Notes under the pieces: generated by a model | The model's input: the letters and a program-made list of their open reading frames with translations, nothing else | Databases searched by the model: none | What the model was told of the DNA's origin: nothing | In this document: positions 1 to 64,000 of the stretch, one piece after another | Position numbering within the stretch: the stretch's first letter is position 1 | Layout: each line of letters opens with the position of its first letter | Program-made: the position numbers and the translations under genes | Assembly (NCBI GenBank): GCA_016181305.1 | Contig: JACOZN010000010.1 | Location: forward strand, 66,814-130,813 | Source of the DNA: Candidatus Woesearchaeota archaeon | GTDB lineage: Archaea > Nanobdellota > Nanobdellia > Woesearchaeales > GW2011-AR4 | Reading direction: 5' to 3' | DNA: 64,000 nucleotides

Positions 1-2718
1 GCTTAGGTTTACCAGCTGGGCATTTACATTCTTTGCAGTTATGTAGTTGGGCCTTGGTGCATAGTAAGTAACAACATCCAAGTCACTTTCCGAGAAAATT
101 ATAGGCGGCAGCTCAATTTTGTTATTCAGCTCCCTTTCTTTTCTCCTTGAAGTTATTGCCCCTTTCCATTTCCCGGTAAGCTCCTCCCTGCCAAGATTTG
201 CATTGCTGAACAAGGCATCAGCATCCAGCATGGCAAGCTCCTGCCTTGTAAAGCCCATTTCCTCTCCGGCAAGCGCTATAAGCTCGAGCGCGTCGCTCAG
301 GTTTTTTGTGAACTGGAATTTTGAGAGCTCTCTTGCCTCCAAAGCTGATTTTGTGAATTCAAGCAGCTGCATTGCATCAAATTTCAGGCCTTCCTGCTTC
401 AGGATTTTTGTAATTCTCTCATAAGCATCATTGTCTACTATAAAAGAATCTGAATGATCTTCATGCAAATCAAAGCTTAGGGTTTTCAATAGCCCGGGGT
501 TTGACTCGTACCTTGGGCTTGTAATGTCGTAAGAGCCAGGCCTTAAGTGGTAGTATTTCTTTACGAAGTCGTCATGATTCATCGCGCCTGAGCCAAGCAG
601 CCTGAAGTCCCTGCTCATTTCCTTGGCGACAGTGCTTATGGAGTTCATGAAATTGTCATAGAAGACAGAGCCTATTATGCTTTTGCGCACAAGGCTTTTC
701 AATATTATTTTGCCGACAAATGCCAGCCTTGCCAGCCTTGAAAACTCAACTGTGCCCTTTTTCCTGCAGTCGCCAAGCAGGAATTTTGCATTGCCAAGCA
801 TGGCTTCAACTGAATTGCCATGGGCTGAATTTTTCCTTATCCTTTCCCTGTTTGATTCCATTTCCTTGAGGCGCTTCAAATCCTCCCGGATTGATTCTTT
901 GGAATGCACCACAAGGCTGTTGGTTAGCTTTATCAGTGCTTGCTTAAGCTCTTCAATATCCTCTCTTGCAAAGCCTGATTTTGAAAGCTCCTCTGACCTT
1001 TCGCCAAACGCCATGTCATAGCATGTAAACAAAACCTCAAACTCCACCTTGTCCTGCATATCCGGATTTTTCTCGAGCTTGTCGAGATAAAAGTCAACGA
1101 GCTTCTCGCGCAGCTTCTGCGACAATGCAGCAGGCACGAATGAGTTAAAAGTGTTCCTAACGTCGATATAAGGCTTGTTGCCGAGCAAAACAACAAGCTT
1201 TGCCGGGTTTACATTATAATATCCCTGCGATGTCCTTGCCTCGTGCCATGCGCTGCCTGTTATGAGATAGTCATAAAGCGAATAGTCAAGATAATTCGGG
1301 TTGTCGCCTATTATTTCAGCAGGATTCCAGTCCGGCATGTCGGCAAGGATTGTCCTTTTCCCGGCAAGATGGGGCTTTCTGGCTGAAAGCTCGGCGAACC
1401 TAGCCTTTAGCAAGTCAATCCTGCTTTTGACTTCAGCATCGTCAGTCTCGTATTTGTTGCTTGTTGTCAATGGCCTTACCTGAAAGATTATCACTTCGTT
1501 TTTGTTGTTTACTGCAAACTCTATGTCAAGCCCTATATTCGGGGCTATGCCTTCTATCTCTTTTACAGCTGCCAGCAGGTTTTGCATGCTGCCAGGCAGC
1601 GAGCTTATTTCAGCAAACCTTGATATTTTCATTGTATTGCTCTCGACGCCTTTTGTGACTGTATCTGATTTTCCGGTTGAGCTGTCATAATTGACTACAT
1701 AATAAGGAGAATTTTTTTCCAAGGATCTTGTAAGTATCACGCCGCTCATTACAATATTCTCTGTCTGCTGCTGAATAAGGACTTGGTTGAATGAATTCTC
1801 GGATGACTTGTGCTTGTACGAGCTTATTACTTTCTTTACAGCAGCCTCGATCTCCTTTGAATCTGCTGAGCCAACATTAAGCTCTGTTGCAAAATAGCCT
1901 GCCATTGAGCTGTCAAGAGTATCTTCGTTGACAGCAGAGCTCCTGACTGCGATTTTGAAAGGCTGGAATTCCTCTTTTACTCTTTTGAGCAGTTCGTCTT
2001 TTTTGTTCTTCCAGTCTGAGACAGAAAACACATATGATTTTTCAATCCTTGATTTTTTAAGCAACGGCTTGAGCGCAGTCAATGTGTCTGCTTTTGTCGA
2101 GATTATAACCTTGTTGCCTTTTTGGTACTCCTTGTCAAGCTTGACTTCCCCCTTTATCAATGACTCAAAGTGGATAACATCCTTCAGCTTGTCCTTGCTT
2201 TCTATAAGCTCTGTTATGATTTTATATGTTGAAAGCCTTCCATAATATGGATGTTGTATGACTTTGCCGCCTATTTGGCTTATGTATTCAGAGCCGTGCA
2301 CATAGCTTAAGTCAGAGCCGTGGACAAGTGTTATTTCTGCATCAGGGAACTCCTCGTGTATCTTCTTGAGGTTCTCTGTTGGGTCTCTTGAGTCCTGCAC
2401 CATAACCCTGTCAACGCAGTTGAGGCTTGAAATTATGGATTTTCTTTCCTGAAGATTGGCAATCGGCTTTGCCCTGTATTCCTCCACAGCCTTGTCAGTC
2501 AGCACACCAACTATATTATAGTCAGAAATAGACTTGGCAAACTGGATTGAATGCAGATGCCCGTAATGAAACAAATCTGCTGCAACTCCGCTGTATGCTA
2601 TTCTCTTTATAGATGCTCTTTTTACCTCTACTATATCGCCTTCCCTGATGCTTGAGCCTGTAGGAATTGTAATGCACAGCTGGTTATTGGATTTGTTTTT
2701 CCATACTATCTTTTTCAT
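1..2718 (-). CDS. Partial fusion protein (C-terminus lies beyond the left edge): HxGH cytidylyltransferase-like domain + PEP/pyruvate-binding (PPDK_N / PEP-synthase-type ATP-grasp) domain
   Basis: Absent from the ORF track because it runs off the window. Hand translation from ATG 2718-2716 stays open for 906 codons down to base 1 (MKKIVWKNKSNNQLCITIPTG...). 'IAYSGVAADLFHYGHLHSIQFAK' is an HxGH nucleotidyltransferase motif. 'VRSSAVNEDTLDSSMAGYFATELNV' is the RSS..ED...AG signature of PPDK/PEP-synthase N-terminal domains. Confidence 0.75.
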   Translation of the reverse strand, partial: MKKIVWKNKSNNQLCITIPTGSSIREGDIVEVKRASIKRIAYSGVAADLFHYGHLHSIQFAKSISDYNIVGVLTDKAVEEYRAKPIANLQERKSIISSLNCVDRVMVQDSRDPTENLKKIHEEFPDAEITLVHGSDLSYVHGSEYISQIGGKVIQHPYYGRLSTYKIITELIESKDKLKDVIHFESLIKGEVKLDKEYQKGNKVIISTKADTLTALKPLLKKSRIEKSYVFSVSDWKNKKDELLKRVKEEFQPFKIAVRSSAVNEDTLDSSMAGYFATELNVGSADSKEIEAAVKKVISSYKHKSSENSFNQVLIQQQTENIVMSGVILTRSLEKNSPYYVVNYDSSTGKSDTVTKGVESNTMKISRFAEISSLPGSMQNLLAAVKEIEGIAPNIGLDIEFAVNNKNEVIIFQVRPLTTSNKYETDDAEVKSRIDLLKARFAELSARKPHLAGKRTILADMPDWNPAEIIGDNPNYLDYSLYDYLITGSAWHEARTSQGYYNVNPAKLVVLLGNKPYIDVRNTFNSFVPAALSQKLREKLVDFYLDKLEKNPDMQDKVEFEVLFTCYDMAFGERSEELSKSGFAREDIEELKQALIKLTNSLVVHSKESIREDLKRLKEMESNRERIRKNSAHGNSVEAMLGNAKFLLGDCRKKGTVEFSRLARLAFVGKIILKSLVRKSIIGSVFYDNFMNSISTVAKEMSRDFRLLGSGAMNHDDFVKKYYHLRPGSYDITSPRYESNPGLLKTLSFDLHEDHSDSFIVDNDAYERITKILKQEGLKFDAMQLLEFTKSALEARELSKFQFTKNLSDALELIALAGEEMGFTRQELAMLDADALFSNANLGREELTGKWKGAITSRRKERELNNKIELPPIIFSESDLDVVTYYAPRPNYITAKNVNAQLVNLS

Positions 2719-2721
2719 ATT

Positions 2722-2731
2722 TCACTAGTGA
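2722..2731. promoter_or_regulatory. Perfect 10-bp palindrome TCACTAGTGA between the TATA box and the ATG of the 1..2718 gene (candidate operator/initiator region)
   Basis: Read directly from the sequence. A related ACTAGTGAATATG leader recurs at 24924-24936. Confidence 0.35.
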
Positions 2732-2743
2732 GACTAGTAAAAC

Positions 2744-2758
2744 TATTTAAAGATTACT
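2744..2758 (-). promoter_or_regulatory. BRE/TATA promoter element (minus-strand AGTAATCTTTAAATA)
   Basis: The TTTAAATA core ends 26 nt upstream of ATG 2718. The identical 15-mer recurs at 22362-22376. Confidence 0.5.
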
Positions 2759-2819
2759 ATTTATGATGTTATTTAATATATAGGTTAAAATATAGATGTT
2801 TAAGAATAGAATAGTTATG

Positions 2820-4109
2820 TTAAATTAAACCTTTATTTTTCAAGCTATTATAAACAATCCCAGCCACAACTTTGCTGCCATAGTTGGAGTAGTGCCCGCC
2901 GTACTTGTTGTCATCAGAGTAGATGCCATTCAGGTCCTTGCGGTTAATCAAGTTCTGTGTAAGGTCAATCACATTCAATTTTTTGCCTGCACTTTCAATG
3001 AAATCACCATAATACGGCTTTTTTCTTTTCCTGTTGAAAAGCAGGTCATCCTTCTGCGGCATCAGTAGGAAAACAGGAACGAATTTGTTTTTCCTGCCGT
3101 AATTTGAAAATTCCTCGAGCAGTTTTTCAAACAGCTTTACAGCGTATTTGTTTTTTTGGTAAAGCCTGCACCTCAGCTTCAGGTTAACCAACATAATGAC
3201 TTTCATCGGCGCTGGATAAGGCTGGAGCTTGCCTTCTTTCCTGAACAATTTGTCCCATAAAACCAAAAATATAAGCGGGATGTTCCTTAAGGGGCTGCCC
3301 AGAATCGATACAAAATACGGGAATCTTATCATCTCTTTCCTGAACTTGTTCTCGTAGAAGTAATCGTGCTTCCTTATCCGGGGCAGGTATTTTTTGTAAA
3401 CAAGAAATTTTTCCTCGCTGTCTATGAAATTCTTGACTAATTTCAGCTTTCCGTTTTTCAGGATAAACCTCGGCTTGAACCCGAATATGTTTCCAAATTC
3501 ATTGTAGTGCTTCCACATGTCCATTATCCTGACGATTGTCGAGGGGACAACAGCCATTATCACTATTTTTGTCCTGTTTCTTGGATATTCCCTTTTCAGC
3601 CTCAAAAATGCCTGATCAATGCCGTAATTGCCGACTCCAAAATTCAGTACATTGGTTTTTGTAAGCTCTGAAAGATGCCACTGGCATGTCTCGTTGTCAT
3701 TAACCTGCCTGCCGAATATGAAGGAATCGCCATAAAAGGATATTTTCTTTGGGAGCTTTTCATGCCCGGGGTTGCTTCTTGAGCCGTTTTTGCCAATATG
3801 GTATTTTGTTATCCCGAACTTGCCGATTTCATCTTTTTCAGTATTGGGCTTTCTTGCCCAGCCAATCTCAGGATCATAGCCGTGGCTTATGAACTTTTTG
3901 AGCCCCTCCCTGCTGAATTCAGGATGCTCGTCTTCGGGAGTTATAAGCCACTGGAAGCTTTTCTTCAGGCTCTTAATCAGGAAATACGACAGGATTTCCA
4001 GAACTAAAAGCGCTATGATATAATAGGCAAAAAGCCTGTAATATTTTATGAAAAGAAATATGCCTGCAAAAACAAGGACAGTGCATGCAATAAGCCTTTT
4101 TGTTTCCAT
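2820..4109 (-). CDS. Membrane-anchored SGNH/GDSL-type hydrolase-like protein (possible glycan O-acyl esterase/transferase)
   Basis: N-terminal hydrophobic helices (LIACTVLVFAGIFLFI, YYIIALLVLEILSYFLI). 'ISFYGDSFIFG' is GDS block I, 'NFGVGNYG' is block II, and C-terminal 'DDNKYGGHYS' is the D..H block. ATG verified at 4109-4107. Confidence 0.6.
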   Translation of the reverse strand: METKRLIACTVLVFAGIFLFIKYYRLFAYYIIALLVLEILSYFLIKSLKKSFQWLITPEDEHPEFSREGLKKFISHGYDPEIGWARKPNTEKDEIGKFGITKYHIGKNGSRSNPGHEKLPKKISFYGDSFIFGRQVNDNETCQWHLSELTKTNVLNFGVGNYGIDQAFLRLKREYPRNRTKIVIMAVVPSTIVRIMDMWKHYNEFGNIFGFKPRFILKNGKLKLVKNFIDSEEKFLVYKKYLPRIRKHDYFYENKFRKEMIRFPYFVSILGSPLRNIPLIFLVLWDKLFRKEGKLQPYPAPMKVIMLVNLKLRCRLYQKNKYAVKLFEKLLEEFSNYGRKNKFVPVFLLMPQKDDLLFNRKRKKPYYGDFIESAGKKLNVIDLTQNLINRKDLNGIYSDDNKYGGHYSNYGSKVVAGIVYNSLKNKGLI

Positions 4110-4126
4110 TTGCTGAAATTACCGAT

Positions 4127-5296
4127 TTATCTGTTTTTGTTTAAAAAATCAATTATGAACCTGGCGCCTGCGGCTGAAGAGCTGCCAAGGTTGAAAACGT
4201 GCTTTTTTCTTGCTTTTATAATTTCTTTCCTGTACTTAGCTTTTTCTTTTATCAGCTTTGCGGCTATTGAATCAATCTTGCCAACATTATCCGGATGCAA
4301 AACAAACCCAATTTTGTTCCTTATTTTGATGTCGATAGGCTCTGTGCTGAATTTTCTGTATTCGGGGTTGTTTATTTTTATGGGAGTGTCTATGAACAGC
4401 ACAGGCCTTTCTGTCCCGAAAGCATACTCATATACAACCCCTGACCAGTCGCTTATCATTATATCGGAGCTGTAAAAATTTTCAAGCGACGAGACATTCT
4501 CTTCTGCCATAAAATTTTTGAAATTCCTGAATTCATCATAAAGCGCGTCCAGAAATTCGGGATATTTTTTCCTTGTCATAGGGTGAGGCCTCAGAATCAC
4601 TTCATAGTTTGACTCGAGCAGTTTTCTTACCAGTTTGCTGCCGCAGATGTCCAGCATGCTTGTCCTTTCCCCCCACGGGCCCCAGCCAGGCGCAACAAGT
4701 ATCCTGGCCTTGAACTTTGTTTTCCTTTTTTTGCCTGCGCTTTTCCATTTTTTGTAGTCCCTATGTATTTTGTCCAGCCTGTAATAGCCGAATTTTACGA
4801 TTTTTCTTTCAGGCAGCTTGTAAAGCTCCTCCTCATTCCTCAGCTCCCTGATATGATGGGGGCCGACTGCAAACATTATGTCATAGTAAAAAAGCCCTCC
4901 ATGCCTTATTACATGGAAATAGCTGCCGATGTTGTGGAACAAATAAGCATGGCTGGCTCCCCTGACGGACTTTTTGATATGGAACTGGTTCAAGTCAGGC
5001 ATTGTCATCAGCACAAGCTTTGAGTCCAGAAGCAGCATGAAAAATCCAAGCAAATGCCTTATGTAGAATGCATTAACGTTCTTTCTTTTGCTGTGCAGCA
5101 TAGGGTCATTGCACTCTGATGTGACATAGCACAGCTTCATGTTGTGCCTGCCTGCAAGCTCGCCTATAATCCCCTCAAAAAAGGTGTAGTATGAGCTGTC
5201 TTCGGAATAAACCACAACATCCCTCTGGGCTTTGTCTAATTTGAAGAACCTGCGAAATTCCCTGAATTCCTTTGCAAACAGAGTCCATTCTTTCAT
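4127..5296 (-). CDS. CDP-glycerol/CDP-polyol phosphotransferase family protein (TagB/TagF-like)
   Basis: 'YEVILRPHPMT' and 'SDIMISDWSGVVYEYAFGTERPVLFID' resemble the conserved C-terminal core of teichoic-acid glycerophosphotransferases. The gene lies 17 nt from the downstream gene. Confidence 0.6.
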   Translation of the reverse strand: MKEWTLFAKEFREFRRFFKLDKAQRDVVVYSEDSSYYTFFEGIIGELAGRHNMKLCYVTSECNDPMLHSKRKNVNAFYIRHLLGFFMLLLDSKLVLMTMPDLNQFHIKKSVRGASHAYLFHNIGSYFHVIRHGGLFYYDIMFAVGPHHIRELRNEEELYKLPERKIVKFGYYRLDKIHRDYKKWKSAGKKRKTKFKARILVAPGWGPWGERTSMLDICGSKLVRKLLESNYEVILRPHPMTRKKYPEFLDALYDEFRNFKNFMAEENVSSLENFYSSDIMISDWSGVVYEYAFGTERPVLFIDTPIKINNPEYRKFSTEPIDIKIRNKIGFVLHPDNVGKIDSIAAKLIKEKAKYRKEIIKARKKHVFNLGSSSAAGARFIIDFLNKNR

Positions 5297-5309
5297 AATA
5301 ATTGGTTAA

Positions 5310-7193
5310 TTAATTTTGTTCGATTTTCTCGAGCTCTTTCTCCAAAAATCTTCTTTTTGTTATATTTACGTTATAAAGATTTAGTTTCTCCTGCGGGTCA
5401 GCATTGATATTAAACAGGGAGGAGTACATCCTGTTTTTCGGATCTTCCGGCTTTATCAGGAGAAGCTTCCACCCATCGTCAAAAATTGCCTGCTGCACGC
5501 TCTCATTCAGTTTTGGCCTTCCATAAAGCTCAGAAATCACGTAACTGCCGACAGGGCTTTTGTTAGTCTTAATCAGGGGGAGCAGGCTGGCGCTATCCAC
5601 ATTCCCAGGCGATTCGGTATTTGCCACGTCAAGCACTGTTGAAAATATGTCAATTGTGCTGACAGTCTCCTTTATCCTTTTTGGAGGCAGTTTGGCAGGG
5701 TAATAAATCAGCAAAGGAACGTGCACGTTCTCGTAGTATAAAGTATGGTGCATAAAGCCGCCGTGGTCGTAGAACTCCTCCCCGTGGTCTGCCGTGATTA
5801 TTATCATTGTCTTGTCCTTCAAGCCCAGCTGGTCAAGCTTGCCAATCAGCTTTCCTATGCTGCTGTCAACAGAGTAGATTTCAGCATCATAAAGCGCTTT
5901 TGCCATCTCTATTGTTGAGTTCGGAATCGGCAGGTACCTTTCAATTGCGTAAGAAGGCTTTGGCCTGTAAACAGTTGCAAGCTGTATGTCTTTGTTTGTT
6001 TTCCAGACGTCATAAAGTGTTATCCTTTCATTGGAGAACATGCTCCTGTATTGCAGGCCGCGGTTGTAGGGATGATGGGGCTCGATGTAATGAACCCACA
6101 AAAAGAATTTGTTGTTTGAATTCTTCTCCAGAAACCTGAAAGCATCTCGGTTTATTTCCTCGGCTTTCCTCTCGCCGTCAGTCCTGAAAATGAAAGTGCG
6201 CATTCCGGGCATATAGTCAAGCAGCCTCTTCATGCTGAACTTATTGTAAGTCTGCGTGTATTCAAAAAAATCAAGCCTGTCCCTGTATTCCATAAAGCCC
6301 TGTCCAGCCCCGTACTTTGACTTGATGTAAACAGCGCTAATCATGCCTGTTGTCACATAGCCCTTATCTTTCAGCAGTTCGCTGATAAGAAGCTCTTTTT
6401 CATTAATCACCGGATTCCTTAAGGTAGTATTATGGCGGTACTGGTATCTGCCGGTTAAAACAGACGCCATTGAAGTTTGGGTGTCCGGGCCGGGAGCTAT
6501 GGCATTGTCAAATACAACAGAATGTTCCGCCAATTTGTTGAGATTTGGCGTGGTGTTCAGTTGATAGCCATAAAGAGAAAGGTGGTCAGCCCTTGTCGCG
6601 TCTATTGTTATCAGGATTATATTTGAGTAGTCTTTAAGCCTGCTGTCTGATTTGTAACCCGGGCTGTAATGCAGCATGTACACGTCAATAAAAAGCGACA
6701 CTGCAGCAAATACAAACATTGCAAAGATATAGTTTCCCAAAAACTTTTTTACTCTTGGCTTTTTCAGTTGCAGGAGAATCTGTGACAAAACATTCTTTCC
6801 TTTTAGGAAAATGGCAAAGCAGAATATCGCTGAAACTGCAACAACAAGCAGGCTGAGGCTGAACGATGCAGGCTCTATTATGCTCAAAGGGCTCAGCAGG
6901 AAGTTGTTTACAAGCACCAGGCCATAGAACATCAAAATAAACGATATTGTGCCAGCAACATAAGCATTCCTGGCTTGTTCCTGCTTTAGGGGTTTTCCGA
7001 ACAACCAAACAAAAAATCCAAAAGCCAGAAAGAACAGCACAGACGCAGCAATCGATATAAACAATGCCTGGTAAAGCTCGAACCATTCGAAGCTCCATGA
7101 GAATATTCTGGCCAGTACATCAACTGTGCCGATTAAAGAGCCGGCCAGCAATCCTGCTGCGGCTGCGAGCTTTAAATGCCTTGTCAATTTCAT
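5310..7193 (-). CDS. Polytopic membrane protein with alkaline-phosphatase/sulfatase-fold domain (LtaS / phosphoglycerol- or phosphoethanolamine-transferase-like)
   Basis: About 5-6 N-terminal hydrophobic segments precede 'IILITIDATRADHLSLYGY...PDTQTSMASVLTGRY' and 'IIITADHGEEFYDHGG'. There is no C/S-x-P-x-R sulfatase motif, and Thr occupies the nucleophile position. Confidence 0.65.
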   Translation of the reverse strand: MKLTRHLKLAAAAGLLAGSLIGTVDVLARIFSWSFEWFELYQALFISIAASVLFFLAFGFFVWLFGKPLKQEQARNAYVAGTISFILMFYGLVLVNNFLLSPLSIIEPASFSLSLLVVAVSAIFCFAIFLKGKNVLSQILLQLKKPRVKKFLGNYIFAMFVFAAVSLFIDVYMLHYSPGYKSDSRLKDYSNIILITIDATRADHLSLYGYQLNTTPNLNKLAEHSVVFDNAIAPGPDTQTSMASVLTGRYQYRHNTTLRNPVINEKELLISELLKDKGYVTTGMISAVYIKSKYGAGQGFMEYRDRLDFFEYTQTYNKFSMKRLLDYMPGMRTFIFRTDGERKAEEINRDAFRFLEKNSNNKFFLWVHYIEPHHPYNRGLQYRSMFSNERITLYDVWKTNKDIQLATVYRPKPSYAIERYLPIPNSTIEMAKALYDAEIYSVDSSIGKLIGKLDQLGLKDKTMIIITADHGEEFYDHGGFMHHTLYYENVHVPLLIYYPAKLPPKRIKETVSTIDIFSTVLDVANTESPGNVDSASLLPLIKTNKSPVGSYVISELYGRPKLNESVQQAIFDDGWKLLLIKPEDPKNRMYSSLFNINADPQEKLNLYNVNITKRRFLEKELEKIEQN

Positions 7194-7295
7194 TAAACAT
7201 TACCTTTTGCAGGCTTAATATGAGTCGATAAAGCTCATAGCAAAAGACAGGCATTTTAAAATGTTTTGCTTTGATTTGCAGGACATAATTTGCAC

Positions 7296-8147
7296 TTACC
7301 TTTCCAGAAGTATGTTGGCATACCTGCTTCCCTGGCATAATCTAATCAGCGAGGAGCTGCCAATCGGCTCTGTCCGCTTCTTTTTCTCGTTTATCAGCCT
7401 GATTTTGAATCCATGGCTTTCCAGCCTGCTTAAGAACTCCTGAGGGGAATCGCCGCATTTCATCAAGCCCTTTGGATAAAACTCGCACACCAGCCTTATG
7501 ACTTTACTTGACTCCAGCAATTTGGCCATGCCCTTCACTGCCAGAAACTCGGCGCCTTCAGCGTCAATCTTGACAAAATCTGGCTTTGCCTTGTTTCTGA
7601 CGAAATTGTCTATCGTTATTGAATCCACTTCTATGGGCTTGCTTCCCGCGCCAAGATCTGACATGCTGTGGTCTCCCTTATAGGCTTCTGACACAAAAAA
7701 TTTCACTTTTCCGGATTTGTCAGAAACGGCTTTTTTGACTGCTCTGACGTTTTTGCAGCTGTTTGCTTTTATGTTTTTTACGAGCAGCCTGTAGTTCTCA
7801 GGCTCCGGCTCGAATGCGTAAACCACCCCATTTTTGCCAACCAAATCTGAGAAAATTAAAGTGTAATAGCCTATGTTTGCCCCTATATCATAAACAACCA
7901 TTCCCTTTCTGACAATCCTGCCCAGCAGCTTTGCCTCAAAAGCCTCAAGCGCAGAAAACTTCCACAGCAGCAGCGCGAAAATCCTGTCAAGCGTGCCTGC
8001 ATACATTTTGTGCATGCCGACTTTTACCATGATGTCTTTTCCAGGGCTAAAATGCCTGTTGACAAAACTGGCTATTTTTTTAGCCATGCCACTGGAAGCA
8101 AGGCTCACAATAAATCCCGAAGCGCCATTCAGAACATTGAAGCCCAT
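7296..8147 (-). CDS. FkbM-family SAM-dependent methyltransferase
   Basis: 'VVYDIGANIGYYTLIFS', 'VYAFEPEPENY' and 'PDFVKIDAEGAEF' match the FkbM (Methyltransf_21) pattern. Confidence 0.7.
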   Translation of the reverse strand: MGFNVLNGASGFIVSLASSGMAKKIASFVNRHFSPGKDIMVKVGMHKMYAGTLDRIFALLLWKFSALEAFEAKLLGRIVRKGMVVYDIGANIGYYTLIFSDLVGKNGVVYAFEPEPENYRLLVKNIKANSCKNVRAVKKAVSDKSGKVKFFVSEAYKGDHSMSDLGAGSKPIEVDSITIDNFVRNKAKPDFVKIDAEGAEFLAVKGMAKLLESSKVIRLVCEFYPKGLMKCGDSPQEFLSRLESHGFKIRLINEKKKRTEPIGSSSLIRLCQGSRYANILLER

Positions 8148-8170
8148 TTTGGTTTTTAGAATCCAGCATT

Positions 8171-8180
8171 GTATATAAAA
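8171..8180 (-). promoter_or_regulatory. TATA box (minus-strand TTTTATATAC) for the FkbM-like gene
   Basis: The proximal edge is 24 nt upstream of ATG 8147. Confidence 0.45.
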
Positions 8181-8256
8181 TTATTGAAACAATGGCAAAA
8201 CGCATTTGCATTTCCCTGAATCCTGCGTTTTTCACTACAAATTCAAAAGGGCAAAG

Positions 8257-8266
8257 TTTTAAAATA
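8257..8266 (+). promoter_or_regulatory. TATA-like box TTTTAAAATA for the 8295 gene
   Basis: It ends 29 nt upstream of ATG 8295, within the divergent intergenic region. Confidence 0.35.
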
Positions 8267-8294
8267 GGCGTTTTTTATAGGGTATTTTTGACAG

Positions 8295-9773
8295 ATGAAA
8301 ACAAAGCCGTTGGTTTGGGGGCATAAAAGCAGCACTTGGCTTCTGATTATTTTAGCTTTTGCCCTTGCCCTGAGACTCGTGTTCTTTACAGGCACTGACG
8401 CTTCTGACCCGCTGGCTTATACAAAATACGCAGACATGCTTGCGAAGGGCGAGCCGATAAATGTTGAGAGGGGCGATGCATTCAGGATAGGGCTGCTGCT
8501 GCCTGTTTCTGTGCTGTACAGGATATTTGGATTTAATGAGTTTTCATCAAATGTGCTTGTTATCCTGGCTTCATTGGCTTCAATAGCCCTGATATACAAG
8601 TTTGGGGCAATGCTGTTTAACGAGAAAGCCGGCCTGCTCAGCGCATTTTTGCTGAGCTTTTTCCCATTTGACGTGCTGTATTCTACAAGGCTTATGACTG
8701 AGCTGCCTTCGGCATTTTTTGTTTCATTGGCTGTTTATTTGTTTCTGAAATCTGAAAAAACCGCAAATAAAAGAAAATCATATGCTTACTGCCTTTTCTC
8801 GGGCTTGGCTGTTGGAATGGCGTACCTGATAAAGGAGCTGTCTGTATTAATCATCCTATTTTTTATCGCCTACACTATCTATTATAAAAAAATAAGAGCC
8901 AGATACTGGCTGATTCCATTGGGATTTGCAATAATATTTTTTGTAGAGGCGCTTTATTTTTTAAAGACGGCAGGCAACATGCTCTTTAGGTTTGACACTA
9001 TAACAACGGCAACATACTCCATAGTGCTGGAAAATTATGGCAGGGGCAGCCTTCCATTTTCCCTTTTCCACTTCTTTTACATTGCGTTCACAGACAGCAG
9101 CTTGGGGTTGTTTTACCCGTTTATATTCGTGGCAATATTTTTCTGCATAGCCAGAAAAAAGAAAGATACCTACAACCTGTTGTTATGGTTCATACCTTTG
9201 TTTTTGTATATCAGCTTCGGCTCAATCAGCTTTACAAAATACATACTTTTCCCGGTTACAACACGGCTGTTTTCGATAGTCACCTTTCCGGGAATTTTGC
9301 TGCTGGCATATTTACTTTCGCAGGAAGATAAGCTAATCAAAAGAACGCTGATGCCAATCATCTTAATACTTCTTTTCGTGACATCAATAGGCTATATACA
9401 TGTCTCGCGCCAGAAATCCTTAATCGACAGTGAAAAGGCAGCGTACGAATTCGTAAAAGGGCTTGACAACAGCATATACACTGACGAAAGGACTTTTAAT
9501 ATTTTTGATTATTTATCAGGCTACGATCTGCCGGACAACATCAGGAAGTTCAGCCACTACGAGCCGCTGAACCCGCAGAACACAAGCGCTGTGGAGCTCG
9601 GCAAAATAACAGATTCTTATGTTGTAGTAAACCGCAAGCTGGTAAATTTCTATTTGTCTTACAAGAAAGGCGCCAAGTTTCCCGCTGAAATTTTTAACGT
9701 GCCAAAAGAATGGATTTTAAAAAAAAGCATTGGAAAAGGGGAAAACAGCATTGAGGTATATTACATCCCTTAA
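8295..9773 (+). CDS. GT-C fold integral-membrane glycosyltransferase (GT39 / ArnT / PMT_2-like)
   Basis: About 10 or more hydrophobic segments with an N-terminal-loop acidic motif region ('FFTGTDASDPLAY') and 'FPFDVLYSTRLMTELPSAFF'. This is the typical ArnT/PMT-like architecture with a C-terminal soluble domain. Confidence 0.6.
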   Translation: MKTKPLVWGHKSSTWLLIILAFALALRLVFFTGTDASDPLAYTKYADMLAKGEPINVERGDAFRIGLLLPVSVLYRIFGFNEFSSNVLVILASLASIALIYKFGAMLFNEKAGLLSAFLLSFFPFDVLYSTRLMTELPSAFFVSLAVYLFLKSEKTANKRKSYAYCLFSGLAVGMAYLIKELSVLIILFFIAYTIYYKKIRARYWLIPLGFAIIFFVEALYFLKTAGNMLFRFDTITTATYSIVLENYGRGSLPFSLFHFFYIAFTDSSLGLFYPFIFVAIFFCIARKKKDTYNLLLWFIPLFLYISFGSISFTKYILFPVTTRLFSIVTFPGILLLAYLLSQEDKLIKRTLMPIILILLFVTSIGYIHVSRQKSLIDSEKAAYEFVKGLDNSIYTDERTFNIFDYLSGYDLPDNIRKFSHYEPLNPQNTSAVELGKITDSYVVVNRKLVNFYLSYKKGAKFPAEIFNVPKEWILKKSIGKGENSIEVYYIP

Positions 9774-9805
9774 TTATTCCATGATTGGCTGGATTTTATC
9801 TTCTT

Positions 9806-10570
9806 CTATTCTTGCAGCTTCTTTTCCCTGTAATACACCACAATCAGGTTGTCAATCGGCTTGTTGTGCCATATGGCTTCCAGGCCGCATTGCCCGCCCA
9901 GCGCTATCATATCCCTTAGGCGGAAATAGTAAAGGTGCTCTGTCGGCATTATGTGCTTCCAAGCCCTTCCCTCTTTCCTGTGGTTGCTGCATTCAAAATC
10001 ATGGGTGCCTATGGCTATCACTCCGCCTGCAGCCAGCCTTTTCCGCATCTCAATTAAAAGCCTGTCAGGACTTACCAAATGCTCTATTGTGTTGTAGCAT
10101 GTTATTGCATCAAACTTTTCAAGCGGATAATTTTCCAGCGTGCTTCTTATAAGCTTTACATTGTATCTTTTCCTTCCCTCTTCAAGGGTTTTCTCGCTTA
10201 AGTCAATTCCAACTGCATCAAATCCTGCATCCTTGGCGGCCTTCACAAGAAAGCCCATTGAGCACCCTACATCAAGAAATTTTCCTTTTGCCTTGAATTT
10301 TGACAAAAATTTGATTCTTTCCCTTGATATCTCCATAAACTCATTAAGCCTTTCGTGTATGTCCTTCTCGCCGACTGACACCTGATAGCTTTCCCAGTAA
10401 TCTCCTGCATACACATCCTGGAAATGCCCGTCCTCAGGCATGGGAAAAACAAATGCAAAGCCGCAGCCGCTGCACTTCACAATATTTTGCCTTTCAAAAT
10501 CATACACAATCTTATGCTCTTTTGAGCCGCACAGAAGGCAGCTGCCTTTGCCATATTTTGGCTTTTCCAT
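9806..10570 (-). CDS. Class I SAM-dependent methyltransferase with N-terminal Cys4 zinc ribbon
   Basis: 'CLLCGSKEHK...CSGCGFAF' is a zinc ribbon and 'FLDVGCSMGFLVKAAKDAGFDAVGIDLS' is SAM motif I. The ORF track start is 10591. I prefer ATG 10570, which gives a TAATG junction with the upstream stop. Confidence 0.7.
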   Translation of the reverse strand: MEKPKYGKGSCLLCGSKEHKIVYDFERQNIVKCSGCGFAFVFPMPEDGHFQDVYAGDYWESYQVSVGEKDIHERLNEFMEISRERIKFLSKFKAKGKFLDVGCSMGFLVKAAKDAGFDAVGIDLSEKTLEEGRKRYNVKLIRSTLENYPLEKFDAITCYNTIEHLVSPDRLLIEMRKRLAAGGVIAIGTHDFECSNHRKEGRAWKHIMPTEHLYYFRLRDMIALGGQCGLEAIWHNKPIDNLIVVYYREKKLQE

Positions 10571-11520
10571 TAGTGGTTCATCCCGTACCATTCCAATGTT
10601 TTCTTTATGCCTTCCCTCAGCTTTGTCTGCGGCTCCCAGTTCAGCTTTTCCTTCATTTTGTCCACGACAAGTATTTTTTTCATGGCTCCGTCAGGCTTTT
10701 CCGGCTGCAGGACAAACTCACCTTCCCATCCGACAGTTTCTTTTATTATATTAGCCAACTCAATCACCGAGATGCCTTTTGTCACTCCAATGTTCATTAT
10801 CTCATTGCGCTCAAACTTGTCAAGATTTTCAATGGCTTTCAGTATTCCCTCGGCAGCATCCTTCACATAAATCCATTCCCTTACAGGCTTGCCGGTGCCC
10901 CATATCTCAACAATTTTTTTGTCCTGTTTTTTTGCATCGACAATTTTTGTGATGAAAGCCCCCAGGGCATGCGACTTTACAATTTCAAAATGGTCATTTG
11001 GGCCGTACATGTTCGGAAACACCAGATGTATGGGCCTGAATTCCGGGTTTTTCTGGCAGTAGGCAAAGCAGTCTCCCCAAAACATCTTTCTTGGAAGCCC
11101 GTAAGTAAGGACGCTGTCATGTATGGGGCCGTCCCAGAACTTTGACTCCTCGTATTCCTCCAGATGCCCTGGGTAAGTGCAGTTCGGCATTATGTTAACC
11201 AGATTATTGACTTGAGATTCGCTGCAAGCCCTGACAACACTCAGTCCAATGCTGACATTGTCCTCGAATACTTCCACAGGATGCAAAGCGTTGTATGCTA
11301 TTCCGCCTACATGCGCGGCGCAGTGAACCACTAATTCGGGCTTGAGTTTATCGACAAATTCCTTGAATTGGCTGTAGTTCCGGATATCAATGCCTTCCCT
11401 CCTGCTGCATGAATGCACGTCAAACCCCCTGTTTCTGAGCAATTCCACTACATTGCTGCCCAAAAATCCGGTTCCTCCTGTTACAAGCACTTTCATTTTA
11501 GCCATTTTTGTTTTTTTCAT
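10570..11520 (-). CDS. NAD(P)-dependent sugar epimerase/reductase, GDP-L-fucose synthase (Fcl/GER1)-like
   Basis: 'KVLVTGGTGFLGSNV', 'HCAAHVGGIAYN', 'FPNMYGPNDHF' and 'IWGTGKPVREWIYVKD' follow the Fcl-like pattern. In-frame alternative ATGs at 11505 and 11496 are possible starts. Confidence 0.65.
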   Translation of the reverse strand: MKKTKMAKMKVLVTGGTGFLGSNVVELLRNRGFDVHSCSRREGIDIRNYSQFKEFVDKLKPELVVHCAAHVGGIAYNALHPVEVFEDNVSIGLSVVRACSESQVNNLVNIMPNCTYPGHLEEYEESKFWDGPIHDSVLTYGLPRKMFWGDCFAYCQKNPEFRPIHLVFPNMYGPNDHFEIVKSHALGAFITKIVDAKKQDKKIVEIWGTGKPVREWIYVKDAAEGILKAIENLDKFERNEIMNIGVTKGISVIELANIIKETVGWEGEFVLQPEKPDGAMKKILVVDKMKEKLNWEPQTKLREGIKKTLEWYGMNH

Positions 11521-12607
11521 AAAATTCCCTGATTGAGCCGCAGATGTATTTTATCTGCTCGTCTTTAAGGCTGTAAAAGACAGGCAGTGACAATCCTTCG
11601 TCATAAGCCTTGTTCGAAACTGGAAACTCATCTTCTTTGTAGCCAAGGTGCGCAAGGTAGGGCTGCCTGTGCAATGGGTAAAAAAGGCGCCTTGTCTGAA
11701 TGCCTTTGCCCTCAAGGAAAGGTATCAATTCCGCTAATTTTTCCGCCCATATGTTCACCCTGAAAGGGACAAAATTTGAAAAATCGTTGCCTTTCAAGAA
11801 GCTTACATTTTTAACATCTCGAAGCAGCCTGCGGTAAAGCTCATAATGCTCCAGCTTTACCTTTTCAATCTTTTTGAATTTCCTGATCTGGGCTACGCCG
11901 ACAGCGCACTGCAAATCTGTCATCCTGAAGTTCATTCCCAGGCCCGGGTGCACAAATGTGCCGCTGTGCGGCCTTCCCTGGTTTCGCAGCAGCTTGAGCC
12001 TGCTGTAAAGCTCTTCATTGTTCGTGAGCACAACAGCGCCCTCTCCGGTTGTTATTGTCTTGTCTGCAAAAAAAGATATTATTCCCAGGTCGCCTATTGC
12101 GCCGACATGATTTCCCCTGCAATAAACTCCAAAGCCCTGCGCCGCATCCTCGAGCACCTTTATGCCGCGCCTGGCTGCAATTTCCATAATCTTTCCCATG
12201 TCGCAGCTTCTGCCGTAAATATGCACGGGCATTATGGCCTTGGTTTTTGGCGTTATTGCCTGCTCTATTTTACCTGTGTCTATGTTTAAGTCATCATCAA
12301 GAACATCGACAAATTTTGGAACAGCTCCCCTGAATATCACAGGCGATGCCGAGGCGCTGAAGGTGAAGTCCGGCAAGATTACCTCATCGCCTTCCCTGAT
12401 GCCCAATGCCGCCAAAGAAAGGTACAATGCCAGTGTGCCGTTGCTGGCCAAAACAGCGTACCTTGCTTTTGTGAATTTTTTTATATCCTCCAGAAACTCC
12501 TCGGAAAAAGGGCCTTCTGTTATCCACCTGGTTTCTATGACTTTTTTCAGGTTGTTCAGCTCGTCTTCGTCAAAATACGGCTCCAATTGGGGAACTTTGT
12601 ATTTCAT
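11498..12607 (-). CDS. DegT/DnrJ/EryC1/StrS-family PLP-dependent sugar aminotransferase
   Basis: 'LASNGTLALYLSLAALGIREGDEVILPDFTF', 'IMPVHIYG' and 'SFFADKTITTGEGAVV' (catalytic Lys region). Confidence 0.8.
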   Translation of the reverse strand: MKYKVPQLEPYFDEDELNNLKKVIETRWITEGPFSEEFLEDIKKFTKARYAVLASNGTLALYLSLAALGIREGDEVILPDFTFSASASPVIFRGAVPKFVDVLDDDLNIDTGKIEQAITPKTKAIMPVHIYGRSCDMGKIMEIAARRGIKVLEDAAQGFGVYCRGNHVGAIGDLGIISFFADKTITTGEGAVVLTNNEELYSRLKLLRNQGRPHSGTFVHPGLGMNFRMTDLQCAVGVAQIRKFKKIEKVKLEHYELYRRLLRDVKNVSFLKGNDFSNFVPFRVNIWAEKLAELIPFLEGKGIQTRRLFYPLHRQPYLAHLGYKEDEFPVSNKAYDEGLSLPVFYSLKDEQIKYICGSIREFYEKNKNG

Positions 12608-12611
12608 GCAG

Positions 12612-12616
12612 TCACC
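12612..12616 (-). promoter_or_regulatory. Shine-Dalgarno GGTGA for the DegT gene, embedding the TGA stop of the upstream gene
   Basis: The minus strand reads AAGGTGACTGCATG, with 4 nt of spacing between GGTGA and ATG 12607. Confidence 0.4.
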
Positions 12617-13379
12617 TTAGCTTACAGACAAAGTTTATTTTCCAGTCATTTTCGGCAATTTTTTTGCTTGGCTCCTTGTAAGGGAATGCCTGCACGACTT
12701 TCAGGCCTGAAGCATCAAGAGCACTCGCAATCTCGTTGTATGTGAAAAAGTTGATTACAATGCTGGGATTGGCGCGCTCTGCAAGCCTGCCGTTCTTATA
12801 AGCTTTTATGTCATACTTCAGCGTGCAAACCTGCCTTAAAAAATCAGTCTTTGGGATTGCTTTCCTCTCAATTTTTAACCCTTTCCATTCGATTGTCTTT
12901 GTTTTTATTTCCGGGGGATGCAGAAAAACAGCGCTGCCGTTCCATGCATCGAAAATGAATATTGAGCCATTTTTCATGTTTTTAGCCACTGAACTGAAAA
13001 AGCCCACAAGATTCTTGTACGGGCCAAGCGCATTCACGACATCAAACAAGGATATGATTACATCAAACGGCTCATTTACATCTTTAAAGCTTTTGCACTC
13101 AAAATGCAGCCCTGTGGACTTGCCTCTTGCAATGCCAATCATGTGCCTTGACACATCAAATCCATATGCCCTGTAGCCCATCCTGGAAAATGCAATGGTG
13201 TGGTTTCCGGTGCCGCAGCCCACATCAGCCAGCTTAAGGCTTTTTTTCCCTGAATTTTCTTTCTTTAAATATTTCCTTATGACAGAATCTATTACTCTGG
13301 CTTCTCCATCATAGTCCTTGCCCTTGTTTATCAAATCGTAATACTTCGAAAATGTCCCGCTGTAATTGGTGTTTTTCAT
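12612..13379 (-). CDS. Class I SAM-dependent methyltransferase
   Basis: 'LADVGCGTGNHTIAFSRMGYRAYGFDVS' is motif I/II. 'FDVIISLFDVVNAL' and 'MKNGSIFIFD' are also present. Confidence 0.7.
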   Translation of the reverse strand: MKNTNYSGTFSKYYDLINKGKDYDGEARVIDSVIRKYLKKENSGKKSLKLADVGCGTGNHTIAFSRMGYRAYGFDVSRHMIGIARGKSTGLHFECKSFKDVNEPFDVIISLFDVVNALGPYKNLVGFFSSVAKNMKNGSIFIFDAWNGSAVFLHPPEIKTKTIEWKGLKIERKAIPKTDFLRQVCTLKYDIKAYKNGRLAERANPSIVINFFTYNEIASALDASGLKVVQAFPYKEPSKKIAENDWKINFVCKLR

Positions 13380-13381
13380 GC

Positions 13382-14797
13382 CTATACCCTGAATTTGAAC
13401 AGTTTCATTGCCTTCAATGATATTTTAAGCAGCATCCAGCCGTGCTTGATGGCATTGATTTTTGTTTTACCATACTTCCTCGGCAGGTATGTTATCGGGA
13501 CCTCAACCAGCTTAAGGTTGTTCTTCATGCACCAGAATATCATCTCAAAATCGCCAAAAGGATCCAAGTCCCTGAAAAAGTTTTTTTGCTTCTCAAACTG
13601 CCTGTACCTTTCCCTGGACATGGCTTTCACTCCTGAAAGCGTGTCTGTAAACCTCTGGCCAACTATCCATGTGAATATTTTTGCGAACATGCCGTTTCCG
13701 AAATAATTAAGCTTTGGCATGGCTTTTTTGTTCATCCTGTAAACAAGCCTTGATCCCTGTATGTACTCGCCGTAGCCCTTTTTATAGATGTCCCAGACAT
13801 ATGATATTTCTTCAGGAGGCGTTGTGAGATCTGCTTCCAGAAGTATGATAAAGTCGCCTTTTGCATACCCAAAGCCCGTGTAAATTGCGTCTTTTGGGCC
13901 GATGCCCTTCTGCTTCAGCAGCTTTATGTCCTTTTTCGGGTATTTTTTAATCATCTCCCTTATCTTGCCGTAAGTATTGTCCTTTGAGCCGCCTTCCACA
14001 AAAATCAGCTCTGTATGCCCTCCCATGCTTGGCGTTCTTTTTACAAGCTCCTCTATGTTGCCCTCTTCGTCCTTGCAGGTCAGGACAACAGACACATTTT
14101 TTGCATCTTTAGGGGCTTCATTCAGCCTGAAAATAAGGAATTGGTTGATGCACAGGCCGTTAATTAAAGGCAGCTTTGCAAGCACTTTGTTTAAGAATGC
14201 CGACAGAATCGGGATATATTTGGGCATCAGCCCGAATTTGTCCCTTTTTATCAGCTGGTAGCCGTTGATGTTTATGATATTCTCTATGTCCTTGACGGCA
14301 AGCTCGTTTATCTTGACTTCAGGCATCTTGAGCCTCAGCTTCTCTGAGAGCCTGAGCAAAGGAGACCAAATCCGGTTGTACTCGGAGATTATTATCCTTG
14401 TGTCATGATTGCAGGATTTTTTTATGTTCTGCAGCAGTTTCTGCATGTTGGTTATGCTTAAAATGCCGGATATTATTATATAGTCAAATTTCTCTTTTGT
14501 GCTGAAATCATCATAGGCTGAGCATACAAACTTGATGCCGGGATAGCTTTTTCTTGCAGCCTTGATTGTTTCATCGCTGAAATCAACTCCGACTCCGTAA
14601 GACGGATTGAGGCTGCCTATTATGTAGCCTATGCCGCAGCCAAGCTCAAGAACCCTGCTATTCTCGGGCACCACGAAAGAATAGTATTTCAGCATCTGCC
14701 CGTGATAATATTTGTTTTTCCTTATCCACTGGTGCCTTTCTTTCGCGTAAGAGTCGTAATGCTCCCGTATATTCCTTAAAAGATTCCTGTCTATCAT
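13382..14797 (-). CDS. Two-domain protein: N-terminal SAM methyltransferase + C-terminal GT2 (dolichyl-phosphate sugar synthase-like) glycosyltransferase
   Basis: N-terminal 'VLELGCGIGYIIGSL' and 'FDYIIISGIL'. C-terminal 'VSVVLTCKDEEGNIEELV', 'ELIFVEGGSKDNT' and 'GDFIILLEADLTTPPEE' (GT-A DxD-like region). Confidence 0.7.
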   Translation of the reverse strand: MIDRNLLRNIREHYDSYAKERHQWIRKNKYYHGQMLKYYSFVVPENSRVLELGCGIGYIIGSLNPSYGVGVDFSDETIKAARKSYPGIKFVCSAYDDFSTKEKFDYIIISGILSITNMQKLLQNIKKSCNHDTRIIISEYNRIWSPLLRLSEKLRLKMPEVKINELAVKDIENIININGYQLIKRDKFGLMPKYIPILSAFLNKVLAKLPLINGLCINQFLIFRLNEAPKDAKNVSVVLTCKDEEGNIEELVKRTPSMGGHTELIFVEGGSKDNTYGKIREMIKKYPKKDIKLLKQKGIGPKDAIYTGFGYAKGDFIILLEADLTTPPEEISYVWDIYKKGYGEYIQGSRLVYRMNKKAMPKLNYFGNGMFAKIFTWIVGQRFTDTLSGVKAMSRERYRQFEKQKNFFRDLDPFGDFEMIFWCMKNNLKLVEVPITYLPRKYGKTKINAIKHGWMLLKISLKAMKLFKFRV

Positions 14798-14828
14798 AAG
14801 AGTTTTTGCCCCCTAAAAAAGCCAAAAT

Positions 14829-15767
14829 TCAGACATTTGAATAAACCCTTGGCACCTGTATGACTTCCATTGCGCGTATAAGCTCCTTGATGCCCTTGTG
14901 TATGTCTATGACTGTGCGGAAGCCAAGGCTGTTGATTTTTTTATATGACACTTCGTAGTTTCTTTGGTCCTCATCCTTGCCGCTGTCGGCAAAATGCAGG
15001 TAGTAATCCTTGTATTTCTTTAATATGAGGGCTATGTCCTCCTTGCTGTAGTTCATGCCATTGTCCCCGACGTTGTACACCTGCCTTGCCATCTTACCCC
15101 TGTTTTCCAGAGCGAATATTACGGACCTCGCTATGTCCCTTACATGGATGAAAGTCCTTTTGAATTCCTTTTCATAAATTAAAAGGTAGTTGTTTTTTAC
15201 CATCTGGTAGACAAAGTCGTTAATCAGCAGGTCCAGCCTCATTCTTGGGGAAACCCCGAATGCAGTTGCATACCTGTATATGACTACATTGCATGACTTG
15301 TTTGCGAGAAAATGCCTTTCTGCATTTGTCTTCGTCTCGCCGTAAACTGTCAACGGGCTTAAAGGCGTTTCTTCAGTGCATACTTCGTCAGTTACAGCGC
15401 CGTAATTGCTTCCGGTTGATGTGAACACGACCAGCTGCTCAGGGCTTACGTTATCGGCAATGAATTTTGACGAGTCCTCGTTTATCTGCTTTGCAAGCAC
15501 AGGGTCTTTTTTGCATGCCGGATAGCCCACTATAGCGGCTAAATGTACTATTGAGTCGGCATCTGAAATAGCTTTCTTCAGCGCATTTCCATCGCGGACA
15601 TCCCCTTTGATAAAATGGAAGCTGTCATTATGGAAAAGCGGCAATATGCCGTCGCCGCCATACATAAGGCTGTCAAAGACTGTGACATCATAGCCTTTCT
15701 CCAGCAGCATAGGAACCAGCACAGAACCTACATATCCTGCCCCGCCGGTAACAAGCACTTTTTCCAT
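14829..15767 (-). CDS. NAD-dependent sugar epimerase/dehydratase (extended SDR)
   Basis: 'MEKVLVTGGAGYVGSVLVPML' and 'YGETK' (YxxxK). The ORF track start is 15845. I prefer ATG 15767 because a TATA box (15791-15798) sits 24 nt upstream of it. Confidence 0.75.
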   Translation of the reverse strand: MEKVLVTGGAGYVGSVLVPMLLEKGYDVTVFDSLMYGGDGILPLFHNDSFHFIKGDVRDGNALKKAISDADSIVHLAAIVGYPACKKDPVLAKQINEDSSKFIADNVSPEQLVVFTSTGSNYGAVTDEVCTEETPLSPLTVYGETKTNAERHFLANKSCNVVIYRYATAFGVSPRMRLDLLINDFVYQMVKNNYLLIYEKEFKRTFIHVRDIARSVIFALENRGKMARQVYNVGDNGMNYSKEDIALILKKYKDYYLHFADSGKDEDQRNYEVSYKKINSLGFRTVIDIHKGIKELIRAMEVIQVPRVYSNV

Positions 15768-15790
15768 AGCTCTTGGTATTGAATGCGCTC

Positions 15791-15798
15791 TTTTAAAG
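15791..15798 (-). promoter_or_regulatory. TATA box (minus-strand CTTTAAAA) for the SDR gene
   Basis: It lies 24 nt upstream of ATG 15767. Confidence 0.45.
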
Positions 15799-15869
15799 TT
15801 TTCGATAGGGCATCGTCTTGGGCTCGGCATTCTGAACATTGACAAGGCGCAAATTCAAAATCAAAAACG

Positions 15870-15877
15870 TTTAAATA
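15870..15877 (+). promoter_or_regulatory. TATA box TTTAAATA for the flippase gene
   Basis: It ends 23 nt upstream of ATG 15900. Confidence 0.55.
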
Positions 15878-15899
15878 AAGACTGGGCAAACCACTGAAA

Positions 15900-17390
15900 A
15901 TGGAGAACTACACCAAGTTTGCCATCAGGGGCGCTGCCATAGTGTTTGTCATTTCAATTATAGCAGCCTTTATGGGATATATTGTCAGGATACTGCTGGC
16001 AAGGAATCTGAGCATAGAGGACTTTGGCTTGTTTTACGCTGTTGTCTCATTCCTGGGGCTCATAGGGGTTTTTAAGAGCCTTGGGTTTGACAGGGCGCTG
16101 ACAAAGTTCATTCCTGAATTCGAGAGCAAAGGCAGGAATGACCTGATAAAAAGCTCAATAATCTATGTTTTGGCTATACAAGTTGTGGTAAATTCTGTCG
16201 TCATTATTGCCGTTTATCTTCTCTCGAATTACCTCAGCTCTCATTTTTTTCACAATGCAAATGCGGGCTTTGTGCTTAAGCTGATGGCAATAGCATTCTT
16301 CATAGACAGCTTTACGATAGTGCTGAAGTTTGCTTTCCAGGGATTCAGGAAGATGTGGTATTTCTCATTGGTGGATTTGGTCAGGATGCTGCTGATCATA
16401 GGCATAATTCTTATCGGGCTGAAAACTGGCTTTGGATTGAAGATTCCTGTATATGCCTATATACTAACGCCGCTTATTCTGACGATAATTTTCGGCTTTA
16501 TTTTTGTGAAAAAAGTTTTCCCAAAGTTCTTTGAGTCAAAATTTTCCTGGAGCAGGAGACTGTTCAGGAGGATATCAAAATACAGCATATTTGTGCTGGC
16601 AAATGATGTTGGCGGCGTTATTTTGGGAAATACTGATGTGACAATGCTGACTTATTTCACTGACTTGAAGAATGTTGCCTTGTACAGCGTTGCTTACCCG
16701 ACAGCAAGGGTTCTTCTGTACTTTCCGAGGGCTACAGGGCAGGTGCTGTTTCCATTGACAAGCGAGCTGTGGGCAAAGAAAAGAAAAGACCTTCTCAAGG
16801 CAGGCATCGAATCATTATACAAGTATTCCATAATAACAATAATACCAATAGTTTTTGTGGTGTTTTCATTTGCCGACCTTATAATAAGCACGTTATACGG
16901 GAAAGATTACCTGCTCGCGGGCAATGTGATGAAAATACTTGTTTTGGGCATCATGTTTGCAGTCATACACCATGTCAACGGAAATTTTTTTGCAGGCATA
17001 GGAAAGCCGCAGGTAACGAGCAGGATTGTTTATGCGGCTGCTGTTTTCAACTTTGCCGCAAACCTTGCAATGATTCCATTTTTGGGCATACTGGGGGCTG
17101 CCATCACGACTGCAGCAGGATATCTTATAATGATGGTTATGGGGCTTATTGAAATCAGAAAATTCATCGCAATTTCTTACCCCATAAAGCCGTGGCTGGG
17201 CACTCTTGCTGCAGGCATTGCTGCCACAGCAGCAATATGGCTTCTGAAGGAAGCAATTTCCCTTAATGTATGGCTGGAAACAGGAATAATTTTAGCAATA
17301 TCAGGGCTTTTGTACATAGCTGTGCTGTTTCTGCTTAGGGTTGTAAAGGTTCAGGAATTGAAAGATTTGTACAAAAGAGTGTTAAAATAA
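15900..17390 (+). CDS. Wzx-like oligosaccharide/polysaccharide flippase (MOP superfamily)
   Basis: About 12-14 hydrophobic segments over 496 aa. The N-terminus 'FAIRGAAIVFVISIIAAFMGYIVRILLARNLSIEDFG' is typical of Polysacc_synt proteins. Confidence 0.7.
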   Translation: MENYTKFAIRGAAIVFVISIIAAFMGYIVRILLARNLSIEDFGLFYAVVSFLGLIGVFKSLGFDRALTKFIPEFESKGRNDLIKSSIIYVLAIQVVVNSVVIIAVYLLSNYLSSHFFHNANAGFVLKLMAIAFFIDSFTIVLKFAFQGFRKMWYFSLVDLVRMLLIIGIILIGLKTGFGLKIPVYAYILTPLILTIIFGFIFVKKVFPKFFESKFSWSRRLFRRISKYSIFVLANDVGGVILGNTDVTMLTYFTDLKNVALYSVAYPTARVLLYFPRATGQVLFPLTSELWAKKRKDLLKAGIESLYKYSIITIIPIVFVVFSFADLIISTLYGKDYLLAGNVMKILVLGIMFAVIHHVNGNFFAGIGKPQVTSRIVYAAAVFNFAANLAMIPFLGILGAAITTAAGYLIMMVMGLIEIRKFIAISYPIKPWLGTLAAGIAATAAIWLLKEAISLNVWLETGIILAISGLLYIAVLFLLRVVKVQELKDLYKRVLK

Positions 17391-17392
17391 GG

Positions 17393-18187
17393 TTATTTTA
17401 CATACCCAAAGAACTTCCTCCTTACCAAGTCAAAGTCGTCAAACCTGTATAATGCAAAATCGAGCTTATCCAGCAGATTAAGCCTTTTGAGGTGGTGCAG
17501 TGCAAGCAGGTGGCTTGAGCATTGGCATTCCTTTAGATATGAATCAAGATTATCATAAAGCGCTGCAAACCTGTCCATGAAATCTGAGTTGGAGAAGAAA
17601 AACAAGTCAGACAGCCCTTCGTTGTTGTGTGGGTAGCCAATCGGCTTTTTTGCATATTTGGACATGTCTGCTTTCTTCGCGACATCCCAGTATTGGCTGT
17701 TTGGGACTTCCTTTCCGTCGGGGCTTACATACCTGTAAGCATGGGGAGCGTAAAATCTGCCCAGATCATAATTCTCAAATGTAACATCGCTGAAAAATGC
17801 CAAGTCAAACCTTGAGATGAAAACGCAGTCGTACCTGAAATTGTTTTCTTCCTCATATTGTCTTTTAAGCCCTATGGCTTTTTTAGTGCTGTACCACCTG
17901 CTGGAAGTGGCGTGCTTCATGTAGGGGCGCTTGTCAATTATTTTTTTCAGGAAATTCGGCTTGTCAAAGATTATCTGCTTCTCAAAAAGGCTCTTTTTCG
18001 GCTTGTATACCTTTTTAATTTCGTCCTCAAACTGCACGCTCCATGTATGCAGGAATACATCACAGTCATTTTTGTCAAGAATATGCTTTTTGTAGTGCTC
18101 GTAGCCTATCTTGAAGTCAACAGGCATTCCCTCGTATTTCTCACTTAACCCTCCTGCCAGTCCATGCAAACAGAATGCAACTTTCAT
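17393..18187 (-). CDS. Hypothetical soluble protein (no family recognised)
   Basis: A clean ORF. The track start at 18196 is GTG, and the first ATG is at 18187 (MKVAFCLHGLAGG...). It is tightly packed between the flippase and the cupin gene. Confidence 0.5.
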   Translation of the reverse strand: MKVAFCLHGLAGGLSEKYEGMPVDFKIGYEHYKKHILDKNDCDVFLHTWSVQFEDEIKKVYKPKKSLFEKQIIFDKPNFLKKIIDKRPYMKHATSSRWYSTKKAIGLKRQYEEENNFRYDCVFISRFDLAFFSDVTFENYDLGRFYAPHAYRYVSPDGKEVPNSQYWDVAKKADMSKYAKKPIGYPHNNEGLSDLFFFSNSDFMDRFAALYDNLDSYLKECQCSSHLLALHHLKRLNLLDKLDFALYRFDDFDLVRRKFFGYVK

Positions 18188-18227
18188 CACAACCACTTTG
18201 TAATTCCTGCCAGATTGATTGTTCTCT

Positions 18228-18632
18228 TTACTGCGAATGCTCTGAATCTATCCTGCCGTCAGGCCTTCCGGCATCGTCCTCTATCCTTATCACATCATCC
18301 ACTTCAGGAGTCGAGACTTCCTGCAGGATTACATCAGTCAATGCTATCACGCGGTGCTTTCTGGGCGGCTTGACTGTAAAAAAGCTGCCTTTTTCCATGA
18401 TTTTTTCCTCCACAATTCCTTTGTCGTTCTCGAGCCAGACTTCGGCCTTTCCGTCTATTATATAATTGGTTTCAAGCTTTTTTTTGTGGTACTGGAAGCT
18501 TGTCCTTGCGCCCTTGTTGATGCAGATCCGCTTATAGCAGTATTTTTCGTTTAATTCCAGCCAGATCTCCTTTCCCCACGGCTTCCTTACGATTTTTGGG
18601 AACCCGCCGCCATCAAGGTTTTTTTCTGCCAT
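18228..18632 (-). CDS. Cupin-domain protein, phosphomannose-isomerase type II C-terminal-like
   Basis: 'RKPWGKEIWL', 'RTSFQYHKKKLETNYIIDGKAEVW', 'KHRVIAL' and 'DDVIRIEDDAGRPDG' follow the pattern of the ManC-type PMI cupin. Confidence 0.65.
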   Translation of the reverse strand: MAEKNLDGGGFPKIVRKPWGKEIWLELNEKYCYKRICINKGARTSFQYHKKKLETNYIIDGKAEVWLENDKGIVEEKIMEKGSFFTVKPPRKHRVIALTDVILQEVSTPEVDDVIRIEDDAGRPDGRIDSEHSQ

Positions 18633-19629
18633 ATGCTGATTGGTAATGCCCGATTACTTCCATTATGCTGTTTATTATAGTTTCCTGGATTTCCACCCTT
18701 TTTTCGAGCAGCCCAATTATCTTTTTATAGCCATCAGAGGCAAAATGGTAGTGCCCTGCCATAAGCGCGCACAGGAACTTGTTTTCAGGATTGCTGCTGT
18801 GCATCCATTTCTTCCATTTTCCTCCCCTGTAAACTTCCTCGGCGAAATCATCAAACTTTATCCCGTATTCAAGGCATTTGCCCAGCACAACGCTTGTCTG
18901 CACCACCCCGAGCTGCGGCGCTATGTTCATAGCATCAACAATGCCAATCCTATCGGAAATCTCTTCCCTAGAAAGGTAGTCTGCATTATGCTCCTTTAAT
19001 TTGAGGCTGTTTTCCTTTAAGATTGGGCGGACTTTTTCTATGAATTTTTTGTTGAAATTGCCGACCTGGCTGATTTCCTTTACAAGGCTGCCTGTCTGCA
19101 CCACATAAAACTCAGGATTGCAGAAACCCTTGAAAAAGCTGATTTCTTCCCTCAGCTCCGGCACGTTCATAAACCCGAAATTCATTCCTGTGTTTTCATC
19201 AGTGCCGACTTCCAGAAGAATTTTGGGGTTTAATGACAGGCACCTCTCAATCGCTTTTTTTGACTCTTCAAACCTCTCGTCCTTGCTTCCCTTGAAATGG
19301 CAAAAATCTATATGAATCAGGTCGAAGCCGTTTTTGATATCGGTTTCAATGGTTTTGTAAGTGTCCTCCAAATCATAAATTCCATTAAAGCCGGGCCCGC
19401 AATGGTCCCTGCACACCTTGACGCTGCTGAAATGATATTTTTTCCCCATTTCATTCAGAAAGCCGGCATACTGGCTTGTTGTCCAATTGTTGACATATCC
19501 TCCAGAATGGTCTATCTGGTTTTTTGAAGCTATCAGCATCAGCTCTGTTCTTTGGTAATTTGAGTACCTGAACGCAGCTTCTATAATCTCAGAACTTAAC
19601 GGGCCGATTCCAAGGTTTGATTTGAGCAT
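18613..19629 (-). CDS. GatZ/KbaZ-family (class II aldolase-like TIM barrel; tagatose-phosphate aldolase subunit / hexose-phosphate epimerase family) protein, short form
   Basis: By-eye alignment to GatZ: 'LIASKNQIDHSGGYVNNWT' vs LIEATSNQVNQFGGYTGMT, 'CRDHCGP' vs GGDHLGP, 'LIHIDFCH' vs KIHLDASM, 'LEVGTDEN', and 'KEHNADYL' vs EAHSTDYQ. Confidence 0.6.
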   Translation of the reverse strand: MLKSNLGIGPLSSEIIEAAFRYSNYQRTELMLIASKNQIDHSGGYVNNWTTSQYAGFLNEMGKKYHFSSVKVCRDHCGPGFNGIYDLEDTYKTIETDIKNGFDLIHIDFCHFKGSKDERFEESKKAIERCLSLNPKILLEVGTDENTGMNFGFMNVPELREEISFFKGFCNPEFYVVQTGSLVKEISQVGNFNKKFIEKVRPILKENSLKLKEHNADYLSREEISDRIGIVDAMNIAPQLGVVQTSVVLGKCLEYGIKFDDFAEEVYRGGKWKKWMHSSNPENKFLCALMAGHYHFASDGYKKIIGLLEKRVEIQETIINSIMEVIGHYQSAYGRKKP

Positions 19630-19655
19630 AAGCTAATGCCTCATGGCTTTCTTTT

Positions 19656-21245
19656 TTAGCCAGATTCCTTCAGGGATTTATAAAGCATGCTCTTTCCAAG
19701 GTAGTACAGCATCAGGTCAAATGGGTCGTTGTGCAGCGGCGCCATGTTCAGGAATATGAGGGAGGTGAGTATTTTTACCTTGCTGATATCAAAATTGTTT
19801 CTTTTCAGGAACCTTTCATATTCTTCCTTTGCCTCGAGCAAATCGCTTTTTATGTAGTAATTGTAATAGACGCTTGAGCCGCTTGTGTCAAAAGAGAACA
19901 TGCCCTCTTTAATTAGCTGGTAAGAGATAATAACGCCGCCGTAAAGCTTTGCAAGGTCATAGTACAGGTCGCCTGCCTTCATAAACCCACCAAAGTCCTG
20001 GCGCCAGTCCAGCAGGATAAATTTTTGAAGGTGGCTTTTCTCGTCTCGGGCAGCCAGAATATTGTCAAACTGCAGGTCTCCGTGGAACATTACAGGGATT
20101 CCGTCGCATACGCTGTCCCAGTTTATTTTCTCCAGAAGCTCCTTAAGCATCGGGACTGATACGCCGTTGATGTTGTTTGAATGGTCAATCACCCCTGTTT
20201 TGCCGTAAAAGCGCTCCAGCCTGTTCATGGTCTTGTCGTAGTAAAATTTGCGGCATGCTTTCCTGAATTCTTCAAGCTCCTCTTTCTGCAGCTCCGGATT
20301 CTTCCAGAGGTTTGTTTTTGCCCAATAAAGGAAGTCGGTGACTATCTGGGTGTTAAGGACGCTGTAGAGCACGTTGCCGTCTATTTTTCTGTACGCAAAG
20401 AAGCTGCCTTTTTGCGACTCTATCCCGGGCACAAGCCCTTTCAGGTAGCGGGCGCGCTCGCACCTTTTTCTTGTAACTTCAGGATCTGCAAAATATTTTA
20501 TAACCTTGCCGTTGATAAAGTAAATGAACCCGTCTGCCTTGCTGAAGTCAAATTTCTGCTCCCCTCCTGAAAAGTTCTTGTTGGTCTCCGCATAATTTTC
20601 AAAAGTCCCTGTGTCAAACCATGTGAATCCTATCGGGACAAGCTTTTTTTCTATGAGCTTCTTGAAGCCGTTTGAAACCTGGATTTCCCCGCTTACCGGC
20701 TCCTTGTTTTTTTCCAAGGCCTCAAAAAAAGCCCCGTAATCATAAACACCTGCAAGGCCTATGAACGCGTACTTGTTGTCTGTTTTAATCTTGTCGTCCA
20801 GCTGGTAAATAAGCTCGTTCCTGATTTTCACAGTGCAGTATTTCTCTGTTTCCTTTACAGGCGCTATGCCAAACCAGTTTTTGTCTGGAACAGGCACATC
20901 TTCAAGCACTATTGTGTCGGCAGCAAAGAATATGAAAGGGCACTGGAGCAAGTCCCTGCACTGCAGCAAAGAATACCCAGGACCGGTCCCGGGACCCATG
21001 TACCTGTCCACTGCAACAAAGCTGAATTTTCTCTCAGGATAAGCTATTGACAGGTAGTCTATTACAGTCTCCTTCTTATGCCCGACAGCTACGACTATCT
21101 CTATATCTTTTGGAAATTTCTCGACAATGTAAGAAATCACGCCCTTGAAATTCACAGGGAGTATTGCCTTGTTGACATGGTTGTAGATATCGCCCATTCT
21201 GCTTCCTATGCCTGCCGCCAAAATGCATACTTTGTAGTTCATCAT
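19656..21245 (-). CDS. Bifunctional sugar-phosphate nucleotidyltransferase (N-terminal) / APH-fold sugar or small-molecule kinase (C-terminal)
   Basis: N-terminal 'CILAAGIGSRMG...NKAILPV' is the NTP-transferase G-rich loop. C-terminal 'MFHGDLQFDNIL' and 'ILLDWRQDFGG' are the catalytic and DFG-like loops of aminoglycoside/choline-kinase-fold kinases. Confidence 0.7.
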   Translation of the reverse strand: MMNYKVCILAAGIGSRMGDIYNHVNKAILPVNFKGVISYIVEKFPKDIEIVVAVGHKKETVIDYLSIAYPERKFSFVAVDRYMGPGTGPGYSLLQCRDLLQCPFIFFAADTIVLEDVPVPDKNWFGIAPVKETEKYCTVKIRNELIYQLDDKIKTDNKYAFIGLAGVYDYGAFFEALEKNKEPVSGEIQVSNGFKKLIEKKLVPIGFTWFDTGTFENYAETNKNFSGGEQKFDFSKADGFIYFINGKVIKYFADPEVTRKRCERARYLKGLVPGIESQKGSFFAYRKIDGNVLYSVLNTQIVTDFLYWAKTNLWKNPELQKEELEEFRKACRKFYYDKTMNRLERFYGKTGVIDHSNNINGVSVPMLKELLEKINWDSVCDGIPVMFHGDLQFDNILAARDEKSHLQKFILLDWRQDFGGFMKAGDLYYDLAKLYGGVIISYQLIKEGMFSFDTSGSSVYYNYYIKSDLLEAKEEYERFLKRNNFDISKVKILTSLIFLNMAPLHNDPFDLMLYYLGKSMLYKSLKESG

Positions 21246-21442
21246 TTTTGCTCAAAATTTGTTATGCCAAACCAATGCATAAAATGTAAAGTTAGTCTTT
21301 TTGATTTGTCAAAAACCATTCATTATCAGGTAGTATGCTTGCTTTTATAAAACATTTGCATGATTTTGGACACTCAAAATTACGCTAATTTTACCTTTGG
21401 TTTTCACACAAAATTCCATGATATGTATTCGTTACAATTCTT

Positions 21443-22276
21443 CTATTTCAGACGAGTGGAATTTTGTTGTTTAAAGCTGTCTAATGCCTGCCTGATGAAA
21501 CTTTCCGGCAGCTCTTTTCCTGCGTATATCCTGAACTGCTCAGCAGCCTGGTAAACTGCCATTTTGCAGCCGGGTATTATTATTTTTTTTTGCCTTAAAG
21601 CCTCGTGAATAAGCTGTGTTTCGGGTATTACAACGTCCATTACTGCATAAAAATTTGAAACCGTCTTTTTTGAAACAGCGGTCTCGCTTTTGCTGTCCAT
21701 TCCAATGCTTGTTGCATTAACCAGCAAATATCCTTGTTCTTTTGCAATGTCTTTCCAGCCTATTAAAGATGCTTTCAATGCTTTTGCAAGCATCTCGCCA
21801 TTGTTTTTTGTCCTGTTGGCGATTGCCAGTTTCCCGCCAAGCTCCTTAACAGCGTGGCCTATTGCCCTTGCCGCCCCTCCTGCGCCGAGCATGAGCACCT
21901 TTTTGTTTTTGACTGAAAGCGTCTTTTGCAGCGCCGTTTTTGCGCCGTAAAAATCAGTGTTGTAGCCCTTTAATTTTCCATTCTGGTTCAATATTGTGTT
22001 CACTGCGCCTGTCTTTTTTGCTGAATCGTCAAGAGCATCAACCATGCCTGCAGCACGAGCCTTGTGGGGCATTGAAACGCTGCAGCCATGAAAATTGCGC
22101 CTGACTAATCCAATCACAGGCTCAAGCTCCCCATAGCTGACTTTTAGCGGGAAATATATGTAGTTAAGCCCGAGCAGCGCATAGCCTTTATTGTGGAATT
22201 CAACTCCAAAAGTGCCTGGCTTTTCGGCGATTGAAATGCACTTTTTTGTGTTTTTGTCGAATCTGGCGGATGTCAT
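21443..22276 (-). CDS. aroE: Shikimate/quinate dehydrogenase (AroE) family oxidoreductase, atypical N-terminal substrate motif
   Basis: 'GCSVSMPHK', 'GAVNTI', 'GYNTDFYG' and 'GAGGAARAI' match AroE family blocks. The usual HSxSP block is replaced by 'PGTFGVEFHN'. Confidence 0.65.
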   Translation of the reverse strand: MTSARFDKNTKKCISIAEKPGTFGVEFHNKGYALLGLNYIYFPLKVSYGELEPVIGLVRRNFHGCSVSMPHKARAAGMVDALDDSAKKTGAVNTILNQNGKLKGYNTDFYGAKTALQKTLSVKNKKVLMLGAGGAARAIGHAVKELGGKLAIANRTKNNGEMLAKALKASLIGWKDIAKEQGYLLVNATSIGMDSKSETAVSKKTVSNFYAVMDVVIPETQLIHEALRQKKIIIPGCKMAVYQAAEQFRIYAGKELPESFIRQALDSFKQQNSTRLK

Positions 22277-22361
22277 TTTGTCGGATGAATGCCTTTAAAT
22301 ACAATTCTCAGCGAATATATGGTTAATTATATTTTACCCCATCCACGATAAACTCCATCAA

Positions 22362-22376
22362 TATTTAAAGATTACT
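22362..22376 (-). promoter_or_regulatory. Second copy of the BRE/TATA 15-mer AGTAATCTTTAAATA
   Basis: Identical to 2744-2758. It lies 86 nt upstream of the aroE-like ATG (22276). A second TATA-like TATTTAAA (22295-22302) sits closer to the ATG. Confidence 0.4.
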
Positions 22377-22414
22377 CTCTCTTAGTGCTGCAAACTTTGG
22401 AGAGACAATAGAAA

Positions 22415-23536
22415 TTATTGCATACCCTGAAGCTGCTCCCACAACTGACTTTCTATCGCGGGCTCTTTCCCAGCGAGATTTTTGGCTTCGGACTTGTCTT
22501 TCTCAAGATTGTAAAGCTCTTTCTTTTTACTTGTCTCGTTGTATATTAGCTTCCAATTGTTTGTGCGCACAGCCTTAACGTTATGCTTTTCCGGAGAAGG
22601 TGTTGGTCCGCCCAAGCCGCCTGTTTCTGAGTATGCAATCCTGTCCTCTTCTTTTCCGTGAATAATATCCAAAAATGATTTTCCCTGAACCGGCTTGTAG
22701 CCGTTTTTTTCTATTATATCAAGAATTTCAAGTATGGTTGGCATTAAGTCAATGCTCCTTATCTGGGAGTTTATTATTTTGCCTTTTGGGAACTGCTTCC
22801 CTATTGCATAAAGAAAGCATCTTATTGTGTAATCATAAAGATACACTCCATATGCCTTTTCGCCAATCCTGTCTCCCACACTCACTCCATGGTCCGTGAA
22901 AATAAAAATTATTGAATCGTCCCATAAGCCAAGCTCTTTTATTCTGCCTAGAATTATCTTGAGGTAGTCGGCGCTTGACCGCAATGAGTTTAGATAATTC
23001 TTAAGATTTGCTTCCTTGTTCTTAAAGTATTCCTCATCAAAATCAGTGTATTTCTTGATTACATTTTTGAGAAGCTCGGGGTGAATCTTGACATAATCCA
23101 GGTAGAGAAAAAAAGGCTGCTTTGGCTTTATCTGGTTGAGGACTTCCAAGTGCCTTGCGGTTAAGTCATCTTTGAACTCATCGTAAACTCTTACCTTGTC
23201 AAAGCCCTGGGTTGGAAGCACATTTTCATTGTGAATGTCTGTTTCTGTGCAGTAGCCATTGCCTTTGAGGTACTGCGCCAGCGTGAAGCACCCCTTCTTG
23301 TCAAAGCCGAAGCTTTTGTAGTAGCCGTTGACGCCGTTTGAATTGCCGTACATGCCCGAGAATGTGGCGTGCAAAGAAGCGATAGTATAAGGAGCGTAAG
23401 TAATCATTGACGGGAAGAACGTTGATTCTTTTTTCAGCTCCTCGTAGATTGGAACTTTGCCTATCAGGTCATGCCTGGCGCCATCTACCAGAATCATAAT
23501 TACGTTCGGTTTTTTCTTTTTGAAGAGGCTCAGCAT
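22415..23536 (-). CDS. Alkaline-phosphatase superfamily (sulfatase-fold) protein, cytoplasmic-looking, Thr at nucleophile position
   Basis: 'VIMILVDGARHD', 'APYTIASLHATFSGMYG' and 'IIFIFTDHGVSVGD'. No N-terminal hydrophobic segment and no CxPxR motif. Confidence 0.65.
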   Translation of the reverse strand: MLSLFKKKKPNVIMILVDGARHDLIGKVPIYEELKKESTFFPSMITYAPYTIASLHATFSGMYGNSNGVNGYYKSFGFDKKGCFTLAQYLKGNGYCTETDIHNENVLPTQGFDKVRVYDEFKDDLTARHLEVLNQIKPKQPFFLYLDYVKIHPELLKNVIKKYTDFDEEYFKNKEANLKNYLNSLRSSADYLKIILGRIKELGLWDDSIIFIFTDHGVSVGDRIGEKAYGVYLYDYTIRCFLYAIGKQFPKGKIINSQIRSIDLMPTILEILDIIEKNGYKPVQGKSFLDIIHGKEEDRIAYSETGGLGGPTPSPEKHNVKAVRTNNWKLIYNETSKKKELYNLEKDKSEAKNLAGKEPAIESQLWEQLQGMQ

Positions 23537-23549
23537 TTTAATTGAGGCT

Positions 23550-24926
23550 TTATTCCATATAGCCCAGCTCTCTCAGCAGCTTTTTTGATTTATCATCCAT
23601 GCTTGACAAGTCAGCATCACCTTCATTGCTTTGCTGCTTTAAAAAATCCAGCATCTTTTGTTTCATTTCAGATGCAACTTCTTTTTCTTTATTTATCAGA
23701 TTATTTGTCTCATTGGGGTCGTCCTTTAGGTTGTAAAGCTCAAAAATATCGTTTTGTGGGTGCGGAATGTAGATGAGTTTCCAGTCTCCTATTATCATCG
23801 TACGCCATTTTCCCCTTATTCCCGGGAAGAATATTCTCTTATGCCCCTTGAAATGCTCTTCAAGGCTCTCGGCAAAGACAAACTCCCTGCCTTTTAGGGT
23901 TTCTCCCTTAATTAAAGGCAGCAGGCTCATGCCGTCCACCCTGTCAATCAAAGGCACGTTGAGCATGTCCATTATCGTGGGCATTATGTCGATGTTCTGC
24001 ACTCTTTGCTTTATAATCTTGCCCTTTGGAACCAGTTTTGGATGCCTGAATATTAAAGGTATCCTCAAGCTCGGCTCATAGAGGCTTGCAGCATGCTGGA
24101 AGTAAAAATCATGCTCGCCGAAATTCTCGCCATGGTCCGATGTAAGAATGACTAAAGTTTCATCTTCAAGCCCAGTCTCCTTTAACGTGTCCAGGATTCT
24201 GCCAATCTGGGTGTCAACATATTTTATAGCTCCGTCATAATGCGCTATTGCATGCTCCATCTCCTCTTTTGGAAACTTGACATGCCCGAACAAGATGTCG
24301 CCTCTTGCCAGTTTCCCATCGGCTAATGTGTTGAAGTCGTGGCTGCCTTTATAGCCGGAATCAAACATATGTTCATAGGGCTTTGGAGGCCAGTAAGGCC
24401 AGTGCAGGTCTATGGGATGGTGGCATAAAAAGAATTTTTCATTGGAGTGCTTTTTTATCCACCTTATCGCTATTTGAGTATGCTGCTCAGTCAGGCCAAG
24501 AAAATTCTTGGGATTTAATATTTTATAAATGCCCCTTTTGATTTTGTTTTCAATTTTCCACGTGAGCGGATTGAACTCCTGAAACCCTTTTTTCATGGCT
24601 GGCTCGCTCAGAACGTCTACATCAAGGTATGCATTCCTGAAGCCGTGGCTTTGAAGTATTTCAGGCAATGTTGTTACAGACTCATTGAACTTGTTGTTGG
24701 AGACAAGCCTTATGCCATGGTTATGCGGATAGACTCCTGTGAATGCGGACAATATGGATGAATTTGTCCATGGAAAAGGGCAATACGCGTTCGAGAAGCT
24801 CGTGCCTTCTTTTGCCAGCCTGTCTATGTTCGGGCTTGTAGCCCTTGCATAGCCGTTTGCGCTTAAATGGTCAGGGCGCAGTGCATCCACTATAAACATG
24901 ATTATGTTCATTTTGCCTAAGGGCAT
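23550..24926 (-). CDS. Sulfatase-fold (alkaline-phosphatase superfamily) protein, non-canonical active-site motif
   Basis: 'IIMFIVDALRPDHLSANGY', 'PWTNSSILSAFTGVYP' and 'LTSDHGENFGEHDFYFQH'. The track start at 24932 is GTG, and the first ATG is 24926. Confidence 0.7.
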   Translation of the reverse strand: MPLGKMNIIMFIVDALRPDHLSANGYARATSPNIDRLAKEGTSFSNAYCPFPWTNSSILSAFTGVYPHNHGIRLVSNNKFNESVTTLPEILQSHGFRNAYLDVDVLSEPAMKKGFQEFNPLTWKIENKIKRGIYKILNPKNFLGLTEQHTQIAIRWIKKHSNEKFFLCHHPIDLHWPYWPPKPYEHMFDSGYKGSHDFNTLADGKLARGDILFGHVKFPKEEMEHAIAHYDGAIKYVDTQIGRILDTLKETGLEDETLVILTSDHGENFGEHDFYFQHAASLYEPSLRIPLIFRHPKLVPKGKIIKQRVQNIDIMPTIMDMLNVPLIDRVDGMSLLPLIKGETLKGREFVFAESLEEHFKGHKRIFFPGIRGKWRTMIIGDWKLIYIPHPQNDIFELYNLKDDPNETNNLINKEKEVASEMKQKMLDFLKQQSNEGDADLSSMDDKSKKLLRELGYME

Positions 24927-24962
24927 ATTCACTAGTTTAAAAATCTATATTAAGCATGCAAA

Positions 24963-25826
24963 TCAGCCGGTTCTGCGATTCTTTAATGCCGCCAATACTT
25001 TATAGGGAACTTTAAGTTTTCCGAGAACCTGCCCTTCCCTTCCGTGAAAGTCAGAGCCGCCTGTCTCGAGAAGCCTGTATTTTCCGGCTATATTCCGGAA
25101 CTTTTTGTTGATTTTGCTGCTTTGCGCAAAGCCTGTGTGGTATCTTGAGCTTTCATAATTGTAGTATGTCTCCAGCCCGTCTCCGCCGTTTTTTATAAAG
25201 TATTTTATGAATTCTTCAATGCTGAAATTGCTGTACACGCCGGGATGAGATATTAAAGCAAAGCCTTTTGCAGAGTGTATTGCATTTATCGCCTGCTTTA
25301 TGCCTATCTTGTTTTTTCTCTCAGCATAAGCCTTTTTGCCCACTGCAAGGTACTTATCAAAAATCTTATCTATAGAGTTTACTTTATCGGGGTTGTTCTT
25401 TAGGATTGCTTTGGCAATATGCGGCCTTCCTATCTCGCCTTTTGCGAGTTTCTTGACTTCTTGGTACGTGATTTTGAAGCCCAGTTTTTGGAATTTTTTA
25501 ATTATGTCTTTTTTTTGGCTTTCCCTGTATTGCTGGGCTTTTCTCAACAGGGAATTTAAGGATTTGTTTTTATGGTTGATAAACAATCCGAGAATATGTG
25601 TATCCACAAATCCTTTGTCATCGCAGCTTATCTCAACACCCGGAATAACCTCTATGCCTTTTCCCTTGGCGGCGCTTAAAGCCTCGTCTATGCCGCCTAC
25701 AGAGTCATGGTCTGTTATTGCTATTGCTTTCAGCTTTTTCCTCAAAGCCAGCCTGACAAGCCCTTTCGGGGTTAATGCCCCGTCAGAAGCTGTTGTGTGG
25801 CACTGGAGGTCTATGTTTTTTGGCAT
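24963..25826 (-). CDS. PHP-domain metal-dependent phosphoesterase
   Basis: 'IDLQCHTTASDGALTP', 'AIAITDHDSVGG', 'ISHPG' and 'GGSDFHG'. The track start at 25862 is TTG and overlaps proS. ATG 25826 leaves a 19-nt gap. Confidence 0.75.
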   Translation of the reverse strand: MPKNIDLQCHTTASDGALTPKGLVRLALRKKLKAIAITDHDSVGGIDEALSAAKGKGIEVIPGVEISCDDKGFVDTHILGLFINHKNKSLNSLLRKAQQYRESQKKDIIKKFQKLGFKITYQEVKKLAKGEIGRPHIAKAILKNNPDKVNSIDKIFDKYLAVGKKAYAERKNKIGIKQAINAIHSAKGFALISHPGVYSNFSIEEFIKYFIKNGGDGLETYYNYESSRYHTGFAQSSKINKKFRNIAGKYRLLETGGSDFHGREGQVLGKLKVPYKVLAALKNRRTG

Positions 25827-25845
25827 TTTTATTTTTGATATTATT

Positions 25846-27222
25846 TTAATAAGCCGGCGCAAATACAGCCGAGTAAGCTGCTTTTTTGCCGCAATGCACG
25901 CATTTGCCTGACTTTATCGGACGAACAACCCTAACTGAATTTTTGTTTGCCTTTTCCCTTATCTGCTTTGCGCAGCCTATACTGCCGCACCATAATGCCT
26001 CTATAAACCCTTTCTTTCCGGAAGCAATTTTCTCAAATTCCTGCCATGAGCCTACTTTTGAGATATGGCTGCTGTGGAATTCTTTGGCTTTCCTGCAGAG
26101 GTTGTCCTGAATTGAATTTAATGTTTTTTGTATTTCTTTTAATAATAAATTTTTACTTGTCTTGGTTTTTTCCAATGTGTCCCTTCTAATTAATGTAAAG
26201 TTATTTTTTTCAGATAAAACTATGATCGGGGCGCCCATCAAAATCCAATAGCCAATTTTTTCATTATTGCTTTTTTTTGACTCATCATTAAAAACCCTGA
26301 TTCCATTATTTTTTAATAAATCAAACATTTTTTCATTGAAATCCGCAAAAACAACTTGATAAGGCGCGATTTTCGGCGGAATTACCAGCCCTTTGTTGTC
26401 GCCATGAAGCATGGCTAATGCCCCGATAACCCTCGTTGTTATCCCGTTGCAGGCTTGATAGGCAAACTCGCCTTTTCCGCTTTTATTCCTGAATTTTATG
26501 CTGAATGCCTTGCTGAAATTCTGCCCTAGATAATGCGATGTTGCAGTCTGGACTGACTTGAAGTCAGGCATCAGCGATTCAAGGGCAAGCGTGTATTCAG
26601 CGCCCGGGAACATCCTATGCTCCGGCTTAAAGCCGCTTATTACCGGCATTGCAAGGCAATTTTCATGCAAATCCCTGTAGACATCCAGTATCTTCCTGAC
26701 ATATTCGTCTGCCTCTTTTTTTGTGGAATGGACTGAATGGCTTTCCTGCCACAGGAACTCGTTGCCTCTCAATAAAGGCATATTCGGCTTGAACGACTCC
26801 CATCTCATCACAGAGCAGTATTGGTTTATGCACAGAGGAAGATGCTTTTCCTCCTTGACCCATTTTGCTAGGGATTCATAGATTATTGCCTCTGAGGTTG
26901 GCCTTATCACATATTCCTCCTCAAGAGTGCTGTGCCCTGCCTTGGACACAACAAGAACTTCCCTGAAGAAATCCTCAAAGTGCTTTGTCTGCTTCTTGAA
27001 GGACTTCAATGGAATGAGCGCAGGGAAGTAATATTCTTTAAATCCCAACGGCATTAATTTATTGTCTAAATAGCTCTTTATCAGGCTCCATATCATAAGG
27101 CAGTATTCATGATAAACGACGCAGCCTTTCACTGCAGAAAAATCAACAAGCTTGGAAGCTTCTATAACTTCATGGTACCACTTCACAAAGTCTTCTTCCT
27201 TATTGGTTTTGACAGAAATCAT
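25846..27222 (-). CDS. proS: Prolyl-tRNA synthetase, archaeal/eukaryal type
   Basis: N-terminal 'DFVKWYHEVIEASKLVDFSAVKGCVVY', class II core blocks, and a C-terminal Cys-containing domain ending in '...CVHCGKKAAYSAVFAPAY' (terminal Tyr is typical of this type). Confidence 0.85.
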   Translation of the reverse strand: MISVKTNKEEDFVKWYHEVIEASKLVDFSAVKGCVVYHEYCLMIWSLIKSYLDNKLMPLGFKEYYFPALIPLKSFKKQTKHFEDFFREVLVVSKAGHSTLEEEYVIRPTSEAIIYESLAKWVKEEKHLPLCINQYCSVMRWESFKPNMPLLRGNEFLWQESHSVHSTKKEADEYVRKILDVYRDLHENCLAMPVISGFKPEHRMFPGAEYTLALESLMPDFKSVQTATSHYLGQNFSKAFSIKFRNKSGKGEFAYQACNGITTRVIGALAMLHGDNKGLVIPPKIAPYQVVFADFNEKMFDLLKNNGIRVFNDESKKSNNEKIGYWILMGAPIIVLSEKNNFTLIRRDTLEKTKTSKNLLLKEIQKTLNSIQDNLCRKAKEFHSSHISKVGSWQEFEKIASGKKGFIEALWCGSIGCAKQIREKANKNSVRVVRPIKSGKCVHCGKKAAYSAVFAPAY

Positions 27223-27231
27223 ATTGGCGAA

Positions 27232-28305
27232 TCAGCGCTGAACCTTTATATATTCTTCACCCCTTCTTGTTGTGTAGCTTTCAAAATAGCCTATTACAAT
27301 CCTGTAGTATTCTTCCCCGCTTTTCAGCGGAGTAACCTTTTCCAGGATGCCTGCTGCAACTATGCTTTCCCCCTTGAAAGCCTGCAGCATGAAATCCCTC
27401 GCGTATGTTACAACTTTCTTTACATTGACATCAGGACCCTGGATTACTCTTGCATTTTCCAGTTCATAGTAGCCCGGGCGCACAACTCCATTGTAATCAT
27501 CCTTGACTTTTCCTTTTACGGTAGCCATTCCCATGGGGGTGTATTTTTCATCACCCCACTTGACGGATAATTCATCAGGATTCTCAACGCCGAAAACCGA
27601 GACAACTGTCTCTCCAAAATAGACGTCAATAAATTTCCTCCTTGAATGCCAGATAAACTCGTCCTCTGAAATGAACAGTCCGGCATTGTAAGAGGCGAAG
27701 TATTTCTTCCACTCCTCAAGGCTTTTCCATCTCAGCCACGGGTGCTTTGCATTTTGTATGAAATTTATATATTTCCAGTAATTATCCTTTCCAAAAACTA
27801 TTATATCAATATCCGACCTTCCATAAGTATAAGTGCCAAGCAATGTGGAGTTGGTTACTCCCAAGTCAGAGGCTTTCAAGCCGCTTTCCAAAACTAAGCT
27901 TAAAAATCCATGCGCCCTCTTCATGTAATCGTCCATCTCAGAGCCTTTCATCGCAAGGATTCTTTTCACGCCGTCTTTTGGATTGGGAAGCTTTGCTATC
28001 TTGTTTCTTGGAACCCCCATAAACCACGTTTTATGCAGTGGGCTGTCATACATGTAGTCCGGGTACGCTTTTCTGAAGTCATCTATGTACGACTTCAGCC
28101 TTTTCTCGTCAACTGCCCAATAGTCAAACCTTCTCACGTCGCTGCCATGTATGTTTCTTTCCTGGAATCCCGAGCAGTCTATCTTATGCCTTGGAATGTA
28201 TTTTGGCTTTGCTATCACAAAGCCGTCAGGATGGTCGTTTGCATAGCTCTTCAGCTGCAGTCCATCATCGCTCCACATTATCATGGACTCGTAAAAGTGC
28301 GTCAT
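27232..28305 (-). CDS. Predicted Pol-beta-superfamily nucleotidyltransferase with C-terminal OB-like domain
   Basis: 'GVTNSTLLGTYTYGRSDIDIIVFG' is a G[ST]...DxD minimal nucleotidyltransferase motif. The C-terminal region 'ATVKGKVKDDYNGVVRPGYYELENARVI' looks beta-rich. The start overlaps the upstream stop as ATGA. Confidence 0.55.
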   Translation of the reverse strand: MTHFYESMIMWSDDGLQLKSYANDHPDGFVIAKPKYIPRHKIDCSGFQERNIHGSDVRRFDYWAVDEKRLKSYIDDFRKAYPDYMYDSPLHKTWFMGVPRNKIAKLPNPKDGVKRILAMKGSEMDDYMKRAHGFLSLVLESGLKASDLGVTNSTLLGTYTYGRSDIDIIVFGKDNYWKYINFIQNAKHPWLRWKSLEEWKKYFASYNAGLFISEDEFIWHSRRKFIDVYFGETVVSVFGVENPDELSVKWGDEKYTPMGMATVKGKVKDDYNGVVRPGYYELENARVIQGPDVNVKKVVTYARDFMLQAFKGESIVAAGILEKVTPLKSGEEYYRIVIGYFESYTTRRGEEYIKVQR

Positions 28306-29705
28306 TTTGCCTCCTGTGAATTTGCTACAAATTTGCTTTTACCCATATATTCCAGAAACTCCCTTACATTGTGAATTTCAAGAAGGTTTGTCCTTTTTGA
28401 CTTGCTGTGGAAGATGGACGCTATTATGGCTATCTGGTCCGTTTTTCCTATAAATCCCTTTTTTAGCGCCTTCATAATGACTTTCTTTTTGTCGTTGTTT
28501 GATATGTCATCAGTGTCCATATCAACATGCAGCGGGCATATGCCCCATAACAGATGAAGCTGCCTGAAAATTTTCATTCTTGAGGTTGCCGCTATGGTTT
28601 TGCATTTCAGCCTTTTGCCCGATATCATCCTTGCAGAATACCCCCCCGATGTCATTATAAGCAAGGCGTCTATGCACAAAATCTTCTCCAGCTCTGAAAC
28701 TGCATCGCCTATGAATCTCGTCAAGTCATGGCTTGCGCTCCTGGAAGCTTCTTCAACTGCAATCTCAGCATTCTTTATAATTCTGGAAAGTGTTTCGACT
28801 GATTTGAGCGGGAATTTCCCAGCTGAGGTTTCATCCGACAGCATTATGCAGGATGCACCTTCAATAACGGCATTTGAAATGTCGTATACCTCCGGCTGCA
28901 TCAATGGTTCTCCTGAAACCGAGGAGTTAAGAATATTGCCCGATATTATGACGGGCTTTCCATAAGCGCTGCACTTATTGATGACTTCTTTCTGGAATTT
29001 CGGTAGGGCTTCAATGCCAGCGCCTGCAAAACTGCTCCTGTCGAAAACAATTCCGTAAGCCTCATCAATTATCTCTTGATTATTTTTCAGCGATTTCCTG
29101 CCAATTTTTGCTATTACCTTGATTTTGTCGCCTATGACTTGACTTATATCGCTATAGCCCAGAAGCCTGCTGACTTGGCGTATGTCCTCTGCACTATCAG
29201 CCGGAACAATAACAAAATCTATGTCATTTTTTACGGCAAACTTTATCCAGCTTCTGCTTTGCTTTGCGCTGATGTCAAGCAGTATCGGGATGTCGCCTGA
29301 CGCGTGCCTGATGTTGTGGATTATGCTGAGCACAGCCTTGTCATCTATGCCTGAGGCGTCAATCCTGGCAGCGTCCATTCCGCTCCCAACCAATTTCCTG
29401 ACTTTGGCTGGGTTATTTGAAGCCGGCCCTATGGTGCACATGACTTTGGTTTTCTTTTTTCTTTTTTTGTTTTCTTTCTCTTCAATTGCATCATAGAATT
29501 CTTTGGCCCTGCCGGATTCATTCACCTCGTAGAAGAGCGCGTTATTCCTGCGGTTTGCAGCAACATTGCCGGATTTTTCCAGACTCTTTAACACCTTGAA
29601 TGCGCTTCCCACGCTTATGCCGAGCATTCTGGCTATCTGGTTGATATTGTAGCCATTTCCGTGGTTCTTGTATAAAAACTCGAAGATTTTTGCCTTGTTG
29701 TCCAT
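28302..29705 (-). CDS. Winged-helix DNA-binding domain fused to a degenerate pyruvate-kinase-like scaffold (lid domain and Mg ligands missing; C-terminal allosteric domain kept)
   Basis: N-terminal 'YNINQIARMLGISVGSAFKVLKSLEKSGNV' is a wHTH. It is followed by 'KKTKVMCTIGPAS...GMDAARIDAS' (PK N-terminal barrel), 'ILLDISAKQSRS' running straight into 'IDFVIVPADSAEDIR', then 'AKIG', 'FDRSSFAGAG', 'IMLSDETSAGKFPLKSV', and a PK_C-like end 'LLIMTSGGYSARMIS'. Confidence 0.7.
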   Translation of the reverse strand: MDNKAKIFEFLYKNHGNGYNINQIARMLGISVGSAFKVLKSLEKSGNVAANRRNNALFYEVNESGRAKEFYDAIEEKENKKRKKKTKVMCTIGPASNNPAKVRKLVGSGMDAARIDASGIDDKAVLSIIHNIRHASGDIPILLDISAKQSRSWIKFAVKNDIDFVIVPADSAEDIRQVSRLLGYSDISQVIGDKIKVIAKIGRKSLKNNQEIIDEAYGIVFDRSSFAGAGIEALPKFQKEVINKCSAYGKPVIISGNILNSSVSGEPLMQPEVYDISNAVIEGASCIMLSDETSAGKFPLKSVETLSRIIKNAEIAVEEASRSASHDLTRFIGDAVSELEKILCIDALLIMTSGGYSARMISGKRLKCKTIAATSRMKIFRQLHLLWGICPLHVDMDTDDISNNDKKKVIMKALKKGFIGKTDQIAIIASIFHSKSKRTNLLEIHNVREFLEYMGKSKFVANSQEAK

Positions 29706-29708
29706 TTT

Positions 29709-29784
29709 AAAAGTGAATAATAATTATAAAAAAGTGAATAAAAAGCGTTTATAAATGTTTCTATTTTTAAGGATGTTATTCACT
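29709..29784. repeat. Three copies of the octamer GTGAATAA (two direct at 29713-29720 and 29734-29741; one inverted at 29777-29784) in the divergent promoter region
   Basis: Read directly from the sequence. The two direct copies are each preceded by AAAA and flank the putative TATA box of the wHTH-PK-like gene. Confidence 0.5.
29724..29732 (-). promoter_or_regulatory. TATA-like box (minus-strand TTTTTATAA) for the wHTH-PK-like gene
   Basis: The proximal edge is 19 nt upstream of ATG 29705. This is somewhat short, and an alternative TTTATAAA lies at 29748-29755. Confidence 0.3.
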
Positions 29785-29842
29785 ATTTTGGCTGAAATGC
29801 TGCTGACAGCCCTGCCGGAGGAGGAAGCTGCCTTAAGAAAGG

Positions 29843-29850
29843 CTTAAATA
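29843..29850 (+). promoter_or_regulatory. TATA box CTTAAATA for the 29873 gene
   Basis: It ends 23 nt upstream of ATG 29873. Confidence 0.5.
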
Positions 29851-29872
29851 GTGGGCGGGAAAACACAAAATT

Positions 29873-30757
29873 ATGGAAAAAGCCGATAATATAACTTATA
29901 AGGCGATAAGGGCAAAGCAGGCTGCTGACTTAAAATCAAAAAGCATAAGGTACATGGTTTACAGGCGCTTCTCAACGCCCTTTACTTATGCATTTGTAAA
30001 GTTGGGAATGTCGCCAGCTTCTGTGTCCATATTAAATTTTTTTGTTCCTTTGGTGGGCTTTTATTTTTTAATAAGGGGCTCTTACGCATCGATGATTATT
30101 GGATTATCTTTTTTCATGTTATTTAAAACGCTTGACTGCTGCGACGGCGAAGTTGCCAGGATACAAAACCCGAAGGCAATGGACCCCATGCACAGAAGAT
30201 TGGAAGGGGCTTATTTCGATGGGCTCTCAAATTACATATACGCTGTTTTTCTGGGGATGGGCCTTGGAATCGGGCTTTCTGAGATGTACGGCAGCAGGCT
30301 TTTTGTCAGCCTTGGGGTGATTTTGACAATTTTTTTGACGCTTGAGGTAGCAATAATTGATGTCATGAAATCGTATTTCAGAAGAGGGCTGATAGAGAGG
30401 AAATTGATGAAGATAACTGATAAATATGCGATGGAAAAGCTGATAGGGAAAATAAACAGTATAGAAAGTGGGGAAGTAAGCATATTCAAAAAATTGCTTC
30501 GGGTATATCCGACACCAGGCTTGCTTTATGCAACTGAATTTTTTGCACTTGTATTGATTGTAATAACATTGGCGGAATATGCCATGATAAAAAATTTTAA
30601 TGCGGGGTTTATATTTTATCAGTTTAGCATACTTGCATTATACCTTTTAATAGTGACTGTTGTAAGGGCGATGAACATTTCAATATTTGTATATAAAATG
30701 AAAAAGCACGAGTACATGACAAGTTTGCTGGAAGAGCTTCAGGGCAAAAAGTTATAG
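29873..30757 (+). CDS. CDP-alcohol phosphatidyltransferase-like integral membrane protein with a deviant signature
   Basis: 'LDCCDGEVARIQNPKAMDPMHRRLEGAYFDGLSNY' has DGxxAR present, but the spacer to G is about 15 aa rather than 8, and the last Asp of GxxxDxxxD is Asn. Several hydrophobic segments are present. Confidence 0.5.
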   Translation: MEKADNITYKAIRAKQAADLKSKSIRYMVYRRFSTPFTYAFVKLGMSPASVSILNFFVPLVGFYFLIRGSYASMIIGLSFFMLFKTLDCCDGEVARIQNPKAMDPMHRRLEGAYFDGLSNYIYAVFLGMGLGIGLSEMYGSRLFVSLGVILTIFLTLEVAIIDVMKSYFRRGLIERKLMKITDKYAMEKLIGKINSIESGEVSIFKKLLRVYPTPGLLYATEFFALVLIVITLAEYAMIKNFNAGFIFYQFSILALYLLIVTVVRAMNISIFVYKMKKHEYMTSLLEELQGKKL

Positions 30758-31228
30758 GTTTCTTGCTACGGATTTGCTTGATTTTTTATGCTTTGCTAAA
30801 ATGACTGCCAAGTACACAATGGCGCTCCCTATCAAAATGTAGATTGAATGGTTTGGCCATATAAGGTTGAGTGTGTAGTTCTTGTTTGTAAAAGGAAAAA
30901 ACAAGCGGGTGCCGACCTCCGTAAAATGCCTGATTGAAAGGTCTGACAGATAATGGCTCACGGAGCCCAGATTGAAGTACAGGACGATTTTTGTTTTATC
31001 ATAATTGAATAACGGGATTGTAAGCATGCTTAACAGAAGGGACATGAATGGAGTGTGAAATGAAACAAAAGAGACAAGAGCAGGGGCTTTAAAGTAGAGG
31101 TAAAACAGATTCATTTTTGACAGCAAATCAGGCGTAAGCGCCCCGAGAATAACTATGCTTTTTTTCTTTATATTGAACAACTCCGCCAATATAAGCCCTA
31201 TTATCAGATGGGACATCAGGTCAGGCAT
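30752..31228 (-). CDS. DUF457/YdjM-like membrane-bound metal-dependent hydrolase family protein
   Basis: The 'MPDLMSHLIIGLILAELF' start and internal 'SFHTPF' and 'SHYLSD' His-containing motifs are typical of this family. Confidence 0.6.
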   Translation of the reverse strand: MPDLMSHLIIGLILAELFNIKKKSIVILGALTPDLLSKMNLFYLYFKAPALVSFVSFHTPFMSLLLSMLTIPLFNYDKTKIVLYFNLGSVSHYLSDLSIRHFTEVGTRLFFPFTNKNYTLNLIWPNHSIYILIGSAIVYLAVILAKHKKSSKSVARNL

Positions 31229-31670
31229 TTTTGAAGCCCCCTGAAGTGAGCTTCCACTCCCTTAAGAATATTGCAAGAAACAGGATGATTGCAACGAATG
31301 ATATTATGTACAGTATGTGGTTGTAGTTGTAATTATGGTAGTCAATCATTTCTATAGTGCCGTCGCCCCTGAAATTTGCATACAAAGCCGTTTCGCCCAA
31401 AACAGGCTTTTTGATGCCTGAGCCTGAGATTTTTAAGTCCGTGCTGCCGATATTAAAAACAAAATGCCCCTGGCTTATGTTCACTACCCTCCCCATAATC
31501 TCCATCTTATGCCCGTCGTATTTTTCCGGGCTGCTCAGGTAGTTGCTTATGGTGAAGCCGTCCTTTGCCTTGCCAAAAGTCCTCAGATTGTCGTAAACAA
31601 AAGCCCCTATAAACAAAGCCAGAACCAAAAGATAAAGTGCCCTGCTGAGATTCCCTGATTTTTGTGCCAT
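31221..31670 (-). CDS. Hypothetical membrane protein (N- and C-terminal TM helices flanking a small beta-rich/OB-like domain)
   Basis: 'ALYLLVLALFIGAFVY' and 'ILYIISFVAIILFLAIFL' are hydrophobic segments. The 8-nt overlap with the downstream gene suggests a real CDS. Confidence 0.5.
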   Translation of the reverse strand: MAQKSGNLSRALYLLVLALFIGAFVYDNLRTFGKAKDGFTISNYLSSPEKYDGHKMEIMGRVVNISQGHFVFNIGSTDLKISGSGIKKPVLGETALYANFRGDGTIEMIDYHNYNYNHILYIISFVAIILFLAIFLREWKLTSGGFKNA

Positions 31671-31676
31671 GCAGTT

Positions 31677-33479
31677 TTAATTAAACCCGTTTGCATACTG
31701 GTCAAGCCAGAGCTTCAATATAAAAATTGTCCACAAGCCGCTGGTATAGTCTTTTTCCTTATTGTAGTGCAGCCTGAGCAATTTGTCCAGGTAATTCCTG
31801 CTGACGTACCTGTCAAGCTCACTTTTCTCTGACAAGCTTCCCCTAACCAATTCTTTTAGTTCTTTCCGCATGTAGATCTCCAACGGGAATGTAAATCCCT
31901 GCTTTTTCCTGTAGATTATGCTCTTAGGGAGAATACCAACAAGTGATTTTTTAAGTATGTATTTGGCTTCATTTCCTTTCAGCTTCAGGCTCGTGGGTAT
32001 TTTTGCCGAGAACTCCATGAAACCATAGTCAAGGAAGGGCGCCCTTGCCTCAAGGCTTACAAACATTGATGACCTGTCAAGCTTTGTCAAAATGTCGTCC
32101 ACGAGATAGGTGTTTATGTCTGCATTGCTTATATTATCCAGATAGTCCGGGTAAACAAAAAATTTTTTGCAGTAATCAGAGAAATCAAAATTGCCCAAAA
32201 AAAGGTTTTTTCTCAGATCGGACCTGAAATTTGCCCTTAACTCGGCATATTTTTCATATTGATTTAATTTGATGAACTCAAGATAGTTTCTTAATTTTCC
32301 GAATGGCAACGATAACAGTGGGCTGATAAATTTTTTGGGCAGGTAATCCTGCAAAGCCAGGAGCCTGTACTGCAGATACCTCTCATAGCCCAGAAAAGAC
32401 TCGTCACCGCCGTCCCCCGACAACGAGACTGTGACGTGCTTTCTCGCGACCTTGGAAACAAGATATGTAGGAACCATGGAAGGGTCCCCGAACGGCTCAT
32501 CGTACTGCTTCACAAGATTTGGGAGCAGTTCCCTGACGTCGTCTGCATCAAATGAAATATCATGATGCTCTGTATCAAACTTCTCGGAAACCATTCTGGC
32601 GTATTTTGACTCGTCAAACTGGCTGTAGTCAAAGCTGATTGAAAATGTCTTCAAGTCGCTCTTATATTTTTTAATGCAAGCAACAATTGCGCTGCTGTCC
32701 AGCCCGCCTGACAGGAAAGCCCCAACAGGCACGTCTGCTACCAGCCTTCTTTTTACAGCCAAGTCCAAATGCTCCCTTATTTTTTTTACAAAAAAATCCT
32801 CGCTTTCGTTTATTTTGTCTGAAAAGCCCATCTGCCAGTACCTTTCTATGCCTATTTTGGAGTCCTTAAACAGCAATGTGCAGCCTGCCTCCAGCTTGTT
32901 GATATTGTTAAAGATGGATTTATTTGCCGGCGTATAGCCATAAGTCAGGTAAAAATAAAGCGCCTCTTTGTTTATTGAGGCTCTTATTCCTGCCCCGAGT
33001 ATTGACTTGATTTCTGATGCAAAAACGAGCTTTTTGCCGTTGTGAAAGTAAAAAAGCGGTTTTTTTCCGAGCCTGTCCCTTGCAATAAAAAGCTCCTTCC
33101 TTTTTGAGTCCCATATCGCAAAGGCAAACATTCCGTTGAATTTTTCAACACATCTTCTGCCGTATTCCTCATATGCATGAATTATGGCTTCTGTGTCTGT
33201 GCCTGTCCTGAACTTATGCCCTTTTTTTTTGAGCTCCTGCCTTAGCTCGATGAAGTTGTAGATTTCACCATTAAACACAATCCACTTTGTGCCGTCCTCA
33301 TTTGAAATAGGCTGCTTTCCCTTCTCACTCAAGTCAATGATGCTCAGCCTTCTGCTGCCAAGGCTTACGCGCCTGTCAGTATAGAAGCCTGAATCATCAG
33401 GCCCCCTGTGCCTTATCTCGTCAGACATAGCTTTGATTAATCTTTTGTCATTCCAGTTGAACCCCACAATGCCGCACAT
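31677..33479 (-). CDS. asnB: Asparagine synthase (glutamine-hydrolysing)-family amidotransferase
   Basis: 'MCGIVG' is the N-terminal nucleophile Cys, and 'VGAFLSGGLDSS' is the PP-loop. Confidence 0.85.
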   Translation of the reverse strand: MCGIVGFNWNDKRLIKAMSDEIRHRGPDDSGFYTDRRVSLGSRRLSIIDLSEKGKQPISNEDGTKWIVFNGEIYNFIELRQELKKKGHKFRTGTDTEAIIHAYEEYGRRCVEKFNGMFAFAIWDSKRKELFIARDRLGKKPLFYFHNGKKLVFASEIKSILGAGIRASINKEALYFYLTYGYTPANKSIFNNINKLEAGCTLLFKDSKIGIERYWQMGFSDKINESEDFFVKKIREHLDLAVKRRLVADVPVGAFLSGGLDSSAIVACIKKYKSDLKTFSISFDYSQFDESKYARMVSEKFDTEHHDISFDADDVRELLPNLVKQYDEPFGDPSMVPTYLVSKVARKHVTVSLSGDGGDESFLGYERYLQYRLLALQDYLPKKFISPLLSLPFGKLRNYLEFIKLNQYEKYAELRANFRSDLRKNLFLGNFDFSDYCKKFFVYPDYLDNISNADINTYLVDDILTKLDRSSMFVSLEARAPFLDYGFMEFSAKIPTSLKLKGNEAKYILKKSLVGILPKSIIYRKKQGFTFPLEIYMRKELKELVRGSLSEKSELDRYVSRNYLDKLLRLHYNKEKDYTSGLWTIFILKLWLDQYANGFN

Positions 33480-33509
33480 TTTCTTTGAAAATCCCAGATA
33501 AGTATAGTA

Positions 33510-33519
33510 TTTATAAATA
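33510..33519 (-). promoter_or_regulatory. TATA box (TTTATAAA palindromic core) for asnB
   Basis: It lies about 30 nt upstream of ATG 33479. Confidence 0.45.
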
Positions 33520-33550
33520 TATACTTACCGCCTAAGGCAGAATAGAACAA

Positions 33551-35626
33551 TTAAACAACTTCAAATATTACAATTCCATTGTTGCCGAAAACCGGCTTGA
33601 ATTTTCCTGAGCTTATGAAGTCGCGTACTTTTTCATTTGTTGCATTAATGCCGAATTTTCTTGATGCCTGCCCGTCGATAACTATGTACCTGTATTTTTC
33701 TTTTTTAAGCCACTCGTAGCTTTGCCCGGCAGTCTCGTTAAAGCTGCTGCGCTGGTAAACTCTGACATTTTCGCACCAATGGCACGTAAACTTGTCCATG
33801 CCTACAACCACAGCATTGTTTGAAAACGTGAAGACTTTTGCTCCTGAAGGCAGGTTGTCTTTAATCCATACATAGCCCTGTATTTCTTCAGCTGACGTCC
33901 AGAAAGCCCCGGCCGGCCATCGCTCATCGGTATTGACTGCATATTTTTGGACAAAGGAAGTCATTATAACGCCGTATGCGGCCAGCGCTACCACAGCCAG
34001 AGATACAAAAGCCAGGATTCTGCCTGATTTGACAAAGCTGCCGGCAAGGTTCCTTGCAAGCCCTGCAATCATGCTCATACCCTCGCCTGCCAGCAGGGAG
34101 GCAGGCACTGCGAGCAGCGACCATGCCCTAAAAGGTGACAGCTTGTAATAAAAAGGACCTGCATTGACGGCGTAGAAGCTGAAAATAAACCACAATAAAA
34201 CCACTATCAAGTGCTTTTCCCTGAATTCCGCTTTTTTATAGCTGATTATGGCTAATAGTGTAAAAACAAACAAGGATATTAACAGGATAAAAACCATGAA
34301 TCTCTGGTCTGAAAGGAACTCCAAAAACGGGACAGTGCCCCTTTCAAGCGATTGAACATCCTTTTTCTCGACAAACTTCACATAATTCTGGGAAAGGAAA
34401 AACAGCAATATGCCGCTTATGATAAGAAATGCCGCTAAGACCATGGCTTTATTTTTTTTGAGCTCCCCATAGTATTTGCCAACCAGCAGCACAAGCGCGG
34501 CAAGTACAAGCAAAGAGAGCACAAGCCCTATCCCTATCGGGTTGTTTACCATATTGACGCTTTTTGCAAAAACAAAATCCGCCATCGTGTAAGCCCTGTC
34601 TCCGGTGCCAGGCGTTGTCAAAACAGTAGTTCCTGACAGCCCCAAACCGCTTAAAGTGCCCCCAAAGCCATGCTTCATTATCATCGGCAGCCACCACAGA
34701 ATAAAGGACAAAAGAAAGCCTGCAAGCGCGGCAGCAAGCCCGTAAATTAAAAATTTTTTCTCGGTTAAAACCTTTGCAGCGAGGTATATTACTAAAAAAA
34801 TACCGAAATAAGCACTATGAGAGGGCGATGAAGTTACAGTTGCCGCTATTGCTACTGCCGATATTACCCACCATCTTTTATCGTCTTTAACCTTTTCTAT
34901 TGAATAGAATGAAACAAAAAAAAGCGGCATTGTGATGGATATTGCCCATATAAAATGGCTTAGGTGGGCAGGCATGGAAAACATGGCAAAAGCCGCGAAC
35001 AATGCCGCCCTGGGGCTGTTTGTGAGGGCTCTTGCAAAAAAATAAAAAAAGATTATGCTCAATGACGCCAGAAGCGCGTTGAAAAACTTTAGTGTCCAGT
35101 AGACTGAGCTGTTTGTCTGGTGCATTATGCCCAAAAGCATGTCGTATGCAGGCGGGTAAGGGTCAGTATAGTGAAACCCAAAGGCGGTTTTCTCGAAGGC
35201 TGTTTTTTCAACAGCTATGTACTTGACTCCAAGGGCATGGCTCCATGAGTCATCATCCTCAAGATAAGGATATGAAAATGCGCCTTTTGCGTACATATAG
35301 AATGACATGAAAAACAGCACCAGGGCAATGGCAGAGAAAAGATTGATTGAAAATTTCGGAATCTTCAGAACATTTGCTTCTTTTTTGTAGCGGATATAAG
35401 CCCTCAGGCAGACAAGCAGAATGGATGCAAGCAGGTAAATCCTCCAGTCAATCGGTATTCTGAGAAGGTTCAGCAAAAGCCCGAGCGCAATCACAGCGCC
35501 TATGCCTATGCCGACCCTCATTATGTTCCTTTCAAGAAAATCCTCCGATTCCCTGGCTAGCAAGCCTAATCCAAAGCCAAAACTCCAGGTATATGCAAAA
35601 AATAGTATTATGCTAAGTACGTACAT
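33551..35626 (-). CDS. Large polytopic membrane protein, GT-C-type glycosyltransferase-like (ArnT/PMT/STT3-like architecture, family unresolved)
   Basis: More than 12 hydrophobic segments, an early loop 'YPYLEDDDSWSHALG' (acidic motif), and a C-terminal soluble domain. The track start at 35644 is TTG, and ATG 35626 fits a TATA box at about 35655-35665. Confidence 0.5.
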   Translation of the reverse strand: MYVLSIILFFAYTWSFGFGLGLLARESEDFLERNIMRVGIGIGAVIALGLLLNLLRIPIDWRIYLLASILLVCLRAYIRYKKEANVLKIPKFSINLFSAIALVLFFMSFYMYAKGAFSYPYLEDDDSWSHALGVKYIAVEKTAFEKTAFGFHYTDPYPPAYDMLLGIMHQTNSSVYWTLKFFNALLASLSIIFFYFFARALTNSPRAALFAAFAMFSMPAHLSHFIWAISITMPLFFVSFYSIEKVKDDKRWWVISAVAIAATVTSSPSHSAYFGIFLVIYLAAKVLTEKKFLIYGLAAALAGFLLSFILWWLPMIMKHGFGGTLSGLGLSGTTVLTTPGTGDRAYTMADFVFAKSVNMVNNPIGIGLVLSLLVLAALVLLVGKYYGELKKNKAMVLAAFLIISGILLFFLSQNYVKFVEKKDVQSLERGTVPFLEFLSDQRFMVFILLISLFVFTLLAIISYKKAEFREKHLIVVLLWFIFSFYAVNAGPFYYKLSPFRAWSLLAVPASLLAGEGMSMIAGLARNLAGSFVKSGRILAFVSLAVVALAAYGVIMTSFVQKYAVNTDERWPAGAFWTSAEEIQGYVWIKDNLPSGAKVFTFSNNAVVVGMDKFTCHWCENVRVYQRSSFNETAGQSYEWLKKEKYRYIVIDGQASRKFGINATNEKVRDFISSGKFKPVFGNNGIVIFEVV

Positions 35627-35698
35627 TAACTTCCCCTGCTTCAAAAAATGACATGTATATAAAAAGCTTGCCCATCAGCGTGTTCTTATAGCAAGGTA

Positions 35699-35706
35699 TT
35701 TAAATA
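35699..35706 (+). promoter_or_regulatory. TATA box TTTAAATA (within the palindrome TATTTAAATA) for the GT2 gene
   Basis: It ends 21 nt upstream of ATG 35727. Confidence 0.55.
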
Positions 35707-35726
35707 GTCTGCTGTTTGTTTGGTAT

Positions 35727-36608
35727 ATGAAAATCGTTGTTACCGTACCTGCGTATAATGAATCAGGCAGCATTGGAAAAGTCATAAATGACATAAGGAA
35801 AGTCATGAATTCAAACAAATATGACTATAGGGTACTTGTTGTGGATGACGGAAGCACCGACAGGACGGCAGAGGCTGCAAGAAAAAGCGGAGCAATTGCC
35901 TATTCCCACCCAAAAAATTACGGGCTGGCTGAAACTTTTATAACCGAGATAAAGAAATGCCTTGAACTTAAGGCAGACGTAATTGTGCATATAGATGCTG
36001 ACGGGCAGTACCTCCCAAGCGAGATACCAAATCTGGTAAGCGAGATAAAAAAGGGCTATGACCTGGTGCTTGGAAGCAGGTTTAAAGGCGAGATAGAGTC
36101 TATGCCTCTCGTTAAAAGGATTGGAAATATCGCTTTTTCCAAGGTTGTGTCCCAGATTACAAACATGAAGATTACAGATGCGCAGACCGGGTTCAGGGCG
36201 TTCACAAGCGAGCTGGCAAAAAGCGTCAATATAAGGTCCAAGCATACGTACACCCAGGAGCAGATAATAAGGGCAGTGATGCAGAAGTTCAGAATAAAGG
36301 AAGTTCCTGTCTATTTCAGGAAAAGGAGCGGCAAAAGCAGGCTGATAAAAAATACTTTTGGCTATGCTGCAAGGGCATGGATAAACATCATCAGGATTTA
36401 CAGGGACTACGAGCCGTTAAAATTTTTCGGGCTGTTGGGCTCTTTTATATTCTCAATAGGGTTTCTCATAGGATTGTATCTGGTGTACCTTCATTTCACA
36501 AGCGGAATAGTGGGGCATTTTGCCTTGCTCATGCTCGATGTCCTGATTCTGAGCATAGGGCTGCAGATAACAATATTCGGGTTTTTGGCTGACATGGAAA
36601 AAAGATAG
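35727..36608 (+). CDS. GT2 polyprenyl/dolichyl-phosphate sugar synthase-like glycosyltransferase (Dpm1/GtrB/AglK-like) with C-terminal TM helices
   Basis: 'IVVTVPAYNESGSIGKVI', 'VLVVDDGSTDRT', 'HIDADGQY' and 'TDAQTGFRAF', plus a C-terminal hydrophobic pair. Confidence 0.75.
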   Translation: MKIVVTVPAYNESGSIGKVINDIRKVMNSNKYDYRVLVVDDGSTDRTAEAARKSGAIAYSHPKNYGLAETFITEIKKCLELKADVIVHIDADGQYLPSEIPNLVSEIKKGYDLVLGSRFKGEIESMPLVKRIGNIAFSKVVSQITNMKITDAQTGFRAFTSELAKSVNIRSKHTYTQEQIIRAVMQKFRIKEVPVYFRKRSGKSRLIKNTFGYAARAWINIIRIYRDYEPLKFFGLLGSFIFSIGFLIGLYLVYLHFTSGIVGHFALLMLDVLILSIGLQITIFGFLADMEKR

Positions 36609-36677
36609 AAATTTTGAGAGCACTAGCATTTACAGAAAATAAAAATACTTAAAAACAGGCATTTGTTTCTATACCAA

Positions 36678-37769
36678 ATGAAGATACTTGTGTTTACAAG
36701 CAGGTACACTGCAGGCAGGGACATAATAAGCGAGGATTTCGGAAGGCAGGTCAGGATATTTGAGCAGCTGGGGAAGCTCGGGCACAAAATAGACTTTTTC
36801 TGCGTTGACTACAAGAGGCTTGAAAACAAAAGCTTGTATTTGCATGGCATGAGGATTTTCATAAAGCCTTTCAAGCCGTTAAAATTTTTTAGCCTGTTGT
36901 CTGAATTAAGAAAAACCATGAAATCCAATAATTATGATATTCTTATAGCCACTTCTGACCCCTTATGGGGCGTTATAGGTTATTTTATGTCAAAGAAGCG
37001 CGGAATAAAGTTTGTATATGATGTCCAGGACAACTACAGGCTTTACGAAAGCTACAGGATTCCTTTTTTCGGGCTGTTTGAGAGGCATGCCGCGAGAAAT
37101 GCCGACTTGGTCATATGCGCAAGCAATGCGCTCACAGACGATGTGAAAGGCATTAGGAAGAAAAAAACTATAACAATACCTAATGGCGTTGACATGGGGG
37201 TTTTCAAGCCGCTGGACAAAGCCAACTCCAGAAAAATGCTGAAACTGCCTCTTGATGCAAAAATAATATCATACATGGGCTCTATACAAAAGCTGCACGG
37301 AGTTGACATCCTAATAAAAACATTTGAAGAGCTGAGAAAAGATGTGAAAGGGGCAAGGCTTATGCTTGCCGGAAAAGTGATAAATGCAAATGAGGGTTTT
37401 GACTTGAGAAAAAAATATATCATATACCTTGGCTCACTGCCGCAGAAAAAGGTTGTCTCTGCAATCAATGCCACTGACGTTGTTGTAATACCATACCCCA
37501 ACAACAGCTTTACAAGGTATATGCAGGCTCCCTACAAGCTGATGGAGTTCATGGCGTGCAATGTGCCCCTTGTTATTACAGATGCAGGGGAGATGCACAA
37601 GAGCATGAAAGACAAAAAGCTGGTTGCAAAAGCAGGAAGCATTGACGATTTAAAGGAGAAAATAAAGTACGCGCTTAGACTGAAGAAACTCAATTCCAGA
37701 GATGTGGCGGCTGAGTACGACTGGGAGAATATAGCATCTAAATTGAATGCTGTGATAAGGGATATGTAA
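36678..37769 (+). CDS. GT4-family (GT-B) glycosyltransferase
   Basis: 'MKILVFTSRY...', with a C-terminal half carrying 'ISYMGSIQKLHGVDILI' and 'EFMACNVPLVITDAGEM' (E-x7-E-like region). The track start at 36663 is TTG. Confidence 0.7.
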   Translation: MKILVFTSRYTAGRDIISEDFGRQVRIFEQLGKLGHKIDFFCVDYKRLENKSLYLHGMRIFIKPFKPLKFFSLLSELRKTMKSNNYDILIATSDPLWGVIGYFMSKKRGIKFVYDVQDNYRLYESYRIPFFGLFERHAARNADLVICASNALTDDVKGIRKKKTITIPNGVDMGVFKPLDKANSRKMLKLPLDAKIISYMGSIQKLHGVDILIKTFEELRKDVKGARLMLAGKVINANEGFDLRKKYIIYLGSLPQKKVVSAINATDVVVIPYPNNSFTRYMQAPYKLMEFMACNVPLVITDAGEMHKSMKDKKLVAKAGSIDDLKEKIKYALRLKKLNSRDVAAEYDWENIASKLNAVIRDM

Positions 37770-37827
37770 TAGTTACTTATTTTAATCAAAACAATAAGTT
37801 TTATAAGCCACTATATAATTCTGGAAA

Positions 37828-38868
37828 ATGATTAAATTGGCAAATATAGGCGTCATTGGATGCGGCTACTGGGGGCCGAACCTGATCAGGAATTTCAGCC
37901 AGATAAAGGACTGCAAAGTTTTATGGTGCGCTGACCTGAGGGATGAAAGGCTGCAGCATATAAAAGAGGCTTACCCAAGCGTGCAGACAACGAAAAGCTA
38001 TATGGATATCATCAATGACAAAAATGTTGATGCTGTTGCAATTGCAACTCCTGTATCATTGCATTTTGGGCAGGCAAAAAAGGCACTGGAAAGCGGCAAG
38101 CATGTTCTTGTTGAAAAGCCAATCACAAGCAATTCAAAAGATGCTGAAGAATTAATCAGAATAGCAGAAAAAAGCAAGAAAATTCTAATGGTGGACCATA
38201 CTTTCGAGTACTCGCCTGCTGTAAACAAAATAAAGGAGATAATTGACTCAAATGAGCTTGGAAAAATATTCACGATAGACATGATAAGAGTTAATCTTGG
38301 ACTTTTCCAGAAGGACATAAATGTTGTTTGGGATTTGGCGCCGCATGACATTTCCATATTGCTTTTTCTGCTGAGGAAAATGCCTCTCAGCGTCAGGGCT
38401 GACGGCGTTGATTTTGTGCAGAAAGGAATTGAGGATGATGCGCATCTGGCTTTGAAGTTTCCAGACAAGGTTATGGCGCACATGCACGTAAGCTGGCTTG
38501 ACCCATTAAAGATAAGAAAAGTTACAATTGTGGGCAACAGGAAAATGCTTGTTTATGACGACACTGCCCAAAATGAAAAGATAAAGATTTATGACAAAGG
38601 TGTTAATCTGGAGAAGAACAGCCTGCCAAGGGACGAATACTACAGCACATGGGAAGGATTTAAGCTTGTGTACAGGAGCGGAGATGTCAACATACCGAGA
38701 ATCGAGGAGAAAGAGCCATTAAGCATAATGTGCAGGCACTTCATTGACTGCATAAAAACTGGAAAAAAGCCGATAAGCAACGGCAATTCAGGCTTGAATG
38801 TAATAAGGGTTATAGAAGCGATGCAGGAATCGCTGAAAAACAACGGCGCAGAGGTTCATTTGAAATGA
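37828..38868 (+). CDS. Gfo/Idh/MocA-family NAD-dependent sugar-nucleotide dehydrogenase (WbpB-like)
   Basis: '[17 protein letters not shown]' and 'HVLVEKPIT'. It is the first gene of an ATGA-coupled four-gene operon. Confidence 0.75.
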
Positions 38869-39344
38869 AAAATCAAATCATCAGCAATGTAAAGCTCGGG
38901 AAAAATGTCATGATATACAATTTTGTGAACATATACGGCTGCGAGATAGGCAACAACACAAAAGTAGGCAGTTTTGTTGAAATAAGGGACGGGGTTAAAA
39001 TAGGGAAAAACTGCAAGATACAGGCGTTTGCATTTCTGCCGCAGGGCGTCATTCTCGAAGACGAGGTTTTCATAGGGCCGCATGCATGCTTTGTCAATGA
39101 CAAAGTCCCAAGGGCCACGACAGGCGGAAGGCTAAAGGAAATCGGGAAGGACTGGAAGCCCTTGGCTACAATAGTCAAAAAAGGCGCTTCCATAGGCGCA
39201 AACGCGACAATACTCGGAGGTATCACTATAGGAAGAAATTCAATTGTTGGCGCTGGCGCTGTCGTGACTAAGGATGTTCCTGACAATTCCATAGTCGCTG
39301 GAAATCCTGCAAGAGTCATAGGCAGAGTAAAAGATATAAAATGA
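38865..39344 (+). CDS. Left-handed beta-helix (hexapeptide-repeat) N-acetyltransferase (WbpD/WlbB-like)
   Basis: Repeated [LIV]G-x4 hexapeptides ('[45 protein letters not shown]') and '[17 protein letters not shown]'. Confidence 0.75.
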
Positions 39345-40435
39345 TAAAATTTGTTGATTTGGAAGCGCAATACAGCTCGATAAAAAATGACATAGACAAT
39401 GCAATAGGCAAAGTTCTTGAGTCAACAAATTTTATACTCGGCGAAAATGTCAGGGAGTTTGAAAATGAGTTTGCATCTTTCTGCAATGAAAAATACTCTG
39501 TAGGGGTTAATTCAGGCACGTCTGCCTTGCATCTTGCGCTGCTTGCAAAAGGAGTAGGCAAAGGTGACGAGGTTGTAACAACCGCAAATACTTTTATAGC
39601 AACTTGCGAGGCAATATCCTATGCAGGGGCTATCTCAAGGCTGATTGACATAGAGCCAGACACTTACAACATGGACCCAAAAAAGCTTGAAAAGGCTGTA
39701 ACTGCAAGAACAAAGGCTATAATTCCTGTGCATCTTTACGGGCAGCCGGCAAATATAAAGGAAATTATGGAAATAGCAAAAAAGCACAATATTGCTGTGA
39801 TTGAGGATGCGTGCCAAGCCCACGGTGCAGAGCATCACGGCAAAAAAGTGCCGGTATCAGGAATCGGGTGCTTCAGCTTTTATCCGGGCAAAAACTTGGG
39901 CGCTTATGGGGAAGGCGGCATGATTGTAAGCAATGACAGGGAATTTGATGAGAAACTAAGGGCTTACAGGGACCATGGACAGACTAAAAAGAATGTCCAT
40001 AAATATATTGGCTACAATTACAGGCTTGAGGAAGTCCAGGCTGCCATTTTAAGGGTTAAATTAAGGCATCTTGCCAAATGGACTGATATGAGGAGGAAAA
40101 ATGCGCTGCTGTACAATGAGATGCTTGAAGGCTGCGATATTGCAACGCCTGTTGAAAAAAAATATAACAAGCACGTCTATCATCTGTATGTGGTAAGGGC
40201 TAAAAACAGGCAAAGGCTGGCTGAGCACCTAAGCTCGAGAGAAATACAAACGGGAGTTCATTACCCAACTCCAATACACCTGCAAGAGGCATACTCGCAT
40301 CTAGGCTATAAAAAAGGCGGCTTCCCTGTTGCAGAGCAGTACGCAGATGAAATACTTTCTTTGCCGATGTTTCCGGAGCTTACAGAAGAACAAATAAGCC
40401 ATGTGTCAAAAAGCATAAGGGACTTTCTAAAATGA
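39341..40435 (+). CDS. DegT-family PLP-dependent sugar aminotransferase (WbpE-like)
   Basis: '[15 protein letters not shown]', '[35 protein letters not shown]', 'PVHLYGQPA' and '[18 protein letters not shown]'. Confidence 0.85.
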
Positions 40436-41007
40436 TTGTAAGATTTATCATAAAACTCATAACAAAGCTTTTGTCTACCGGGTATTTTTTAAGGCTGTTG
40501 TTTAATGTCGACATTGGCGAAAACAAGATGAACTTTCAGAGCGGATTTGCTTCGCTTTTGATGAAAAAAGCCATCAAAAAATATGTTAGAAAGGGCGAGA
40601 GGGTGCTTGACATAGGCACCGGCCCGTATGCCATCCACAGCATCTGGATGAGGAAAAACATGGATATTGATGCGGTTGCAACAGACATCAATGATGAATA
40701 CATAAAAAATGCCGTGAAAGTTATGGCCATCAATAAAGTAAGTTTCAAAGTAATTAAAAGCGACTTATTTAAAAACATAAAGGGAAAATTTGAATGGGCA
40801 ATTTTTAACCCTCCTGATTACAGGCTGGTGGAGAGGCTGCTGGATGAGGCTCCTGCAAATATCAAATTAATACTCTCGATGAATCTTTTCTACATAAACC
40901 GCAGGAAAGCTGAAGGAATAATAAGAAACAGCAATTACAAAGTTATTGATATCATGGCAGAGTTTCTTAACCCAGCCAAGGTTTTCATACTGGAAAAAAA
41001 ATCATAG
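40432..41007 (+). CDS. Small class I SAM methyltransferase with an (N/D)PP-type motif IV (amino-group methyltransferase-like)
   Basis: 'VLDIGTGPYAIHSIW', 'ATDIN' and 'AIFNPPDY'. The start is coupled by ATGA to the aminotransferase stop. Confidence 0.6.
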   Translation: MIVRFIIKLITKLLSTGYFLRLLFNVDIGENKMNFQSGFASLLMKKAIKKYVRKGERVLDIGTGPYAIHSIWMRKNMDIDAVATDINDEYIKNAVKVMAINKVSFKVIKSDLFKNIKGKFEWAIFNPPDYRLVERLLDEAPANIKLILSMNLFYINRRKAEGIIRNSNYKVIDIMAEFLNPAKVFILEKKS

Positions 41008-43194
41008 TATCCTTATGTGCTTTGCATTTGACGGCACATTATACATGAATATATTCCTCCCAACTGGCTTGAATTCTACATCATGGTAGTCCTTTTCGTC
41101 CAGCGTGAATTGAATCTTCCTGATTTTCTTGTTTATATTATGGATTAAGGTTATTTCAGTGAAAAAATCAGGAGAAAGATTATTTATAAACTCAATTATG
41201 AATTCTTTGCCCTGCTTTTTAACTCTGCCGATTGTCATATTCTCCCTGCACTTGTAGTATTTTATTATATCGTCTGCGCCTGCAAACCAAATGTCGCTAT
41301 GCTTTTCAAAAAAACTGAACATGTCCCTGACATATTGCGGGCATTCCGCGTTATAATCCGGGACATGCCCTGATATAAGCATGTAGTCCGAGCCGTTGTT
41401 GTATCTCTTGATGAATTCTTCCCTGATTTTGCGGCAGTTGCCCTTGTCAAAAAACTCGCCAACACATATTCCCCAGAAAAGCCTTGAAGGAAGAAAAAAA
41501 TCAATCGGGGCATTCGGCACAGGCCAGTGCCTTATCCATTGCAGATTCTCAGATGCTGAAAATGCAGCCTTTTCCATAGTACCATTTCCGGTGGCAAGCC
41601 CATACGGGGATGCATAAGAAAATATATGGGACAAAGGCGTTTGGCATTTCCATTTATCCTTCCAGACTTTCTCTGATTTTTCGATCTCGTTTATTATTTC
41701 CGCTGAATTAAGCCTGTAAATTCTTGGGTGCGTATTGGTATGCGGCAGATACGAAAAATTCTCATTTTCAAACTTTTTCCTTAACGGCTTTCCAATCCCG
41801 AACAAGCAAAGCAAAGTGCTTAACAGCGTGGAAATTTTTGGATATTTTTTCAGGCAGAATATTTTATTCCCAACATAGCAGAACCTGTGGTAATTAATCC
41901 CGTATAATGTCCTTGTTGCTATGGCTATCTGCGCCCATTTTGGCAGTTTTCCCTCTGCCCTGTAAAGATAGTCGTTAATCTTGGCGTCGTCGGTAATTGC
42001 ATTGAACGCCATTTTTTTGTTGTACTTCCACCTTGCTATGAAGGCGTTTGACACCGGCTCGCTGCCCATGTGCAAAATGCTTTGTATCTTTGGCTGGTAA
42101 GATAATGCAGATGCTATGCTTTCAATATTTTCCTTTGAACTGCTGAGGCACATGCCTATTCTCCAATACGCCCTAAGCGAATGAGGCGGGAAACAGCCCT
42201 GCGGCTTTCCCGTGGATTCTTTTTTGGATTTATCCAGCCAGTAAGGCTCTTTCGGCTCCGGCATGGAATGCCAGCATGCGCCGAAAAAATTTTTGCCTTT
42301 TTCTACATGGATGCCGTCATTCGGCAAAGCCATGTAAGGGCACATTGCAAAGAACAGGCTTCTGCCGTGGAAATATGCATAATAGGGGTGCTCCAAAGTC
42401 ATTATGCTGCTTTCTTCCATGGCATTGGTGTAAAATGCGCTTGCTGGCAGTTTGCCAGTGTAGTTTTCCATCCTGTACCACAGCAGAGGATCCAAAAAAT
42501 CAGCTTTAGAGCTGTCTAAATTTTTTGCCTCGTCAAATTTCAGCACAATCTCGGCTTTTGACATCAAAATTTTGCCGTCGGGGCTCCAGAAATAATGGGT
42601 TATTTCAAAAGGAAGAAAGCCTTGATTTTTGCATTTGTCACCTTCAATTTTCATTGCTCCTTCAATTTTTAATATCTTTAATATGCCCGAATCAGAGATA
42701 ATGTCAAATTTTGCGTCTTTCACGTCTTTTTGAAAAAATAGATCTCCTCCTGATGCTGCAAGGTGCAAAGGGCCGTATTCTTCATTATCTGCAGTGATTT
42801 TTTCTATGTAATAGCCGTTCTTGTTGAATAAGGCTGATATTTTCCCGGCGGAAACTGCTAAATGAGAATCATTCTCAAGCGAGACTGTCGTGTCCGGCTT
42901 CTGGCGCTGGCTCGGCTTGTTGGAGATTTTATAGACTACCTTTAGGTATTTAACATTCTCACTGTTTATTATGACAGCTATGTGGCTTTCATTTATATCA
43001 TTCAGGTAGCTGAATTTTTTAATGCAGCCTTTCTTATGAATCAAGTCAAACAGCAGCTTTCTGTTGCTGCTGTCAAGAACTTTTATGCTTCCGAAATCAA
43101 CATCATGGGGCAGCTTCAAGTCATCAAAACTGACAATCAGAACAGAGTTTTTGTTCAATGGGTGGGCATTTAATATTATGCTCTCTTCTTTCAT
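41002..43194 (-). CDS. Large two-part protein: unknown beta-rich N-terminal half + C-terminal NodB/CE4-like polysaccharide deacetylase-type domain
   Basis: 'MAFNAITDDA' (TFDDG-like), 'LPHTNTHP' (H-x3-H), 'ASPYGL' (xPYG) and 'MLISGHV' (LxH). I prefer ATG 43194, which gives an ATGA overlap with the upstream GT4 stop, over the track start at 43242. Confidence 0.5.
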   Translation of the reverse strand: MKEESIILNAHPLNKNSVLIVSFDDLKLPHDVDFGSIKVLDSSNRKLLFDLIHKKGCIKKFSYLNDINESHIAVIINSENVKYLKVVYKISNKPSQRQKPDTTVSLENDSHLAVSAGKISALFNKNGYYIEKITADNEEYGPLHLAASGGDLFFQKDVKDAKFDIISDSGILKILKIEGAMKIEGDKCKNQGFLPFEITHYFWSPDGKILMSKAEIVLKFDEAKNLDSSKADFLDPLLWYRMENYTGKLPASAFYTNAMEESSIMTLEHPYYAYFHGRSLFFAMCPYMALPNDGIHVEKGKNFFGACWHSMPEPKEPYWLDKSKKESTGKPQGCFPPHSLRAYWRIGMCLSSSKENIESIASALSYQPKIQSILHMGSEPVSNAFIARWKYNKKMAFNAITDDAKINDYLYRAEGKLPKWAQIAIATRTLYGINYHRFCYVGNKIFCLKKYPKISTLLSTLLCLFGIGKPLRKKFENENFSYLPHTNTHPRIYRLNSAEIINEIEKSEKVWKDKWKCQTPLSHIFSYASPYGLATGNGTMEKAAFSASENLQWIRHWPVPNAPIDFFLPSRLFWGICVGEFFDKGNCRKIREEFIKRYNNGSDYMLISGHVPDYNAECPQYVRDMFSFFEKHSDIWFAGADDIIKYYKCRENMTIGRVKKQGKEFIIEFINNLSPDFFTEITLIHNINKKIRKIQFTLDEKDYHDVEFKPVGRNIFMYNVPSNAKHIRIL

Positions 43195-44405
43195 TTTACC
43201 GACTCTACAAGCCTGTTGAATTTTTTTCCGATTAAGTCCCATGAATAGGCTCTTTTTACATGATTATGCCCGTTAAAAACCAATGATTTCCTGAGTTTCG
43301 GGCTTGACAATAATTTTATTATTGCATTTGCCAGCTCTTCAGAATTTTTTTGCCTTACCAGCAAGCCTGTCTTATTGTGCTTTATAATGTCCGGAATGCC
43401 GCCCACATCGCTTCCTATGACGCAAGTGCCTGACGCCAGCGCCTCAAGGAATGCAACCCCGAGCCCTTCTGTATCGCCGCTTTCCGTCACAATCGAAGGG
43501 CCCACAAACAAATCAGCAGATGCATAGTACTGAGGCAGAAGCCTGTTCTCCACCCTGCCGGCAAATGCTACATTATTTCCAAGTCCAAGTTCTTCCACAA
43601 GCAATTCCAAGCTTCCCCTTTCAGGCCCGTCCCCTGCAATAACAAGCTTTGCCTGCGGGAATTTTTTGACTACCTGGCTCATTGCTGTTACAAGGTACCT
43701 GTACCCTTTTTTTTCAACAAGCCTGCCGACACCCAGAATAAACTCTTTTTTTATTCTAAATTTTCTCCTTAATTTATCATTTTTGCCCCTTTTCCTGAAA
43801 ATTTTCATATCAACTCCCATAGGTATCAGGTTTATGCCTTTTTTATCGAATATCTGCTCCAGCTTGCGCCTGGTAAAGGCGCTGTTGGCTGTGCAATATG
43901 CGGAGTTTTTTATGACTAATGTGGCTAAAATCCTGAGGATGGGGGACTTGATGGGAAAGATATCGCCTGCATGCGCTGTAGCAATGTATGGAGTCCCAAA
44001 AAGCTTTTTGCACAAGTATGCGGCAACACCCTGAGGGATTATCCAGTGGGCATGTACAATGTCAATTTTTTCTTTTTTTATCAGCTTGGCCATGCTGAAA
44101 AATTCCGACAAAAAAAGCAGCGGGAGCTGGAATACGGCAATTTTGTGCCTTTTTAAGTTTGCCAGAATTCCCCCTTCATAGCAGACCTTTTGGAGCCTAT
44201 ACGGCACAAAATATGAAAACCTGTAGATTTTGACATTGCCAATAATTTCATGTTTTTTTGCATTATGGAAATGCGGCGCCAAAGCTATTACATTATGCCC
44301 GCAGCCTGCAAGCTGCCTGCACAATTCAAAAACAAAACCCGGCTCGGTGTCATTTTTCCATCTCGGGAATGTCGTGGCTGCCTCGAGTATGCTTCTTTTT
44401 GGCAT
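43191..44405 (-). CDS. GT4-family (GT-B) glycosyltransferase
   Basis: 'EGLGVAFLEALASGTCVIGSDVGGIPDII' is the classic Glycos_transf_1 E-x7-E region. The N-terminal half is Glyco_trans_4-like. Confidence 0.8.
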   Translation of the reverse strand: MPKRSILEAATTFPRWKNDTEPGFVFELCRQLAGCGHNVIALAPHFHNAKKHEIIGNVKIYRFSYFVPYRLQKVCYEGGILANLKRHKIAVFQLPLLFLSEFFSMAKLIKKEKIDIVHAHWIIPQGVAAYLCKKLFGTPYIATAHAGDIFPIKSPILRILATLVIKNSAYCTANSAFTRRKLEQIFDKKGINLIPMGVDMKIFRKRGKNDKLRRKFRIKKEFILGVGRLVEKKGYRYLVTAMSQVVKKFPQAKLVIAGDGPERGSLELLVEELGLGNNVAFAGRVENRLLPQYYASADLFVGPSIVTESGDTEGLGVAFLEALASGTCVIGSDVGGIPDIIKHNKTGLLVRQKNSEELANAIIKLLSSPKLRKSLVFNGHNHVKRAYSWDLIGKKFNRLVESVK

Positions 44406-44427
44406 GGCTTATAAAAACAAGCCATGG

Positions 44428-44437
44428 TTTAAAAATA
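44428..44437 (-). promoter_or_regulatory. TATA box (minus-strand TATTTTTAAA) for the GT4 gene
   Basis: The proximal edge is 23 nt upstream of ATG 44405. Confidence 0.45.
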
Positions 44438-44467
44438 TTGTCAAAATGATATTTGCCAAAAACAAAC

Positions 44468-44476
44468 TTTTAAATA
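44468..44476 (+). promoter_or_regulatory. TATA box TTTTAAATA for the second flippase gene
   Basis: It ends 23 nt upstream of ATG 44499. Confidence 0.55.
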
Positions 44477-44498
44477 AGCTGTCGGGAAACTTTAAGCC

Positions 44499-45935
44499 AT
44501 GAACGGAGTAAAAAACATAGCAATAAACACTGCCAGCCTGATAATATCAGAGGTAATCACAAAGATCGTGCAGTTCCTGATATTTGTGTTCATTGCCCGC
44601 TCTTTGGGCAGCGTTGTATTTGGAAAGTTCAATTTTGCCTATTCTTTTTCCATGATTGCCGTGCTCCTTATGGACTTGGGCATAAACTACATGCTGGTAA
44701 GAAACATGGCAAAAAACAAGAAGCTCGCAGGCGATTACATAATTAACTCCTTTGCGATAAAAATCATATTGTCGGCCATATCCTTCGCGGCAATATACTT
44801 TATTTTCAGCATGTCAAACTATCCTGAAGACACCAGAATGATAGTTTATATATTGGTGCTGTTTGCATTTTTGAGGTCTTTCACAGAGCTTGTATTTTCC
44901 GTGTTCAAGGCTTATGAAGCAATGCATTACGAGGCCTTCCTGAAAATTCTGAGGATGATTGCCACGCTTATATTTGGGCTTGCGGCGCTCAAGATACGCA
45001 AGGACATTGTGCTTTTGGCCATAATCTTCCTGCTTGTTGAGGGCGCAGTTTTCATCATAAGCCTTGTGATTGCCTTGTCTAAGTTCCTGAAGCTTAAGCT
45101 TTCCCTGAGCTTCGGTTTTTCCAGAGAAATCCTAAAAGAGGCTTTCCCATTCAGCCTTTCGTTTGTATTCGCCAGCGTATATTTCTACATTGGCAGCGTA
45201 ATGCTTTCTGCAATGAAAGGCGACAGCGCAGTCGGGATATACAGCGCGGCATACAACCTTACTTTAGCTATTCTTTTCATTCCAGGAATGTACACATTTG
45301 CCATCTACCCCGTCATTTCAAAAAACTTCGGCAAATTCAGGGACAGGGTAGTGCTGATATACGAAAAATCATTCAAATATATGTACATAATCGGGCTTCC
45401 GATAAGCATTGGATTTTTCATGCTCGCAGAAAAAATCATATTATTTTTTTATGGAAGAGAGTTTGCAGAGTCAGTGCTTGTGCTAAAGCTTGTATCATGG
45501 TTTGTTTTCATAAAGTTCATAAGCTTCATTACAGGCATAATATTGTCTGTGCAGATACAAAGGCTAAGGGCATTTGCACAGGGTGTCACCGCAGTGCTGA
45601 ACCTTGCGCTTAACTTTTTGCTGATACCAAAATACAGCTACATTGGGGCTGCGGTTGCAACGTTAATAAGCGAAACGGCGCTGTTTGCGCTTACTTTGAT
45701 GTTTGTTTCAAAATATTTCCATGTTTTTGACATATTGAAATTATTGCACAAGCCGCTGCTAGCATCTGCAATCATGGCGGCATTTATTATTTATCTAAAT
45801 ATAAACCTGTTTGCAGTCATGGCAGTCGGGGCAATAGTATATTTTGCGGCATTATTTTTGCTGAAAACATTTGATGAAAGGGACTATTCCCTGATGAAGA
45901 GCCTGGTAAAAATCGACAATGGGCAAGAATATTAG
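44499..45935 (+). CDS. Wzx-like oligosaccharide/polysaccharide flippase (MOP superfamily), second copy
   Basis: 478 aa with about 12-14 hydrophobic segments. The N-terminus 'IAINTASLIISEVITKIVQFLIFVFIARSLG' is typical of Polysacc_synt proteins. Confidence 0.7.
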   Translation: MNGVKNIAINTASLIISEVITKIVQFLIFVFIARSLGSVVFGKFNFAYSFSMIAVLLMDLGINYMLVRNMAKNKKLAGDYIINSFAIKIILSAISFAAIYFIFSMSNYPEDTRMIVYILVLFAFLRSFTELVFSVFKAYEAMHYEAFLKILRMIATLIFGLAALKIRKDIVLLAIIFLLVEGAVFIISLVIALSKFLKLKLSLSFGFSREILKEAFPFSLSFVFASVYFYIGSVMLSAMKGDSAVGIYSAAYNLTLAILFIPGMYTFAIYPVISKNFGKFRDRVVLIYEKSFKYMYIIGLPISIGFFMLAEKIILFFYGREFAESVLVLKLVSWFVFIKFISFITGIILSVQIQRLRAFAQGVTAVLNLALNFLLIPKYSYIGAAVATLISETALFALTLMFVSKYFHVFDILKLLHKPLLASAIMAAFIIYLNINLFAVMAVGAIVYFAALFLLKTFDERDYSLMKSLVKIDNGQEY

Positions 45936-47172
45936 ACTATGGGCGGAAAACGGGAATTCAATTCTTGAGGGAATAAGAAACAGGAGCGTGGAAAGCCATG
46001 TTGCTGCTGATTTTCTGCAGAAGGAACTGCATGAGGCAGTTTACTCGTATGTAAACGGCGGGTTTTCGAAAGCAGGGTATATCCTGTACCCATTTGTAAA
46101 AGGCCTTTCAAAGGATATTTTCAACAAGCTAAGCGATGTTAAGGCCGCAGCTGAATTTCTGGATGAATCAGGCTGCGATTTCAGCAATTCCCTGAGCCTG
46201 TACAGGAATACGAAATTGAGCGGGAAGAGCGCGCCGGTTTTTATATCGAAGCTTTACCAGGATTTCTCAGAGATTGAAAAATCAGGAGTGAAAAATAAGA
46301 AAGTCAGATTCAAGAAAATTGATATCAAAGATTACGACAAGAGGGATTCTGAATACCTAAAGCCTGTAATTGGGCTCAAGGACTTTGCAAATGACAGCTT
46401 AAGGGATTTTGCTGTTGATATGCATATACACGGCAGCATAGCCACCAGAGACTATGTAAAGGGCTGGAGCGACCTTGACACGCTTATTATAATAAAAAAT
46501 GGCGTTATAAACGACCCAGAACTGCTGGCTGAGCTGAGGAATACCCTTTACAAATCAAAAAAATATTTTTATTTGGTTGACCCTCTGCAGCACCACGGGC
46601 ATATGGCTGTAACAGAATATGACATGGAATATTACTGCCAGTCATTCTTTCCGCTTGTCTTGTTTGATTATTCAAAATCGGTTTTTGGCAGCAAATACCT
46701 GAATTTCGGCGTAAGGGACGACAAAGCTGAAAGGATGGAAAGATTTCGTGTATTTTCAGGCTATTTTAAAAGCCTTTATTCAGGCAGGATAAAAAGAATG
46801 GGCTGCTACGAGCTTAAATTCCTGCTGCACATGATTTCCCTTTTCCCGACAATGTACCTCCAGGCAAAAGGCATGCACGTCTACAAGAAGTTCTCATTCG
46901 GGATAGCCAAAAGGGATTTCAGCAAAAGCGAATGGAATCCAATAGAAGCAGCGACAGGCATAAGGAGCAGGTGGAAAGCGCCGGCAAAAATGCCTTTCAC
47001 AGCAATGGCTTCGCGCATAAATCCGTTGCTGGCTTACCAGGCAAATGCAAAATACTGGGACATGACAAATAATATCAATAACCTGAACAGGGTGAATGTC
47101 CAAAGCCTTGTAAATGGAATGCACATATTGTCTGAAAAAGCAAAAGCTAGGATAGAGGGCTTTTTTAAATAG
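45919..47172 (+). CDS. Hypothetical protein with a Pol-beta-fold nucleotidyltransferase core
   Basis: 'DMHIHGSIATRDYVKGWSDLDTLIIIKNG' fits the hG[GS]-x9-13-DhD minimal NTase pattern. It overlaps the flippase stop by 17 nt. Confidence 0.5.
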   Translation: MGKNIRLWAENGNSILEGIRNRSVESHVAADFLQKELHEAVYSYVNGGFSKAGYILYPFVKGLSKDIFNKLSDVKAAAEFLDESGCDFSNSLSLYRNTKLSGKSAPVFISKLYQDFSEIEKSGVKNKKVRFKKIDIKDYDKRDSEYLKPVIGLKDFANDSLRDFAVDMHIHGSIATRDYVKGWSDLDTLIIIKNGVINDPELLAELRNTLYKSKKYFYLVDPLQHHGHMAVTEYDMEYYCQSFFPLVLFDYSKSVFGSKYLNFGVRDDKAERMERFRVFSGYFKSLYSGRIKRMGCYELKFLLHMISLFPTMYLQAKGMHVYKKFSFGIAKRDFSKSEWNPIEAATGIRSRWKAPAKMPFTAMASRINPLLAYQANAKYWDMTNNINNLNRVNVQSLVNGMHILSEKAKARIEGFFK

Positions 47173-48385
47173 ATTCTATACCAACATTCTTTAATGTACT
47201 TCTTATGTAAAAAAGCGCCCTCCTGAACAGGGAATTGCTCGTTATTATGACGTACAGCAAAATCATCTTGTTTTTCAGGCCCTTTTCTGTCTTGTACCCT
47301 AGTGGGAAAAAGCATGGAAAGTGGGAATGCTTAAGGCTGTTTGCCAATTCGACCTGCTCATTAAGATTTATTATTCTCTTCTCCAGAACCTGGTCCAATT
47401 TTTCCTGAAAGCAATTTATGCTGAGCCTCCTTCTGATGTACCTGCTCAGCCTTCCCTTGGCGCTTGAATAGCAGCAAAGCTGCTTCAGAAGGCTTATCGG
47501 GAGTATTGAGTAGAAATTCTTGTGCTTAATGAAATGGCTTATCATCCGGGATATGGCCTTATCAGGGTGCCACTCAGCTGTAAATGATATCCTTGCCTTG
47601 TAGCCCCTAAACAGCACATCACGCTGCTTCGCATGCAGCAGGCTGTTTTTATCCCTGGACAAGAATGCGTCAAATTCCTTTACAAAGTCTGATGATATGT
47701 AAACTGACTCTTTCAGCAGGCCAAGAAGCATGTCTTTTCTGATGTTGTCATCCATATCAAACCAGTTTTTCCTTATATGGCTTATTTTTTCAGAGAATTT
47801 TTTCCATTCAGGCTTTTTGACGCCCGATATGTCATGAAACATTCTGAAGGTATGGCTTATGGCGTTAAGCCTAAGCAGGCACATCCTTATGTTGATTTTT
47901 TTTGACAGAAGTATGTAAAGAAAGTCCACAGGAAAATGCCTTAATGTGGTGTCTGTGACAAGATACTTCTTGATTTTTTTAATTTCTGTATCTTTTGGCT
48001 TGTAAATCTCTATTTCTTTGCCGTATATTTTTATGTAGTCCGAGCTCGGATATATGTACCTTATGTTCTTGAATATATTCTCGGTAAAAATCAGGAAGGG
48101 GTGGAAAACAAGGTATTTTGAATCATCGTCTATGTAGTTTTTCTTCAGGAGGGGCGGCAATTTAGAGCCTTCTTTAAGCACAAATATCAGGTCGATGTCC
48201 GATATTCCAGGGGCGCTTACCTTGCCGAATCCATAAACCGACAGAATCCGGTGCTCTTTTTGCACCTTCTTTTTTATCCTTCCAAGCACCCTGCCGTAAT
48301 CTTCCAGCCTGTACTTTACAGGGTGTCCGTAAAAAGAAAGCTCTTCTTTTTTTAGATTTCTGATGTAATTATTTTTTATTTCCAT
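47165..48385 (-). CDS. Hypothetical protein with a Pol-beta-fold nucleotidyltransferase core (distant paralog of 45919..47172)
   Basis: 'LSVYGFGKVSAPGISDIDLIFVLKEG' fits the same G-x-DxD pattern. The gene is convergent, and its 3' end overlaps the partner gene by 8 nt. Confidence 0.5.
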   Translation of the reverse strand: MEIKNNYIRNLKKEELSFYGHPVKYRLEDYGRVLGRIKKKVQKEHRILSVYGFGKVSAPGISDIDLIFVLKEGSKLPPLLKKNYIDDDSKYLVFHPFLIFTENIFKNIRYIYPSSDYIKIYGKEIEIYKPKDTEIKKIKKYLVTDTTLRHFPVDFLYILLSKKINIRMCLLRLNAISHTFRMFHDISGVKKPEWKKFSEKISHIRKNWFDMDDNIRKDMLLGLLKESVYISSDFVKEFDAFLSRDKNSLLHAKQRDVLFRGYKARISFTAEWHPDKAISRMISHFIKHKNFYSILPISLLKQLCCYSSAKGRLSRYIRRRLSINCFQEKLDQVLEKRIINLNEQVELANSLKHSHFPCFFPLGYKTEKGLKNKMILLYVIITSNSLFRRALFYIRSTLKNVGIESI

Positions 48386-48398
48386 GCGGCCAAGAATC

Positions 48399-49202
48399 CT
48401 ACCTGAACCTTATTGGGTTTCTCTTTTTCATCTCCGTGTACAGATAATCAAACTCCTCTTTGCTTATTTTTTTGGTGTTGATTTTTTCCATTACCATCCC
48501 AAAATCATGATTTCCCGAGCCGATCCTGAAATAGTCAATAACCTTAAAGCCGATAAACTGGAAGAATGTCTCGTAAAGGCTGCTGATGTAAGCGCCGTGG
48601 CAGTGTATGCTGTAGCCGTGCTTTTTTGTCAGATTGGACATCACTGCATACAATTCCATGCTCCGGTAGACATTAGAATGGGCATCGTCCTCGATGCCCG
48701 AGTTGTCATGCAGAAGGCTGTCAGAGAATGTTATGTCAAACTCCTTGTTTGCTTTTGAGCTGAAATTCTGCAGGTCAAGGCTGCCGGAATTCTCCTTCAC
48801 AGGAAGGGCTGAAGCCTCGGCGCCAAGCTTTTTGAGGAAATCCAGATGCTCTCTCTTTGAATCGTTAGGCGCCAGCTCCAAAACAGATATTCCTGACATT
48901 GCGCCTGCGGTAATAAGCGCTTTTTTTAACTCGTTGACTTTTAAATCCTCCATCTCAAATATCTTTTTTGAGAGGTTGAACTCCACAAACGGCTCTATAA
49001 CGCTGAAAAATCCGCCTAAGTCGTTTTTAACAAGGAAGGAGCAGTTTATCGTGAGGAACAGCAGAGGGTCGTAGCCTGAATCCAAAATGCGCGGAAATTT
49101 GCCCTTTTCAAACAGGGCAATTCCGTTGCCAGTGTTCTCATAGAATATCTGCACCTTGCTGCTTATGCTGTCATCAATACCGCTTTCAATCCTTACTTCC
49201 AT
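48399..49202 (-). CDS. Hypothetical protein; the C-terminal half is vaguely class-I-methyltransferase-like without an obvious Gly-rich SAM loop
   Basis: 'ISVLELAPND', 'FDITFSDSLLHD' and 'LTKKHGYSIH'. The track start at 49280 is TTG, and the first ATG is 49202. Confidence 0.4.
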   Translation of the reverse strand: MEVRIESGIDDSISSKVQIFYENTGNGIALFEKGKFPRILDSGYDPLLFLTINCSFLVKNDLGGFFSVIEPFVEFNLSKKIFEMEDLKVNELKKALITAGAMSGISVLELAPNDSKREHLDFLKKLGAEASALPVKENSGSLDLQNFSSKANKEFDITFSDSLLHDNSGIEDDAHSNVYRSMELYAVMSNLTKKHGYSIHCHGAYISSLYETFFQFIGFKVIDYFRIGSGNHDFGMVMEKINTKKISKEEFDYLYTEMKKRNPIRFR

Positions 49203-49305
49203 AAAACAGGGTGCGGCAACTCGGTTTATAAAGCTTTTCTTGACTCGCTGCGTAATAAACTGCCATAATAAAAAAGGCAAAAGAGGCCATATTTGCCGAT
49301 TATGC

Positions 49306-50850
49306 TTATGCTGCGCTGATGAAATTCTTCAGCTTTATCTTGCTATCCATGCTCAGGCTGTTATAGATTCTGAGCTTGATGTGCTCCGGCAGAGTGTAAA
49401 GATACGTCAAAAACAGCGGAAAATTCCTGTATTTTTCAAAGAATTTTATAGCCGAGTCTTTCAGCAGGAGTTTTACCAGGAATTTTGGTATTTTGCCGCT
49501 CTTCCATCCCTTATGGGTGCCCGAAATCCAGAAAATGAGATTGTTGAGGTATATGTTGGTTGCTTTCTTCACATGGTAATTCACGTTGAAATAGTCTGCA
49601 GTGTAGCCGGCATCCTCCTCCTGCTTGATAACGCCGTCTTCCTTTGCCTTGTTGTACAGCGCAATGCCCGGGAAAAAAACAAGATTGTAGGAGTCAAGCC
49701 TGAAAGGCTCGGGCAGGCTCATTGCCAAATCTATTGTCTGGAGCAGGTCGTTCCTCTCCTCGTAGGGGTTTGAGTATATGAGCTCGTATCTTGGCATCAG
49801 CCTGTCCCTGAATTTATTGACAACCTGCGCTGCTTTCAGGATATCTTCCCTGAATATCGGCCTGTTGTAGTACTCAAGGGTTCTTCTGCTGCCGGACTGC
49901 ACGCCTATCAGAATTTCCTTCAGGCCGGCGTCAACAAGCAGCCCCAGCTTGTCCTCGACAATGTGCTTGGCAATCCCATAGCACCTGAAAGGGAGATTGA
50001 TGTGCTTTTTGTACAATTCGTTGAAAAGTGCCAAGTCTTCTCTGGTTCTCATTACAAGGCAGTCGTCAGTGAACCAGATTTTATTCATTGACGGCAGGTT
50101 CTTCTTTATCTCGAGAAGCTCTTTTATGACATAGGGTATGCTTTTTTTCCTGACTATCCTGAACTTGCCCGAGTACAGCTCATTGAACGTGTGGTTGCTG
50201 CAAAAGGAGCATGTGTAAGGGCAGCCGCGCTGAGTGTAGACAAGGACAAGGTTTTCCTTGTATTTCTCGAAAAAATAATCTTCCTTCATCTTAACAAGCT
50301 TGCCCTCGACAAGTATGTGCTCATCATCAAGGTTGTAGTCCGGAATGGGCAGTGCATCCAGGTCATTATTCAGCGGCCTCAGCTCATTTTTTATTACAAC
50401 ACCATTTTTCCTCAGCCACAGGTTTTTAATGTCTGAAACATCCTGATTTTTTTCAATCCTCTGGACGAATTCAAGCACGGCAAGCTCGCTTTCCCCCCTG
50501 AAAACATAGTCGACTGACTCGATGCACTTGTCGGGATTCATTGTGGGGTAGGCGCCTCCCCAAAGCAGTATCTTGCCTTTAAGCACATTGAACAGCTGCT
50601 TTGCCCTTTCGGCAGTAAGCGCCATCGAGGTAACGCCGACAATATCAGAGTCTTTTGTCAGCTCCTTAACCTGCTCAATAACCCTTTCAGAGTATACTGC
50701 AGAAGAAAGTATGTTGCCGTCTGTTATTTCATTGCTTGTCGTAAGAAAAATCATCCTGACTCTATGCCCGTGGCTTTTCAGGAGAGAAGATATCGACCTT
50801 AATCCATGATGTGCTACATCATTGTCAACGCTTATGAGGGTTATATTCAT
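49306..50850 (-). CDS. B12-binding-domain radical SAM enzyme (class B-like)
   Basis: An N-terminal Rossmann-like B12-type domain plus 'RGCPYTCSFCSN' (CxxxCxxC). The track start at 50859 is GTG. ATG 50850 is preceded by GAGGTGG. Confidence 0.8.
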   Translation of the reverse strand: MNITLISVDNDVAHHGLRSISSLLKSHGHRVRMIFLTTSNEITDGNILSSAVYSERVIEQVKELTKDSDIVGVTSMALTAERAKQLFNVLKGKILLWGGAYPTMNPDKCIESVDYVFRGESELAVLEFVQRIEKNQDVSDIKNLWLRKNGVVIKNELRPLNNDLDALPIPDYNLDDEHILVEGKLVKMKEDYFFEKYKENLVLVYTQRGCPYTCSFCSNHTFNELYSGKFRIVRKKSIPYVIKELLEIKKNLPSMNKIWFTDDCLVMRTREDLALFNELYKKHINLPFRCYGIAKHIVEDKLGLLVDAGLKEILIGVQSGSRRTLEYYNRPIFREDILKAAQVVNKFRDRLMPRYELIYSNPYEERNDLLQTIDLAMSLPEPFRLDSYNLVFFPGIALYNKAKEDGVIKQEEDAGYTADYFNVNYHVKKATNIYLNNLIFWISGTHKGWKSGKIPKFLVKLLLKDSAIKFFEKYRNFPLFLTYLYTLPEHIKLRIYNSLSMDSKIKLKNFISAA

Positions 50851-50855
50851 CCAAG

Positions 50856-50862
50856 CCACCTC
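50856..50862 (-). promoter_or_regulatory. Shine-Dalgarno GAGGTGG for the 49306..50850 gene
   Basis: The minus strand reads AAAGAGGTGGCTTGGATG, with 5 nt of spacing to the ATG. Confidence 0.4.
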
Positions 50863-50940
50863 TTTAAACTCATTCTGGAAATATATTGATTATTGTTTAT
50901 AATACTTTTCCTTTTTATACTGCCGGTAATTCGTCCCAGT

Positions 50941-52365
50941 TCAAAAAATGCCAAGCCTGTCAACTATCTTTTCACCATAAGATCTTATAAAGTTGTAGCG
51001 CGACAATTTCCATGCAAGATACCCAAGCGGCTTGCCCAGCATGTTCTGGAGCGTCCATTTCTCGGCTTCACTTGTGCATATCCTGTAAGCCTTTACCCTT
51101 TCTTCTTTCGGGAAGTCGTCTGTTTCGTATACTATCCCCATATCCTCGGCTTCTGTCTTGAGCGTTCCAAGCGTTTGCGATGCTTTTGTATGTGATGTTT
51201 CTATGTCCATCACAGGCTTTGCATTCTTCTTTGCCCACTCATACAGCTCTGTCTGCGGCATTGGAACTGCATGGCTGTACCTTGGCATGTCAATTCCTGT
51301 CCTTTTGAAAAACTCTATGCTGTCCAGCTCTTTTTTGAATGTAGAGCCGGGCAATCCTATTATAAAGAACCCCTTGACTTTTATCCCGGCTTCCTTGCAG
51401 ATTTTTATTGCATTTTCTATTGTTGATATGCGAGACGGCTTCTTTATGTTTGCCAATACATCGTCATGGACAGACTCTATGCCTATTGACACCATTGTGC
51501 ATCCTGACTCCCTCATCTTAACCATCATGTCCTTGTTGACAGAGTTGGCTGTCAGCCCCTGCCCGACAACCCACCTGATTTTCAGCTTTCTTTTTATTAT
51601 ATCGTCACAAATCCCTATAACCCTGTCCTTGAACAGCCCTATATTGTCATCCATAACCTGAAAATTGTCAATGCCAAGCCTTTTGTTGGCATATTCAATC
51701 TCATCAACTACATTCTTCGGGGACCTGTACCTGTATTTAACGAAAATTGAGGGTATAGTGCAAAAGATGCATTTGTGCGGGCAGCCCCTTGCTGTCATAA
51801 TTGGCAGCTGTATTCTTTTTGGGTTTTTGTTATAGTCCCTAAGGTTGAAAAGGTGCCATGCAGGGAAAGGTATGTCATCAAGATTTTCAGGTAATTCCCT
51901 TGGGTTTATGGTTATTTTCCCTTCTTCCTTGTAGCCCAGCCCGGGGATGCTTTTCCAATCCTCGTTTTTTTCATATTTTTCAAGGAATTTCGGAAGAACA
52001 AAGTCGCCTTCACCAACCACAACAAAGTCAACATCAGATTTGGGCAGTATGGACTCTGACAATGTCGTGACTTCGGGGCCGCCGGCAATTACTATGGCTT
52101 TTGGATTTTGCGATTTCACCTTTTTCATGATTTCAAATGCGTGCTCCAAAGTCAGCGAAGCCAGGCTGATGCACAGCACATCAGGATTAAACTCCTCCAA
52201 TACAGAGTTAAAATTTTTTTCAACTTTTCTGACCCTTAAATCCAGGATGGCTACCTTATGCCCTGCTTTCTCAAGAGCAGCGGCCAGGTAAGCCTGCGCA
52301 AGCAAAGGCCTTTTTGGAGCATAATTCTCCATTGAGTCTTTTGGCTGTATAAGTAGGACTTTCAT
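50941..52365 (-). CDS. B12-binding-domain radical SAM enzyme (class B-like)
   Basis: 'MKVLLIQPK...AYLAAALEKAGHKVAILD' is the B12-type N-domain and 'RGCPHKCIFCT' is the CxxxCxxC motif. Confidence 0.8.
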   Translation of the reverse strand: MKVLLIQPKDSMENYAPKRPLLAQAYLAAALEKAGHKVAILDLRVRKVEKNFNSVLEEFNPDVLCISLASLTLEHAFEIMKKVKSQNPKAIVIAGGPEVTTLSESILPKSDVDFVVVGEGDFVLPKFLEKYEKNEDWKSIPGLGYKEEGKITINPRELPENLDDIPFPAWHLFNLRDYNKNPKRIQLPIMTARGCPHKCIFCTIPSIFVKYRYRSPKNVVDEIEYANKRLGIDNFQVMDDNIGLFKDRVIGICDDIIKRKLKIRWVVGQGLTANSVNKDMMVKMRESGCTMVSIGIESVHDDVLANIKKPSRISTIENAIKICKEAGIKVKGFFIIGLPGSTFKKELDSIEFFKRTGIDMPRYSHAVPMPQTELYEWAKKNAKPVMDIETSHTKASQTLGTLKTEAEDMGIVYETDDFPKEERVKAYRICTSEAEKWTLQNMLGKPLGYLAWKLSRYNFIRSYGEKIVDRLGIF

Positions 52366-52377
52366 AAAGGCTTAGTC

Positions 52378-52386
52378 ATACTGCAT
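52378..52386 (-). repeat. ATGCAGTAT box (minus-strand copy), immediately downstream of the TATA box of the 52365 gene
   Basis: The plus strand reads atactgcat. It is the inverted partner of 52471-52479. Confidence 0.45.
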
Positions 52387-52387
52387 G

Positions 52388-52395
52388 GTATAAAA
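52388..52395 (-). promoter_or_regulatory. TATA box (minus-strand TTTTATAC)
   Basis: It lies 23 nt upstream of ATG 52365. Confidence 0.5.
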
Positions 52396-52457
52396 GTTTT
52401 TCTGTTATTTGGGCATATAAGATTCGTGCAATATGCGCTGTTAAAATCACAGAAAAG

Positions 52458-52467
52458 TTTATATAAA
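52458..52467 (+). promoter_or_regulatory. TATA box TTTATATAAA
   Basis: It ends 32 nt upstream of ATG 52499. Confidence 0.45.
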
Positions 52468-52470
52468 GAA

Positions 52471-52479
52471 ATGCAGTAT
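52471..52479 (+). repeat. ATGCAGTAT box (plus-strand copy) downstream of the TATA box of the 52499 gene
   Basis: Read directly from the sequence. It is the inverted partner of 52378-52386. Confidence 0.45.
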
Positions 52480-52498
52480 TAACAATTGTGAAGATTTC

Positions 52499-53902
52499 AT
52501 GAAAGTATTGCTTGTATTGCCTCCGAATATCGGCAGGTACATAGTAGCCACTATTCCGCATGCAGGAATAGCGTATCTTGCGGCTTTTCTGGAAAGGGAT
52601 GGGCATAAGGTTGAAGTGCATGACATGAGGATTGATGCTGACGACAAGCACCTTGCAAGCAAAATCGAGAGCTTCAAGCCTGAGCTTATAGGTGTTTCTT
52701 CAGCGAGCATAGGCTATAAGATGGCTTACGAAATAATCAACTCCATTAAAAGAAGGTATCCAAATATACCTGTGGCAATGGGCGGCTCTTACGCATCCAC
52801 AGTGCATACAAAAATTCTCGAAGATACAAAGGCTGATTATACTGTGTACGGCGAAGGGGAGATGACTTTCCTGGACCTTGCTAATGGCACGGAGCCAGAC
52901 AAAATAAAAGGGCTTATATGGCGCAATAATGATGAGGTTGTAATGAATCCCCCATATCCTCCGGTAAAGGATCTGGACAGCATGCCATTCCCAAAATTCG
53001 AGAAATTCCAGCTTGACAAGATGCTTGAGAAAAGAATTCCCATAGTAAGCTCGAGAGGGTGCCCAAACAGATGCACTTTTTGCTCAATCCAGCTTGTCAT
53101 GGGCTATCCGTTCAGGTCAAGGAGCCCTGAAAATGTGCTGGAAGAGATAAAATACTGGCATAATAAAGGTTATGACACATTTGAGTTCAGCGATGACAAC
53201 TTCACATTCAACATGCCAAGGGCTGAAAAGATATGTGACTTGATAATTGAAAGCGGAATGAAGCTAAAGCTGATTTTTGGCAACGGGTTAAGGGCTGACA
53301 GGGTCAATGAAAACCTGCTTCGAAAATTAAAGGCTGCAGGCTGCATCTGGATAGGGTACGGGCTGGAGACATCAGACCTGCACAGCCTTGAACTGCTAAA
53401 AAAGGACCTTGACTTAAACCAGCTGAAATGGGCTGTGCAGGAGACAAAAAAGCTTGGCATAAGCGTGCAGGTTCATTTCATAATCGGAACACCGGGCTCT
53501 ACATTTGACACTTTTATGAGGGACATAAAATTCGCCGACAGCCTTGATCTTCATCAGGTAAGATTCTTTAACATGGTGCCTTATCCAGGAACTGAGATGT
53601 ATGAGTGGGTAAAACAAAACGGAAGGTTTTTGCACAAGCCGGATGACTACCTTAACAATCTTGATTACTGGGGAGAGGAGCCTGTCTTTGAAACTGAAGA
53701 CTTTACACGTGATGAAAGGATAAAGGCATTCCGCATTGGGCAGGACAAGGTTATGGAGCTGCATTTGAGAAGGCATTTCGGCAAAAATATTGGCAAGCTG
53801 GGCTACAAACTCTATAAAAACAGGCTTGTAAAAAAGTACGGCATGAATGCTGCAACAAAGGCATGGATTATGCTTAAAAGATTAAGGATAAAGCAACAAT
53901 GA
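52499..53902 (+). CDS. B12-binding-domain radical SAM enzyme (class B-like)
   Basis: 'MKVLLVLPP...AYLAAFLERDGHKVEVHD' is the B12-type N-domain and 'RGCPNRCTFCS' is the CxxxCxxC motif. It is a clear paralog of 50941..52365. Confidence 0.8.
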   Translation: MKVLLVLPPNIGRYIVATIPHAGIAYLAAFLERDGHKVEVHDMRIDADDKHLASKIESFKPELIGVSSASIGYKMAYEIINSIKRRYPNIPVAMGGSYASTVHTKILEDTKADYTVYGEGEMTFLDLANGTEPDKIKGLIWRNNDEVVMNPPYPPVKDLDSMPFPKFEKFQLDKMLEKRIPIVSSRGCPNRCTFCSIQLVMGYPFRSRSPENVLEEIKYWHNKGYDTFEFSDDNFTFNMPRAEKICDLIIESGMKLKLIFGNGLRADRVNENLLRKLKAAGCIWIGYGLETSDLHSLELLKKDLDLNQLKWAVQETKKLGISVQVHFIIGTPGSTFDTFMRDIKFADSLDLHQVRFFNMVPYPGTEMYEWVKQNGRFLHKPDDYLNNLDYWGEEPVFETEDFTRDERIKAFRIGQDKVMELHLRRHFGKNIGKLGYKLYKNRLVKKYGMNAATKAWIMLKRLRIKQQ

Positions 53903-53914
53903 GCATTTTGTAGT

Positions 53915-54841
53915 TTACTTCTTAAAAAACTCTATTGTTTCGGCCAAACCTTCCCTTAGCCCGATTTTAGGCTGCCATTTAAGCTCTTTTTTTGCTTTTG
54001 CTATGTCCGGGCACCTTACATGGGGGTCGTCTTTAGGCAGTGGCTTGAAGATAATTTTGCTGCTGCTTTTTGTCAATGCCTTTATCAGTTCAGCAAACTC
54101 AAGTATTGTATGCTCTTCGGGATTGCCGAGATTGACAGGCTCGTTTAAGCCTGAAATCATCAGCCTGTATATGCCGTCTATCAAATCAGTTACGTAGCAA
54201 AAGCTTCTTGTCTGGGCGCCGTCTCCATAGACGGTTATTGGCTTGCCGTTCAGCGCCTGTGTTATAAAATTAGGGACAACTCTTCCGTCATCTTTCCTCA
54301 TTCTTGGGCCATAGGTGTTGAATATTCTCACTATCTTCGTGTCAAGCCCGTGTATCCGATGGTAAGCCATTGCCAGCGCCTCTGAGAATCTCTTTGCCTC
54401 GTCATAGCAGCCCCTCACGCCGATAGGATTTACATTGCCCCAGTAGCTTTCGGGCTGCGGATTGACTAATGGGTCGCCGTAAACTTCGGATGTTGATGCA
54501 AGCATGTACTTTGCCTTTTTTGCCAATGCCAAGCCAAGAGTGTTATGGGTGCCGAGGCTGCCAACCTTCAGGGTTTGTATCGGTATTTTCTGGTAATCGG
54601 CAGGGCTTGCTGGGCTGGCAAAATGAAGCACATAATCCACTTCCCCGTTAACGGCTATGTGCTTGCTTACATCATGGTGAATGTACGTAAAATTGCTGTT
54701 TCCCCTCATATGCTCTATGTTTTTCAAGCCGCCTGTTACAAGGTTGTCCATGGCTATGACTTTGTACCCTTTGCCCAAAAGAAGCTCGCACAAATGGCTT
54801 CCGATAAACCCAGCTCCGCCTGTAACCAATGCTGTTTTCAT
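53915..54841 (-). CDS. UDP-glucuronate decarboxylase (UDP-xylose synthase, UXS-type SDR)
   Basis: '[15 protein letters not shown]', '[12 protein letters not shown]', '[27 protein letters not shown]' and '[13 protein letters not shown]' closely match the UXS consensus. Confidence 0.85.
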
Positions 54842-54847
54842 TTCAGT

Positions 54848-55579
54848 TTATTCCCTGTAATGCCTGTCTGCTTTCTTCAGCTGCTCAATGCTTCCTATGT
54901 CATACCACTTCTTGTCAGTCACGTATGAGTGCACAATGTCTCTCTTGTGCAGCCATTCTATAAAACTGCCGGTCTTGTCAGGGTTGTTGCCCTGTGCAAT
55001 GTATTTGCTTATTAACTGTATTGTTTTTTTCGGGAAAATGTATATCCCTGTGGATGCAAGCGTGGATTTCGGAGAGAGCGGCTTTTCCTCAAAATTCACA
55101 ACAACGCTGCCGTCAATTTCGACAATGCCATAATGCCTTGCCAGCTCAAAGTCCTTAACGTCGTGAAGCACTATGACATTCGACTTTCTCTTCCTAAAAA
55201 AATTGAAAACATCAGCCAGCGACAGCTCAAAAAGGTTGTCGCCCGCCACTATTATTATGTCATCTTTAATATCCTTTGAATTTATTGTGTAATATACGTC
55301 ACCCAAGGCTCCCAGCCTGTCCTCGTTGCTCTTGGTTCCGTCATTTACAATTTCAATGGGCTTTTCAGAGCCGAAGCCCTGAAGCCATTTTTTGAAATGC
55401 TGCTCGAACTTGCTGTTTGTAACTATGTAGATTTTGCCGATGGACGCAATCTGCTCCAGTTTCCTTATTATGTGCGCTATTATTGGCTTGCCTGCCACGC
55501 TCAGCAGCGGCTTCGGCATGTTTTCCGTCAATGGATACAGCCTTGTTGCATAGCCTGCAGCCAGTATTATCGCATCCAT
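54848..55579 (-). CDS. Sugar-1-phosphate nucleotidyltransferase (glucose-1-phosphate uridylyl/thymidylyltransferase-like)
   Basis: 'MDAIILAAGYATRLYPLTENMPKPLL' is the G-x-G-T-R-L signature. Confidence 0.8.
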   Translation of the reverse strand: MDAIILAAGYATRLYPLTENMPKPLLSVAGKPIIAHIIRKLEQIASIGKIYIVTNSKFEQHFKKWLQGFGSEKPIEIVNDGTKSNEDRLGALGDVYYTINSKDIKDDIIIVAGDNLFELSLADVFNFFRKRKSNVIVLHDVKDFELARHYGIVEIDGSVVVNFEEKPLSPKSTLASTGIYIFPKKTIQLISKYIAQGNNPDKTGSFIEWLHKRDIVHSYVTDKKWYDIGSIEQLKKADRHYRE

Positions 55580-56881
55580 TTACAGCACTTCCTTTCTTCC
55601 TATGCTTATGTAGACAAAGCCTTCCTTCCTCATCTCTTCAGGATTGTAAATGTTTCTTCCGTCTATAATCAGGGGATGCTTCATTAGCGGCTTTATCCTC
55701 TTCAAGTCCAGCTCCTTAAACTCTTTCCATTCCGTAAGGATTACCAATGCGTCAGAGCCTGCTGCAGCCTCATATGGGCTGTTGCAGTAAGTTATTCCAT
55801 TGAAAATCTGCCCTGCCTTCTGCATTGCCTCTGGATCATAAGCTTTTATTTTTGCACCTTCTTTCTGCAGCTGGGATATGATGTCTATTGAAGGCGCCAG
55901 CCTCATATCGTCTGTATTTGGCTTGAAAGCCAGCCCCAGAACGCCGATTGTCTTGCCCTTGACAACCCACAATGCCTTTTCTATCTTTTTCATGAAATTA
56001 TCCCTTTGGGCATTGTTGATTTCCTGGACTGCCTTAAGCAGCCTGAAATCATAGCCAAACTTCTCAGCTATCCTGACAAATGCATCAACATCTTTCGGAA
56101 AGCAGGAGCCTCCGTAGCCTATCCCGGCATTCAGAAAAGACCTGCCTATCCTCTTGTCAAAGCCCATCCCTTCAGAAACCTTCTCAATATCAGCGCCTGC
56201 CAGCTCGCAGATGTTTGCGATAGCATTGATGAATGATATCTTTGCAGCTAAAAATGAGTTCGAGGCGTGCTTTATGATCTCGGCGCTTTTTATGTCCGTA
56301 AAAATAATAGGGGCGTTTAAAGGGGAATACAGCTCTTTCATCACATTTCTTGACCTTTCATTTTCGCATCCTATGACTACCCGGTCAGGGTGCATGAAAT
56401 CGTTAACAGCGCTGCCTTCCCTCAGGAACTCCGGGTTGCTGACAACATCAAAATCCGCCTTATGCACATTATACGCCCTTATGGTCCTTGCAACCTTTTC
56501 CCCGGTTTCGACAGGGACTGTGCTCTTCTCGACAATAACCTTGTACGAGTCCATCGCCTCTGCTATTGCCCTTGCAACGTTCTCAACATAGCTCAGGTCA
56601 GCCTCACCGTTTTCCTTTGGGGGGGTGCCGACGCATATAAAAACCACACCGCATTCTTTGATGGACTTTTTCAGGTCGGATGTGAATTCCAGCCTGCCGG
56701 CTTTTTTGTTATTTGCAACAAGCCCGTCCAAGCCGGGCTCGTATATCGGTATTATGCCCTTGTTCAGGCTTTTTATCTTTTCCTCGTCTATGTCGACGCA
56801 AACAACCTCGTTGCCCAAGTCGGCAAGGCACGTGCCTGTAACCAGGCCCACGTAGCCCGTCCCCACAACTGCAATTTTCAT
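55580..56881 (-). CDS. ugd: UDP-glucose (or UDP-N-acetylhexosamine) 6-dehydrogenase
   Basis: 'MKIAVVGTGYVGLVTGTCLA' and 'GYGGSCFPKDV' (catalytic Cys). The track start at 56893 is TTG, and ATG 56881 sits 23 nt downstream of a TATA box. Confidence 0.85.
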   Translation of the reverse strand: MKIAVVGTGYVGLVTGTCLADLGNEVVCVDIDEEKIKSLNKGIIPIYEPGLDGLVANNKKAGRLEFTSDLKKSIKECGVVFICVGTPPKENGEADLSYVENVARAIAEAMDSYKVIVEKSTVPVETGEKVARTIRAYNVHKADFDVVSNPEFLREGSAVNDFMHPDRVVIGCENERSRNVMKELYSPLNAPIIFTDIKSAEIIKHASNSFLAAKISFINAIANICELAGADIEKVSEGMGFDKRIGRSFLNAGIGYGGSCFPKDVDAFVRIAEKFGYDFRLLKAVQEINNAQRDNFMKKIEKALWVVKGKTIGVLGLAFKPNTDDMRLAPSIDIISQLQKEGAKIKAYDPEAMQKAGQIFNGITYCNSPYEAAAGSDALVILTEWKEFKELDLKRIKPLMKHPLIIDGRNIYNPEEMRKEGFVYISIGRKEVL

Positions 56882-56903
56882 AGGCTTTTGCAAAGCAAAG
56901 CAG

Positions 56904-56913
56904 ATTTAAATAT
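56904..56913 (-). promoter_or_regulatory. TATA box (ATATTTAAAT on the minus strand) for the ugd operon
   Basis: It lies 23 nt upstream of ATG 56881. Confidence 0.5.
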
Positions 56914-56976
56914 CTTACTATTATCCTACTTTATACTACTCCCTAAAAATGGCGAAATAAAATCGCAAACAACAAA

Positions 56977-56985
56977 ATATATAAA
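56977..56985 (+). promoter_or_regulatory. TATA box ATATATAAA for the 57008 gene
   Basis: It ends 23 nt upstream of ATG 57008. Confidence 0.5.
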
Positions 56986-57007
56986 CAAAACTTCCCTAGT
57001 TTTTATT

Positions 57008-57883
57008 ATGGAAACGAGGGACAAAATTCTTGAAATTGTAAAGGCAAAAGGGCCTGTGCTTCCTGTGCAGGTCTCAAAGGAGATAGGAAGCAACATACTG
57101 ATGGCATCTGCCCATCTGGCTGAGCTTACTGCAAGCGGCAAGCTTAAAATATCGCACATAAAGGTAGGCGGCTCCCCGCTTTACTATCTTTCAGGGCAGG
57201 AAGAAATGCTCCAGAAATTCACAGGCAACATGAACGACAAGGAAAAAAAGGCTTATGATTTGCTGAGCCAGAGCACGGTTTTGAGAGATTCGGAGCAGGA
57301 GCCTGTTGTAAGAGTTGCATTAAGGGAGATAAAGGATTTTGCGCTGCCACTCAATGTAAATTACAACAACAATAAAGAGATATTCTGGAAGTGGCATATG
57401 ACGAGCAATGACGAGGCAGAGCAGCTTATTAAACAAAAACTGGAAATTTCAGAAAAACCCCCTGAGAAAAAGGCTGAGGAAGCCAAAGAGCAGAAAATTG
57501 AGGAAAAACAAGCCCAAAAACAGCTGAAAGAAAAGTCAAAAGAGCCAAGAAGATACAAGCCAAGGGAAAGGGAGGATATTTTTTTGAGGGATTTGACTAG
57601 GTTCTTTGAGAGGAACAAAGTAAATATTGTGAGCAGCGAGACTATTAAAAAAAATTCAGAGATAGACTTTATTGTGGAAATCCCGAGCGTTGTCGGGAAC
57701 CTGCAGTACTACTGCAAGGCAAAAAACAAGAAAAGGATAAATGACTCTGACTTAAGCAATGCTTACGTGAAAGGGCAGCTGAAGAGGCTGCCTGTCATCT
57801 TCCTGTCCCAGGGGGAATTAAGCGCGAAAGCCCAGGAGATGATCGGGAAAGAGCTGAGCAATTTAACTTTCAAGAAGATATAA
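57008..57883 (+). CDS. Winged-helix protein (tandem wH-like N-terminus), Lys/Glu-rich linker, small C-terminal alpha/beta domain; function unknown
   Basis: 'METRDKILEIVKAKGPVLPVQVSKEIGSNILMASAHLAELTASGKLKI' is wH-like, followed by the charged 'EKPPEKKAEEAKEQKIEEKQAQKQLKEKSKE'. The track ORF (56390..) is an antisense extension into ugd. The ATG at 57008 fits the TATA spacing. Confidence 0.55.
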   Translation: METRDKILEIVKAKGPVLPVQVSKEIGSNILMASAHLAELTASGKLKISHIKVGGSPLYYLSGQEEMLQKFTGNMNDKEKKAYDLLSQSTVLRDSEQEPVVRVALREIKDFALPLNVNYNNNKEIFWKWHMTSNDEAEQLIKQKLEISEKPPEKKAEEAKEQKIEEKQAQKQLKEKSKEPRRYKPREREDIFLRDLTRFFERNKVNIVSSETIKKNSEIDFIVEIPSVVGNLQYYCKAKNKKRINDSDLSNAYVKGQLKRLPVIFLSQGELSAKAQEMIGKELSNLTFKKI

Positions 57884-57884
57884 A

Positions 57885-58922
57885 ATGGGAGTAGCCTTAA
57901 CAGAATTGCTGATTATAAAGGAGACGAGCCTGGAGCATCTTCAGAATAAAATTCTGGCGGTTGATGCCTCAATGTGGCTTTACCAGTTCCTGAGCTCTAT
58001 AAGGCAGCGTGACGGAGCTCTTCTGATGGACTCCAAAGGAAAGGTCACATCACATTTAATGGGATTGATGACAAGAATTTCGAACTTGTCACAACAAAGC
58101 ATAAAGCTTGCTTTCGTCTTTGACGGCGAGCCGCCCAAGCTTAAGCATCTGACTCTTGAGAAGAGGAAAGAAATAAAGATTGAGGCAGAGAAAAAGTTTG
58201 AGAAAGCAAAGGAGAAGGAAGACACGGAGCTTATGAGGAAATATGCCTCAAGAACCTCAAGGCTTACAGACGGAATGGTAGAAGAGGCAAAAAGGCTTGT
58301 GGAGGCTTTTGGGCTGCCTGTGATAGAAGCGCCTTCTGAGGCAGAGGCCCAGGCATCATTGATTGTAAAAAATGGCGACGCTTTTGCGCTTGCAACAAAC
58401 GACGCAGACTCGCTGCTTTTTGAGGCTCCAAGGATTGTTAGGAACCTGAATATGGCAGGCAGGAGGAAGAAAACGAATAAACTGAGCTTTGATACAATAA
58501 AGCCCGACATGGTAGTCCTGGAGGAAAATCTAAAGCATCTTGGCATTGGCCAGGAGCAGCTGATTGCGCTGGCAATGCTGATAGGGACAGACTACAACTC
58601 GGGAGGCATAAGGGGGATCGGGCCGAAAACTGCATTGAAGCTTGTCAGGGAGCACGGCTCAAATTTTGAAAAGCTGTTCGCAGAGGCAAAATGGGATGAT
58701 TTTTTTGATTTTTCATGGAGAGAAGTGTTAGAGCTTATAAAGAACATGCCAGTTGACAGGCACTATAAACTTGAATGGAAGAGTGCAGACGAAGACAAAA
58801 TAATGAAGCTTCTTGTGGACGGGCATGACTTCTCTGAAGAAAGGGTAAAAAGCCAGATTGAAGGCTTGGCTAAAAACAGGCTGCAGAAAACCCAAAAGGG
58901 ATTGGGCGATTTTCTCGGGTAG
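57885..58922 (+). CDS. fen1: Flap endonuclease 1
   Basis: 'MGVALTELL...LAVDASMWLYQFLSSIRQRDGALLMDSKGKVTSHLMGL' (XPG-N), 'VIEAPSEAEAQAS' (XPG-I) and 'IGTDYNSGGIRGIGPKTALKL' (H3TH). Confidence 0.9.
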   Translation: MGVALTELLIIKETSLEHLQNKILAVDASMWLYQFLSSIRQRDGALLMDSKGKVTSHLMGLMTRISNLSQQSIKLAFVFDGEPPKLKHLTLEKRKEIKIEAEKKFEKAKEKEDTELMRKYASRTSRLTDGMVEEAKRLVEAFGLPVIEAPSEAEAQASLIVKNGDAFALATNDADSLLFEAPRIVRNLNMAGRRKKTNKLSFDTIKPDMVVLEENLKHLGIGQEQLIALAMLIGTDYNSGGIRGIGPKTALKLVREHGSNFEKLFAEAKWDDFFDFSWREVLELIKNMPVDRHYKLEWKSADEDKIMKLLVDGHDFSEERVKSQIEGLAKNRLQKTQKGLGDFLG

Positions 58923-58947
58923 GCTTTTGGTTATGCATGCAAAAATA

Positions 58948-59772
58948 TCATGCCTTCACTTTTCTGAACAGGTAGTGGTTATTGCCGAGCAGATTCCTTT
59001 CATCAACTATGTAGACGTTTACAAGCTGCAGGTTAAGCTTCCTTGTGCAGAAATCAAAGACTTCCTGGGGATGGGCAAACTCGTAAGGCAGCCCGCCAAG
59101 CCAGTCTATGACATCGTGCCTGAATGACATTCCCCTGTTCAACGTGCTGCTTTCTTTCTCGAGTATTATTCTGAATGGATTCCTGAGCTGCAGTATATTC
59201 TTCAGGAAAAAGCTTCCTATGACTGCATATTCGAGAGATTTCTTAAAAATAAACGGCGACAGATTGTATAGTTTCTTGAGCCTCAGCTGGCTCTTCGAGC
59301 CCCTAAGCCCTGTCTTTTTGTTGTAGATTGCAAAATAAAAATAGCCATTGTCCTTAAGCCTGCCTGCCGCGTTCTCAATCGCTTCCCACATTTTTCCCGT
59401 ATGGTGGAAAACGCCGAACGCATATACAATGTCAGCCTTCGGGAGCCCTGCAAGAAAATTCTTGTCAAGGGCAGAGCCGTGATATACCTCCCAGTTGCCG
59501 GGGTTTGATTCTTTGCTTCTCAGGTATTTGCAGCACTTGACTGAATGGGGGTCGATGTCAAAGCTGATGACTTTTTTTGCGCCAAGCTTGAAAGCGCTTA
59601 AAGAAAAAATTCCTGAGCCGCATCCCACATCCAGAAATATTTTGCCTTTTAAGTTCTTGATGCCGAAAAAGCCCATTATTGACTTCTTGGCTATCTCCAG
59701 GCGCTTCTGGTTAAAAGACTCTGCAACGTAGCTTTCCCAGTTTTTCCCGAACGAAAAAGTCACTTTTTCCAT
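58948..59772 (-). CDS. Class I SAM-dependent methyltransferase
   Basis: 'FLDVGCGSGIFSLSAFKLGAKKVISFDID' and 'ADIVYAFGVFHH'. The track start at 59790 is TTG, and ATG 59772 is 24 nt from the shared TATA box. Confidence 0.7.
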   Translation of the reverse strand: MEKVTFSFGKNWESYVAESFNQKRLEIAKKSIMGFFGIKNLKGKIFLDVGCGSGIFSLSAFKLGAKKVISFDIDPHSVKCCKYLRSKESNPGNWEVYHGSALDKNFLAGLPKADIVYAFGVFHHTGKMWEAIENAAGRLKDNGYFYFAIYNKKTGLRGSKSQLRLKKLYNLSPFIFKKSLEYAVIGSFFLKNILQLRNPFRIILEKESSTLNRGMSFRHDVIDWLGGLPYEFAHPQEVFDFCTRKLNLQLVNVYIVDERNLLGNNHYLFRKVKA

Positions 59773-59795
59773 TGAGGCGCGCTTCACCAATAAAC

Positions 59796-59805
59796 TATTT
59801 AAATA
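59796..59805. promoter_or_regulatory. Perfectly palindromic TATA element TATTTAAATA shared by two divergent genes
   Basis: It lies 21 nt from the plus-strand ATG 59826 and 24 nt from the minus-strand ATG 59772. The whole intergenic region is 53 bp. Confidence 0.5.
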
Positions 59806-59825
59806 TATTGATTTCCGGAAATTAT

Positions 59826-61037
59826 ATGGAAAAGATAAAAGTGCTGGCTCTGATAGGCTCCTTCCCCACGAAAATTAATCCTAGCGCTGCAATTTTCGTG
59901 CTTAACCAGCTGGAGCACATGAAAAAACACTGCCAGTTCAAGGTTGTCGTGCCATACGCCTATGTGCCGAATTTCAAGCATGTTAACCCGTTCTACAGGT
60001 TCTCAAAAATCCCTTTAATCGAGGACATCAGCGGCATAGAGGTTTACAGGCCAAGGTACCTGCAAATTTCAAGGTTTTTCCTATTTAGCCCTATTTTAAG
60101 GAGCGCGGCAATGCTCATTGAAACAGCAAATATTTATCTCTCGGCAATCTCTGTCGTGAAAAATATTGAAAAAAAATGGAAATTTGACGTAATACACATC
60201 CACGGCCCCATATCAGAGGGCGTGCTCGGGGTATCGGCAAAAAGAATGTACAAAAAGCCCTTGGCCATAACTTTCCACGGCGAGGATGCCACGATACTTT
60301 CAAAAATGGGGCTTTTAAAATTTGTTTGCAGAAGAACCCTGAAAAACTGCGATGCATTCATATTTGTGACAGGCTACCTGCAAAAAGCCCTTGGCCAGAA
60401 ACTGCCTGGCGAAAAGGTGGCTATCATACCAAGCGGCTATATGGTAAGCAGGTTCAAGCCCATGGGCAGGGAAAAATGCGCCAAAAGGCTCGGGCTGCCA
60501 AAGCGCAGAAAGACAATTATTTTTGTCGGCGGCTTTACCGAAAGGAAGGGAGTTGAATATCTGCTCAAAGCTGTGGGAATAGCATCAAAACAGGGCAATG
60601 ATATAACGTGCCTGATGGTGGGCGGCGGGAAGCTCATGAAAAAGCTGCAAAGTCTTGCGCAGAATCTTGGAATTGGGGGCAATGTGATTTTTGCAGGCTA
60701 CAGGGCTCCCGATGAAGTCCCTCTATGGATCAATGCGTCTGATTTGCTTGTGCTGCCAAGCCTTGACGAGGGGCTTCCGAATGTTGTTGTTGAGGCTCTT
60801 GCATGCGGCAAGCCTGTTGTTGCAACAAATGTAGGGGGCATTCCTGATGTTGTCAATGATGATGTGGGCTATCTTGTCAGGCCAAAGGACGAGAATGAGC
60901 TTGCCAAGAAGATAATTATGGCTCTTGAAAGGAAGTGGGACAGGAAGAAACTGATGAGGAGAGCCAGGCAGTTCAGCGTGGCAAAATCAGCAAAGAAATT
61001 GGTGGACGTTTACAAAAATATGCTTAAAATACGGTAA
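59826..61037 (+). CDS. GT4-family (GT-B) glycosyltransferase
   Basis: 'MEKIKVLALIGSFP', and 'EGLPNVVVEALACGKPVVATNVGGIPDVV' is the E-x7-E region. The track start at 59772 is TTG. Confidence 0.8.
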   Translation: MEKIKVLALIGSFPTKINPSAAIFVLNQLEHMKKHCQFKVVVPYAYVPNFKHVNPFYRFSKIPLIEDISGIEVYRPRYLQISRFFLFSPILRSAAMLIETANIYLSAISVVKNIEKKWKFDVIHIHGPISEGVLGVSAKRMYKKPLAITFHGEDATILSKMGLLKFVCRRTLKNCDAFIFVTGYLQKALGQKLPGEKVAIIPSGYMVSRFKPMGREKCAKRLGLPKRRKTIIFVGGFTERKGVEYLLKAVGIASKQGNDITCLMVGGGKLMKKLQSLAQNLGIGGNVIFAGYRAPDEVPLWINASDLLVLPSLDEGLPNVVVEALACGKPVVATNVGGIPDVVNDDVGYLVRPKDENELAKKIIMALERKWDRKKLMRRARQFSVAKSAKKLVDVYKNMLKIR

Positions 61038-61069
61038 AAACCAAGAAACGTGGAATTTCTTTAATTAAG

Positions 61070-61903
61070 ATGAAAAAGAACCTGAAATTTTACCTGAAAG
61101 ATAAATTAAGCAAAAGAGAGCTGCAATTAGCCCCAACCTCCTTTGATATTGTCGGCGATATCCTTATTTTTTCTGAGTTTCCGAAACAACTGACTAAAAA
61201 AGAAAAATTAATTGGAAATGTAATTTTGGAAAATTATAATCATATAAAAACAGTCCTCAAGAAAACCAGAAAATACTCCGGCAGGTTCAGGACTCCGAAA
61301 TTAAAGGTCATTGCTGGCGAGAAAAGAGAGGAAACAATTCACAAAGAGAACAATATCTTTGTAAAGCTCGATGTTGAGAAGGTTTATTTCTCTGTAAGAA
61401 TGTCGTCAGAAAGGAAGAGGATTGCAGGATTGGTTAAGCCTAATGAGTCAGTTTTGGTGATGTTCAGCGGCTCTGGCGTTTATCCACTGGTTATTGCGAG
61501 GAACTCTAAATGCAGGGAGGTTTATGGAATTGAAATAAACCAGATTGCACACAAGTATGCTTTGGAAAATGTCAAGAAAAATAAATTAGATGGCAAAATA
61601 AAATTATTTTTTGGGGATGTTAGAAAAATGATGCCAAAGCTGAAGAAAAAGTTTGACAGGATTCTTATGCCGCTGCCAAAAGGTGGTGAGAATTACCTAG
61701 ATTTGGCTTTAAAATATATAAAAAACAAAGGCATTGTCCATTTTTACGATTTTCTGCATGAAGATGAGTTCTACAAGGCAGGAGAAAAGATTAAAGACTC
61801 TTGCTATAAATCAAAGAAAAGGTGCGCCATCATTAAAATTATCAAATGCGGCCAATATTCCCCAGGATTTTACCGGGTTTGCGCCGATTTTTTTGTTGAT
61901 TAA
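61070..61903 (+). CDS. trm5: tRNA (guanine37-N1)-methyltransferase Trm5 / Taw2 (Met-10+) family
   Basis: 'FDIVGDILIFSEFP', 'VLVMFSGSGVYPLVIA', 'YGIEINQIAHKYALENVKKNKL' and 'FDRILMPLP'. Confidence 0.75.
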   Translation: MKKNLKFYLKDKLSKRELQLAPTSFDIVGDILIFSEFPKQLTKKEKLIGNVILENYNHIKTVLKKTRKYSGRFRTPKLKVIAGEKREETIHKENNIFVKLDVEKVYFSVRMSSERKRIAGLVKPNESVLVMFSGSGVYPLVIARNSKCREVYGIEINQIAHKYALENVKKNKLDGKIKLFFGDVRKMMPKLKKKFDRILMPLPKGGENYLDLALKYIKNKGIVHFYDFLHEDEFYKAGEKIKDSCYKSKKRCAIIKIIKCGQYSPGFYRVCADFFVD

Positions 61904-61910
61904 TGTTTTT

Positions 61911-61932
61911 GAGCTGTTTTTGCAGCTCTTTT
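61911..61932 (+). terminator. Hairpin GAGCTG-TTTTTG-CAGCTC followed by TTTT, within a T-rich tract after the trm5 stop
   Basis: Read directly from the sequence. Oligo-T tracts (61889-61910, 61929-61932) are the usual archaeal termination signal. The role of the hairpin is uncertain. Confidence 0.35.
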
Positions 61933-62136
61933 ACCTGTGCCTTGGATTGTCAAGACTTGTTGGTTTTTTCATTAATCCTTTTCCTGGGGTTTATCAGCCT
62001 GATGAGTTTAAACTGCTCACCTCCGGATTATTTGTCATTAAAATCCTCCATTATGTTTGAGTCCAAAACACCGATTACAAATTCCTTGCCTTTTTCCATA
62101 ACAAAATAAAAAGTTGACTGGGTATATAAAGAAATG

Positions 62137-62155
62137 TGGTGATATATAATCACCA
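62137..62155. promoter_or_regulatory. 19-bp palindrome TGGTGAT-ATATA-ATCACCA directly upstream of the trmB TATA box (candidate TrmB operator)
   Basis: Perfect 7-bp arms with a 5-bp spacer. The GTGAT/ATCAC half-sites resemble known TrmB-family sites. Confidence 0.45.
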
Positions 62156-62160
62156 TAAAA

Positions 62161-62168
62161 TTTAAATA
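62161..62168 (+). promoter_or_regulatory. TATA box TTTAAATA for the TrmB-family gene
   Basis: It ends 24 nt upstream of ATG 62192 but only 6 nt upstream of the track start at 62174. Confidence 0.55.
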
Positions 62169-62191
62169 GCTTTATGGATTATATTATCCAT

Positions 62192-62923
62192 ATGGAAAGC
62201 GTGCTTTACAAAATCGGTATGACGAGGAACGAGGCAAAGGTTTACATGGCTCTTCTTGACCTGGGAACAGCCCGAGCAGGGCAGATAACGGAAAAATCAG
62301 GCGTGCACAGGAGGAATGTCTATGACGCAATAGACAGGCTTATGGAAAAGGGGCTGTTAAGCTTTGTCATAGTGAACAGCAAGAAGCTATTCAGCCCGGT
62401 AAACCCGAAAAGGTTTCTTGAGCTGATAGAGGAGAAAAAATTCGAGCTGGACACAATAAAAAAGGATTTTCAGAGGATTCTGCCTGAACTGGAGCTTAAA
62501 GCAACGATGCAGGAAAGGCATGATGTAAGGTTCTACAAGGGCACGGAAGGGCTAAAAACAGTTTTTGAAGATATAATAAGGACAGGAAAGGGCTACATTG
62601 GGTACGGGCAGGGGCAGCAGCTGGAGAAGGTACTAAAGCGTTTTTTCAGGCTTTTCATCATAAAAAGAGTCAAGGCAAAAATAAGGCTGAGGCTGATATA
62701 CGACGAGGCTTCGAGAAGAACCTTAAAGAAAAACCCGCTGAGCGACATAAAGTATATGCCTGACCAGTACAGCTCCAGGGCGGCTTTGAGAATTTACGGC
62801 GACAAGGTTGCGATACTGCTGCTTTCTGAGGAAGAGCCACTGGCAATAGTCATAAAGAACAAGGCAATTGCGGACGGGTACAGGAAATATTTTGAGGTTA
62901 TGTGGAAAGCCGCAAAGAAATGA
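62192..62923 (+). CDS. TrmB-family (sugar-sensing type) transcriptional regulator
   Basis: 'LYKIGMTRNEAKVYMALLDLGTARAGQITEKSGVHRRNVYDAIDRLMEKGLL' is the TrmB wHTH. I prefer the start at 62192 (MESVLYK...) because of the TATA spacing. The track start is 62174. Confidence 0.75.
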   Translation: MESVLYKIGMTRNEAKVYMALLDLGTARAGQITEKSGVHRRNVYDAIDRLMEKGLLSFVIVNSKKLFSPVNPKRFLELIEEKKFELDTIKKDFQRILPELELKATMQERHDVRFYKGTEGLKTVFEDIIRTGKGYIGYGQGQQLEKVLKRFFRLFIIKRVKAKIRLRLIYDEASRRTLKKNPLSDIKYMPDQYSSRAALRIYGDKVAILLLSEEEPLAIVIKNKAIADGYRKYFEVMWKAAKK

Positions 62924-62928
62924 AAATC

Positions 62929-63001
62929 GTGTACGCTCATAAGTTACATCCGCATATCATCGCTTGCGCTCAACGGGTGTTCATAAAATCATCGCGTACA
63001 C
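62929..63001 (-). ncRNA. Candidate small structured RNA, C/D-box-like (non-canonical boxes), about 73 nt
   Basis: The minus strand reads GUGUACGC-GAUGAUUUUAUGAACACCCGUUGAGCGCAAGCGAUGAUAUGCGGAUGUAACUUAUGA-GCGUACAC. It has an 8-bp terminal stem, two GCGAUGA boxes (62989-62995, 62957-62963), and two xUGA boxes 15-16 nt after each. A TATA-like box lies about 23 nt upstream and a UUUU tract just downstream. The element is noticeably GC-richer than other spacers. Confidence 0.4.
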
Positions 63002-63022
63002 ATGACTGGTAAATGTATGATG

Positions 63023-63030
63023 TTTTTAAG
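63023..63030 (-). promoter_or_regulatory. TATA-like box (minus-strand CTTAAAAA) positioned for a transcript starting at about 63001
   Basis: The proximal edge at 63023 is 22 nt from the first base of the terminal stem at 63001. Confidence 0.35.
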
Positions 63031-63042
63031 ATTTTCCTAAAA

Positions 63043-64000
63043 TCAGCCAAACATGCCTATGTAGTCTTCACCTTCTATCTTTTCTTCCTGCTTGACCTTG
63101 TCAATGGCTTTCAGAAAATCTTCCCTTGTTACAAATGTCCTGTCAGCCCTGATTGCAAAATAGCCTGCCTCTGTGCAGACTGCCCTTATCTCAGCGCCGC
63201 TGAAGCCTTCCATTTTCACCGCAAGCGGCTCAAGCTTGACATTCTTGCCAAAGCTCATGTCCTTCGAGTGTATTTTAAGTATGTCAAGCCTTGCTTCCTT
63301 GTTGGGGATAGGGATGCTGATAAGCCTGTCAAGCCTTCCGGGCCTTATGACGGCAGGGTCGAGTATGTCTTTCCTGTTTGTAGCCCCGATTACCTTTACA
63401 TTGTCCAACGGCTTGAAGCCGTCCAGCTCCGAAAGCAGCTGCATAAATGTCCTGTTGACTTCCCTCTCGCCTGAAGTGCCAACCTCAATCCTTTTTGCCG
63501 CCAATGCATCCATCTCGTCGATAAATATTATTGAAGGGGCTTTTCTCCTCGCAAACTCAAATATCTCCTTAACAAGCTTTGCCCCTTCGCCTATGAATTT
63601 CTGCACAAGCTCTGAGCCGACAACCTCTATAAAGGTGGAATTTGTTGATGCTGCAACAGCCTTTGCCAGCAGAGTCTTGCCTGTGCCTGGCTCGCCGTGC
63701 AGCAGGACGCCTTTTGGAGGGGTGATGCCTATTTTCTTGAAAAGCTCGGGCTTTTTCAGCGGCAATTCCACCACTTCTTTTATCTCCTGTATTTGACGGC
63801 TTAATCCCCCTATCTCTTCCCATGTAATTGTTGGCTTTTCAACGATGACAAATTTCTCAACATTAAAGCGCCTTGTGATCGGGACTTTTTTTATTATTGT
63901 AAGGTTCTTCTGCTCCACCAAAACCAAGTCGCCTGACTTGAGCTTTTCGCAGTCGCTTGATATATTGACTAGAAACTGGTTGCCATTTGGGATTTTTATT
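63043..64000 (-). CDS. pan: Proteasome-activating nucleotidase (PAN, AAA+ ATPase), N-terminus outside the window
   Basis: 'GVLLHGEPGTGKTLLAKAVA' is Walker A and 'IIFIDEMDA' is Walker B. The track 'M' at 63927 is an internal TTG. The frame stays open to base 64000 (…IKIPNGNQFLVNISSDCEKLKSGDLVLVEQ… = OB domain). Confidence 0.85.
   Translation of the reverse strand, partial: IKIPNGNQFLVNISSDCEKLKSGDLVLVEQKNLTIIKKVPITRRFNVEKFVIVEKPTITWEEIGGLSRQIQEIKEVVELPLKKPELFKKIGITPPKGVLLHGEPGTGKTLLAKAVAASTNSTFIEVVGSELVQKFIGEGAKLVKEIFEFARRKAPSIIFIDEMDALAAKRIEVGTSGEREVNRTFMQLLSELDGFKPLDNVKVIGATNRKDILDPAVIRPGRLDRLISIPIPNKEARLDILKIHSKDMSFGKNVKLEPLAVKMEGFSGAEIRAVCTEAGYFAIRADRTFVTREDFLKAIDKVKQEEKIEGEDYIGMFG

Follow-up and report, generated by a model that had tools for sequence, protein, structure and literature searches.

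The phosphoramidate glycan modification of Campylobacter jejuni (MeOPN) has an effect on recognition by phages, on serum resistance and on the design of vaccines, and to our knowledge it is only in this species that a P–N modification of glycans has been worked out biochemically. The enzymes are an L-glutamine kinase (Cj1418), a phosphoglutamine cytidylyltransferase (Cj1416), a γ-glutamyl-CDP-amidate hydrolase (Cj1417) and a CDP-amidate 3'-kinase (Cj1415). Starting from Gln, ATP and CTP, Cj1415–1418 produce 3'-phospho-CDP-phosphoramidate (PMC11800397). The C. jejuni HS:1 capsule locus combines the MeOPN genes HS1.01–07 with a TagD-type gene, HS1.11, and a TagF-like gene, HS1.09 (PMC11924219). 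From structure prediction, genes 308–311 of the Cobalt Borg (kinase, hydrolase and cytidylyltransferase) have been proposed as a CDP-phosphoramidate cluster (bioRxiv 10.1101/2024.11.05.622173).

The locus described here runs off the left end of the window, the whole 64-kb stretch of DNA analysed. It resembles the Campylobacter MeOPN system in its PPDK/RPH-type kinase with a swivel histidine, in the order kinase, C26 hydrolase, LicC-type nucleotidyltransferase (cj1418→1417→1416) and in its setting, a surface-glycan island with methyltransferases; the likeness is drawn from family models, structural matches and gene order. It differs in its archaeal host, in the HxGH nucleotidyltransferase fused to the N-terminus of the kinase, in having no Cj1415-type kinase in the window or its extension, and in the TagF-like, SGNH-like and sulfatase-like neighbours that replace Cj1421/1422-type transferases. 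As in HS:1, a phosphoramidate pathway, an HxGH cytidylyltransferase and a TagF-like phosphotransferase share one glycan locus (PMC11924219). HS1.11, however, is a free-standing, bona fide TagD with 45% identity to B. subtilis GCT, whereas the HxGH domain in the window is part of a kinase fusion and falls far short of the TagD model's cutoff. The Cobalt Borg cluster is likewise archaeal-associated, but in the preprint's description its kinase is a separate gene, its second cytidylyltransferase is joined to a PEP mutase, and an HxGH–kinase fusion does not appear (bioRxiv 10.1101/2024.11.05.622173).

Domain organisation of the fusion protein

All window features described here are on the minus strand. 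Positions 1–2718 hold a single open frame of 906 codons, running from an ATG at 2716–2718 off the left end; the other two frames of this strand contain 76 and 47 stops over the same interval, and at this composition a run of 906 codons without a stop has a probability of about 2e-25. The Logan SRR12113430 contig L091, 100% identical to window positions 1–14000, carries the complete gene of 995 aa (11392–14379), the last 89 codons of which are outside the window to the left. The open frame, Pfam and the NCBIfam model NF004508 all point to a bifunctional gene, and the AF2 model of the protein has a pLDDT of 84.8.

An N-terminal extension of about 37 aa with short β-strands ('QLCITIP…GDIVEV'; 2608–2718) was delimited by alignment, by the position of the HxGH motif and by the secondary structure of the model. 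It is found in roughly half of the homologues, and in one relative, P0101, an APS-kinase domain replaces it. The HxGH cytidylyltransferase-like nucleotidyltransferase domain follows (aa 38–176; 2191–2607), recognized by Pfam (PF01467, CTP_transf_like, aa 48–137, E 2e-10, 41.4 bits versus a cutoff of 21), PDB phmmer, Foldseek and conservation. Both motifs of the HxGH superfamily are present, FH51YGH54 (within 'FHYGH', aa 50–54; 2557–2571) and a second, ISTT-like motif, 'GRLS163TYKII', and the structural matches agree with its Rossmann-like fold. H51, G53, R92 and S163 are invariant and H54 nearly so in the homologue alignment, and the catalytic motifs of the fusion are invariant among 58 homologues. 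The closest solved relative is the Fom1 CyTase (5x3d; phmmer E 6.7e-13; Foldseek TM 0.83, 31% identity); ECT (3elb) was also found by phmmer, and TagD (2b7l; TM 0.83, 24% identity) and HldC by Foldseek. Fom1, too, joins an HxGH CyTase to the enzyme that opens a pathway leading to an unusual phosphorus bond, but the partner there is a PEP mutase rather than a kinase and the substrate is 2-hydroxyethylphosphonate, 5x3d being the HEP-CMP complex. The domain falls below the equivalog cutoff of the TagD model (TIGR01518, 29.9 versus 165.4 bits) and below that of the heptose-1-phosphate adenylyltransferase model, RfaE/HldE domain II (TIGR02199, 62.6 versus 181.5 bits).

A linker (aa 177–200; 2119–2190), placed by alignment blocks and continuous and conserved in homologues, leads into an ATP-grasp (PPDK_N-type) nucleotide-binding domain (about aa 201–440; 1399–2118). 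This is identified by Pfam (PF01326, E 6.8e-14, 52.3 bits versus a cutoff of 27), NF004508, Foldseek and invariant columns, and contains RSSAVNEDTLDSSMAGYF (aa 259–276; 1891–1944), with RSS259–261, E265 and D266 invariant. The central domain (about aa 441–880; 79–1398) is mostly helical; defined by model secondary structure and full-length Foldseek matches to 5hv1 and 5fbs, it lies where rifampin phosphotransferase has its substrate-binding domain. A phosphohistidine swivel domain starts at about aa 881 (1–78), as judged from the C-termini of L091 and of the relative P0001, which have PF00391 and GGVASHMSIR. The catalytic His951 (GGVASH951MSIR) and the remainder of the domain are outside the window to the left, where L091 has PF00391 and the motif KYGGVASHMSIRCAEFGIPAAIG; this histidine is nearly invariant in alignment A1 and invariant in alignment A2. 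Over its three domains the kinase module best matches RPH 5hv1 (Foldseek E 8e-21). The rifampin phosphotransferase RPH-Lm (5hv1, 5fbs) shares the ATP-grasp, the central substrate domain and the C-terminal swivel-histidine domain, and like the fusion lacks the PEP/pyruvate TIM barrel; it differs in sequence (13–14% identity) and in serving antibiotic resistance rather than glycan biosynthesis.

These results uphold the preliminary description in its reading of the protein: a frame open for 906 codons, an HxGH cytidylyltransferase module with 'FHYGH', a PPDK_N-type domain belonging to a PPDK/rifampicin-phosphotransferase-like kinase, and a swivel domain beyond the window. Several of the analyses that it had proposed gave what it anticipated: leftward extension completed the gene, hmmscan found PF01467 and PF01326 with PF00391 in the off-window part, and Foldseek matched both rifampin phosphotransferase and TagD.

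Kinase family and downstream genes

The partial protein scores 711.6 bits with NF004508 (PRK05849; cutoff 501) and the full-length relative P0101 scores 854.7 bits. This model is still titled 'hypothetical protein'; members carry the database labels 'cytidyltransferase family protein', 'PEP-utilizing enzyme' or 'hypothetical protein', although IMG names five of them (P0007, P0040, P0060, P0066 and P0117) 'glutamine kinase'. PEP synthase models reach at most 32 bits with the fusion protein against cutoffs of about 600–1060, and Pfam finds only PPDK_N and PEP-utilizers domains, with no TIM barrel of PEP synthase or pyruvate phosphate dikinase; the rifamycin-inactivating phosphotransferase model NF041857 gives 11.8 bits (cutoff 999), so that the likeness to that enzyme is confined to structure. 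PDB phmmer returned no Cj1418 entry, and a literature search on the name PRK05849 gave no match. The family spans at least 581 species and, at E ≤ 1e-30, 1,344 representative clusters; among ten stand-alone kinase representatives, the one with a named organism is from Ekhidna. The nearest matches listed come from MAGs that carry the labels Methanosarcinales (65% identity) and Woesearchaeota (56%). The survey of loci on genome contigs covered 80 of at least 581 matching loci, and no Campylobacter locus is among these 80.

Directly downstream of the fusion, L091 encodes a Peptidase_C26 amidohydrolase (GATase; 14376–15065), overlapping the kinase gene through an ATGA stop/start, and then a LicC-like NTP_transf_3 protein (15073–15864). 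The best NCBIfam match of the GATase is NF045546, the γ-glutamyl-CDP-amidate hydrolase (Cj1417) model. At 99.7 bits it is below the cutoff of 250, as are all curated scores of partner enzymes (TIGR01518, 29.9 versus 165), and GATases score equally in bacterial loci whose four genes stand in the Campylobacter-like order. The NTP_transf_3 protein best matches LicC (1jyk) and PntC (6pd1) in the PDB. That a Cj1417-type hydrolase and then a LicC-type nucleotidyltransferase follow the gene vindicates the earlier choice of Campylobacter MeOPN as the reference system. The triad recurs in 87 non-redundant loci, and other branches of the family have kinase–C26 fusions (18 loci) or NTP_transf_3–kinase fusions.

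The preliminary description had equated the fused HxGH domain with Cj1416 and suggested that the fusion channels a phosphorylated small molecule X directly into CDP-X. The first proposal did not hold: PF01467 is unrelated to the LicC/NTP_transf_3 (GT-A-like) fold, which we take to be that of Cj1416, in line with a structural match in the Borg preprint, and the NTP_transf_3 candidate is a separate downstream gene, retained in 20/20 of the HxGH-fusion loci surveyed in which the sequence continues beyond the kinase. The downstream proteins form one orthologous group over all architectures (mean 165–269 bits), and this group supplies the sole nucleotidyltransferase of the stand-alone-kinase clusters. 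In many bacteria, an unrelated NTP_transf_3 domain occupies the N-terminal position of the HxGH domain; these fused domains are a separate paralogue (about 60 bits). Since the downstream enzyme is both retained and orthologous to the sole enzyme of the stand-alone clusters, the scheme in which the fused domain makes CDP-X is not the most parsimonious. Of the channelling idea, the two domains themselves stand; the Cj1416-type enzyme is encoded separately and the HxGH domain is additional to it. On balance, the joint reading adopted here, held with a little more confidence than doubt, is that the gene starts a CDP-phosphoramidate (MeOPN-type) surface-glycan pathway and that the HxGH domain is a putative extra nucleotidyltransferase, not the Cj1416 equivalent.

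By homology, the C-terminal 800 or so residues would be a glutamine-kinase-type enzyme of the PPDK/rifampin-phosphotransferase class: the ATP-grasp domain would bind ATP, and the swivel His951 would become (pyro)phosphorylated and carry phosphate to the substrate domain, in which L-glutamine would be phosphorylated on its amide nitrogen. Synteny and orthology with the characterized Campylobacter enzymes suggest that the LicC-like protein would then convert phosphoglutamine and CTP into CDP-glutamine, from which the C26 amidohydrolase would free glutamate and leave CDP-phosphoramidate. L-Glutamine is probably the kinase substrate, because the gene order is that of Cj1418→Cj1417→Cj1416 and because coupling to a γ-glutamyl-type C26 hydrolase, sometimes as a fusion, is seen almost throughout the family; X is thus probably not the uncharacterized headgroup proposed earlier. 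The donor is probably plain CDP-phosphoramidate, since no Cj1415-type 3'-kinase is present.

Neighbouring genes and the role of the HxGH domain

Next to the fusion in the window is a gene for a 429-aa membrane-anchored SGNH/GDSL-like protein ('YGDSF'; 2820–4109), recognized from sequence, neighbour identity and co-occurrence. It is 45–59% identical to neighbours in loci L002 and L008 and is a conserved module partner in 11 surveyed loci. PDB and Pfam searches with this protein gave nothing significant, and the SGNH assignment comes from the 'GDS' block and a faint GDSL match of the L008 homologue. The TagF-like gene that the preliminary description had placed beside the fusion is present (4127–5296; CDP-glycerol-type phosphotransferase PF04464, E 3.1e-13), but the SGNH-like gene intervenes, and adjacency to TagF is not conserved across the family (2/21 HxGH-fusion loci). 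Its product is a candidate user of a CDP-activated donor. Beyond it are genes for a 627-aa sulfatase/alkaline-phosphatase-superfamily protein (5310–7193; PF00884), the N-terminal part of which resembles phosphoethanolamine transferases (weak EptA/CptA-type NCBIfam matches), and for an FkbM-family methyltransferase (7296–8147; PF05050; TIGR01444, 113 bits), which might possibly provide an O-methylation step. A 373-aa soluble sulfatase-like protein (22415–23536; custom HMM 631 bits) is orthologous to genes that other genomes have right next to the module (44% and 38% identity for the neighbours in L006 and L007). No RNA genes (Rfam) or PEP mutase were found in the window, and an APS-kinase HMM had no match in the 64-kb window or the syntenic locus L001. 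Unbiased clustering of neighbours gave only generic glycan genes and one uncharacterized pair absent from the window.

The HxGH domain would be a second nucleotidyltransferase, predicted to be catalytically intact, and would not be the pathway's own phosphoglutamine enzyme. Its leading candidate role, proposed tentatively and at less than even probability, is to supply the TagF-like or CDP-alcohol phosphotransferase nearby with a separate, CDP-glycerol-like CDP-phospho-alcohol. C. jejuni HS:1 works in this way, its MeOPN genes acting together with a TagD-type enzyme and a TagF-like polymerase. One glycan would then receive both phosphoramidate and phospho-alcohol groups. TagF or CDP-OH_P_transf genes are nearby in 19/39 loci whose kinase has an N-terminal nucleotidyltransferase versus 3/27 others (p = 0.0015; custom HMMs and 10-kb flanks, with statistics that, here and below, ignore phylogenetic non-independence); 8/21 HxGH-fusion loci have neither within 10 kb. 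An APS-kinase-like gene of any kind is present in 6/39 loci with an N-terminal nucleotidyltransferase versus 12/17 stand-alone loci (Fisher p = 1e-4). In L072, a stand-alone locus, TagF directly follows the triad with no extra nucleotidyltransferase, which suggests that TagF-like enzymes may simply use CDP-phosphoramidate.

Enzyme fusions classically join consecutive steps, and this favours the rival channelling role of the preliminary description, in which the HxGH domain turns the labile phosphoglutamine of its fused kinase into CDP-glutamine and the downstream NTP_transf_3 has a different or redundant role. The conserved linker between the fused activities is consistent with this, as are the NTP_transf_3 domains fused at the same position in other lineages, the single APS-kinase–HxGH–kinase polypeptide of P0101, which recalls PAPS-synthase or CoA-synthase logic, and the action of the nearest HxGH relatives (Fom1 CyTase, ECT) on small phospho- or phosphono-compounds. 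It is nevertheless doubtful: the retained downstream protein is orthologous to an enzyme that in stand-alone clusters is necessarily the phosphoglutamine enzyme, and two enzymes for one reaction over about 39 lineages would be unparsimonious. In fosfomycin biosynthesis, moreover, the fused HxGH CyTase of Fom1 acts several steps after its fusion partner.

Alternatively, the extra nucleotidyltransferase could act after CDP-phosphoramidate, on a phosphoramidate intermediate, so that a new nucleotidyl-transfer step replaces the Campylobacter 3'-phosphorylation and yields a different activated donor, for instance one from which a phosphoramidate diester with an alcohol, instead of the methyl group, is formed. 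The presence of two unrelated folds at one position implies selection for nucleotidyl transfer itself, and N-terminal fusions anticorrelate with PRK05541-like kinases, which occur in 0/21 HxGH-fused and 2/18 NTP_transf_3-fused loci versus 11/17 complete stand-alone loci. This role is unlikely, however, having neither chemical precedent nor a candidate product. The HxGH domain and 3'-kinase are also not strictly exclusive, since HxGH occurs together with a PRK05541-like kinase in the frameshifted fusions L011 and L017 and with a generic APS kinase in P0101 and L013. The archaeal APS-kinase domain of P0101 was rejected as a Cj1415 equivalent, being closer to generic APS kinases than to the PRK05541 subfamily. 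It may serve sulfation, because two of the four HxGH-fused loci with a generic APS kinase (L015, L045) also carry ATP sulfurylase.

It is very improbable that the kinase acts on a compound other than glutamine (glycerol, serine or a sugar), with the HxGH domain making CDP-X for the TagF-like enzyme and the GATase and NTP_transf_3 neighbours being unrelated glycan genes. The family is large and diverse, and glutamine kinase has neither known substrate-determining residues nor a structure; against this, the gene order is that of Campylobacter and the almost universal coupling to the C26 hydrolase is often translational, extending to the 18 loci with kinase–C26 fusions.

That the assembly is chimeric, or that a frameshift has merged two genes, possibilities which the preliminary description had itself raised, can be dismissed: the two parts are adjacent or overlapping ORFs in the MAG loci L011, L017 and L036, but these overlap in different frames, as expected of frameshift errors, while the 906-aa sequence has no mismatches in three independent assemblies (L091, L092, L093) and more than 100 homologue clusters from other assemblies share the architecture and conserved linker, and therefore the junction is neither. 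The two-enzyme fusion is real and widely conserved. P0114 (757 aa) was discarded as a stand-alone close homologue, lacking the first 45 or so residues of its kinase part; it has the look of a fusion that is split or frameshifted, the HxGH part being an adjacent ORF with a 17-nt overlap in its locus, L017, and similarly placed in L011 and L036. In L010, the incomplete gene that lies upstream of a stand-alone kinase does not encode an HxGH protein.

Implications for phosphoramidate chemistry

The kinase–hydrolase–cytidylyltransferase triad extends far beyond Campylobacter, to at least 581 species (DPANN and other archaea, gut Lachnospiraceae, Legionella and Marinobacter among them) and several architectures, an archaeal cluster of this kind having already been proposed in the Borg preprint. 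The architecture seen in the window usually lacks the 3'-kinase and has a second, predicted-intact nucleotidyltransferase for which the Campylobacter scheme does not account. Were the unlikely action on a phosphoramidate intermediate to prove true, surface glycans of archaea and bacteria could receive phosphoramidate diesters, or teichoic-acid-like linkages in amidated form, from TagF-like or CDP-alcohol-type transferases, and biological P–N chemistry would have a second branch, and a widespread one. If the preferred pathway assignment is confirmed, the names 'hypothetical protein', 'PEP-utilizing enzyme' and 'cytidyltransferase family protein' would be corrected, enzymologists would gain a testable variant pathway and a compact bifunctional enzyme, and P–N chemistry would be extended to archaeal cell surfaces.

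The fusion gene and its modules

The gene occupies window 1–2718 on the reverse strand as a 906-codon open frame that begins with ATG and is truncated by the left edge. The other two reverse-strand frames contain 76 and 47 stop codons, and the probability of a 906-codon open run at the given base composition is ~2e-25. Both motifs named in the preliminary description were found, FHYGH at aa 50–54 and the PPDK_N-type motif RSSAVNEDTLDSSMAGYF at aa 259–276, and Pfam assigns PF01467 (CTP_transf_like) to aa 48–137 (E 2e-10) and also detects PF01326 (PPDK_N; E 6.8e-14), both exceeding their gathering scores. In NCBIfam, aa 201–905 strongly match NF004508/PRK05849 along the model (711.6 bits, cutoff 501), an equivalog that is still labelled 'hypothetical protein'. 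As this match ends at position 703 of the 789 in the profile, about 86 residues are missing.

The gene was extended leftward by an exact-sequence look-up of the complete adjoining 429-aa protein, which retrieved three contigs from independent sequencing runs. One of these, L091 (Logan SRR12113430), matches window 1–14000 at 100% identity and adds 3.2 kb. On it the complete gene, at 11392–14379, encodes 995 aa, the final 89 of which form the swivel domain that had been expected beyond the window, a PEP-utilizers domain bearing the canonical KYGGVASHMSIRCAEFGIPAAIG motif. The 906 window-encoded residues show 0 mismatches in all three assemblies, and a related, colinear contig, L001, has the same layout (11 kb aligned, 89.5% nucleotide identity). 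The preliminary description had allowed that the domain junction might be an assembly chimera. This is ruled out by more than 100 clusters (90% identity) of 950–1000 aa that bear PF01467, PF01326 and PF00391, and by an interdomain linker that is unbroken and conserved among homologues.

Across 58 aligned fusions, the HxGH domain (the N-terminal PF01467 nucleotidyltransferase) has invariant H51, G53, R92 and S163 and the ATP-grasp invariant RSS259–261, E265 and D266, while H54 and the swivel H951 are almost invariant; both modules therefore look catalytically competent, judging from these residues. AlphaFold2 modelled a full-length homologue (91% identity) with confidence (pLDDT 84.8, pTM 0.74). 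The top Foldseek match of this model in the PDB is rifampin phosphotransferase (5hv1, E 8e-21), spanning the ATP-grasp, central and swivel domains, in line with the kinase family first proposed; the kinase part scores far under the NCBIfam equivalog cutoffs of PEP synthase and rifamycin phosphotransferase. The HxGH domain matches the cytidylyltransferase domain of Fom1 (5x3d, TM 0.83, 31% identity), with further matches to TagD (2b7l, TM 0.83), HldC, CCT and ECT, and a PDB sequence search concurs (5x3d, E 6.7e-13; 3elb, E 7.5e-12). Its scores are likewise far under the NCBIfam equivalog cutoffs (TagD, 29.9 against 165; RfaE domain II, 62.6 against 181.5).

The N-terminal extension (aa 1–37; window 2608-2718, reverse strand), which has no match in Pfam, is a short β-hairpin ('QLCITIPTGSSIREGDIVEV') similar to the swapped-hairpin motif of AbrB/SpoVT. 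About half of the homologues carry it, and P0101 has an APS-kinase domain there instead.

Family architectures and the proposed phosphoramidate pathway

When the kinase module by itself served as query in an exhaustive search, 3,186 representative clusters matched at E ≤ 1e-3, of which 1,344 reached E ≤ 1e-30. Pfam scans of representatives revealed four architectures: the stand-alone kinase (typically ~790 aa), HxGH plus kinase (~960–1000 aa), NTP_transf_3 plus kinase (~1020–1050 aa) and kinase plus Peptidase_C26 (~1020 aa). When one genome per GTDB species was scanned, the kinase turned up in at least 581 species, including Woesearchaeota, Pacearchaeota, Altiarchaeales, Micrarchaeia, MAGs labelled Methanosarcinales, many Lachnospiraceae, Bacteroidales, Legionella septentrionalis, Marinobacter, Cohnella, CPR bacteria and others. 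The fusion gene is common and already deposited under automated names. A literature search found no description of the HxGH–kinase fusion, of the two-nucleotidyltransferase variant or of the breadth of the family; the sole mention found outside Campylobacter was a preprint on Borgs, in which a CDP-phosphoramidate cluster with an unfused kinase is inferred from predicted structures (bioRxiv 10.1101/2024.11.05.622173).

Gene order was compared in 87 non-redundant loci annotated with HMMs made from the components. On L091, a 229-aa Peptidase_C26/GATase gene (C26) begins within the ATGA that also holds the stop codon of the fusion, and a 263-aa NTP_transferase/NTP_transf_3 gene comes next. This order is found in 20 of the 21 HxGH-fused loci, the 21st being the window itself, completed by L091. 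Bacterial NTP_transf_3-fused kinases are followed by C26 and then by a second, separate NTP_transf_3 gene, and stand-alone kinases frequently show the Campylobacter order, kinase, C26, NTP_transf_3 and an APS-kinase-like gene. Kinase–C26 fusions occupy 18 loci, mostly of Lachnospiraceae and other Clostridia (including L024, L029, L031, L032, L035, L037-L041, L043 and L044), and no nucleotidyltransferase was detected up to 10 kb away. Six of the 18 have a phage-type integrase no more than 8 kb from the fusion gene; in L040 it sits immediately upstream. These fusions could mean that phosphoglutamine is put to another use, or that a mobile element is involved.

In Campylobacter jejuni, Cj1418 is a glutamine kinase (PMC10971088), and Cj1415–Cj1418 together convert glutamine, ATP and CTP to 3'-phospho-CDP-phosphoramidate (PMC11800397); cj1415 lies downstream of cj1416 (PMC3907429). 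The top curated match of the C26 protein is NF045546, γ-glutamyl-CDP-amidate hydrolase, the model for Cj1417 (99.7 bits, full length, under the narrow cutoff of 250), and the C26 proteins of bacterial Campylobacter-like four-gene loci score equally (89–99 bits). The downstream nucleotidyltransferase is LicC-like, with LicC (1jyk) and the phosphonate cytidylyltransferase PntC (6pd1) as top PDB matches. Several homologues of the window protein are named 'glutamine kinase' in IMG.

The downstream NTP_transf_3 proteins are mutually alike across all three architectures that contain one (mean pairwise 165–269 bits), whereas the NTP_transf_3 domains fused to the kinase N-terminus form a paralogue of their own (98 bits among themselves, ~60 bits against the downstream group). 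The conserved Cj1416-type enzyme is therefore predicted to be the separate downstream gene, and the Cj1416-type activity earlier ascribed to the fused HxGH domain is not borne out. A second nucleotidyltransferase has been gained independently at the kinase N-terminus, from two unrelated folds. On balance, these comparisons favour a glutamine-kinase-type module that would make CDP-phosphoramidate jointly with the two downstream genes, the HxGH domain being an extra activity and not the Cj1416 equivalent.

Neighbouring and recurring genes

The same island encodes a second kinase–nucleotidyltransferase fusion of 529 aa (window 19656-21245, reverse strand), with an N-terminal NTP_transf_3/NTP_transferase and a C-terminal EcKL (choline/ecdysteroid-kinase-like) domain, which recalls LicC plus LicA. 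It is flanked by genes for GatZ/KbaZ-like (18613–19629) and shikimate-dehydrogenase-like (21443–22276) proteins. Three sulfatase/alkaline-phosphatase-superfamily genes are present, all on the reverse strand (5310-7193, 22415-23536 and 23550-24932). The N-terminal region of the first product (627 aa) is weakly EptA/CptA-like, and an orthologue of the second (373 aa; 38–44% identity) directly adjoins the module in locus L006 and is close to it in L007. A 294-aa ORF (29873-30757, forward strand) matches a home-made CDP-OH_P_transf HMM (E 3.5e-12) and has no Pfam match at 1e-5.

Three consecutive B12-binding radical SAM genes lie at 49306–50859 and 50941–52365 (reverse) and 52499–53902 (forward), and L007 has two more at most 8 kb from the module. 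In fosfomycin biosynthesis Fom1, the closest solved relative of the HxGH domain, feeds a B12-radical-SAM methyltransferase; this may be coincidence.

ATP sulfurylase genes recur beside the module (L006 16055-18119, L007 13798-15512, L010 5474-6568, L015, L019, L020 and L045). Most of these loci have the Sat type and L006 a CysDN-like one, and in L007 a HIT-family protein gene precedes. This recurrence points to sulfation combined with phosphoramidation, or to APS-like chemistry being used in some way. A pair of ~235-aa proteins with only weak Formyl_trans_N similarity, sometimes fused (~440 aa), occurs in 21 loci (for example L006 14239-15668, L007 12386-13794 and, fused, L010 4152-5477). It accompanies the triad of kinase, C26 and NTP_transf_3 in all three nucleotidyltransferase-containing architectures, is absent from the 64-kb window, and is a candidate for a missing pathway enzyme or transferase. 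In L008, NTP_transf_3 is directly followed by a gene (12487-13836) whose 449-aa product has a P-loop domain resembling nucleotide kinases (weak Thymidylate_kin) and could be a non-APS-kinase stand-in for the 3'-kinase step.

Role of the fused HxGH domain

The glutamine-kinase/CDP-phosphoramidate assignment is well supported; the substrate of the HxGH domain is less certain. The preliminary description proposed channelling, in which the domain cytidylylates the product of its own kinase. This is the main alternative, and an unlikely one. Fom1 speaks for caution, as it shows that the direct product of the fusion partner is not necessarily the substrate of an HxGH cytidylyltransferase.

APS-kinase-like genes of the surveyed loci are of two kinds, PRK05541-type (above the cutoff of 127 in the two bacterial stand-alone loci tested against NCBIfam; L090, 150.7; L070, 167.3) and generic. 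The PRK05541-type is found in 0 of 21 HxGH-fused loci, 2 of 18 NTP_transf_3-fused loci and 11 of 17 complete stand-alone triads; the generic type is present in four HxGH-fused loci, two of them (L015 and L045) with ATP sulfurylase. Any APS-kinase-like gene occurs in 6 of 39 loci of both fused classes versus 12 of 17 complete stand-alone triads (Fisher p = 1e-4; kinship ignored), figures that, like those for transferases below, rest on 10-kb flanks and home-made HMMs without phylogenetic correction. That the extra nucleotidyltransferase substitutes for the 3'-kinase step would be more novel, and is improbable.

The most parsimonious reading, put forward tentatively and by analogy, is that the HxGH domain provides the same glycan with a second building block in CDP-activated form. 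TagF-like or CDP-OH_P_transf genes accompany 19 of 39 loci of both fused classes versus 3 of 27 stand-alone loci (Fisher p = 0.0015; kinship ignored), and CDP-OH_P_transf-type proteins are near the module, often directly adjoining, in 11 of the 21 HxGH-fusion loci. The C. jejuni HS:1 capsule locus is a characterized precedent for such a combination in one glycan locus, since it holds methyl phosphoramidate genes together with a TagD-type HxGH cytidylyltransferase and a TagF-like polymerase, and its product is a glycerol-phosphate polymer bearing methyl phosphoramidate (PMC11924219). In the Woesearchaeota island, the second building block would be consumed by the neighbouring TagF-like enzyme encoded at 4127–5296, and in other genomes by a CDP-alcohol phosphotransferase.

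What the first reader, a model, noticed from the sequence alone, without database searches (positions are those of the whole stretch)
2820..7193. Teichoic-acid-like phosphotransfer operon (LtaS-like, TagF-like, SGNH) in an archaeon
Three co-directional genes with 13-17 nt gaps encode a polytopic sulfatase-fold protein with Thr at the nucleophile position (LtaS/EptA-like), a TagB/TagF-type CDP-polyol phosphotransferase, and a membrane-anchored SGNH hydrolase. With the adjacent CDP-forming fusion and the deviant CDP-alcohol transferase at 29873, this looks like machinery for polyol-phosphate or phospho-headgroup polymers or decorations. That chemistry is classically bacterial (wall/lipoteichoic acids) and poorly documented in archaea.
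Basis: partly seen in the sequence, partly recalled or inferred. Interest (0 to 1): 0.6.

Follow-up and report, generated by a model that had tools for sequence, protein, structure and literature searches.

The report
Archaeal phosphoramidate head-group transfer genes
Three tightly packed genes of a tiny groundwater archaeon (a teichoic-acid-type transferase, a membrane enzyme shaped like a sulfatase but with a threonine active site, and a membrane-tethered SGNH enzyme) most likely attach a rare phosphorus-nitrogen (phosphoramidate) group, made by the genes next door, to the cell envelope, not a teichoic-acid-like polymer.

Summary
Three minus-strand genes with 13- and 17-nt gaps encode:
- a 5-TM sulfatase-fold protein with Thr238 at the nucleophile position;
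- a PF04464 TagF-fold protein;
- a membrane-anchored protein with an SGNH fold (by structure, not by Pfam).

The teichoic-acid reading is only partly right. The next three genes downstream are a cytidylyltransferase fused to a Cj1418-type glutamine kinase, a Cj1417-like hydrolase and a LicC/Cj1416-like cytidylyltransferase. This is the Campylobacter route to cytidine diphosphoramidate. The assembly (78% complete) has no TagD equivalog and no PEP mutase.

- **TagF-like family:** elsewhere it sits beside phosphonate genes in 31 of 78 loci, and beside a glutamine-kinase set in 4-5. A polytopic sulfatase-domain protein lies nearby in 47 of 78.
- **SGNH-like family:** it travels with the glutamine-kinase set in 62 of 80 metagenome loci and with Thr-type sulfatase-fold proteins in 50 of 80.

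Best reading (about 0.5): this is the transfer half of a P-N head-group decoration system. The head group is loaded at the inner membrane face and handled outside by the Thr enzyme. No step has been tested biochemically.

This scan has met TagF-like/phosphoramidate and TagF/LtaS-like modules before on other DNA. I found no published description.

The parts
5310..7193 (-). P0003, 627 aa. Polytopic (about 5 TM) membrane protein with an outward-facing sulfatase-fold domain and Thr238 as nucleophile. Its architecture is EptA/LtaS-like.
   Evidence: PF00884 at E 9e-53 plus SGSH_C. The EptA-family model NF028537 matches residues 20-247 at E 2e-10. The cytoplasmic loops carry +3 and +7 charges, so the C-terminal domain is predicted outside. 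Thr238 aligns to the FGly position. In 32 homologs that column is T in 23 and S in 8, and the +4 position is never R.
4127..5296 (-). P0002, 389 aa. TagF-fold phosphotransferase that uses a CDP/CMP-activated head group. It is the only PF04464 gene in the genome.
   Evidence: PF04464 at 49.9 bits against a cut-off of 22.1. The AF2 model has pLDDT 92.5, and Foldseek puts TagF 3L7x first at E 1e-12, followed by TarL. H121, R236-P237-H238, D283 and S285 are invariant in 28 homologs.
2820..4109 (-). P0001, 429 aa. SGNH-fold protein anchored by N-terminal TM helices, with the catalytic domain predicted on the cytoplasmic side.
   Evidence: The AF2 model has pLDDT 93.8. Foldseek hits are CgnD, GDSL proteins, PatB, TesA and DltD. 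G127-D128-S129, N156, G160 and H406 are invariant. Most homologs have one TM helix followed by the basic LRK motif.
7296..8147 (-). FkbM-family SAM methyltransferase, co-directional, 102 nt upstream. Possible head-group methylase.
   Evidence: PF05050 at E 9e-22 and TIGR01444. Methyltransferases recur in related loci: FkbM in 8 and Methyltransf_31 in 12 of 80 SGNH loci.
1..2718 (-). P0004. Fom1-type cytidylyltransferase domain fused to a Cj1418-type glutamine kinase, 995 aa in all, running off the window. It is followed outside the window by a Cj1417-like C26 hydrolase and a LicC/Cj1416-like NTP transferase.
   Evidence: NF004508 at 858 bits against a cut-off of 501. The N-terminal domain hits 5x3d at E 7e-13. 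A phospho-His motif GGVASH lies near residue 951. For the downstream genes: PF07722 with NF045546 as best hit, and PF12804.
7194..7295 (-). Intergenic stretch upstream of P0003 with A/T-rich TATA-like boxes. Possible own promoter for the three-gene unit.
   Evidence: Read directly from the sequence. Inference only.
2719..2819 (-). Intergenic stretch upstream of P0004 with a TTTAAATA box about 30 nt before the ATG. The donor genes may be a separate transcription unit.
   Evidence: Read directly from the sequence. Inference only.

Best explanation
The three genes are the transfer and processing half of a system that decorates the envelope with a small phosphoramidate-type (P-N) head group. The three genes downstream make a cytidine-activated donor: glutamine kinase, then cytidylyltransferase, then gamma-glutamyl hydrolase, giving cytidine diphosphoramidate. 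The TagF-like enzyme is a peripheral membrane protein. It would use this donor as TagF uses CDP-glycerol, moving the head group onto a membrane-bound acceptor (a lipid or lipid-linked glycan) and releasing CMP. After export, the polytopic Thr enzyme, whose domain faces outward like EptA or LtaS, would pass the head group through a Thr238 intermediate to its final acceptor, or would trim it. The SGNH-like enzyme, tethered at the inner membrane face, is a dedicated partner of the glutamine-kinase pathway, and its chemistry is unknown. A methyltransferase may O-methylate the product. Shown here: the folds, motifs, predicted topology and gene linkage. Inferred: the donor, the acceptors and the order of steps.
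For: Donor genes: NF004508 at 858 bits. NF045546 'gamma-glutamyl-CDP-amidate hydrolase' is the best hit of the C26 protein, full length, at 104 bits against 57 for the next model. An NTP_transf_3 gene follows. In related loci the same families occur with an APS-kinase in the Campylobacter order and with matching sizes (PMC7901785).

TagF-like family: a TagF fold. Neighbours in 78-80 genome loci are PEP mutase/Ppd/Fe-ADH with fused cytidylyltransferases (31 of 78), glutamine-kinase sets (4 complete and 1 partial), and polytopic sulfatase-domain proteins (47 of 78 within 8 kb, 31 of 78 within two genes). The window's protein lies in a clade of six with SH-aLRT 100, four of them kinase-linked. 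YidC fusions show the family works at the membrane.

SGNH-like family: 80 metagenome loci hold the glutamine kinase in 62, the C26 hydrolase in 61, NTP3 in 65 and Thr-sulfatase-fold homologs in 50. Counted by clusters at 70% identity, 39 of 47 hold the kinase. In 301 genomes of the phylum, 4 of the 5 with the SGNH ortholog have the kinase, against 10 of 301 overall.

Where the TagF-like gene is absent, the Thr enzymes are soluble (88 of 91 without a TM helix). Where it is present, they are polytopic.

Precedent: the TagF-like FtaD transfers phospho-N-methylthreonine from a CDP-amino acid to a glycan (bioRxiv 10.64898/2026.02.12.704994).
Against: No biochemistry exists for any of these families. 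The TagF-like family is linked to phosphonate genes far more often than to the kinase, so its donor here rests on adjacency alone. TATA-like boxes suggest that the donor genes and the three genes are separate transcripts. In the phylum, only 2 of 10 kinase-bearing genomes have the TagF-like gene and only 4 of 10 have the SGNH ortholog. One relative (G008/L031) pairs the TagF-like and the 5-TM Thr enzyme with an ATP-sulfurylase and no kinase. The Cj1417-like hit is below its curated cut-off. Identity of NF004508 with Cj1418 is inferred from length and architecture, not tested against the Campylobacter sequence. No Cj1415-type 3'-kinase was found. Topologies come from hydropathy and charge counts only. 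Related loci are not phylogenetically independent.
Confidence: 0.5

Rival explanations
1. Teichoic-acid-like machinery. The TagF-like enzyme polymerises or adds glycerol- or ribitol-phosphate from a CDP-polyol made by the fused cytidylyltransferase. The LtaS-like enzyme extends or transfers polyol-phosphate outside, and the SGNH protein handles ester substituents as DltD or PatB do.
For: PF04464 membership and a TagF/TarL fold. A 5-TM architecture with a Thr nucleophile, as in LtaS. DltD and PatB are among the SGNH fold matches. An HxGH cytidylyltransferase domain lies next door.
Against: No TagD equivalog was found: the best TIGR01518 score is 40.6 bits against a cut-off of 165. The fused cytidylyltransferase resembles the Fom1 and ethanolamine-phosphate enzymes more than TagD (51 and 47 bits against 25), and it is fused to a glutamine kinase. 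None of 78 related TagF-like loci showed a polyol pathway as a recurrent neighbour. The SGNH domain is predicted cytoplasmic, unlike DltD and PatB.
Confidence: 0.1
2. The three genes are unrelated neighbours in a glycan island. The TagF-like enzyme uses another CDP-activated group made elsewhere in the island, for example by the NTP-transferase/kinase fusion at 19656-21245. P0003 is an outward-facing hydrolase (phosphodiesterase or esterase). The SGNH protein is an ordinary O-acyl esterase or transferase.
For: The island holds other activation genes: an NTP_transf_3 plus EcKL kinase fusion. Possible separate promoters. Within the phylum the genes occur apart from each other and from the kinase. 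The P0003 catalytic domain is closest to hydrolytic sulfatases and phosphonate monoester hydrolases.
Against: Gaps of 13 and 17 nt argue for co-translation as one unit. Two pairings recur across distant phyla in varied gene orders: SGNH-like with the kinase set, and TagF-like with a polytopic sulfatase-domain protein.
Confidence: 0.2
3. The Thr sulfatase-fold enzyme, not the TagF-like one, is the phosphoramidate transferase. It would attack cytidine diphosphoramidate directly, as nucleotide pyrophosphatases attack nucleotides. The TagF-like enzyme would add a different group.
For: Soluble Thr sulfatase-fold genes sit inside the kinase operon in about 50 marine loci that lack any TagF-like gene. 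The chemistry is natural for the alkaline-phosphatase superfamily.
Against: In this archaeon the domain is predicted outside the cell, away from nucleotide donors. No second donor pathway for the TagF-like enzyme was found: no PEP mutase and no TagD. In the phylum, the 380-aa soluble type goes with the kinase in only 2 of 7 genomes.
Confidence: 0.15

Closest known systems
Campylobacter jejuni O-methyl phosphoramidate (MeOPN) pathway, Cj1415-Cj1422 (PMC11800397, PMC7901785)
   Same: It has a Cj1418-type three-domain kinase, a class-I amidotransferase-type hydrolase whose best model is gamma-glutamyl-CDP-amidate hydrolase, a LicC-type cytidylyltransferase, and SAM methyltransferases nearby. The kinase, hydrolase and transferase genes are in the same order.
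   Different: No Cj1415-type 3'-kinase was found in this genome. An extra Fom1-type cytidylyltransferase is fused to the kinase. The candidate transfer enzymes are a TagF-like protein, a Thr sulfatase-fold protein and an SGNH-like protein. According to an earlier scan note that I did not check against a Campylobacter sequence, Cj1421/Cj1422 are DUF8374 plus DUF2972 proteins. P0002 hits only PF04464.
TagF/TagB/TarL teichoic-acid CDP-polyol phosphotransferases (PF04464; PDB 3L7I, 8VA1)
   Same: Fold, Pfam membership and conserved His/Asp/Ser motifs. Likely peripheral membrane action.
   Different: It is a short, single-module protein of 389 aa. There are no CDP-glycerol or CDP-ribitol genes. Its relatives lie in phosphonate and phosphoramidate clusters. 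Nothing indicates polymerase activity.
FtaD (CD0244) of Clostridioides difficile, a TagF-like CDP-N-methylthreonine:GlcNAc phosphotransferase (bioRxiv 10.64898/2026.02.12.704994)
   Same: A TagF-like enzyme that adds one small, non-polyol phospho-head group from a CDP-activated donor, made by adjacent genes, as a post-glycosylation modification. A methyltransferase sits in the same locus.
   Different: The donor and acceptor differ. Sequence relatedness to FtaD was not tested here because no sequence was on hand. FtaD has no partner with a sulfatase fold.
EptA/MCR-1 and LtaS, polytopic alkaline-phosphatase-superfamily transferases with a Thr nucleophile
   Same: About five N-terminal TM helices, an outward catalytic domain, a Thr nucleophile and conserved metal ligands. 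EptA-family models give weak hits over the TM region.
   Different: The catalytic domain, with its SGSH_C subdomain, is closer to arylsulfatases, choline sulfatases and phosphonate monoester hydrolases. It scores far below the curated EptA and LtaS cut-offs. The donor lipid is unknown.
Phosphonate (HEP/AEP/methylphosphonate) tailoring clusters with Fom1/PntC-type cytidylyltransferases (PMC6697681, PMC8942020)
   Same: The same TagF-like family, polytopic sulfatase-domain partners and Fom1-type cytidylyltransferase domains occur there, including a Nitrosopumilus locus (L082).
   Different: This genome has no PEP mutase. The activation cassette is the glutamine-kinase set instead.

Membership tests
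TagF/TagB family (Pfam PF04464 Glyphos_transf) | Match to the family HMM above the curated cut-off | tested here: met
   49.9 bits against a cut-off of 22.1, residues 157-302. It is the only such gene in the genome.
TagF/TagB family (Pfam PF04464 Glyphos_transf) | Two-lobed GT-B-like TagF fold | tested here: met
   The AF2 model has pLDDT 92.5. The top ten Foldseek hits are TagF chains at E 1e-12 to 2e-11 with TM 0.56-0.59, followed by TarL.
TagF/TagB family (Pfam PF04464 Glyphos_transf) | Use of a CDP-glycerol or CDP-ribitol donor, with a TagD or TarI/TarJ partner | tested here: not met
   No TIGR01518 match above 40.6 bits against a cut-off of 165.4, in a genome 78% complete. Enzyme specificity itself cannot be tested here.
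LtaS/EptA-type polytopic phosphotransferases | N-terminal multi-TM domain with an extracytoplasmic alkaline-phosphatase-superfamily domain | tested here: met
   Five hydrophobic segments. The loops at 63-76 and 131-155 carry 3 and 7 K+R, which places the C-terminal domain outside. This is prediction only.
LtaS/EptA-type polytopic phosphotransferases | Thr nucleophile | tested here: met
   Thr238 aligns with the nucleophile of sulfatases. Thr or Ser occupies this column in 31 of 32 homologs.
LtaS/EptA-type polytopic phosphotransferases | Match to curated EptA/CptA/MCR models above their cut-offs | tested here: not met
   The best score is 39.6 bits against cut-offs of 404-1250.
Type I (formylglycine) sulfatases | C/S-x-P-x-R maturation motif | tested here: not met
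   The motif reads T-Q-T-S-M. The +4 position is never Arg in 32 homologs. PF00884 itself is met at E 9e-53.
SGNH/GDSL hydrolases | SGNH fold with block I GDS, block II Gly, block III Asn and block V His | tested here: met
   Foldseek hits GDSL proteins, PatB and TesA at probability 1.0. G127-D128-S129, N156, G160 and H406 are invariant. Pfam GDSL models do not match. NCBIfam gives only E 0.004.
C. jejuni MeOPN donor pathway | Cj1418-type glutamine kinase (ATP-grasp plus phospho-His domains) | tested here: met
   NF004508 at 858 bits, positions 6-788 of 789. A GGVASH motif is present. That NF004508 equals Cj1418 is inferred from length (779 aa, PMC7901785), not tested.
C. jejuni MeOPN donor pathway | Cj1417 gamma-glutamyl-CDP-amidate hydrolase | tested here: inconclusive
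   NF045546 is the best hit and covers the full length, but scores 104 bits against a cut-off of 250.
C. jejuni MeOPN donor pathway | Cj1415 cytidine diphosphoramidate 3'-kinase (APS-kinase family) | tested here: not met
   The best PF01583 match is 20.4 bits, below the cut-off, on another contig. The genome is 78% complete.
C. jejuni MeOPN donor pathway | Cj1421/Cj1422-type transferase (DUF2972, according to an earlier scan note) | tested here: inconclusive
   PF11186 was not found in the genome, but the control rang in no genome either.

The most novel reading that the evidence does not exclude
The TagF-like enzyme and the polytopic Thr/Ser sulfatase-fold enzyme form a general 'load inside, transfer outside' pair found in both bacteria and archaea. 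It would install whatever small nucleotide-activated phosphorus head group the adjacent cassette supplies (phosphonate, phosphoramidate, perhaps others) onto envelope polymers through a head-group lipid. The SGNH-like family would be a new enzyme dedicated to P-N (glutamine-kinase) pathways. If so, DPANN archaea carry phosphoramidate-decorated surfaces.
Probability: 0.25. Interest if true: 0.8.

Novelty: new variant of a known kind. Interest (0 to 1): 0.62.

Why it matters
Phosphoramidate sugar decoration has been shown experimentally only in Campylobacter, and even there the transfer step has not been characterised biochemically. This locus points to a different and widespread set of transfer enzymes: TagF-like, Thr sulfatase-fold and SGNH-like. 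It links P-N and P-C (phosphonate) surface chemistry through shared transfer machinery. It also predicts such decorations on the surface of DPANN archaea, whose envelopes mediate their dependence on host cells. The candidate enzymes can be expressed and tested with synthetic cytidine diphosphoramidate.

Tried and rejected
- **PDB sequence searches:** they found nothing for P0001 or P0002.
- **Testing P0002 against Cj1421/Cj1422:** no Campylobacter sequence or genome could be reached. The PF11186 search was uninformative because the control rang nowhere. The search for longer relatives found only YidC fusions.
- **Kinase-centred sample in another phylum:** a sample centred on G301 gave 1 hit in 401 genomes and added nothing.
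- **Soluble Thr enzymes as kinase-specific partners:** the phylum search weakens this idea, with only 2 of 7 genomes holding both.
- **SGNH protein as a replacement for the missing 3'-kinase:** rejected, because 8 related loci have both an APS-kinase and the SGNH gene.
- **Papers not held:** PMC5629633 and PMC5938747.
no Pfam hit at E 0.001.
Full report
**1. Observation.**
The minus strand carries three ORFs: 5310-7193 (627 aa), 4127-5296 (389 aa) and 2820-4109 (429 aa). The gaps between them are 13 and 17 nt.

- **627-aa protein (P0003).** It matches PF00884 at E 9e-53 and the SGSH_C subdomain. It has five hydrophobic segments before residue 175. The loops at 63-76 and 131-155 carry 3 and 7 basic residues, so the catalytic domain is predicted outside the cell. 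Thr238 aligns with the Ser/Cys that becomes formylglycine in arylsulfatases 3ed4 and 6hr5, and the Pro and Arg of C/S-x-P-x-R are replaced by Thr and Met. In 32 homologs that column is Thr in 23 and Ser in 8, and Arg never occupies +4, while the metal ligands D198, D469 and H470 are conserved.
- **389-aa protein (P0002).** It matches PF04464 above the cut-off. Its model has pLDDT 92.5, and its best PDB matches are TagF, then TarL.
- **429-aa protein (P0001).** It has no Pfam hit. Its model (pLDDT 93.8) matches SGNH/GDSL proteins, including PatB, TesA and DltD. GDS, Asn, Gly and His are invariant in 38 homologs.

**2. Surroundings.**
I fetched the genome flank.
- The ORF that runs off the window at 1-2718 is 995 aa long. 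Residues about 38-170 form an HxGH cytidylyltransferase domain closest to the Fom1 domain (5x3d) and to ethanolamine-phosphate cytidylyltransferase.
- The rest scores 858 bits on NF004508, positions 6-788 of 789, against a cut-off of 501. It ends in a GGVASH phospho-histidine motif.
- A 229-aa Peptidase_C26 protein follows with a 4-nt overlap. Its best NCBIfam model is 'gamma-glutamyl-CDP-amidate hydrolase': 104 bits over the full length, below the cut-off of 250, with the next model at 57 bits.
- Seven nt later comes a 263-aa NTP_transf_3 protein closest to LicC.

This is the family set, gene order and size pattern of Campylobacter mpnA-mpnB-mpnC (779, 200 and 253 aa; PMC7901785). Together with Cj1415, those enzymes make CDP-phosphoramidate 3'-phosphate from glutamine, ATP and CTP (PMC11800397).

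The assembly is 78% complete. In it I found no APS-kinase above the cut-off, no PEP mutase and no TagD equivalog. An FkbM methyltransferase lies 102 nt upstream of the three genes.

**3. The TagF-like family.**
It is large: 1715 hits in the protein search, and matches in 558 species genomes. I clustered the neighbours in 80 genome loci.

| Recurrent neighbour | Loci |
|---|---|
| Cytidylyltransferase-PEP mutase fusion | 23 |
| PEP mutase-NTP_transf_3 fusion | 9 |
| Phosphonopyruvate decarboxylase | 26 |
| Fe-alcohol dehydrogenase | 27 |
| Sulfatase-domain family A | 27 |
| Sulfatase-domain family B | 12 |

- The first four rows make up the 2-hydroxyethylphosphonate route.
- A polytopic sulfatase-domain protein lies within 8 kb in 47 of 78 loci and within two genes in 31 of 78. 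These proteins have mostly 4-6 predicted TM helices.
- The complete glutamine-kinase set occurs in four loci (Woesearchaeota, Methanosarcinales, Kiritimatiellae and Taylorbacteria), and a partial set in one more.
- One locus is from Nitrosopumilus and includes PEP mutase, the decarboxylase and Fe-ADH.
- In a tree, the window's protein falls in a six-member clade with SH-aLRT 100. The clade mixes archaea and bacteria, and four of its members are kinase-linked. The donor type changes several times across the family.
- Longer relatives are fused to a YidC-type membrane domain.
- In one Woesearchaeal relative (L031/G008), the TagF-like gene and a 5-TM Thr enzyme (36% identical to P0003) flank a pyruvate-kinase-barrel protein and an ATP-sulfurylase, with no kinase set.

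So the TagF-like enzyme and a polytopic sulfatase-fold enzyme look like a constant pair, joined to varying activation cassettes.

**4. The SGNH-like family.**
The representative library holds 4732 relatives at E 0.001. In the 80 closest metagenome loci (47-89% identity, GC 0.21-0.54), tblastn finds the following.

| Partner | Loci (of 80) |
|---|---|
| Glutamine kinase | 62 |
| C26 hydrolase | 61 |
| NTP_transf_3 | 65 |
| P0003 homologs | 50 |
| TagF-like | 2 |

- Counted as 47 clusters at 70% identity, 39 hold the kinase.
- Gene orders differ between loci, co-directional in some and convergent in others.
- Eight loci also have an APS-kinase next to the SGNH gene, which gives the full Cj1418-Cj1415 order. 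Twelve have a SAM methyltransferase just upstream.
- The sulfatase-fold genes in these loci come as about 380-aa and about 450-aa forms with a Thr at the nucleophile position. Of 91 such genes, 88 have no predicted TM helix.
- Most SGNH-like homologs have one N-terminal TM helix followed by a basic LRK motif. The window's protein has a second helix and a basic N-terminus. Both arrangements predict a cytoplasmic catalytic domain.

**5. Paralogs in the window.**
The ORFs at 22415-23536 and 23550-24932 are soluble PF00884 proteins. The first is 39-46% identical to the marine 380-aa type. The second is 33% identical to the P0003 catalytic domain.

**6. Distribution in the phylum.**
I searched 301 genomes.

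| Gene | Genomes | Of these, with the kinase |
|---|---|---|
| Glutamine kinase | 10 | - |
| SGNH ortholog | 5 | 4 |
| TagF-like | 3 | 2 |
| 380-aa Thr enzyme | 7 | 2 |

- Eight of the nine other kinase loci keep the fused cytidylyltransferase, the hydrolase and the NTP transferase. The ninth (G299) matched only a partial kinase. Flanking genes vary.
- The module is patchy and accessory, which fits horizontal transfer.
- G244 is unpublished.

**7. Mechanism.**
- **Shown:** folds, motifs, predicted topology and gene linkage.
- **Inferred:** the donor is cytidine diphosphoramidate or its precursor CDP-glutamine. The TagF-like enzyme moves the head group onto a membrane-bound acceptor at the inner face, releasing CMP. 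The outward-facing Thr enzyme then passes it on, or trims it, through a Thr238 intermediate, as EptA does with phosphoethanolamine from a lipid. The SGNH-like enzyme is a pathway-specific partner of unknown chemistry. Its many conserved Arg, Lys and His residues hint at an anionic substrate. A methyltransferase may complete an O-methyl phosphoramidate.
- **Support for the two-sided model:** the TagF-like gene goes with polytopic Thr enzymes, and its absence goes with soluble ones. Some P0003 relatives are fused to a PF03706 (YbhN-type) membrane domain.

**8. Rivals and limits.**
- The teichoic-acid reading lacks a polyol donor pathway.
- An 'unrelated neighbours' reading is not excluded. TATA-like boxes precede both 7193 and 2718, and the genes occur apart in some relatives.
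- Related loci are not independent samples.
- NF004508 was not compared with Cj1418 itself.

**9. Novelty.**
- In the papers I could search, a phosphoramidate pathway outside Campylobacter is proposed only for Borg elements, from predicted structures (bioRxiv 10.1101/2024.11.05.622173). The phosphonate surveys do not mention the TagF-like family.
- This scan has already met two related modules on other DNA, and it has noted this stretch before. One joins a TagF-like gene to a phosphoramidate donor pathway. The other joins a YidC-TagF fusion to an LtaS-like enzyme.
- New here are the strong link between the SGNH-like family and the kinase pathway, and the correlation between soluble or polytopic Thr enzymes and absence or presence of the TagF-like gene.

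Noticed in passing
window 22415-24932 (-): Two soluble sulfatase-fold proteins with a Thr at the nucleophile position, 373 and 460 aa. The first matches the 380-aa form that sits inside glutamine-kinase operons in marine metagenomes. The second is a paralog of the P0003 catalytic domain (33% identity). In the phylum, the 373-aa type goes with the kinase in only 2 of 7 genomes.
   Followed up: partly
window 19656-21245 (-): An NTP_transf_3 domain fused to an EcKL-type kinase domain (LicC/LicA-like), beside a GatZ-like gene. This is a second possible source of a nucleotide-activated head group in the same island.
   Followed up: no
   Followed up: partly
L031 9986-15309 (Woesearchaeota ARS1199; same genome as G008): A TagF-like gene and a 5-TM Thr sulfatase-fold gene flank a pyruvate-kinase-barrel protein and a PUA/ATP-sulfurylase protein. 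This would be a third kind of activation cassette for the same transfer pair.
   Followed up: partly
proteins P0275-P0282 and P0394, P0398, P0401: Relatives of the TagF-like protein are fused to a YidC/Oxa1 domain (PF02096). Relatives of P0003 are fused to a PF03706 (YbhN-type) membrane domain.
   Followed up: no
L082 (Nitrosopumilus MAG): A member of the TagF-like family lies among a cytidylyltransferase-PEP mutase fusion, phosphonopyruvate decarboxylase, Fe-ADH and a polytopic sulfatase-domain gene. This is the gene set expected for the archaeal hydroxyethyl/methylphosphonate ester pathway.
   Followed up: no
P0001 residue 38 (window about 3996-3998): A glutamate inside the TM helix is invariant in all 38 aligned SGNH-like homologs. 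This suggests contact with a membrane partner or a charged lipid head group.
   Followed up: no
L018, L066, L074, L080, L085, L086 and others: Small two-TM proteins of 93-97 aa with an AY(I/M)D motif lie next to the TagF-like gene in bacterial loci. No counterpart ORF is visible in the 13- to 17-nt gaps of the archaeal locus.
   Followed up: no
L137, L140, L141: Some SGNH/glutamine-kinase loci also carry split TPP-enzyme genes. A cluster in other SGNH loci has a weak PEP-mutase-superfamily (HpcH/HpaI) hit. Phosphonate and phosphoramidate genes may therefore share loci.
   Followed up: no

Follow-up and report, generated by a model that had tools for sequence, protein, structure and literature searches.

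We report a 467-aa archaeal protein in which a winged helix-turn-helix (wHTH) head is joined to a pyruvate kinase (PK) scaffold without a lid domain, and propose, with a probability of roughly 60%, that it is the catalytically dead descendant of a wHTH-PK fusion that now acts as a one-component transcription regulator. Because the lid and the metal ligands have been lost and the DNA-binding head and sensor domain kept, gene regulation is the most likely function. This reading draws on three observations: a repeat module in the promoter of the gene at every locus examined, a head of DNA-binding type, and a shift of constraint toward the wHTH and the C domain. The gene lies in a 64,000-nt stretch of Woesearchaeota DNA, which is referred to here as the window.

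Gene and domain organization

The gene and its domains are as follows.

28302..29705, minus strand: lid-less wHTH-PK-like gene, 467 aa, ATG start, first gene of its operon (open reading frame, PF00224, PF02887, AlphaFold2)
29514..29705, minus strand: wHTH head, aa 1-64 (DSSP of AlphaFold2 models, Foldseek, invariant residues)
29460..29513, minus strand: charged linker helix from head to barrel, aa 65-82 (helix 65-81 in AlphaFold2; least conserved segment)
28746..29459, minus strand: PK A domain, a (beta/alpha)8 barrel with a degenerate active site, aa 83-320 (Pfam, PDB alignment, MAFFT, Foldseek)
29250..29270, minus strand: junction of the B (lid) domain deletion, aa 146-152, ...LDISAKQSRSW... 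(jump in the PDB alignment; about 100 residues gone)
28356..28727, minus strand: PK C domain, aa 327-450; loops T352-S-G-G-Y-S-A-R359 (invariant) and H433-S-K-S-K-R-T-N440 (basic) (PF02887, invariant columns)

A Pfam search identified the PK barrel (PF00224, 4.3e-34) in two stretches and the PK C-terminal domain (PF02887, 6.9e-19) at aa 334-445, both above the gathering score; the best barrel stretch, aa 147-303, corresponds to profile positions 175-328. These matches agree with the original prediction, which had described the C-terminal PK domain as intact and expected hmmscan to return a partial PF00224, PF02887, and an HTH model, although the HTH matches were weak and below gathering. The protein fell below the cut-off of the NCBIfam pyruvate kinase equivalog TIGR01064 (195.7 versus 306.4 bits). 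In the AlphaFold2 (AF2) model (pLDDT 88.4, pTM 0.83), the H-H-H-beta-beta wHTH is followed by a linker helix, which leads into an alpha/beta barrel and finally the C domain. Comparison with an 87%-identical orthologue (L001) gave a dN/dS of 0.20 overall and of 0.11, 0.21, and 0.15 for the wHTH, barrel, and C domain, respectively; the lid-less protein is under purifying selection.

Loss of the lid and decay of the active site

A phmmer search of the PDB aligned residues 83-150 of the protein with residues 2-73 of G. stearothermophilus PK and residues 147-451 with residues 172-478. The alignment jumps from PK residue 73 to residue 172 and approximately 100 lid residues are therefore missing, as had been predicted for the whole B domain (PK residues 74-171 are skipped). 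In a MAFFT alignment, the lid region held no residues in the query, 0-3 in the lid-less members (n = 44), 95-104 in the long wHTH-PKs (long forms), and 92-108 in canonical PKs. The proposed check with AlphaFold also agreed with the loss of the lid: the best Foldseek PDB matches of the model were PK chains without an ordered B domain, including the engineered human liver PK 7qdn.

Sixteen active-site positions (Bacillus PK numbering) were scored in the MAFFT alignment with canonical PKs, in which all 16 are conserved, P0069 excepted. The Mg2+ ligands are E222 and D246 in Bacillus PK and E271 and D295 in the rabbit enzyme. Both are replaced in the 467-aa protein (E222 by G and D246 by S), as are the proton-donor Thr (T278 by G) and its neighbor (Q279 by N); G245, N34, and T67 are changed to S, D, and I, and R73 is gone along with the lid. 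R32, S36, D66, K220, R244, S312, E314, and T315 are retained. Every motif quoted in the original prediction was recovered in this alignment, including the changes of the Mg-ligand Glu to Gly and Asp to Ser, and the objection that these ligands might be conserved thus failed. D246 was kept in none of the 44 lid-less members, among which R32 (R/S/C/L/K/N/I), K220 (K/S/R/I/V/M/T/N/G), D66, E222, and T278 vary freely. Thirteen long wHTH-PKs keep all 16 positions save for T67, which is I, L, or M, and Q279, which is H or E in two.

The absence of the lid and of the Mg ligands and the equivalog score below the cut-off suggest that the lid-less protein is most likely a pseudoenzyme. Since R32, K220, S312, and E314 are kept, the barrel of the 467-aa protein may still bind a PEP-like ligand.

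The winged-helix head

DSSP analysis of the AF2 models placed helices at residues 3-13, 21-28, and 32-44 (the recognition helix) and wing strands at residues 48-53 and 56-61, which corresponds to an H1-H2-H3-beta-beta wHTH topology (pLDDT 85-95 across aa 1-60). The isolated head gave 31 PDB matches in Foldseek at E <= 1e-3. Among the 50 matches listed, all those with a functional description were wHTH DNA-binding proteins, and DNA complexes of MepR, SlyA, AspA, and ST1710 were included. The N-terminal winged helix of the original prediction is supported by both the topology and the structural neighbors. N20, N22, R26, G29, S31, G33, S34, F36, and K37 are invariant in the head, and the recognition helix is near-invariant across the family. 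We infer from the modeled fold that the head binds DNA.

At the sequence level, aa 1-65 attracted stacked HTH and wHTH matches that were all under the Pfam and NCBIfam gathering thresholds; the top Pfam scores were 20.1 for HTH_29 (threshold 28.1), 19.8 for HTH_11 (25), and 17.6 for TrmB (25.6). A precomputed PF13412 match is present on some homologues. Assignment of the head to a named HTH family was rejected, given these sub-threshold scores and a structure that points only to the broad MarR/ArsR/PadR-like group.

Family and order of events

The suggested survey of archaeal MAGs yielded approximately 43 clusters at 90% identity with the wHTH plus lid-less PK architecture and the same deletion boundaries, all from Woesearchaeota/Nanoarchaeota assemblies. 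Public records name some family members "pyruvate kinase" and others "hypothetical". The long forms listed (P0040, P0044-P0050, and P0052-P0055; Woesearchaeota, annotated "pyruvate kinase") are approximately 560 aa in length, contain the lid and all of the catalytic residues, and share the same wHTH head with the lid-less forms, to which they are 35-48% identical. In our tree, the wHTH-PK clade was monophyletic (54/54), and the lid-less clade, also monophyletic (42/42), was nested inside it. This nesting implies one fusion, of the wHTH to a catalytically intact PK, and a single later loss of the lid and catalytic residues. The original prediction that a pseudoenzyme had gained a DNA-binding head was thus correct as to the fusion and wrong as to its timing, since the head is already carried by intact PKs.

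A signature of K-independent PKs has been described (PMC8835810), and the long forms carry a signature of this type (I113, K117, and L120). The change of T67 to I in the long forms was considered as a sign of decay and rejected because it fits the same signature.

Conservation in the lid-less forms is higher in the wHTH (0.75) and C domain (0.78) than in the barrel (0.65), whereas the barrel is the most conserved domain of the long forms. The invariant residues specific to the lid-less clade are found mainly in the wHTH and C domain, where they cluster in the two C-domain loops listed above, and not at the barrel mouth. These loops are assigned to the effector pocket, which is indirect evidence that the C domain may bind an effector. 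The loop T-x-S-G-x-S/T-A-R, which we take to be the effector phosphate-binding loop of PK, is conserved between the lid-less forms and canonical PKs. Judged from these alignments, constraint has moved off the barrel and onto the wHTH and C domain.

Operator-like repeats at the promoter

The region upstream of the gene contains the following elements.

29709..29720, minus strand: proximal operator-like repeat, TTATTCACTTTT (gene strand), with ATTCAC at -13 from the ATG
29730..29741, minus strand: distal operator-like repeat, TTATTCACTTTT, 21 bp upstream of the proximal repeat, with ATTCAC at -34
29748..29755, minus strand: TATA-like box, TTTATAAA; TTTAWAWA preceded by AAAATAGAAAC at homologous loci
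29776..29787, plus strand: third repeat, inverted (TTATTCACTATT on the plus strand); oriented toward the divergent gene and located upstream of the TATA box

The exact 9-mer TTATTCACT occurs three times in the 64-kb window, each time within the 167-bp upstream region; 0.94 copies are expected per window, and the probability of at least three in the upstream region is 2.7e-8. When single sites were searched across the window with one mismatch, the counts were those expected by chance, and only the cluster at 29706-29790 was significant.

All 18 loci examined (11 lid-less and 7 long-form) have an ATTCAC-type repeat module in the promoter of the wHTH-PK gene itself. The pair with 21-bp spacing is present at 11/11 lid-less and 4/7 long-form loci, in front of genes whose proteins are only 45-60% identical; at the remaining three long-form loci, this half-site forms a palindrome or appears as an ATTCAT pair. 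In 14 of the 18 loci, the distal repeat of the window included, the first half-site begins 16 nt downstream of where the TATA-like box starts; the distance to the ATG, by contrast, ranges from 13 to 143 nt. The repeats lie on either side of where transcription is expected to start. At 8/11 lid-less and 4/7 long-form loci, an inverted copy, RTGAAT, was detected upstream of the TATA box. TTGAAT occupies this position at several other loci.

Across approximately 150 kb of nine genome-derived loci, the repeat pair was present solely in front of the wHTH-PK gene. A scan of metagenome contigs for TTATTCACT-N12-TTATTCACT returned at least 120 matches; among the matches listed, only L011 and L062 have the wHTH-PK gene and promoter architecture, and the others, unrelated and often high-GC contigs or TTATTCA simple repeats, are uninformative on further targets. 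The gene's own promoter is the only target found, which gives no support for a wider regulon. For a symmetric dimer or tetramer, the assembly expected of this protein, direct repeats would be an unusual target, and a different factor could bind them.

Operon structure and neighboring genes

Three neighbors of the lid-less gene are relevant to its function.

27232..28305, minus strand: C6, 357 aa, uncharacterized; its start overlaps the stop of the lid-less gene, and it is the constant partner of the lid-less forms
24963..25862, minus strand: PHP-family phosphoesterase (PF02811), a candidate 3',5'-bisphosphate nucleotidase
29873..30757, plus strand: divergent membrane protein, weakly CDP-alcohol phosphatidyltransferase-like, which shares the 167-bp intergenic region

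The wHTH-PK gene leads its operon in every locus examined, and in long and lid-less forms alike this operon lies within a glycan cluster. In the long forms, the gene is followed directly by ATP sulfurylase and APS kinase; in most lid-less relatives, it is followed by C6a-C6b-C12-PHP-APS kinase, in which C6 and C12 are two uncharacterized families. The loss of the lid coincides exactly with the replacement of ATP sulfurylase by C6a-C6b-C12, with APS kinase and PHP retained. The operon in the window consists of the lid-less gene, C6, ProRS, the PHP phosphatase, and two sulfatase-family genes; in the lineage of the window and L001, C12, APS kinase, and one of the C6 copies are gone from the locus, but the lid-less gene and operator-like module are kept. 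The original prediction of a regulator built on a glycolytic enzyme fold needs amendment as to gene context, which is that of sulfate activation and surface glycans, not glycolysis.

The PHP gene is conserved in lid-less operons, and its product matched, in each case below the cut-off, the NCBIfam models for nucleoside bisphosphate phosphatase (7.5e-48) and RNase RNM (1.9e-50). The divergent membrane protein matched archaetidylinositol phosphate synthase in NCBIfam (1.5e-5, below the cut-off), and its homologue in L002 matched CDP-OH_P_transf (6.8e-4). C6 and C12 gave no match in Pfam, NCBIfam, or PDB profile searches; our impression is that C6 may carry a GxSDIDI motif of Pol-beta type and C12 a HIT-like HLHIK motif.

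Proposed function and alternative explanations

We propose that the lid-less protein is probably a repressor of its own operon. The wHTH would bind the ATTCAC-type repeats that lie downstream of the TATA box of its own promoter and flank the start, and the occupied operator would block the recruitment of RNA polymerase. The PK barrel and C domain would be retained as a scaffold for oligomerization and allostery, in which a phosphorylated or otherwise anionic metabolite might bind the conserved, remodeled effector pocket of the C domain and rearrange the quaternary structure in the manner of PK effectors, thereby altering the presentation of the wHTH to DNA. Binding to the repeats, the repressive direction of regulation, and the oligomeric state are inferred, as is the ligand, both that it exists and what it is.

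A wider scenario is offered tentatively, at somewhat less than even odds. The protein would be the first PK-fold transcription factor, with all stages extant in one archaeal lineage, from PK through a wHTH-PK "trigger enzyme" that is catalytically active and also controls the PK-ATP sulfurylase-APS kinase operon to the lid-less regulator. The allostery of PK (C-domain pocket and rigid-body tetramer transitions) would couple a phospho- or sulfo-metabolite to promoter occupancy, and C6a, C6b, and C12, in replacing ATP sulfurylase, may form a route that feeds APS kinase. Given this replacement by three uncharacterized genes, the protein could also have a role within the new pathway and not be purely a regulator.

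The exact match between lid loss and the gene replacement, the purifying selection on the barrel, and the retention of R32, K220, S312, E314, and T315 in the 467-aa protein raise the possibility of a neofunctionalized "trigger enzyme", in which a metal-independent or differently liganded activity would work with C6a/C6b/C12 in a substitute pathway that supplies APS/PAPS and the wHTH would only autoregulate, as in the long forms. We consider this unlikely: the former active-site positions vary widely and have not been re-fixed as those of a new catalytic site would be, the clade-specific invariants avoid the barrel mouth, and the window and L001 lineage has kept the lid-less gene and operator without C12, one C6, and APS kinase at the locus.

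PKs are obligate oligomers, the engineered lid-less PK 7qdn still folds, and C6 is a constant, translationally coupled neighbor, all of which would suit a scaffold or regulatory subunit without catalysis whose role is to contact other proteins, for example C6 or a genuine PK encoded elsewhere, with a wHTH that is vestigial or not used for sequence-specific DNA binding. This explanation is quite improbable, however, since the wHTH ranks with the best-conserved parts of the protein and has the lowest dN/dS, the repeat module accompanies the gene at 18/18 loci, and tblastn detected no second PK in the 64-kb window.

That the protein is a genuine if unusual PK, as several public annotations imply, fits its strong homology in Pfam, NCBIfam, the PDB, and Foldseek and the name given to family members by some sources, but is very hard to reconcile with the absence of the nucleotide-side lid domain, the replacement of both Mg ligands and the proton-donor Thr, and the score below the equivalog cut-off. 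The degenerate catalytic residues might suggest a pseudogene in decay, and the fusion might be an artefact of assembly or of a frameshift, the last of which the original prediction had named as a possible source; these readings are ruled out for practical purposes by the intact 467-aa open reading frame, the approximately 43 independent clusters with the same deletion boundaries, the dN/dS of 0.20, and the confident AF2 fold.

If the lid-less protein is a regulator, intact wHTH-PKs and their lid-less descendants with one promoter code form a rare natural and experimentally tractable enzyme-to-regulator series, and the lid-less forms provide a test of whether the allosteric transitions of PK can drive DNA binding. 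Among 123 complete Woesearchaeales genomes, a PK is reported for only 39. Counting lid-less wHTH-PKs as PK in DPANN MAGs would introduce a false substrate-level phosphorylation step. The energy metabolism of these organisms is debated. The operon that joins PK to ATP sulfurylase and APS kinase, like the C6/C12 arrangement that replaces it, points to an unstudied tie between PEP/ATP supply and sulfate activation for DPANN surface glycans.

Comparison with known systems

The lid-less protein has two features of an enzyme-derived one-component regulator: a DNA-binding domain and an enzyme-homologous domain in one chain, and the loss of catalytic residues from the latter. The original prediction knew of no described example, and neither an HTH-PK fusion nor a PK pseudoenzyme regulator was found in the full-text literature searched, which covers few subscription journals.

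Canonical PK (EC 2.7.1.40; e.g., G. stearothermophilus PK, PDB 2e28) has a homologous A barrel and C domain (phmmer E 5e-36 to 2e28; Foldseek E 2e-30, TM up to 0.82 normalized to the target); the lid-less form differs in the missing B domain, the replaced Mg ligands and proton-donor Thr, and the additional N-terminal 82 aa of wHTH and linker. The long-form wHTH-PKs share the head, the promoter half-site (ATTCAC/T), and the operon-first position within a glycan cluster, but have the lid and every catalytic residue and are followed by ATP sulfurylase and APS kinase instead of C6/C12. The engineered B-domain-deleted human liver PK (7qdn; 5sc8/5sc9 series) is a lid-less A plus C scaffold and among the best structural matches, and its existence as a structure means that such a scaffold can fold; it was, however, made in the laboratory, retains its catalytic residues, and lacks a DNA-binding domain. 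The same H-H-H-beta-beta head is found in MarR, ArsR-SmtB, and PadR-like repressors, Sso10a-2, and AspA of pNOB8 (Foldseek E ~1e-4, TM 0.6-0.8). The head sequence is below the thresholds of all families, and the dimerization elements of these repressor families are absent, with the PK scaffold in their place.

GfcR of Haloferax volcanii and PurR of Gram-positive bacteria combine an HTH with a phosphoribosyltransferase-like domain, and the archaeal GfcR has been shown experimentally to activate sugar catabolism (PMC10838023). The lid-less protein likewise has an N-terminal HTH and an enzyme-family domain, which in the GfcR type binds pathway intermediates. Unlike GfcR, it has a PK rather than a phosphoribosyltransferase fold, a context of sulfate activation and glycan genes, and a predicted function. 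BzdR consists of an HTH, a linker, and a shikimate-kinase-like domain that has lost catalysis and binds an effector; loss of activity was argued to be needed for such a protein to become a regulator, and a bifunctional "missing link" was built synthetically (PMC3602430). As in BzdR, a predicted DNA-binding domain is joined by a linker to an enzyme-derived domain that has lost catalytic residues. The lid-less protein differs from BzdR in its TIM barrel and PK C domain in place of a P-loop kinase, in its HTH type, and in its archaeal rather than bacterial host, and its candidate intermediates, the long forms, occur in nature.

Domain structure and active site of the PK-like protein

28302-29705, minus strand: lid-less wHTH-PK gene, an ORF of 467 aa with an ATG start

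The original prediction described a pyruvate kinase (PK) scaffold that lacks its lid (B domain), has a degenerate active site and carries an N-terminal winged helix (wHTH), and our analysis confirmed this observation as a whole. Pfam profiles detected the PK barrel in two stretches (PF00224, E 4.3e-34) and the PK C domain (PF02887, E 6.9e-19), as anticipated; the HTH and wHTH matches to residues 1-65 were numerous and weak, every one under the threshold. A PDB sequence search aligned residues 83-150 and 147-451 with residues 2-73 and 172-478, respectively, of the Geobacillus stearothermophilus PK. Because this alignment skips from 73 to 172, the lid of approximately 100 residues is missing. 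In the AlphaFold2 model (pLDDT 88.4, pTM 0.83; 71-sequence alignment), a winged helix of H-H-H-beta-beta topology opens the chain and is connected through a linker helix (65-81) to an alpha/beta barrel, which the C domain follows. The PDB structures that Foldseek ranked best were PK chains in which the B domain is disordered or missing, one of them the human liver PK 7qdn, from which this domain had been deleted by engineering.

For the active site, we used a MAFFT alignment that placed the protein alongside 57 relatives and 8 canonical PKs; a residue-by-residue check against the canonical enzymes verified every substitution that had been quoted. In Bacillus PK numbering, R32, S36, D66, K220, R244, S312, E314 and T315 were retained; N34D, T67I, E222G, G245S, D246S, T278G and Q279N were replacements, and R73 was deleted. 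The score against the NCBIfam pyruvate kinase equivalog was 195.7 bits, below the cut-off of 306.4, and a tblastn search of the 64 kb revealed no second PK in the window. As the lid, the proton donor and both Mg ligands have been lost and the equivalog score is too low, the protein, judged from its sequence, is functionally not a member of the pyruvate kinase family.

A homology search revealed approximately 43 clusters of lid-less proteins, bearing out the expectation of homologues in archaeal assemblies. They are 455-501 aa long, share 48-67% identity across approximately 98% of the query, are named 'hypothetical protein' or 'pyruvate kinase' in the databases, and all come from Woesearchaeota/Nanoarchaeota-type assemblies. 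The lid was replaced by 0-3 residues in every member, with identical deletion boundaries. Asp246, a Mg ligand, was kept in none of the 44 members with a readable N-terminus, and R32, D66, K220, E222 and T278 were freely variable.

The winged-helix head

Modeled in isolation (pLDDT 84.7), the head matched only winged-helix DNA-binding proteins in the PDB by Foldseek (E about 1e-4, TM-scores 0.6-0.8): Sso10a-2, the pNOB8 centromere-binding protein AspA, the MarR-family proteins MepR, SlyA and ST1710 (all three with DNA), and repressors of the ArsR/SmtB family. Almost no variation occurs in its helix-3 region, ISVGSAFKxLK. When 1.84 billion representatives were searched by phmmer with only the head as query, the same head type was also found joined to a minimal Pol-beta-type nucleotidyltransferase domain in many proteins of approximately 200 aa (e.g., P0131, P0133, P0140, P0145, P0148 and P0156), which indicates a modular, reusable head in these archaea. 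From its modeled structure, the head looks like a DNA-binding domain.

Long forms and the order of events

Another 13 proteins (528-573 aa; P0040, P0044-P0050 and P0052-P0055) form a second group, with the same head of approximately 82 aa and a retained lid of 95-104 residues. All scored catalytic and ligand residues are retained in these long forms except at T67, which is I, L or M, and at Q279, replaced by H in P0045 and by E in P0055. The LDIPGPKIRL motif that they carry (I113, K117 and L120 in rabbit numbering) matches the signature that PMC8835810 describes for K-independent PKs. Because the lid and catalytic residues are kept and this signature is matched, the long wHTH-PKs look like active enzymes.

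In a neighbor-joining tree built from 365 shared columns, all wHTH-PKs fell into one clade (54/54), and the lid-less proteins formed a single sub-clade (42/42) that was sister to the long forms P0040, P0044 and P0045. The simplest history suggested by the tree is a single wHTH-PK fusion followed by a single lid deletion with active-site decay. None of the nine species-representative genome loci belonged to an assembly containing both forms; the two share a syntenic slot and therefore behave as positional orthologues. The interpretation as a pseudoenzyme regulator was supported, but not the proposal that a pseudoenzyme had gained its DNA-binding head, which by this phylogeny is older than the predicted loss of catalysis.

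Sequence constraint shifted from the barrel to the head and C domain

The nearest genome locus, L001 from Candidatus Woesearchaeota archaeon RIFCSPHIGHO2_02_FULL_40_54 (JAGVXS01), is syntenic and encodes an 87% identical protein, so the window derives from a close relative. The dN/dS ratio between the two proteins was 0.20 overall (wHTH, 0.11; barrel, 0.21; C domain, 0.15), indicating purifying selection on every part. Mean column conservation in the long forms was highest in the barrel (0.69; wHTH, 0.59; C domain, 0.61), whereas the order was reversed in the lid-less clade (wHTH, 0.75; C domain, 0.78; barrel, 0.65). The invariant residues specific to the lid-less clade, and not common to the long forms, clustered in the wHTH and in C-domain loops that we take to be the allosteric effector pocket of PKs. 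The C-domain residues (query numbering) were as follows:

S353: T-S-G-G-Y-S-A-R loop
E399-D400-I401
A429-S430 and H433-S434: basic FHSKSKRTN loop

A switch from catalysis to sensing and DNA binding would produce this pattern of conservation. The main rival explanations are a neofunctionalised enzyme working with the downstream C6 and C12 gene products and a non-catalytic protein-protein scaffold; both are less probable, as the former active-site residues vary freely and the head is strongly constrained.

Operator-like repeats at the promoter

29706-29872: upstream region of 167 bp, described on the gene strand

The upstream region contains two copies of TTATTCACTTTT in direct orientation, 21 bp apart, with ATTCAC at -34 and -13 from the ATG, together with a TTTATAAA box at -50 and an inverted copy of the repeat at -78. 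Of the exact 9-mer TTATTCACT, the 64-kb window contains three copies, all within these 167 bp; 0.94 copies are expected per window, and the probability of at least three in the upstream region is 2.7e-8, given the local composition. Nowhere else in the window do three ATTCAC/GTGAAT cores fall within 100 bp of sequence.

We compared the promoters of 18 loci, 11 lid-less (the window included) and 7 long-form. The repeat pair at 21-bp spacing was present in all 11 lid-less and in 4 of the 7 long-form loci, and the three most divergent long-form loci had the same half-site in another arrangement: a tight palindrome in L132 and L130 (AAGTGAATAATCATTCACT and TTGAATAATCATTCAC) and, in L134, two copies of GCATTCATTT 20 bp apart, at -46 and -26 from the ATG. 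The encoded proteins are 35-60% identical, so neutral upstream DNA would be randomised. At L134, which encodes P0050, the half-site is ATTCAT in place of ATTCAC, and the recognition helix of the protein has SAHKIMQEL where SAFKILKxxE is otherwise found, a single case of possible protein-DNA co-variation.

The repeats lay shortly downstream of a TTTAWAWA box in all 18 loci, and the first ATTCAC began exactly 16 nt after the start of this TATA-like box in 14 of them, whereas the distance to the ATG varied between 13 and 143 nt; the module thus keeps its place relative to the core promoter. In archaeal promoters, the TATA box center lies about 26 nt before the transcription start, which places the predicted start between the two repeats, about 30 nt past the beginning of the TATA box. 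We infer that this geometry is that of archaeal repressors that block RNA polymerase recruitment. In about 150 kb covering nine genome-derived loci, the paired motif occurred only before this gene. Short TTATTCA(C/T) tandem repeats on three unrelated metagenome contigs (L020, L065 and L126) matched the operator search pattern by chance, which calls for caution in pattern-based regulon searches with this motif.

Operon context

The wHTH-PK gene always heads a tightly packed, often overlapping gene string within a surface-glycan cluster (sugar nucleotidyltransferase, 4,6-dehydratase, GT4 glycosyltransferases, Wzx-type flippase and CDP-alcohol-phosphatidyltransferase-like proteins). In all six long-form loci with downstream sequence (L006-L008, L130, L132 and L134; e.g., L130 8001-11373 and L007 10001-13364), the next gene encodes ATP sulfurylase (PUA_2 + ATP-sulfurylase, 5.5e-75). 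The APS kinase gene (1.3e-46 for its cluster representative in L002) follows directly in five of the six and after an NT5C gene in L134. Three of the six operons (L130, L132 and L134) contain or adjoin a gene for a PHP-family phosphoesterase (PHP), an inositol-monophosphatase-family protein or NT5C. To our knowledge, no connection of PK with PAPS synthesis has been described; one guess is that the long forms regenerate ATP from PEP for sulfate activation. In L132, a RuBisCO large-subunit gene (12152-13351, minus strand) lies directly downstream of the wHTH-PK/ATP sulfurylase/APS kinase/PHP operon.

The lid-less gene order is C6a, C6b, C12, PHP and APS kinase in seven loci from different sub-clades, with an extra unannotated gene before PHP in L002 and L136. 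The window and L001 carry a derived version, namely C6, prolyl-tRNA synthetase (ProRS), PHP and two sulfatase-family genes, and no ATP sulfurylase, APS kinase or C12 gene was found anywhere in the 64-kb window.

27232-28305, minus strand: C6 (also L002 11369-13529 and L136 9431-11591)
25846-27222, minus strand: ProRS, between C6 and PHP, in the window and L001 only
22415-24932, minus strand: 'Sulfatase'-family tandem pair (373 and 460 aa), after PHP
L002 13522-14154, L136 11592-12230, L137 11527-12141 and L138 10615-11238: C12

C6 (approximately 356 aa; 163 clusters), apparently confined to Woesearchaeota/Nanoarchaeota, is mostly present as two tandem paralogues and takes the ATP sulfurylase slot in all lid-less operons. 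Its GxSDIDI motif hints at a putative Pol-beta-type nucleotidyltransferase, and some members were named 'predicted nucleotidyltransferase' by JGI. C12 (approximately 210 aa), a highly conserved protein (76% mean column identity) with CxxC and HLHIKIFPF motifs, is limited to lid-less operons, between C6b and PHP. Neither family had a Pfam, NCBIfam or PDB match. Comparison of the two gene orders thus indicates that the predicted loss of PK catalysis coincides with the replacement of ATP sulfurylase by three uncharacterised genes.

The ProRS gene seems to have entered the operon by an insertion specific to this lineage. A 'Sulfatase'-family pair like that in the window (364 and 460 aa; L132 1390-3863) adjoins genes for PEP mutase, a TPP enzyme and Fe-ADH, a combination that resembles a phosphonate biosynthesis set; given these neighbors, the pair may be surface-decoration transferases rather than sulfatases.

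Proposed mechanism and comparison with known systems

We consider it fairly probable (roughly 0.6) that the lid-less protein is a PK-derived one-component regulator. The wHTH head would bind the ATTCAC repeats that flank the predicted start site of its own operon, with the barrel and C domain as an oligomeric scaffold, and an anionic metabolite bound in the C-domain pocket would rearrange the heads. From where the repeats lie, the regulation is more likely to be repression; looping or activation through the upstream inverted copy is also conceivable. The prediction of a regulator built on the PK fold was supported, but its setting is sulfate activation and glycan genes rather than glycolysis. 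From this operon context, we speculate that the ligand may be an adenine nucleotide of sulfate activation (APS, PAPS or pAp), AMP/ATP or PEP.

Full-text searches, whose incomplete coverage makes an earlier report possible, turned up neither an HTH-PK fusion nor a regulator derived from PK. In a 2026 preprint on complete Nanobdellota genomes, PK was counted by KEGG orthologue in 39 of 123 Woesearchaeales, with no mention of the fusion. PK would be a new scaffold for an enzyme-derived one-component regulator, with none reported earlier in the literature searched. The protein would resemble BzdR, in which an HTH is joined to a shikimate-kinase-like domain (PMC3602430), and GfcR/PurR, with an HTH and a PRT-like domain (PMC10838023), in being an enzyme-derived regulator, with a mode of action that we propose from sequence. 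The bifunctional intermediate of BzdR had to be built artificially (PMC3602430), whereas the long wHTH-PKs, the candidate intermediates in the present case, occur naturally and have their promoter code in common with the lid-less forms.
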